Below, piece after piece: positions 1 through 18,926 of a stretch of 18,926 nucleotides of DNA. Each line of letters begins with the position of its first letter. Within the stretch, counting starts at the first letter, position 1. Position numbers and translations under genes: made by a program. This stretch comes from Nitrospirota bacterium (GTDB lineage: Bacteria; Nitrospirota; JACRHJ01): the NCBI GenBank assembly GCA_963733375.1, contig CAVTDB010000004.1, forward strand, positions 1 through 18,926. Reading direction: 5' to 3'. Under the pieces are notes generated by a model. That model worked only from the letters and a program-made list of their open reading frames with translations, was not told the DNA's origin and did no database searches.

Positions 1-356
1 GTCTTGCCTGTACCGTTCACGCCGACGAATAGGTACACGGAGAGGGTCTTCTCGCCGCCCCGGAACGTCCCGGCGTCGCCCCGCAATATATCCCTTATCT
101 TCTCTTTTATCTCCTTCTTGACGAGCGACGGGACGCGTCGGTAAGCCCCTCGCGCGCGAGCTTCTCCTTCACGTTTTTAACGATCACGCCCGCAATATCT
201 GTGCCCAGGTCGGCTGAGATCAGCACCTCTTCAAGGTCTTCGTCGACCAACCGCGGCGTCTATCTCTTTCTTGCCATAGACGGCTTTTTCTATCCCCGTG
301 ACGAAATTGTCGCGGGTTTTGGCAAGGCCTGATTTAAGTTTGTTGAAAAAACCCAA
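1..356 (-). CDS. ftsY: Signal recognition particle receptor FtsY, 5' part (runs off window; apparent frameshifts)
   Basis: Not in the ORF track. GGAGG then TTG at 356 gives MGFFNKLKSGLAKTR...; other frames give DLEEVLISADLG and, at the window edge, YLFVGVNGTGK (SRP GTPase G1). Frame breaks near ~250, ~130 and ~60. Confidence 0.9.
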
Positions 357-390
357 GAGAACCCTCCCTCACTTGCAATCGTCCCCGCCC

Positions 391-1088
391 CTACACGAAC
401 AGCAGGAATATTAACAGCGTGACAAGCCCCCCCAGGAGCGCGCCCAGAATGACCTCCCTCGCCGTATGTATCTTGAGCGCGATGCGGCTGTGGGCGACCA
501 TTGCCGCCATCATCAACACAAGCCCCGCGACTAAGGCGTTCGACGTTAAAAAAAGCGTTATGACGAATATCGAGGACGCCGTGGCCGCATGACCGCTGGG
601 CATCCCTCCCATCAGGGGAGAGCCCCGTCCGATATACGCCTTGGCCATGATCACCGAGATGACCACGACTATCAACGCCATGAAGGCCACGTTTTCCCTG
701 GCGAGCTTGACCTCGCCCACCCCTGCCCTCACTACCTGCGCGACGTGAGGGTACAGGATGAGGAAGCCTATCACAGCGCGCCGAACGAGGCTATGAATAC
801 CGCTCCGGCGGCGGTGTCCTTCGCTACCTTGGCGGCCGGATGGAACTCCTCGGAGATTAAGTCCACTATCGACTCGACCGCCGTATTTATCACCTCGGCC
901 ACCAGGACTATGACGACGGCCAGGGAGAGCGCGATGAAGGAAGCCCTGTCCAGGCCGAAAAAAAGCGCCAGCACGATGACCAGCGCGGCGGCCGTGAAAT
1001 GAAGCCGCATATGTTTTTGCGTCCTGGTCGCGTACAGTATCCCCTCTATCGCCAGGTTCGCGCTCTGATACCAGCTCTGGGGCTTTAT
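391..1088 (-). CDS. dgkA: Diacylglycerol/undecaprenol kinase fused to a PAP2 phosphatase domain (one frameshift near 775)
   Basis: DgkA motifs AIEGI, EVINTAVE, AKVAKDTAAGAV in the 771..1376 frame; PAP2 motifs MPSGH and SRIALKIH in the 391..774 frame. One extra G at GCG-CTG-TGA joins them (FGAAVIGF). Likely start is ATA at 1088 overlapping the ybeY stop. Confidence 0.85.
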
Positions 1089-1534
1089 CTTTTCTTTATG
1101 GATATTAAAAGCTCCCTTTGTTTTTTCTCCATCCTGAGCCGGGCGGGCTTGCCCTTTTCGTGGTCGTAGCCCATGATGTGCAGGATGCCGTGCGTGAGCA
1201 GGGTGAGCAGCTCCTCCTCGAAAGGATGTCCGGCTTCCCCGGCCTGGGCAAGCGCCCTGGGCGCGGAGATAACTACATCCCCCAGGACGAGCGGGGCGTC
1301 TTCCGGCTGCGCCAGTCCGTCCCCTTCCAGCATGGAAAAAGACAGGACGTCCGTAGTGCTGTCTATCCCCCGCCACTCCCGGTTCAGGCGGCGCATCTTC
1401 CTGTCGCCGGTAATCAGGATGGAAAGCTCAGCGTCTGGGCAACCCAGGGACGACAGGGCCTTCAGGGCTGCCTGCCTCAGCATGCCAGTCGGAACTTTTA
1501 TGCTCTTCTGTGAATTTGCCGTTTTGACCGGCAA
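1085..1534 (-). CDS. ybeY: rRNA maturation endoribonuclease YbeY
   Basis: LNREWRG, TDVLSF, LGDVVIS and the HGILHIMGYDH zinc motif. Confidence 0.95.
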   Translation of the reverse strand: MPVKTANSQKSIKVPTGMLRQAALKALSSLGCPDAELSILITGDRKMRRLNREWRGIDSTTDVLSFSMLEGDGLAQPEDAPLVLGDVVISAPRALAQAGEAGHPFEEELLTLLTHGILHIMGYDHEKGKPARLRMEKKQRELLISIKKR

Positions 1535-3074
1535 GTTTCCTCCCTCCGGACGGGATTCCCAGGCCAGGGTAGTCCACCCTGTGGTGGTAAATCCCGGAGA
1601 GGAGCTGGTTAAAGCTCCTGGTTATGGCGGTCAGGTCCTTCAGCGTCAGGTCGCACTCGGTAAGCTGGCCGTCCACGAAGAACCGCCCGATTATCTTGTC
1701 CACCAGCGCGGAAATCCTCGCCGGGGTCGGCTCTTCAAGCACCCTCGACGCCGCCTCCACCGCATCGGCCAGCATGACGATAGCCGCCACCTTCGTCTGC
1801 GGCCGCGGGCCGGGATAGCGGTAGTCGTCTTCGCTCACCGAGGCCCCTTCGGAGCTTTTGGCTTTTTCATAGAAGAAGCTCATCAGGGCGTTCCCGTGGT
1901 GCTGCTGTATTACGTCCGAAATCTGCGGCGGGAGGTTGTGTTCCTTCGCCAGCTCGTATCCGTCCTTCACATGCGAAGAGATAATAAGACTGCTCATGGA
2001 CGGGGTAAGCCGGTCGTGGCGGTTTTCGCCCTTCGCCTGGTTCTCTATGAAATACTCCGGCTTCTTTATCTTCCCGATGTCGTGGTAATACGACGCCACG
2101 CGGGCCAGGAGCGGGTTTTCGCCCACGGATTCAGCCGCCGCCTCGGCGAGGCTTCCGATAATGACGCTGTGGTGGTAAGTGCCCGGCGCGGCCATCATAA
2201 GCTGCTTCAGGAGCGGCCGGTTCAGGTCGCTGTATTCGAGGAGGCTTATGTCCGTGACCGTTTTGAACATGGACTCCAAAAGGGGCAGAATGCCTGAGAC
2301 CAGTATTGCGGAGAGGAAGCCGCTGGTTACCCCCGCGACGAGGTCATATATCGCCGCGCGGGTAAAAAGCACGTGCTGGTAGAGGTCGAGGCATAAGATG
2401 GAGGCGACGTTGGCCAAAGCCACGAAGAGCCCCGCCCGCAGAAGCGCCGAGCGCTGCGTGCACCGCAACAATGAAAAGCTGGCGATGACGCTCCCCATGA
2501 AGGTATAGAAGCCGAACATGAGCTCGTGCCCGATGAGGAGCCCGCCGAAAATGCTCATCACGATGGACATCACGATGCCCAGGTGGATGTCGAACAAAAG
2601 CGTGGCGAGCATCGCGGCGGTGGATATGGGGACGGCATAGAAGCCCGCGCGCCTTCCGACCCTTGGGAGGTTCCCGGTGAAGGTGGAAAATACCTCCGCC
2701 GAAACGCGGCTTATCGCGACGGCGCCGACGAGGATGACGCATACGAGCGCAAGCTTCTGGAGGTCATGGGTAAGGCTCCTCTTGTAGCGGCGCATGTCCC
2801 TGTACAGGACGTATATCGGCATGGAAACTACCAGGAGAAGCCCCACTATAGTCTGGAGGCTGTCAAGCGGAGACATCTTGGCAAGCTCGGAATAGTCTAT
2901 CAGAAGGACCGACAGGCCGATTACAAGCAGCCCGCCCATCACGGCCTTCTTCACCCTCTCGGAGTGGAGGCGCTTCACCGCCGGCCGGTTCTGTTTCTGG
3001 ATGGCAAGGGGCTTCGCTTCCTGCTTCCGAAGAGTTACGCCTACTCTTGCGCGCTCCCCCTTAAGGGCGGCCAT
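1428..3074 (-). CDS. Multi-TM HD (HDIG) phosphohydrolase, 7TM-HD / PgpH-like
   Basis: Multiple hydrophobic helices followed by [33 protein letters not shown]; usual position between phoH and ybeY. Confidence 0.9.
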
Positions 3075-4022
3075 TTTTTTCCTCGTACCTTTGGTATGCC
3101 TTGACTATCTGCTGGACCAGCCTGTGCCTGACCACGTCTTTTTCGGAGAACCGCACGAACTCTATCCCCTTTACCGATTCGAGGATCTTGATAACCTCTA
3201 TAAGTCCGGACCCCTTTTCCACCGGCAGGTCCACCTGGGTTATATCCCCGGTAATTACCGCTTTAGAGCCGAAACCCATCCGGGTCAGGAACATCTTCAT
3301 CTGTTCGGACGTGGTGTTCTGGGCCTCGTCCAGGATTATGAAGGAGTCGTTCAACGTGCGCCCGCGCATAAAGGCGAGCGGCGCGACCTCTATCGTCCCC
3401 CGCTCCATCAAACGGGCCGCCTTTTCCGGGTCCATCATGTCGTAAAGCGCGTCGTAGAGCGGCCTTAAGTAGGGGTGTACCTTCTCGTACAGGTCGCCCG
3501 GCAGGAAGCCGAGCTTCTCGCCCGCTTCGACGGCCGGCCGCGCAAGGATAATCCGGTTGACCTCTTTTTTCATCAGCGCGGCGACCGCCGCCGCCATCGC
3601 GAGGTATGTCTTTCCGGTGCCGCGGGGCCGATGCCGAAGACGATGTCGTGGGTCCTGATAGCTTCCACGTACGTCTTCTGGTTTTCGGTCTTCGGGCTTA
3701 TATGTTTTTTGTTGTGGCCGATAAGCACGGTGTCGGAGAATATGTCCTTGATACCCGTGCCGCTGCCGGCCTCGTAGGCCCGCATCGCCAGTTTAACGTC
3801 CTCCAGCTTCAGCGTATAGCCGCTCCCGACAAGCCCCGCCAGGTCCTTTATCAGCTTCTCGGCGTTCAGGACCGCGGGCTCCTCGCCCTCTATGGAAAGC
3901 TTGTTCCCCCTGGCCTTGATGTCAACGCCGGAGGTGTCTTCTATATACCGGAGGTTCTTGTCGAACTCTCCGTACAGGACCTTCAGGTCCTCGTCCGCCT
4001 CGATCAGAAGTTCCTTTTTCGT
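3061..4022 (-). CDS. phoH: PhoH-like ATPase (one frameshift in Walker A at ~3622)
   Basis: [13 protein letters not shown] restored by one G; [38 protein letters not shown]. The upstream frame is open to ~4040; the best start is ACG at 4022, 8 nt after GGAGG. Confidence 0.92.
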
Positions 4023-4045
4023 AGTGCTATCCTCCTGCCTTTATT

Positions 4046-4067
4046 CCCCCTCTCCCTGACCCTCTCC
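4046..4067. repeat. Partial CCCCTC(A/T)CCC...CCCTCTCC-type extragenic repeat arm
   Basis: CCCCCTCTCCCTGACCCTCTCC abuts the htpX stop and resembles the reverse complement of 8084-8106 (CCCTCACCCCCTGCCCCTCTCCC). Confidence 0.55.
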
Positions 4068-4902
4068 TATAAAGACCTTCCCCTGGCCATCCCCTCGAGG
4101 CGCTCAATGCGCTCTTCGATAGGCGGATGGGTGGAGAAGAGCTTCGCAATCCCCCGCGCCGAGAAGGGGTTCACGATGAACATGTTCGCCGTCGCCGGGT
4201 TCGCGTCCATCGGTATCCTCTCGGTACCCATCTCCAGTTTCCTGAAGCGCGTTCGCGAGGTAGAGCGGGTTGCCGCAGAGCTTCGCCCCGCTTTCGTCCG
4301 CCATATACTCCCTTGAGCGCGAGATGGCGAGCTGTATGAGCATCGCCGCGATAGGCGCTAAAATCATCATCGCTATCGCCGCGATGGGGTTTCCGTCTCT
4401 ATCGTCCCGGCCGCCGAAGAATATCGCGAACCGCGAGAGCATCGTGATTGCCGCCGCTATTACCGACGCGATGGTGCTGACCAATATATCCCTGTGCTGC
4501 ACGTGGGACAACTCGTGCGCCATGACGCCTTCGAGCTCCTGCCTGCTAAGAAGCCTCAATATCCCTTCCGTCGCGGCGACGGCGGCGTGGTCCGGGTTCC
4601 TGCCGGTCGCGAATGCGTTGGGGGAGTCGTCCGGTATGATATATACCTTCGGCATGGGCATGCCCGCCTTCTGGACAAGCCCTCGCACCACGGAGTAAAG
4701 CTCCGGGGCCTCCGTTTCCGTAACCGGCTGTGCCCGGTACATCCTGAGGACAATTTTATCGGAGAACCAGTAACTGAAGAAGTTCATGAGCAGGGCGAAG
4801 ATGAAGAACCCGAACATCCCCCTGTGCCGCCATGGCCTGGCCTATCAGGACCATAAGGACCGTAAGCGCCGCCATCAGCATGGCCGTCCTTAACTTGTAC
4901 AT
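4067..4902 (-). CDS. htpX: Zinc metalloprotease HtpX (M48; frameshifts at ~4830 and ~4245)
   Basis: GGAGGT then ATG at 4902 ([14 protein letters not shown]); [21 protein letters not shown]; shifted tail [15 protein letters not shown] ending in TAG at 4067. Confidence 0.93.
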
Positions 4903-4947
4903 TTTACTTTATTACCTCCAAAACAAACGCAAACTATTCCTGCTAAT

Positions 4948-4976
4948 ATTCTATCAGAAATATGGCTTTTTTCCAC
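4948..4976 (-). promoter_or_regulatory. Putative sigma70 promoter of htpX
   Basis: Extended -10 TGA-TAGAAT (4948-4956), with a weak -35 GTGGAA at 17 nt spacing. Confidence 0.45.
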
Positions 4977-4988
4977 GAAAATCAGCCG

Positions 4989-5860
4989 TTACTGTTTCTT
5001 TTTCAGCCTCTGCGCGGCCAGTTTCGCCGCATCCGAACCGGGGTATTTTTTTACGACCTCCGCGTATGCCGCCTTCGCCTCCAGCGGACGTTTCATGGCG
5101 TCCAGGGTATAGCCTTTCTTAACCAGCGCATCGGCCACCTTGGAACTTTTCGGGTAATTTTTTATCACCTTGTCGAACTCAGTCACGGCATCGTCATATT
5201 TTTTCATGGAATAGAGCGATTCGCCTATCCAGAACTGGGCATTCCCGGCATATTCCGCGTCCGGAAAATCCTTCAGGTACTCCCGGAATTCGCTTACCGC
5301 AATCTCATAATTTCCGTTTGTATAATCCAGGTAGGCCTGATGGTACATCTGGTTCGGGTCCGGAGCAGTTGCCCCGGCCGCGCCAGCCGGCGCCGCGCCG
5401 CCCGCGGTTCCAGCCGCCGCCGTGTTGCCTTGCGCCGTCCCTGGGCCTGAGCCTCGGCCAGCTTCTGCATCAGGAGGGCCTTCATCGCGTCCAACTTCTC
5501 ATCCACCTTCGAAAGCTCGTGCCTGATGTCATCTATCTGTCCCTGGGACACTCCGCCGCTTGTGCTGGAAAACTCGCGGTTGCCAAGGTCTGCCTGGTTT
5601 CTGAGTATTGTATTTGTCTGCTCGTGCAGTGATTTCAAGCCTCCCTTTACCTGCGACTTGAGCAACTCAAGCGATTCCTGGCTTCTCTTGTTCTCCGCCT
5701 GGAGAGAGAAATTTATGTCGTCCATGCTGCCCTGTATCTGCCGGAGCTGGGCGTTAGTGGCGGCGGTCTGGCGCTCGACCCTGTCTATGTCCCCGCTCGT
5801 TGCGCAACCGTACCCGAAAACCATGAGAATAAGCGGCAAAAAAATTATATATTTCTTCAT
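4989..5860 (-). CDS. cpoB: Tol-Pal protein YbgF/CpoB, lipoprotein (one frameshift at ~5440)
   Basis: Lipoprotein-like signal ending FGYGC, coiled-coil segment, Gly/Ala linker, then TPR domain (YAGNAQFWIGE, YPKSSKVADAL); directly downstream of pal. One missing G at CAG-GG(G)-ACG joins the two ORFs. Confidence 0.9.
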
Positions 5861-5882
5861 TTAAGCCATGCCCTCTTCGCAC

Positions 5883-5914
5883 GGAAGGCGGGCCCTGTAT
5901 GGACCCGCCTTTCC
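5883..5914. terminator. GC-rich hairpin between pal and cpoB (terminator, mRNA stabiliser or REP remnant)
   Basis: Minus strand GGAAAGGCGGGTCC-ATACA-GGGCCCGCCTTCC; no long U tract. Confidence 0.5.
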
Positions 5915-5921
5915 AGAATAT

Positions 5922-5970
5922 AACGCCCCCTCACCCTTTTTTAAGATAACAGGGTGAACCAAGGGGAGTT
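5922..5970. repeat. Imperfect inverted repeat, REP-like
   Basis: AACGCCCC-C-TCACCCT ... AGGGTGA-ACCAA-GGGGAGTT around a TTAAGATAA core; contains CCCCTCACCC like the 8059-8106 element. Confidence 0.5.
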
Positions 5971-5980
5971 GTGAAAAGTC

Positions 5981-6553
5981 CTACTGGACCACGAAATGGT
6001 CCCGCCTGTTCTTGGCCCACGCCGCCTCGTCATGTCCGGGGTCGAACGGCTTGCTCTTGCCGAAGCTTATCGTTTTAAGCCTGCGGGCTGGCACGCCCAA
6101 GGATACCAGGTAGTTCTTTGCTGCGTCCGCGCGCCTCTGGCCCAGGGCAAGGTTATACTCTACGGTGCCCCTTTCGTCGCAGTTGCCTTCCACCGTAACG
6201 ATAACCTTGGGATGAGCCTTTATCCATTCCGAGTCATGCTGCAACACGGCTGCGTCATCCGGCCTGATGACATAACTGTCGAAATCAAAGAAAACGTCTT
6301 GAAGGGCCTTAACCTCTTTACCCTCTTCTGCCGACGCCGGCTGTTCCTTCGGTCCGGGAGGAGCCTCTTTGGCCTGCGTTTCAGCGGCCGGGGGCGCCTT
6401 CTCGGGTGCGGCCTCCGGCGGTGCTTTCTCCATCGGCTTCTGGGTTTCCAATCCACCGGTTTCTTTAACCTGTTTTTTTGCGCACCCGTAAAAACCCGTA
6501 AACACCAGAAGCGCCGCAGCCAGGCATATCAGAAGAATCCTGTTAATCTTCAC
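5981..6553 (-). CDS. pal: Peptidoglycan-associated lipoprotein Pal
   Basis: Lipobox-like FYGC, FFDFDS, GNCDERGTVEYNLALGQRRA, AWAKNRR; follows tolB. Confidence 0.96.
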   Translation of the reverse strand: MKINRILLICLAAALLVFTGFYGCAKKQVKETGGLETQKPMEKAPPEAAPEKAPPAAETQAKEAPPGPKEQPASAEEGKEVKALQDVFFDFDSYVIRPDDAAVLQHDSEWIKAHPKVIVTVEGNCDERGTVEYNLALGQRRADAAKNYLVSLGVPARRLKTISFGKSKPFDPGHDEAAWAKNRRDHFVVQ

Positions 6554-6612
6554 CCCTTTGCCTCCTTTTCGCTTGGTTTGTAAAAGGGAAAAAGCCCCCG
6601 GAAAAGCGTTTC

Positions 6613-6651
6613 TACAACTGTTGTATTATAGCACAAAAGCGCTGAAGTCAA
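6613..6651 (-). promoter_or_regulatory. Internal pal promoter with overlapping palindrome
   Basis: TTGACT (6646-6651), 15 nt spacer ending TGC, TATAAT (6625-6630), followed by the palindrome TACAAC-A-GTTGTA (6613-6625). Confidence 0.65.
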
Positions 6652-6652
6652 A

Positions 6653-7947
6653 TTATTTTTCACTGCCCAGCCGGGGCGACCACGCGGATGTCTGGCAGTT
6701 CCCGCCCAGCGGAAGCTTCTTTACGTTTTCACCGTGAGTGTCCATTAAATATATCGCATTTTTGCCGCTTCGGGTAGAGGAAAAAGCGATATGCCTGCCG
6801 TCAGGCGACCACGACGGGTTTTCATTGCTCCCGCTATTCCAGGTAAGCCGGACGACGTTGTCCCCGGTAGAGTCCATCATGAAGATATTAAAGACGCCCC
6901 CTTCCCGGCTGACATACGCTATTTTATCCCCGTTCGGCGACCAGGCGGGGGACGCATTGTACTTCCCGCTGTACGTGAGCTTCCGGACATTGCCGCCGTC
7001 CGAGTCCATCGCGTAAACCTGGGGCGAGCCTGCCCGGTCTGAGTTGAAGACTATCTCCCGCCCGTTAGGCGACCACGACGGCGAAGTATTGATGCCCCGG
7101 CTGTGCGTGATCTGGTTTAGTCCCTTGCCGTCCCTGTTCATGGTGAATATCTGGGCGTCGGCACCCTTGCTTAAGCACAGCGCGATCTTCTCGCCGTCGG
7201 GCGACCATGACGCCGCGGTATTGAGCCCGGGGTAAAACGAGATTATCCCCCTGCTCTTGCCGGAGGTGCTTACCCACCAGAGGTCGGGGTTCAGCCTTTT
7301 GTACGAGGTGTACGTGATGTAGTTGCCCGATGGCGACCACGCGGGGAGAAGGCATATCCCCTCATCCCTGGTCAGGCGGATTGCATTATGCCCGTCATAG
7401 TCGGCGATATAAAGTTCGTCATGGCCGGTCATATTGGAGATAAATGCTATCTTCGTCTGGCAGATGCCTTTTTCGCCCGTGAGCTGGAATATTATCTCGT
7501 CGGCGAGTTTGTGTATATTCTCCCGCATTACAAGCAACGACTTCGGGTAGCTCTTGTTCATGATAACCGAACCGGCTTTGGCGTCAACCAGCTTTGCGGA
7601 TATCGTAATATCGCGCCCGTCCGTGGAATAGGCCCCGGTAATGATGTCGTTAACGTCCAGCGAGGCCCAGGCGCTCGGGTCGCCCTTTATTTGTTTGACT
7701 CTTTTGGCGTCGAAGAACCCGGAGAAGTTCAGGTCGTCCGCCAGTTCGTCCGCCATCGCCTTGTCCCGCCCCTGCGGGTCCGCAAAACCTCCCTCGCGCT
7801 CAAAATCCGGGATTATACGCTTATCTTCCCCGCGCCCTTCGTGGTGGAAAGGTATATCTCCGGCTTCGTATCGGCGATGCCTAACGCCGGTGAGAAAAAG
7901 ACCGCGGCAACTATTAATAGCGTCATTCCCGTAATAATTTTTTTCAT
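6653..7947 (-). CDS. tolB: TolB beta-propeller protein (frameshift at ~7815 after the signal peptide)
   Basis: ATG at 7947 gives signal peptide MKKIITGMTLLIVAAVFFSPALG; the main frame has DLNFSGFF, TKIAF, DYDG and repeated WSP(D/N/S)G blades. Confidence 0.94.
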
Positions 7948-7992
7948 TTTTCGTATATCTTTCTAAAAATTTACCTTTGAAAAGCAACGGCA

Positions 7993-8018
7993 GGGCCGAC
8001 ACATGGGTCGGCCCCTAC
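7993..8018 (-). repeat. GTAG-family REP palindrome
   Basis: Minus strand GTAG-GGGCCGAC-CCATGT-GTCGGCCC: GTAG tetranucleotide followed by a perfect 8-bp stem. Confidence 0.8.
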
Positions 8019-8023
8019 AGTTC

Positions 8024-8048
8024 GGATTCTTCGCTACTCAGAATGACA
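8024..8048 (-). repeat. TGTCATTC...GAATC-type palindromic repeat unit
   Basis: Minus strand TGTCATTCTGAGTAGCGAAGAATCC with ATTCT/AGAAT stem; resembles a TGTCATTCTGAGCGnAGCGAAGAATC repeat recalled from other genomes. Confidence 0.65.
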
Positions 8049-8058
8049 ATTTCCTTAA

Positions 8059-8106
8059 CCCCTCGCCCCGGGCACCTTCCGATGGGAGAGGGGCAGGGGG
8101 TGAGGG
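8059..8106. repeat. CCCCTC(T/G)CCC...GGGAGAGGGG-CAGGGGGTGAGGG palindromic repeat
   Basis: Stem CCCCTCGCCC / GGGAGAGGGG plus a G-rich tail ending exactly at the tonB/tolA stop codon. Confidence 0.7.
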
Positions 8107-8904
8107 CTATGTTTTCCCCGGTATAAACGAGTAATGCACCCCGAGCGCGTCCCCCAGGCCTGCCGGGGGCGGCGGTAATTTTCTCACCAGTTTAACAGAA
8201 ATAAGCGCCTGCTGGTCATACAGATCAATTCCAGAAGAAGTTTCTATTTGCACCTGGGTTATATTTCCAGCGCCGTCAATGACGAAAGATATTACGGCAG
8301 GTTTTGTTGGCTTATGCCAAGGTACCCGATTTTCCCAAATCCCCTCTACCTTCTTCTGTATAAGATCGGCGTACTAAGAATCGAAATTCCCTGAGAACGC
8401 CACAGGGCCGGTTATCGCGCCCGGTTTTGCTTTGCCGCCTCCGCCCGCCGGGCCCTGTCCGGGGCCTACCGGCGCCGACGGCTGGATTTTCGCCACTTCC
8501 GGTTTTTCCGCCTCGTGCTTCTTCTTTTTCTCAGGCGGCTTTTTCTGTACCTCTTTTTTCGCCAGCTTCACCGGCTCCTTCTCCGGGACAGGCTTTTCTT
8601 CTTTAACCGGGTTCTTTACCTGTTCATGGGATTTGCCGCCCCCGCCCGCCGGACCCGGCAGGGTAGTAACGGTGACGTTGAATATCTGTAGCGCTTTCGG
8701 CGCCTTTCGGGCCGGCACAACCCAGATTATTCCGAAAACCGCCAGATGCAGGACAATTGAGACGATGACCGCCGTCCAAAAAAAATCACCCGCCTCTTCC
8801 GTGGAGGCGAACTTCTCCCTCGGGGGTTTTGCTCCCCCTTTCCCTTTATTCTCCTTGTGGCGGTATTCATTAAAAAACAAAGCCTTCCGGCGATCGGTTG
8901 CCAT
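8107..8904 (-). CDS. TonB/TolA-family energy transducer with an in-frame TAG at 8374-8376
   Basis: TM helix with SIVLH, K/E/P-rich linker; past the TAG the same frame continues YADLIQKKVEGIW...AVISFVIDGAGNITQVQIETSSGIDLYDQQAL...LPPPP (TonB_C/TolA C-domain) to TAG at 8107; upstream of tolB-pal. Confidence 0.88.
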
Positions 8905-8918
8905 CTAAAAATCTATTA

Positions 8919-8948
8919 ATTTTCGCATAACGGGCCGGCTGATGTCAA
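8919..8948 (-). promoter_or_regulatory. Putative sigma70 promoter for the tol-pal block
   Basis: Perfect TTGACA (8943-8948), 18 nt spacer ending TGC, then GAAAAT. Confidence 0.5.
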
Positions 8949-8956
8949 GCAAGCGG

Positions 8957-9733
8957 TCAATCGAAAAAAGGGAGGTCGCTGAAGAAGAAGAGCGATTTTT
9001 TCGGATGCACCGGCTCCGGCGGCAAGACCTGCTCATCCTTCAGTATCTTCTCCGGCACTGCCGTCACCATGGCCCGCGCGGCCCTTTCTCCCACCAGCTT
9101 CGCCACCTCTTTTACGGCCGTCGAAAGCACGGGCGGCCTTGGGCCGTTATCGTGGGCGTCGCTCGCTATCACGTGCACAAGCCTTCGCTCCAGCATGGAC
9201 AGAGAAAGCTTCCGGACGTCGTCTCCGAATATCCCCAGAAAGCTTCCGGCTGTCACCTGCATCAGCGCCCCCATGGAGACCAGTTCGTAAAGGCACTCCA
9301 CGTCCTTAAGCGCCCTCGGGTTCCTCTCCGGGTGCGCGATGAGCGGGACAAGACCCATCTCCCGCATGGAATGAATCGCCTCGTAAATTTTCTCTGAATC
9401 GAAAAGCGGCGGGAGTTCCGTAAGGACATACCTGGAAGCGTTTATGGTACAGTAAGAGCCGGATTTAAGTCCCGCCAGCGTCTCCTCGGACAGGCTGATT
9501 TCCGACGCGGGATACAGCTCGATTTCCACATCGTCCGCCCTGGCCTGAAGCTGGGCCGTCAGCTTTATGACCTTCTCTTTGGGATTGTCGTGACGGCCGG
9601 GTATGACGTGCGGGGTCATCGCGATGCCCTTTATCCCGTCGGCGGCGGCAATCTTAAGCATCTGGAGGGACTCTTCCATCTCGCGCGGACCGTCGTCCGC
9701 GCCAGGAAGGATATGAGCGTGTAAGTCGTACAC
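8957..9733 (-). CDS. CpsB/CapC-family PHP protein-tyrosine phosphatase
   Basis: GTG at 9733: YDLHAHILPGADDG, TPH, AHPERN, ASDAH. Confidence 0.92.
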   Translation of the reverse strand: MYDLHAHILPGADDGPREMEESLQMLKIAAADGIKGIAMTPHVIPGRHDNPKEKVIKLTAQLQARADDVEIELYPASEISLSEETLAGLKSGSYCTINASRYVLTELPPLFDSEKIYEAIHSMREMGLVPLIAHPERNPRALKDVECLYELVSMGALMQVTAGSFLGIFGDDVRKLSLSMLERRLVHVIASDAHDNGPRPPVLSTAVKEVAKLVGERAARAMVTAVPEKILKDEQVLPPEPVHPKKSLFFFSDLPFFD

Positions 9734-9740
9734 TTCTACC

Positions 9741-10999
9741 TTACGCCCTTGTCTTCGGTTTGGCTGATTTTTTAGGCTTTTTCGCCGCCTCGCCGAGGTT
9801 AAAAGCCTTGTGTAGCGCCCGCACGGCAAGCTCCGTATATTTGCCGTTTATGACGCAGGAGATTTTTATCTCGGAGGTGCTTATCATCATGATATTTATT
9901 CCCTCGTCCGCGAGCGCGGTGAACATAGCGGATGCGACGCCGGAATGCGAGCGCATACCCACGCCGACAATGGACACCTTGGAGATTTCGTCGTTCACGA
10001 TGACCTCTTCGCAGCCCGAGGCCTTCGCCGCGTCCTTTATCACGGGCAGGGCCTTCTTAAGGTCTGTCTTCGGCACGGTGAAAGAGATGTCCGTATAACC
10101 GTCCTTGCTGACGTTCTGGATTATCATATCGACAATGACTTTTGCGTCCGCGATGCTCCGGAACAGCTTCGAGGCCACGCCGGGTTTGTCCGGCACTCCG
10201 GAAAGCGTCACCTTCGCCTGGTTTTTATCGTATGCAACGCCGGAAACGACCACCTGTTCCATCGTCTTGTCCTCCTTCGTTACCAGAGTGCCCGGCGCGT
10301 CGTGAAAGCTCGAAAGCACCCTGACCGGCACGCTGTATTTTTTCGCGAACTCGACCGAGCGGGTCTGCAGCACCTTCGCGCCCAGGCTCGCCATTTCGAG
10401 CATCTCGTCGTATGAAATCTTGTCGAGCTTCCTCGCCTCAGGCACTATGTTCGGGTCCGTGGTATACACCCCGTCAACATCCGTATATATGTCGCAGAAA
10501 TCCGCCTTCAACGCCGCCGCCACCGCCACCGCCGTAGGTCCGAGCCGCCGCGTCCGAGCGTGCTTACGTCTTGCTCCTCGGTTATGCCCTGAAACCCCGC
10601 CACCACGGCGACTTTATTCTTGGATAGGGCGTCCCTGATCCTGCCGGCGTCTATGCTCTTTATCCTGGCCCTGGTATGCGCGTCGTCCGTGATGATCCCC
10701 GACTGCCTCCCGGTAAAAGACACGGCGTCCACGTTGAGGTCCTTCAACGCCATCGCGAGAAGGGCGATAGTAACCCGCTCGCCCGTGGAGAGCAGCATGT
10801 CCATCTCCCGCTCGTCCGGGTTGGACGAGACGCCGCCGGCCAGCACTATCAGTTTATCCGTCTTCCCGCTCATCGCGGATAGGACGACCACCACATCGTG
10901 TCCCTGCTTTTTGGTCTTCGCGACCCTCTTCGCCACGTTCTTGATCCTCTCGACGTTCCCCACGGAGGTCCCGCCGTACTTCTGCACTATCAGGCTCAA
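9741..10999 (-). CDS. lysC: Aspartate kinase (one frameshift at ~10535)
   Basis: GGAGG then TTG at 10999: [42 protein letters not shown], two ACT domains, STSEIKIS. Confidence 0.95.
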
Positions 11000-11009
11000 G
11001 TTGTCCTCC

Positions 11010-12206
11010 TCAAGGCACCAAAAGACGGTCGATGAGATCGACCCTTCCTCGATCACGAGTCCGGTCCCGGCGGCCGCCCGCTTCGTCATATTTAGAATTA
11101 TTTATTTTTCATCCTTCCCGGAATCCCATAACACGAACGGTACCGGGTCGCTTGTAGGTTTTTATCTTTATTGGCGTCGGGTGGTCGGGCATGGACAGCA
11201 CTCGGAAACCAGGCTTTCCCTTTACGGCTTAACACCGTCCCCACGACTTTTTCGTCGAAGTCCTCCACCGCCTGAATTTTATGCTGCAGGTTCCCGCTGT
11301 GCCCCGCTTCGTCCGGGGCCTCAACATGCACGTACACGAAATCAGCGGAGTCAAGTCGCGGAGAGCGCGGCCTGCGCCTTGCCTTTATAGTCCGTGTCGA
11401 TATAGCCGGTCGCGCCGGGGACTTCTATCCTTCATGCCAAGCGTCGCCGCTATCCCCTTCAGCAGGTCCACGGCGGAATGTCGCGCGGAATAGTATGCCG
11501 CTCCTTGAAGGCCGGGAGCGCGGGTTTTTTGCCCTGCCCCCAGAGCCATATCGAGTTCGCCCTGGACTTCCCCGCCACCAATCGCCTGCGGTTTACTTCA
11601 TGGCCGGAAATCGGGTCCACGGACGCCTTCATGATGCCCAGCAGGAAGTCCGCGCCCGGCCCGGAAGGCAGGTGGCCGTACGGGCTTTCCGGTTATGTCG
11701 TGCGGCGGAGTGCAGATCGCCCCGTCTTCGCCGCCCTTCCAGAGCATGAGGTGGCGGTAGCTCACGCCGGGGTGGAAACTTACGCCGCTACGTCCGAGCC
11801 TTTGTTCCAGTTCATGCACGAGGGCGCGCGCCTCTTCCGTGGAGATATGTCCGGCCGAGAAATCCTCCATCACCGAAGACTCGTATCCCTTTTCCAGCCC
11901 GGCGAGCGTAACCAGGTTGCACCGGTAAGCAACGTCGTCGGGCTCCAGCGGAAGTCCCATCGCGGCGGCCTCAAGCGGCGCGCGTCCGGTGTAATATTTT
12001 CGCGGGTCGTAGCCCAGGACGGAAAGGTTCGCAACGTCCAAACCCGGCGGTATTCCTTCCGGCACGGTCCTGGCAAGGCCCATCGTCCCGTGCGAGGCAA
12101 GGTAATCCAGATTTGGGGTCCTGGCATATTGAAGGACCGTCTTCCCGCCCAGTTCGCTAAGCGGTAGACCTGCCATTCCGTCGCCAAGCAGCACGAGGTA
12201 TTTCAC
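11010..12206 (-). CDS. apgM: Cofactor-independent phosphoglycerate mutase ApgM-like (proposed homoserine kinase family); many apparent frameshifts in ~11040-11690
   Basis: [31 protein letters not shown], then in shifting frames [43 protein letters not shown]; probable TGA at 11010 just before the lysC RBS. Confidence 0.88.
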
Positions 12207-12862
12207 TATTTCGCCCCCGCTTTGAGGAGCGCATTCGCAACTTCCTCATGTTTCTTCGCCTTCGCGAAGGCGAGCGCGGTATTGCCGAATTTATCCTTCG
12301 CGTTTACCTCCGCGCGGTGTTTTAGAAGCTCTTTGACCACGCCGTTCAAGTCGGCGGTAGCTGCTACCATCAGCGCTGTCGTGCCATCCTTACTCTTTAT
12401 ATTCGGGTTCGCCCCTTTTTCCAGCAGCAGTTTTACGATGTCCTCGTGCCCCATCGCCGCTGCGTATACAAGCGCGGTAACGCCGTCCTTCGCGCGGGCG
12501 TTCACGTCGGCGCCTTTGTCGATCAGCATATTGGCTATATCGGGATGGCCGTTAAAAGCCGCGGCCATAAGCGGCGTGTAGCCGTCGTTATTTTTCAGGT
12601 TCGGGTTCGCGCCGGCCTTAAGAAGCGTCTCTGCCGCGTCTTTTCCGCCTTCCGCCGCCGCGCGCAACAAGGGAGTATCCCCAGCAGTATCGCGCGCGTT
12701 CACGTCCACATGCCTCTTCACAAGCTCGCGTATGCCTGCCGCGTCCCCCGACTTCGCCGCATCGAAAAGGGACTTCTCCATCGGCCCTGCAAGGGCTGCG
12801 GCGGGGATAAAAATAGCCGCGAAAATAATAAGATATTTAAAGCAGGTTTGTGAATTCTTCAA
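12206..12862 (-). CDS. Ankyrin-repeat protein with predicted signal peptide
   Basis: N-terminus [18 protein letters not shown]; about 5-6 repeats of G-x-T-(P/A)-L-x-x-A...LL-x-x-GA-x-x-N. Confidence 0.92.
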
Positions 12863-13067
12863 TATCTAACCCTATGGATTTTAAGATCGTGGCTACAACC
12901 TTTCGTTTCAAAATTTTCCCTGAATGCCTTGGCACTACCGCCCTTTTATTATCGGATGCCCTTTTATAAACTACATGGCTTCCTCTGGTATGACTCACTT
13001 CGAATCCTAGCTTCTTCAAAACCTTTTCCAGGTCCTTCGATCCGACCGCCGGAAAATGAGGCGTCAC
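12837..13067 (-). CDS. hicA: HicA-family mRNA interferase toxin (copy 2)
   Basis: LKKLGF, RGSH, VVPRH, TILKSIGL; GTGA overlap with the upstream hicB. Confidence 0.9.
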   Translation of the reverse strand: MTPHFPAVGSKDLEKVLKKLGFEVSHTRGSHVVYKRASDNKRAVVPRHSGKILKRKVVATILKSIGLDIEEFTNLL

Positions 13068-13291
13068 GCGGCAACTTGAACCGACTGTACTTTTACATCG
13101 ACATCGTCCGGTATTGGCTCGTTATCTTTTTTTAAACTTTCAATATATGCGGCTATCGCTTCCTTTATATTTTCGACCGCCTCTTCGTAAGTTTCCCCCT
13201 GCGATACGCAACCTTCAAGAGCGGGGCAGCTTGCAAAGTAGCCGCCTTCTTCAGTTGGCTCAATGATCACATTATATCTATAATTTTTCAT
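13064..13291 (-). CDS. hicB: Short HicB-family antitoxin without a DNA-binding domain (copy 2)
   Basis: EEGGYFASCPALEGCVSQGETYEEAVENIKEAI...EPIP; 75 aa; AGGAGGT RBS. Confidence 0.9.
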   Translation of the reverse strand: MKNYRYNVIIEPTEEGGYFASCPALEGCVSQGETYEEAVENIKEAIAAYIESLKKDNEPIPDDVDVKVQSVQVAA

Positions 13292-13297
13292 ATATTT

Positions 13298-13324
13298 ACC
13301 TCCTGCTAATATCCCAGCGCCTTC
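13298..13324 (-). repeat. Junction motif copy B (thrC 3' end / hicB RBS)
   Basis: GAAGGCGCTGGGATATTAGCAGGAGGT, near-identical to 16770-16797. Confidence 0.6.
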
Positions 13325-14361
13325 ACCACTTCTTCCATCGTACCCTTTATGGAAAGCGGCTTGGTGGATACCTTGATGGCCGTGTCCGGGTCCTTGAGGC
13401 CGTGGCCTGTCAGAGTGCAGACGATACGCGCTTCCCCTTTATAATAGCCCAGGTTATTCAGCTTTATAACGCCGGCGATGCTCGCGGCCGATGCGGGTTC
13501 GCAGAATATCCCCTCCGTCGCGGCGACCAGCTTGTACGCCTCCAATATCTCCTCGTCCGTGACCATGTCTATTACACCTCCGGACTCGTCGCGCGCGGCC
13601 TCGGCGGTCTTCCATGACGCGGGGTTCCCGATACGTATCGCCGTGGCAACCGTCTCCGGGTTCTCCACCGGATGCCCGAGGACTATCGGCGCCGCGCCCG
13701 CCGCCTGGAAACCGTTCATTATCGGGAGCGACTTTATTTTCCCGGCGTCTTTATATTTTTTGTACCCCTTCCAGTACGCGCTGATGTTCCCGGCGTTGCC
13801 GACCGGCAGGGCGTGGAAATCGGGTGGGCCGCCTATCGCGTCGCATATCTCATACGCCGCGGATGTCTGGCCTTCGATGCGGTACGGGTTGACGGAGTTC
13901 ACGAGCGTTATGGGATACTTATCCAATATCTCCCGCACGAGCTTCAGCGCCTCGTCGAAATTCCCCTCGATCTGGATCACCCGCGCGCCGTGCATCATGG
14001 CCTGGGCCAGTTTCCCGAGCGCGATCTTTCCTTCCGGGATAAGCACGAACGCCTTAATACCTGCCCGCGCGGAGTACGCGGCGGCGGCTGCGGACGTGTT
14101 CCCGGTGGACGCGCAGATGACGGCCCCGGAGCCTTCCTCCACCGCCTTGGATATCGCCATCGTCATGCCCCGGTTTTTGAAAGACCCGGTCGGGTTCGCG
14201 CCGTCGAACTTAAGGTAAATATCGAGCTTCGGGTTGATAAGCTTCGCAAGGTTCTTCGTCCTGACCAGCGGCGTGTTGCCTTCAAGTAAAGTCACCACCG
14301 GCGTTTTTGCCGTCACAGGGAGAAACTCCCGGTACTCTTCGATTATCCCCTTCCAGGCCAT
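13306..14361 (-). CDS. thrC: Threonine synthase
   Basis: EGNTPL, NPTGSFK(N)RG PLP lysine, CASTGNTSA, PVGNAGNI, ATAIRIGNP, EPASAA, LTGHGLKDPD. Confidence 0.97.
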   Translation of the reverse strand: MAWKGIIEEYREFLPVTAKTPVVTLLEGNTPLVRTKNLAKLINPKLDIYLKFDGANPTGSFKNRGMTMAISKAVEEGSGAVICASTGNTSAAAAAYSARAGIKAFVLIPEGKIALGKLAQAMMHGARVIQIEGNFDEALKLVREILDKYPITLVNSVNPYRIEGQTSAAYEICDAIGGPPDFHALPVGNAGNISAYWKGYKKYKDAGKIKSLPIMNGFQAAGAAPIVLGHPVENPETVATAIRIGNPASWKTAEAARDESGGVIDMVTDEEILEAYKLVAATEGIFCEPASAASIAGVIKLNNLGYYKGEARIVCTLTGHGLKDPDTAIKVSTKPLSIKGTMEEVVKALGY

Positions 14362-14363
14362 CT

Positions 14364-14591
14364 CTATGCCACCTTTTCGTAAGATATTATTTCTATTTCC
14401 GCCTTACTACCACGCGCGCCTTCCACCGTCTTTTCAATAATTTTGGCAACAGCGTTTGGAATAAATTCTTCTCCACACTGATTGCATATATCCGCTGGAA
14501 CATTTTTAATGATTAATAAAACGCCGTTCAGCATAACTGGAAAGGTGGTTATACCTTTTTCCAATTTTCCCCTGCATAAAGGACAGTTCAT
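14364..14591 (-). CDS. YgiT/MqsA-type zinc-finger protein (putative antitoxin, no HTH)
   Basis: ATG at 14591 overlaps the upstream TGA (ATGA): MNCPLC...IKNVPADICNQCGE. Confidence 0.88.
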   Translation of the reverse strand: MNCPLCRGKLEKGITTFPVMLNGVLLIIKNVPADICNQCGEEFIPNAVAKIIEKTVEGARGSKAEIEIISYEKVA

Positions 14592-14908
14592 ATTCCCCTC
14601 CTCGTCTTCCAATCACTATGCCATTCCGCGGGTGACGGAGTATACATTGTGATGATAAAGACCATACCATCATTTTCATTTAACGCGAGGACAACGTGCA
14701 AAGGCTTGTTGCCGCTATAACCCAATATCAGATGACTCGGAAATGGTTTATCATCTTTATAGGTTTCAATAATTTCACCCCCGCCAATAGCATCCAGAAC
14801 TTCTTGACTGCCGATACCTCTTTCAATCAACCGCTTAAGCGCGTGTTTCTTCCATTCAATTCTCTCGTCCTTAACTAATCTCTTAATATTATCTAAAAAG
14901 ATCGACAA
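14588..14908 (-). CDS. DUF4258-family protein (putative toxin)
   Basis: HALKRLIERGI, EIIETYKDDKPFPSHLILG, PLHVV, IITMYTP..EW; paired with the YgiT finger. Confidence 0.85.
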   Translation of the reverse strand: MSIFLDNIKRLVKDERIEWKKHALKRLIERGIGSQEVLDAIGGGEIIETYKDDKPFPSHLILGYSGNKPLHVVLALNENDGMVFIITMYTPSPAEWHSDWKTRRGI

Positions 14909-14910
14909 TC

Positions 14911-16221
14911 TTATTCCTCGCCCTCTACCCGTATCACTATCGTCTTCGCGGAAATTACTTCCAGTTCGTCTATTGTCGCGAGCGCTTTTCTGACGTTTCT
15001 CTCCACCGCCTCGTGCGTCATGACGACGATAGGCACCGCGCTCTCCTCATCCCGTCCGTGCTGGATTACCGAGGCTATGCTTATGTCGTGCTTGCCGAGT
15101 ATCCCGGAAATTTTCGAAAGCACGCCGGGGCGGTCCTGCGCCGTGAAGCGGAGGTAGTACCGGCACCGCACCTTATCGATGGGCATCACCTTCAGTTTTT
15201 TTCTGTTCTCCCTGCGGAAGGAGGCTACGGGCATCCTGCCGGGCTTCCCGTAGAGGATGTCCCTCGATATATCCATAACATCCGATACGACCGCGCTTGC
15301 CGTCGGCATGTCGCCCGCGCCCCGCCCGTAGAACATCGCCGGCCCGAGCGCGTCGCCCACCACATACACGGCATTGAAAACACCGTCCACCTTTGCGATC
15401 AGATAATCCTCCGGGAGCATCGTCGGATGCACCCGCGCCTCGACTTCTCCGCCTCTAAGCTTGGCTATCGCCAGGAGCTTGATCTTGAACCCCAGCTCGC
15501 GCGCGTAGTGGATATCCTCCGGCAATATGCGGGATATGCCCTCGGTATATATATCCGCGAAGTTTATGGGCGTGCCGTAGGCAATGTCGGCGAGTATCGC
15601 AAGCTTGTGCGCCGGGTTTATCCCCTCCACGTCGAAGGTCGGGTCCGCTTCGGCGTATCCTAAGCCCTGGGCCTCCTCGAGCACGTCGTCGAAATCCCGC
15701 CCCTCGTCCGTCATCTTCGTGAGGATGTAGTTCGACGTGCCGTTTATGATCCCGTAAATCGCTTCGATGTTGTTCGCGGCGATGCCCTGTTTTATCGCGC
15801 CGATAATCGGTATGCCGCCGCCGACCGAGGCCTCGTATCCGACCGGCACGCCCGCCTTATCCGCCGCGGAAAATATTTCCTCCCCGTGGATCGCAAGCAA
15901 GGCCTTGTTGGCCGTTACGACCGGCTTGCCATTGGCCAGGGCGGATAAAATAAACTCCTTCGCCGGTTTGTACCCGCCGATGAGTTCGATTACGATATCC
16001 ACGTCAGGATGGTCTATTACCTCGCGGGCGTCCTTCGTATAAATACTCTTTGACAGATTCAGCGCCTTCGCGCGGGAGGCGTCCAGGTCCGCCGCCTTGA
16101 CGAGCGTAACTTCGGCGCCCAGCCGCCGCGAGATGATTTCCGCGTTATCCCGGAGGAGGTTCACCACTCCGGAGCCGACCGTGCCGAGACCGATTAAACC
16201 CACGCCGATTTTAGATTTCAT
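14911..16221 (-). CDS. hom: Homoserine dehydrogenase with C-terminal ACT domain
   Basis: GLGTVG, VVTANKA, YEASVGGGIP, GIINGTSNYIL, GYAEADP, GRGAG, DRPGVL. Confidence 0.97.
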   Translation of the reverse strand: MKSKIGVGLIGLGTVGSGVVNLLRDNAEIISRRLGAEVTLVKAADLDASRAKALNLSKSIYTKDAREVIDHPDVDIVIELIGGYKPAKEFILSALANGKPVVTANKALLAIHGEEIFSAADKAGVPVGYEASVGGGIPIIGAIKQGIAANNIEAIYGIINGTSNYILTKMTDEGRDFDDVLEEAQGLGYAEADPTFDVEGINPAHKLAILADIAYGTPINFADIYTEGISRILPEDIHYARELGFKIKLLAIAKLRGGEVEARVHPTMLPEDYLIAKVDGVFNAVYVVGDALGPAMFYGRGAGDMPTASAVVSDVMDISRDILYGKPGRMPVASFRRENRKKLKVMPIDKVRCRYYLRFTAQDRPGVLSKISGILGKHDISIASVIQHGRDEESAVPIVVMTHEAVERNVRKALATIDELEVISAKTIVIRVEGEE

Positions 16222-16299
16222 CAACTCTCAGTATCTCTTTTCACTTTTATCAACTTTGCCCCAAGCCTCTCTATCTCGCCAGGATCAATTTTGTATGCA

Positions 16300-16524
16300 T
16301 CAAAGACTTGCGAACTCGTCCGTCGAAATTCCCGCCTGTTTCAGTATCGCCCTGAGCGTCCTTTCCGGCATATCTCCCGGATGGTTGGGGATAGTGGTGC
16401 GACGCCTTGTTTCCGGGTTCCACCAAATCTCATGGCTACCTTTGGCGCCGCGGTCAAACTCGAAACCTGCGCGCTTTAGCTTCCTCACCACATCGCTGTA
16501 TTTAAACCCGCTCAGTATGCCCAT
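16300..16524 (-). CDS. hicA: HicA-family mRNA interferase toxin (copy 1)
   Basis: LKRAGF, AKGSHEIW, TTIPNHPGD, TLRAILKQAGI; TGATG overlap with hicB. Confidence 0.92.
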   Translation of the reverse strand: MGILSGFKYSDVVRKLKRAGFEFDRGAKGSHEIWWNPETRRRTTIPNHPGDMPERTLRAILKQAGISTDEFASL

Positions 16525-16763
16525 CACATCCCGACAGCTATATCCAAATCGATTTCCCGGCCCGGCCTTACAAGACCTTCCGGCAAGGGGTCGCCGTGCT
16601 CCTGATAAGATTCTATGAGCTTTCTTGCTACGTCGTGTGCTATGTCCACCGTCTCAGCAATCGTCCTGCCCTGCGCCACCAACCCAGGAAGCGACGGGCT
16701 GGTAGCGACATACCCGCCCTCGTCGAGTTCCTCTACATGAAGTCTCAAAAATATTTCGGACAT
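16524..16763 (-). CDS. hicB: Short HicB-family antitoxin without a DNA-binding domain (copy 1)
   Basis: EGGYVATSPSLPGLVAQGRTIAE...GDPLP; 79 aa; GGAGGTG RBS. Confidence 0.9.
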   Translation of the reverse strand: MSEIFLRLHVEELDEGGYVATSPSLPGLVAQGRTIAETVDIAHDVARKLIESYQEHGDPLPEGLVRPGREIDLDIAVGM

Positions 16764-16769
16764 GGCAAC

Positions 16770-16797
16770 ACCTCCGTCCTATTATCCCAGCACCTTC
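16770..16797 (-). repeat. Junction motif copy A (aminotransferase 3' end / hicB RBS)
   Basis: GAAGGTGCTGGGATAATAGGACGGAGGT, near-identical to 13298-13324. Confidence 0.6.
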
Positions 16798-17951
16798 TTC
16801 AGCCCCTTCAGCGCCTGTCTCGTCCTGTGCTCGTTCTCTATGAGTGCGAAGCGCACCCGGCCCTCGCCGTACTCTCCGAAGCCTATGCCCGGCGATACCG
16901 CGACCTTCGCCTCGGCAATCAGCATCTTCGAGAACTCAAGCGAGCCCAGATGCTTGAACTTCTCCGGTATCTTAGCCCATACGAACATAGTCGCGAGCGG
17001 CTTCGGCATATCCCAGCCTATCTTCGCCAGTCCGTCCACCAGACAGTCTCTTCGGACTCTGTAGACCTCCGTTATCTCCTTCACGCAGTCCTGCGGTCCG
17101 TTCAGCGCCGCTATCGCGGCTATCTGTATCGGCTGGAACATCCCGTAGTCCAGGTAGCTCTTTATCTTCTGGAGCGCGCCGACTATCTCCCTGTTACCGC
17201 AGCAGAAGCCCACGCGCCATCCCGGCATGTTGTAGCTCTTGGACATCGAGAAGAACTCGACACCGACGTCCTTCGCGCCTTTTACCTGAAGGAAGCTCGG
17301 GGCCTTGTACCCGTCGAATACCAGGTCGGCATAGGCGAGGTCATGGACGACGATGACCTTATGCTCTTTGGCGAACTCAACCACCTTCTCGAAGAACTCC
17401 AGGTCCACGGTTGCCGTGGTCGGGTTGTTCGGGAAGCTGATAATAAGCATCTTCGGCGCGGGCCATACCTGCCGGAACGCGGAGAGCATATCCTCGAAGA
17501 AATCCGAATCGCGCCGAAGCGGTATGTGCCGGACCTCGCCGCCCGCTATTACGACCGAATACGGGTGGATGGGATACGCCGGAGACGGGCAGAGGACTAC
17601 GTCCCCAGGCTCTATCGTCGCGAGCGCCAGGTGGCTTAAGCCCTCTTTCGCGCCCATCGTGGCGATCGCTTCCGTCTCCGGGTCGATATCCACGTCGTAG
17701 CGGCGCTTGTACCAGTCGGCGATTGCGGAGCGGAGCTTCGGTATCCCGCGGCTGGCGGAGTAGCGGTGGTTGCGCGGGTTATAAGCGGCCTCCACCAGTT
17801 TGTCCACGATGTGCTGGGGAGTGCCCATGTCCGGGTTCCCCATGCCGAAGTCTATGATGTCCTCGCCGCGCTTTCTGGCCTCCATCTTCATCTGGTTCAC
17901 GGCGGCGAACACGTAGGGCGGCAGGCGTTTTATCCTCGGGAAATCAAACAA
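16782..17951 (-). CDS. alaC: Class I/II PLP aminotransferase, AlaC/YfdZ-like
   Basis: [63 protein letters not shown]. Confidence 0.88.
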
Positions 17952-17965
17952 AATAAAACCTCCGG

Positions 17966-18088
17966 TTATCTTTTCTTTTTGTATTTTTTCTTATATCGTT
18001 TCTTGCCTAATTTCCTGGCTATTATCAGCACGGCGACAAAGACGATTACCACCCCGAGAGTAAAATGATATATCTTGGATGCGTGCAC
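17966..18088 (-). CDS. Putative 40-aa single-pass membrane microprotein
   Basis: GTG 2 nt after the lipA stop: [40 protein letters not shown]; stops just before the alaC RBS, filling the spacer. Confidence 0.65.
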
Positions 18089-18090
18089 GG

Positions 18091-18926
18091 CTATCTCTTT
18101 ATCGCCGCAAAGACTTCTTCCGCGTTATACGAGCTCCGGACAAACGGCGCGGAGGCGACGGATAGAAACCCCATCCTTTTTCCGGTCTCAGCGTATCTCT
18201 CGAATACCTCCGGCAACACGTACTCCTCTACCTGCAGGTTCTCTTTCGACGGCCTTAAGTACTGGCCGATTGTCAGCAGGTCGCAGCCGGCGTCCCGAAG
18301 GTCGCGCATTACTGAGACGACCTCGTCCTCTCGCTCCCCCAGGCCCGCCATTATGCCGGACTTGACGTACACATCCGGGCTAAAGCTCTTCGCCGCGCGG
18401 AGCACTTTAAGAGAGCGCTCATAAACCGCCTGTGGGCGTACTTTCGGGTAGAGCCTCGGCACCGTCTCAAGGTTGTGGTTGAATATGTGCGGCCCGGCCT
18501 CTATGACTTTACGAAGCGCCGATGTAGACCCCTTAAAATCCGGGGTCAGTACCTCGACCACCAGCCCCGGGAACTCCCTCTTCAGGATACTTATGACCGC
18601 CTCGAAATGACCCGCGCCCCCGTCCGGCAGGTCGTCCCGGGTAACGGAGGTGATTACGGCATGTTTGAGGCCCAGCTTGCCAACCGCTATGGCGATATTG
18701 TCCGGCTCGGCGGGGTCAGGCGGCAGAGTAAGACCTTTTTTTACCGAGCAGAACCCGCACTGCCGGGTGCAGATCTCCCCCAGTATCATGAAGGTGGCCG
18801 TCGGCTTTTTGAAGCACTCGCCGATGTTCGGGCACTTTGCCGACTCGCAGACCGTATGGAGGCCAAGCTCACGCAGCTTGGCCTTGACCGCGGCCAGTTC
18901 GCCTATATTGTATTTTTTCCGCGCGT
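18091..18926 (-). CDS. lipA: Lipoyl synthase (5' end outside window)
   Basis: [12 protein letters not shown] (CX4CX5C) upstream of the listed ORF in the same frame, CTRQCGFC radical-SAM motif, NHNLETV, RSSY. Confidence 0.97.

Follow-up and report, generated by a model that had tools for sequence, protein, structure and literature searches.

Three toxin-antitoxin cassettes inserted at successive gene junctions of a threonine-biosynthesis cluster in a Nitrospirota MAG

We analyzed a 18,926-nt stretch of DNA from a Nitrospirota MAG (hereafter, the window). ORF coordinates and Pfam searches confirmed the gene order that an earlier sequence-only reading had claimed: alaC-[hicB hicA]-hom-[DUF4258 + MqsA-N zinc ribbon]-thrC-[hicB hicA]-ankyrin-apgM-like-lysC, all on the minus strand (Table 1). 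The gaps of 18, 2, and 14 nt that it gave upstream of cassettes 1, 2, and 3 are exact, and the stop and start codons inside every pair overlap, as it had also noted; the overlap is 4 nt (ATGA/GTGA). Downstream, the gaps are 75 nt (hicA1-hom, the tail of insert 1 at 16225–16299), 2 nt (ygiT-thrC), and –26 nt (hicA2-ankyrin). A Pfam scan of the 27 window ORFs found no integrase or transposase, in agreement with the same reading. The first gene of the co-directional cluster is alaC, which is separated from the upstream lipA by an AT-rich spacer of 139 nt; hom likely starts at the ATG at 16221. The ankyrin gene between thrC and the apgM-like gene was found, among the loci examined, only in family f1. 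The apgM-like gene is read in two frames (11598–12206 and 11098–11337), and its N-terminal part matches NCBIfam TIGR02535 ‘proposed homoserine kinase’ (244 bits) and NF003242 (250.7 bits). A frameshift near 10520 breaks lysC, which is intact in the same-genus relative G002 and has both parts in one frame in L031.

Table 1. Genes and inserts of the cluster, listed in the direction of transcription (positions in the window).
Feature	Position	Strand	Description and evidence
lipA	18091..18924	–	Lipoyl synthase, upstream neighbor, runs off contig end; Pfam Radical_SAM + LIAS_N
alaC	16782..17951	–	Alanine transaminase; Pfam Aminotran_1_2 222 bits; NCBIfam NF006033 665.8 bits (cut-off 647)
Insert 1	16225..16781	–	557 nt; boundaries from blastn and alignment to G002
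hicB1	16524–16763	–	79 aa; Pfam HicB 18.6 bits, below cut-off 27
hicA1	16300–16527	–	75 aa; Pfam HicA 75.5 bits
hom	14911..16224	–	Homoserine dehydrogenase + ACT domain; Pfam Homoserine_dh 217 bits; NCBIfam NF004976 562 bits
Insert 2	14367..14907	–	541 nt; DUF4258 toxin + MqsA-N-like zinc-ribbon antitoxin
DUF4258 toxin	14588–14908	–	106 aa; TTG start 2 nt past hom stop
ygiT	14364–14591 or 14364–14612	–	MqsA-N-like antitoxin; ATG start (75 aa) or TTG start, respectively
thrC	13306..14361	–	Threonine synthase; Pfam PALP 235 bits; NCBIfam TIGR00260 thrC 327.7 bits
Insert 3	12849..13305	–	~457 nt; holds hicB2 + hicA2
hicB2	13064–13291	–	75 aa; Pfam HicB 46.7 bits
hicA2	12837–13067	–	76 aa; Pfam HicA 62.1 bits
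Ankyrin	12206..12862	–	Ankyrin-repeat protein, signal-peptide-like N-terminus; Pfam Ank 145 bits
apgM-like	11098..12206	–	‘Proposed homoserine kinase’ family; Pfam PhosphMutase 177.5 bits
lysC	9741..11089	–	Aspartokinase; Pfam AA_kinase + ACT domains over two ORFs

Inserts 1 and 3 appear to be ‘Class 2’ hicBA pairs with a short HicB. Both HicB1 and HicB2 cover positions 1–61 alone of the 123-position Pfam HicB profile, and the best PDB matches of HicB1 are HicB structures (6hpb_B and 6u0i_A, E 0.0024). Insert 2 would be an MqsRA-like pair, combining a DUF4258 toxin of RelE fold with a zinc-ribbon antitoxin that lacks an HTH domain: YgiT covers positions 1–56 alone of the 131-position Pfam MqsA profile, and 3ga8_A, the structure of the MqsA N-domain, is a further match. 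By this profile coverage, all three antitoxins lack a DNA-binding domain, as had been claimed. The toxins look active, judging from His31, the sole invariant column across 27 HicA sequences, and from the MqsR/RelE fold of DUF4258.

A comparison across relatives, whose genes were called with a crude caller and corrected by hand, revealed both precise empty sites and different TA cargo at the same junctions. G002 (92–95% nucleotide identity) is empty at all three junctions. Where the studied contig’s copy of the region (C4) has 557, 541, and ~457 nt, G002 and C5, another contig from the bin of C4 (G000), have 5, 6, and 56 nt. Contigs from three other metagenomes also bridge the junctions without a cassette: two at thrC-ank, one of which bridges alaC-hom as well, and another at hom-thrC. 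These exact empty sites support the conclusion that the three cassettes are real insertions. Insert 3 took the place of the 56-nt thrC-ank spacer and of the ankyrin gene's former start; this gene now begins with a TTG inside the 3′ end of hicA2 and, in alignments, has a rewritten N-terminus compared to its relatives. Since a motif of this spacer is common to the g1 empty sites and to genus g5, the insertion is the derived state.

It is barely credible that the cassettes arose as an assembly artefact, that is, from a chimeric contig of a mixed bin. While the bin contains two versions of the region (C4 and C5) and 5.18% contamination, and several genes are frameshifted, none of the six TA reading frames is broken, and the junctions keep register with the stop and start codons of the host. 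Furthermore, the same design recurs at the same junctions in independent assemblies (G003, G009, G010, G011, and G030), and DUF4258 relatives with 82–92% identity are present in other data sets.

The cargo of the operon varies. TA pairs are present in five of the ten operon copies of family f1 (genomes of one family, hence not independent), and other genera of this Nitrospirota family have different pairs at the same junctions. G003, from another genus, carries four pairs at the operon (MNT-HepT, HicBA, MNT-HepT, and HigBA, whose antitoxin has an HTH); G009, G010, and G011 have DUF4258-YgiT in the operon; and G030, from another family, has thrC-(9 nt)-DUF4258-MqsA-like. The GC values given by the sequence-only reading are roughly right for the cassettes, which we measured at 53.1, 40.5, and 43.2% for inserts 1, 2, and 3; the host, however, is at ~59% (58.5–59.6% in alaC, hom, and thrC) rather than 62%. 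GC at third codon positions (GC3) is 37–63% in the inserts versus 76–81% in host genes. The accompanying claim of separate acquisitions withstood scrutiny: cassette GC differs, the two HicBA pairs have diverged strongly, and at alaC-hom, HicA of C4 shares only 37% identity with that of G003.

Alternatively, the cassettes might be ancient residents, inherited vertically from the family ancestor and precisely lost many times at the empty sites. Genera g1 and g5 do share DUF4258-YgiT at one junction, hom-thrC, with homology at the DNA level (42/45 nt at the 3′ end), and the TA proteins are 61–68% identical, a level similar to that of the host ankyrin gene (62%), which is under weak constraint. 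Nevertheless, the cassette is saturated at four-fold sites (28–37% identical), unlike hom and thrC (64–65%); between C4 and G009, 12/37 sites are identical in the cassette versus 189/292 in hom and thrC (Fisher P 2.5e-4). Moreover, GC3 of 37–44% has not moved towards that of the host, the empty sites keep the ancestral ankyrin start and thrC-ank spacer where C4 has derived ones, and the alaC-hom HicBA pairs of C4 and G003 belong to unrelated lineages. Vertical descent, which would need at least four exact deletions, each restoring a working junction, is thus very unlikely.

Next, we compared the density of TA loci with chance. Nine TA family searches gave at most ~10 TA loci in the 2.39-Mb genome, which is therefore TA-poor. 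When 10 loci were placed on 2400 junctions in a simulation, three consecutive filled junctions had P ~1e-4; the clustering exceeds random placement. A family survey yielded 48 HicA hits and 47 HicA loci with an ORF, 35 of which are short-HicB hicBA pairs. Many of these pairs lie inside core operons (for example moaA-[BA]-moaC, xseB-[BA]-ispA, thpR-[BA]-recA, rSAM-[BA]-purM, and hisG-hisC). A co-directional upstream gene is ≤50 nt away for 15 of the 35, and 13 have a neighbor ≤100 nt away on each side. The upstream gap is ≤20 nt for 29% of the 35 cassettes versus 28% of genes, and ≤50 nt for 43% versus 36%. Cassettes are packed no tighter than ordinary genes, so tight packing alone is not special.

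The sequence-only reading had also raised an undescribed route that targets gene junctions, considered here as a dedicated mobility mechanism aimed at operon stop/start junctions. Cassettes of related lineages are indeed found at different junctions (a G002 cassette at gcvPB is 79–84% identical to a G003 cassette elsewhere), and the same junctions were hit repeatedly. However, we found no terminal inverted or direct repeats, target duplications, heptamer arrays, or imported flanks around the inserts, and no recombinase in the window. Right-hand ends show microhomology only (8 nt at insert 3), and the removal of 56 nt of host DNA by one insert resembles illegitimate recombination. Together with the gene-like gap statistics, these observations do not bear out such a route, which we regard as highly improbable.

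We then considered how the cassettes might be expressed. The claimed absence of upstream intergenic room holds, and promoter- and terminator-like sites are no commoner than in shuffled sequence. A sigma-70 consensus, which may not fit Nitrospirota promoters, gave 6 promoter-like sites versus 4.9 ± 2.0 in shuffles, none of them ≤150 nt upstream of any cassette, and a scan of the minus strand at 12837–16797 found no terminator-like site. Since the antitoxins also lack DNA-binding domains, transcription by the operon would be the most economical reading. Insert 2 even provides the ribosome-binding site of thrC (AAGGTGG), now within the 3′ end of its antitoxin gene.

Cassettes that are autonomous, with their own promoters concealed in the upstream host gene's 3′ end or within the cassette itself, seem to us somewhat unlikely. 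Promoters can occur in coding DNA, and E. coli mqsA has promoters within mqsR. A weak promoter-like site (9/12 matches, 14679–14652) is present inside DUF4258, 60–90 nt ahead of ygiT. Twenty of the 35 family hicBA cassettes have an upstream gene that is >50 nt away or not co-directional, and could use this room to carry their own promoters; in Synechocystis, the majority of TA loci are given a TSS of their own in the available part of Kopfmann 2016 (PMC4963859). In the window, by contrast, the host sequence upstream of the cassettes is 91–98% identical to that of the cassette-free G002, hence any promoter there would have to predate the insertion. Autonomy is also at odds with the scan results and with antitoxins that have no DNA-binding domain for autoregulation.

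Overall, we consider it reasonably probable that these are promoterless selfish cassettes: three unrelated type II TA pairs that inserted independently into three successive gene junctions of a conserved alaC-hom-thrC-(ank)-homoserine-kinase-like-lysC cluster. Each insert consists of scarcely anything beyond two ORFs with their own Shine-Dalgarno sequences. Because the inserts have no promoter-sized spacer, terminator, or DNA-binding antitoxin, they would most likely depend on read-through from the operon promoter for their transcription and on coupling for their translation. Entry was probably by illegitimate, microhomology-type recombination. As addiction modules riding on a housekeeping operon, the cassettes would be hard to lose, since imprecise deletion harms essential neighbors and a lost antitoxin sets the toxin free. 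The operon junctions of family f1 act as a hot spot akin to a ‘minimal mobile element’, where the flanks are conserved, the cargo varies, and mobility genes are absent.

The same wiring, with neither an own promoter nor a DNA-binding domain, would permit the host to have recruited the cassettes as a sensor. Given that the TA supply would depend on thr-operon transcription, if phage or amino-acid signals silenced the operon, labile antitoxins would decay and three RNases would be set free, leading to abortive infection or a growth checkpoint. Three different RNase toxins within one transcription unit and the repeated colonization of the operon across several genera fit this idea, and a defence role for HicA modules has been argued (Gerdes 2024, available part of PMC10865869). 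However, the cassettes are absent from close relatives and most environmental contigs, and are therefore dispensable; their cargo varies by genome, as expected of selfish elements rather than of a conserved function; and the PADLOC HicA-like match is weak (21.5 bits). We judge such a sensor unlikely, and retain selfish cassettes as the preferred reading.

Integron gene cassettes are promoterless and expressed from an outside promoter, and TA cassettes are common in chromosomal integrons. The present cassettes would resemble them in being read from outside, but lack an attC-like inverted repeat, for which the 2 nt before thrC leave no space, as well as intI and a cassette array. Insert 2 is similar to E. 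coli MqsR-MqsA (PDB 3hi2, 3ga8) in that the toxin comes first and the antitoxin N-domain is a four-Cys zinc ribbon; unlike in E. coli, the toxin is Pfam DUF4258 rather than MqsR, and the antitoxin lacks the entire HTH domain, hence it cannot autoregulate as MqsA does. The DUF4258 family is described as ‘undescribed in the literature’ (Gerdes 2025, available part of PMC11980606).

E. coli chromosomal type II TA units are horizontally acquired and intergenic between core genes (Ramisetty and Santhosh 2016, as summarized in the available part of PMC5120126), and relBEF and mazEFG have no terminator, so that the downstream gene is co-transcribed (PMC5120126). The present pairs share horizontal acquisition, a position between core genes, and the missing terminator. 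According to that summary, however, the E. coli units consist of a promoter/operator together with the ORFs of the TA pair, and have antitoxins that bind DNA; here, the promoter/operator is absent too, and the pairs lie within an operon, at three consecutive junctions. Minimal mobile elements have conserved flanks, variable cargo, and recombination as their only mobility (Saunders and Snyder 2002, as quoted in the available part of PMC8627216). Our operon likewise has conserved flanking genes and genome-specific cargo with no mobility mechanism besides recombination, but its sites are operon junctions of 5–60 nt and its cargo appears promoterless and free of imported flanks.

In Synechocystis 6803, 11 TA pairs (HicA/HicB in three cases) carry the label ‘TSS of TU’, with the nearest start site 660–7353 nt upstream (Kopfmann 2016, Table 2, PMC4963859). 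These pairs are an experimental precedent for TA pairs without their own start site; in the available part of that paper, they are not treated as a class, tied to antitoxins without a DNA-binding domain, or described as interleaved with a biosynthetic operon. Lastly, Class 2 hicBA is the commonest class, is experimentally untested, and its regulation is an open question (Gerdes 2024, mBio 15:e03293-23, PMC10865869). Our hicBA pairs match its description: antitoxin first, overlapping genes, a HicB of 60–90 aa without a DNA-binding domain, and a HicA of 60–85 aa. The available part of that account does not mention a position in host operons, whereas both window pairs and 13 of the 35 family pairs are packed, at ≤100 nt, between co-directional housekeeping genes. 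Our finding bears on the published question of how hicBA without a DNA-binding domain is regulated, and promoterless operon-borne pairs would offer a testable answer to how such stripped-down TA pairs are expressed.

The Nitrospirota MAG that supplied the window (G000) comprises 2.39 Mb and is 81% complete and 5% contaminated. All credible genes of the 18,926-nt window, which is a complete contig of this MAG (C4), lie on the minus strand and, by Pfam and NCBIfam, read in the order lipA; alaC; hicB1 (79 aa) and hicA1 (75 aa); hom; a DUF4258 gene (106 aa) and ygiT, whose product is an MqsA-N-like zinc ribbon of 75 aa counted from ATG; thrC; hicB2 (75 aa) and hicA2 (76 aa); an ankyrin-repeat gene (ank), whose product has a signal-peptide-like N-terminus; an apgM-like gene; lysC; and cpsB. 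A tol-pal-like cluster (TolB, OmpA/Pal, TPR, PhoH, 7TM-HD, DAG kinase, PAP2) lies downstream. alaC scored as an alanine transaminase (NCBIfam, 665.8 bits vs a cut-off of 647). The three toxin-antitoxin (TA) pairs, inserts 1 to 3 in this order, are preceded by gaps of 18, 2, and 14 nt, and the genes within each pair overlap by 4 nt. No integrase or transposase was found among the 27 window ORFs scanned with Pfam. ORF coordinates and Pfam thus bear out the anatomy described in the sequence-only reading (gene order, gaps, overlaps, no mobility genes). The ygiT stop codon lies only 2 nt before thrC, hence the AAGGTGG ribosome-binding site of thrC is inside ygiT, and a TTG within hicA2 now serves as start codon of the ankyrin gene.

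The genes from alaC to lysC are co-directional, separated by short gaps and kept across relatives; the order alaC-hom-thrC-apgM-like-lysC, whole or in part, was recovered at 29 loci across the phylum, with gaps mostly <60 nt. We infer from this arrangement that alaC to lysC form a single transcription unit. The apgM-like gene has a TIGR02535 match which, if it denotes a homoserine kinase, would make the threonine pathway of the cluster complete. Among the loci examined (the window and L009–L030), only those of the source family, f1, have the ankyrin gene at the junction of thrC with the apgM-like gene; it appears to have entered this operon as an older insertion. All six TA reading frames are intact, unlike those of several housekeeping genes that are split by single frameshifts in the window and intact in G002, a relative of the same genus (g1). 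Elsewhere in the MAG (L041, G000:C9), priA and a methyltransferase gene are likewise split, and likewise intact in G002. These frameshifts are either assembly indel errors or real decay.

Coordinates of features in the window and at related loci
Locus	Coordinates	Feature	Remark
Window	3061-3785	phoH	single frameshift; intact in G002
Window	9741-11089	lysC	single frameshift; intact in G002
Window	11098-12206	apgM-like gene	single frameshift; intact in G002
Window	11598-12206	apgM-like, NCBIfam TIGR02535 'proposed homoserine kinase'	244 bits on N-terminal part
Window	12206-12862	ankyrin-repeat gene	
Window	14364-14408	last 45 nt of ygiT	42/45 identical to L033
Window	14448-14651	read-depth bin	X1, low depth
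Window	14679-14652, minus strand	weak promoter-like match (9/12) inside DUF4258	60–90 nt before ygiT
Window	16284-16487	read-depth bin	X1 and X3, trace depth
L033 (genus g5)	7531-7575	last 45 nt of ygiT	
L033 (genus g5)	8073-8471	non-TA cargo	
L036 (G003:C46)	5612-5905, 7494-8879, 11689-12231	non-TA cargo	
L043 (G000:C20)	4647-5721	180- and 179-aa genes	30–31% GC; 32-nt gap after dxs
L045 (G000:C2)	70218-70586	long HicB	
L088 (Candidatus Brocadiia MAG)	1314-3569	DUF4258-YgiT	53% identical to window pair

Relatives compared at the same junctions, as the sequence-only reading had proposed, showed either empty sites (G002; C5, another contig of the G000 bin; and X2–X4, contigs of other metagenomes) or different cassettes, i.e. 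inserted TA pairs (G003, from another genus of family f1, and G030, from another family). G002 is 92–95% identical in DNA across the entire contig and has the order alaC-hom-thrC-ank-apgM-like-lysC, with junctions of 5, 6, and 56 nt vs 557, 541, and ~457 nt in the window. C5 (locus L032) carries a second, cassette-free copy of the whole region that is ~90–93% identical and contains many frameshifts; two related populations therefore share this bin. Contigs of other metagenomes also bridged cassette-free junctions: X2 and X3 at thrC-ank, X3 at alaC-hom, and X4 at hom-thrC (14 nt between the genes, same as in G002). The four metagenomic DNA runs covered small shares of the stretch (≤0.18), and only bridging contigs were used as evidence; read depth over the cassettes in these runs was confined to two bins.

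A spacer motif between thrC and ank is common to the g1 empty sites and genus g5, hence insert 3 is the derived state. This insertion removed the spacer and the first ankyrin codons. The GC content of inserts 1–3 (53.1, 40.5, and 43.2%) is below that of the flanking genes (58.5–59.6%), as is their GC3 (37–63% vs 76–81%). Terminal inverted repeats, target duplications, and heptamer arrays were all absent around the cassettes, whose right-hand ends showed microhomology only. A 12-nt direct repeat (one mismatch) flanking ygiT probably arose by chance.

Both HicA proteins match Pfam PF07927 (75.5 bits for hicA1 and 62.1 for hicA2, cut-off 27). His31 of the GSH motif, which we take to be the conserved catalytic residue of HicA, is the sole invariant column in 27 HicAs of the family, both window proteins included. 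The HicAs are predicted to be toxic RNases neutralized by their cognate HicBs. HicB2 is a clear short HicB (46.7 bits, cut-off 27). HicB1 is a weak match (18.6 bits, below the same cut-off); its best PDB matches are the HicBs 6hpb_B and 6u0i_A (E 0.0024), and its identity with another HicB of the family amounts to 40%. At 79 and 75 aa, with hicB upstream of hicA and a 4-nt overlap, both pairs have the layout of Class 2 hicBA, the short-HicB pairs without a DNA-binding domain (DBD). HTH, RHH, and Phd/YefM domains were absent from both HicBs, and the Pfam match, which is to no domain but HicB, covers profile positions 1–61 of 123 only.

DUF4258 matches its Pfam family with 74.9 bits (cut-off 25) and is matched by 2005 library representatives at E ≤ 0.001; a search of the genome contigs returned seven loci. 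An AF2 model from a 124-sequence alignment, which replaced a 3-sequence version (pLDDT 46), has a RelE-like fold, as in the RelE/ParE toxins of BECR fold. Gerdes (2025, PMC11980606) places DUF4258 among the BECR-fold families, terms it 'undescribed in the literature', and counts 17 DUF4258-MqsA fusions. In YgiT, the CxxC...CxxC motif is invariant in four sequences, giving the four cysteines of a zinc-ribbon N-domain. Its profile matches the MqsA N-domain (3ga8_A, E 9.5e-5), and its Pfam score is 25.2 bits, below the cut-off of 30. The C-terminal HTH of MqsA is missing: YgiT ends at 75 aa and matches MqsA profile positions 1–56 of 131. YgiT is therefore like the toxin-binding half of MqsA rather than the full protein, and since this partner of DUF4258 matches the MqsA N-domain only, the pair is MqsRA-like with a 'headless' antitoxin. 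Binding between DUF4258 and YgiT is predicted from family and fold only. The locus gives the uncharacterized DUF4258 toxins their first context, both in the genome and in structure, as MqsR-like toxins with a 'headless' MqsA. PADLOC, run on 15 inserted or neighboring proteins, yielded ankyrin-repeat matches, one weak HicA-like match, and nothing else. In a Candidatus Brocadiia MAG (L088), a DUF4258-YgiT pair has a 4-nt overlap with the stop of a heptosyltransferase gene, hence the same tight packing occurs in another phylum; a DUF2321 zinc-ribbon gene comes after the pair.

The operon is a hot spot: family f1 yielded ten readable copies of the cluster from nine genomes, and five copies contain TA pairs. 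The window copy has three and that of G003 has four (lipA-[MNT-HepT]-alaC-[HicB-HicA]-...-hom-...-thrC-[MNT-HepT]-[HigB-HigA]-...-apgM-like), while G009, G010, and G011 each have DUF4258-YgiT before thrC, with the toxin frameshifted in G011. The copies of G002, C5, G004, and G008 have no TA pairs, and a 3-kb contig of G005 gave no match. In G030, the arrangement is thrC-(9 nt)-[DUF4258]-[MqsA-like]-hflX. Cargo other than TA pairs was also observed at the same junctions in G003 and g5, namely small zinc-ribbon membrane proteins (97 and 132–134 aa), and G003 has further proteins of 207, 251, and 180 aa without a Pfam or PADLOC match.

The HicAs at alaC-hom in the window and G003 share 37% identity, and the two HicBA pairs belong to unrelated lineages. 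The DUF4258-YgiT pairs of g1 and g5 are homologous, with saturated four-fold sites: identity at these sites is 12/37 in the cassette vs 189/292 in hom and thrC (P 2.5e-4 by Fisher's test, from a small sample of differing base composition). This saturation favors allelic replacement or separate gains over co-inheritance. Between g1 and g5, however, ygiT combines a conserved 3' end (its final 45 nt) with a diverged body. Such a mosaic could reflect either selection on the thrC initiation region or a recombination breakpoint. As to homologous recombination through the flanks, C4–G002 identity is steady beside the cassettes, being no lower there, and no imported flanks were found in 150-nt windows.

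Nine TA families were searched for in G000, giving six HicA, four HicB, one DUF4258, and three PIN matches (one PIN broken, one within a 359-aa frame); family profile searches found no ParE/RelE, MazF, HepT, Phd/YefM, or HigB-like proteins. Three consecutive filled junctions arose in ~1/10,000 simulations (10 loci, ~2400 junctions), and the TA density here exceeds that of random junctions, as the sequence-only reading required. The other three short-HicB pairs of G000 likewise lie between co-directional housekeeping genes: rlmN-xseB-(5)-[hicBA]-(-4)-ispA-dxs, priA-(45)-[hicBA]-(2)-methyltransferase, and DEAD-box helicase-(40)-[hicBA]-(47)-membrane protein-queC. A further foreign insert, located where an operon ends, consists of the 180- and 179-aa genes directly after dxs (L043), whose products were matched by neither Pfam nor PADLOC.

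Across 12 family genomes, the HicA profile gave 48 matches, all fetched; L067, without an ORF, was left out (n = 47). Thirty-five loci have hicB then hicA, with HicBs of 59–101 aa called by position, size, and visible motif (seven checked with Pfam, one call doubtful). The other 12 are short or long hicAB, divergent HicA with long HicB, a fusion, and contig-edge cases. Many of the 35 lie inside core operons; contexts include moaA-[BA]-moaC (two genera), radical-SAM-[BA]-purM-purN, [BA]-ruvB, hslU-[BA]-argB, leuB-[BA]-asd, thpR-[BA]-recA, hisG-[BA]-hisC, and [BA]-proA-nadD (three genera). After three hand corrections, a co-directional upstream gene lies within 20, 50, and 100 nt of 10, 15, and 22 of the 35 cassettes, vs 28, 36, and 46% of 2357 ordinary G000 genes called by the same crude method. 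Packing within 100 nt on both sides was counted for 13/35 cassettes vs 23% of ordinary genes. In their spacing, the cassettes thus resemble ordinary operon genes and are packed no more tightly, a pattern that fits elements carrying no regulatory DNA themselves; a special mechanism that seeks out junctions gains no support from it. An upstream gene within 50 nt was found for 15/35 Class 2 hicBA vs 1/7 long, DBD-bearing HicBs, a difference that is suggestive only, the sample being small and the genomes closely related. A divergent 63-aa HicA with a long HicB (148–167 aa) is conserved in G001, G002, G009, and G010 (L052, L055, L057, L059); at the matching place in G000 (L045), profile searches found the long HicB only.

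Promoter- and terminator-like matches were in no excess over shuffles, with no promoter-like site ≤150 nt upstream of any cassette and no terminator-like site on the minus strand of the cassette region, in scans whose consensus may not fit Nitrospirota. A weak promoter-like match inside DUF4258, if real, would make antitoxin-only transcripts possible. Together with GC content, HicA identity, and four-fold sites, the promoter scan makes promoterless, separately acquired cassettes likely, as had been proposed; the undescribed junction-targeting route suggested with them is not supported, given the absence of repeats or duplications and the ordinary upstream spacing. Transcription would come in from the operon's own promoter, which probably lies in the AT-rich spacer of 139 nt between lipA and alaC, and each cassette gene would be translated from its own Shine-Dalgarno sequence or by translational coupling, such that toxin and antitoxin would be made in step with the operon. 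The cassettes are probably kept as addiction modules where sloppy deletion would be lethal. If this read-through model is wrong, promoters would be embedded in the housekeeping genes.

We also put forward, as an unlikely generalization, that TA pairs with DBD-less antitoxins (Class 2 hicBA, DUF4258-truncated MqsA, MNT-HepT) might have a distinct life-style as promoterless 'operon hitch-hikers' at stop/start junctions of essential operons, where the host promoter would be the sole source of antitoxin and the toxins would be freed once phage or starvation shut off transcription of a housekeeping operon. Were it true, the f1 threonine operon would be a natural showcase, with up to four sensors in series. 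The series of filled and empty sites bears on how minimal selfish genes enter, and hold on in, essential operons.

DBD-less hicBA is described, in sections of Gerdes (2024, PMC10865869), as the commonest HicA architecture, never studied at the bench and of unknown regulation. Pairs without any regulatory DNA that borrow host operon transcription may be an answer, and the question becomes testable by simple experiments. Searches of main texts in the open-access literature (PMC, bioRxiv) turned up neither a biosynthetic operon interleaved with TA pairs at consecutive junctions nor an operon read-through proposal for Class 2 hicBA. An integron gene cassette does not fit: the ends have no inverted repeat of the attC type, ygiT is 2 nt from thrC, and no integrase is among the 27 ORFs. 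According to parts of one report, TA pairs between E. coli core genes are terminator-less and co-transcribed with the downstream gene, but carry a promoter/operator (PMC5120126); in Synechocystis, excerpted data mark 11 TA pairs as 'TSS of TU' (PMC4963859). A likeness is also seen to the 'minimal mobile element', defined in a passage of PMC8627216 by variable cargo, conserved flanks, and no mobility genes: here, too, mobility genes are absent and conserved flanks enclose differing content (empty, HicBA, DUF4258-YgiT, MNT-HepT, HigBA, or unknown genes). Relative to these systems, three things are new: a single biosynthetic operon interleaved with TA pairs at three to five junctions in succession, the association of DBD-less antitoxins with a lack of promoter space, and the occurrence of a DUF4258/truncated-MqsA pairing within such an operon.
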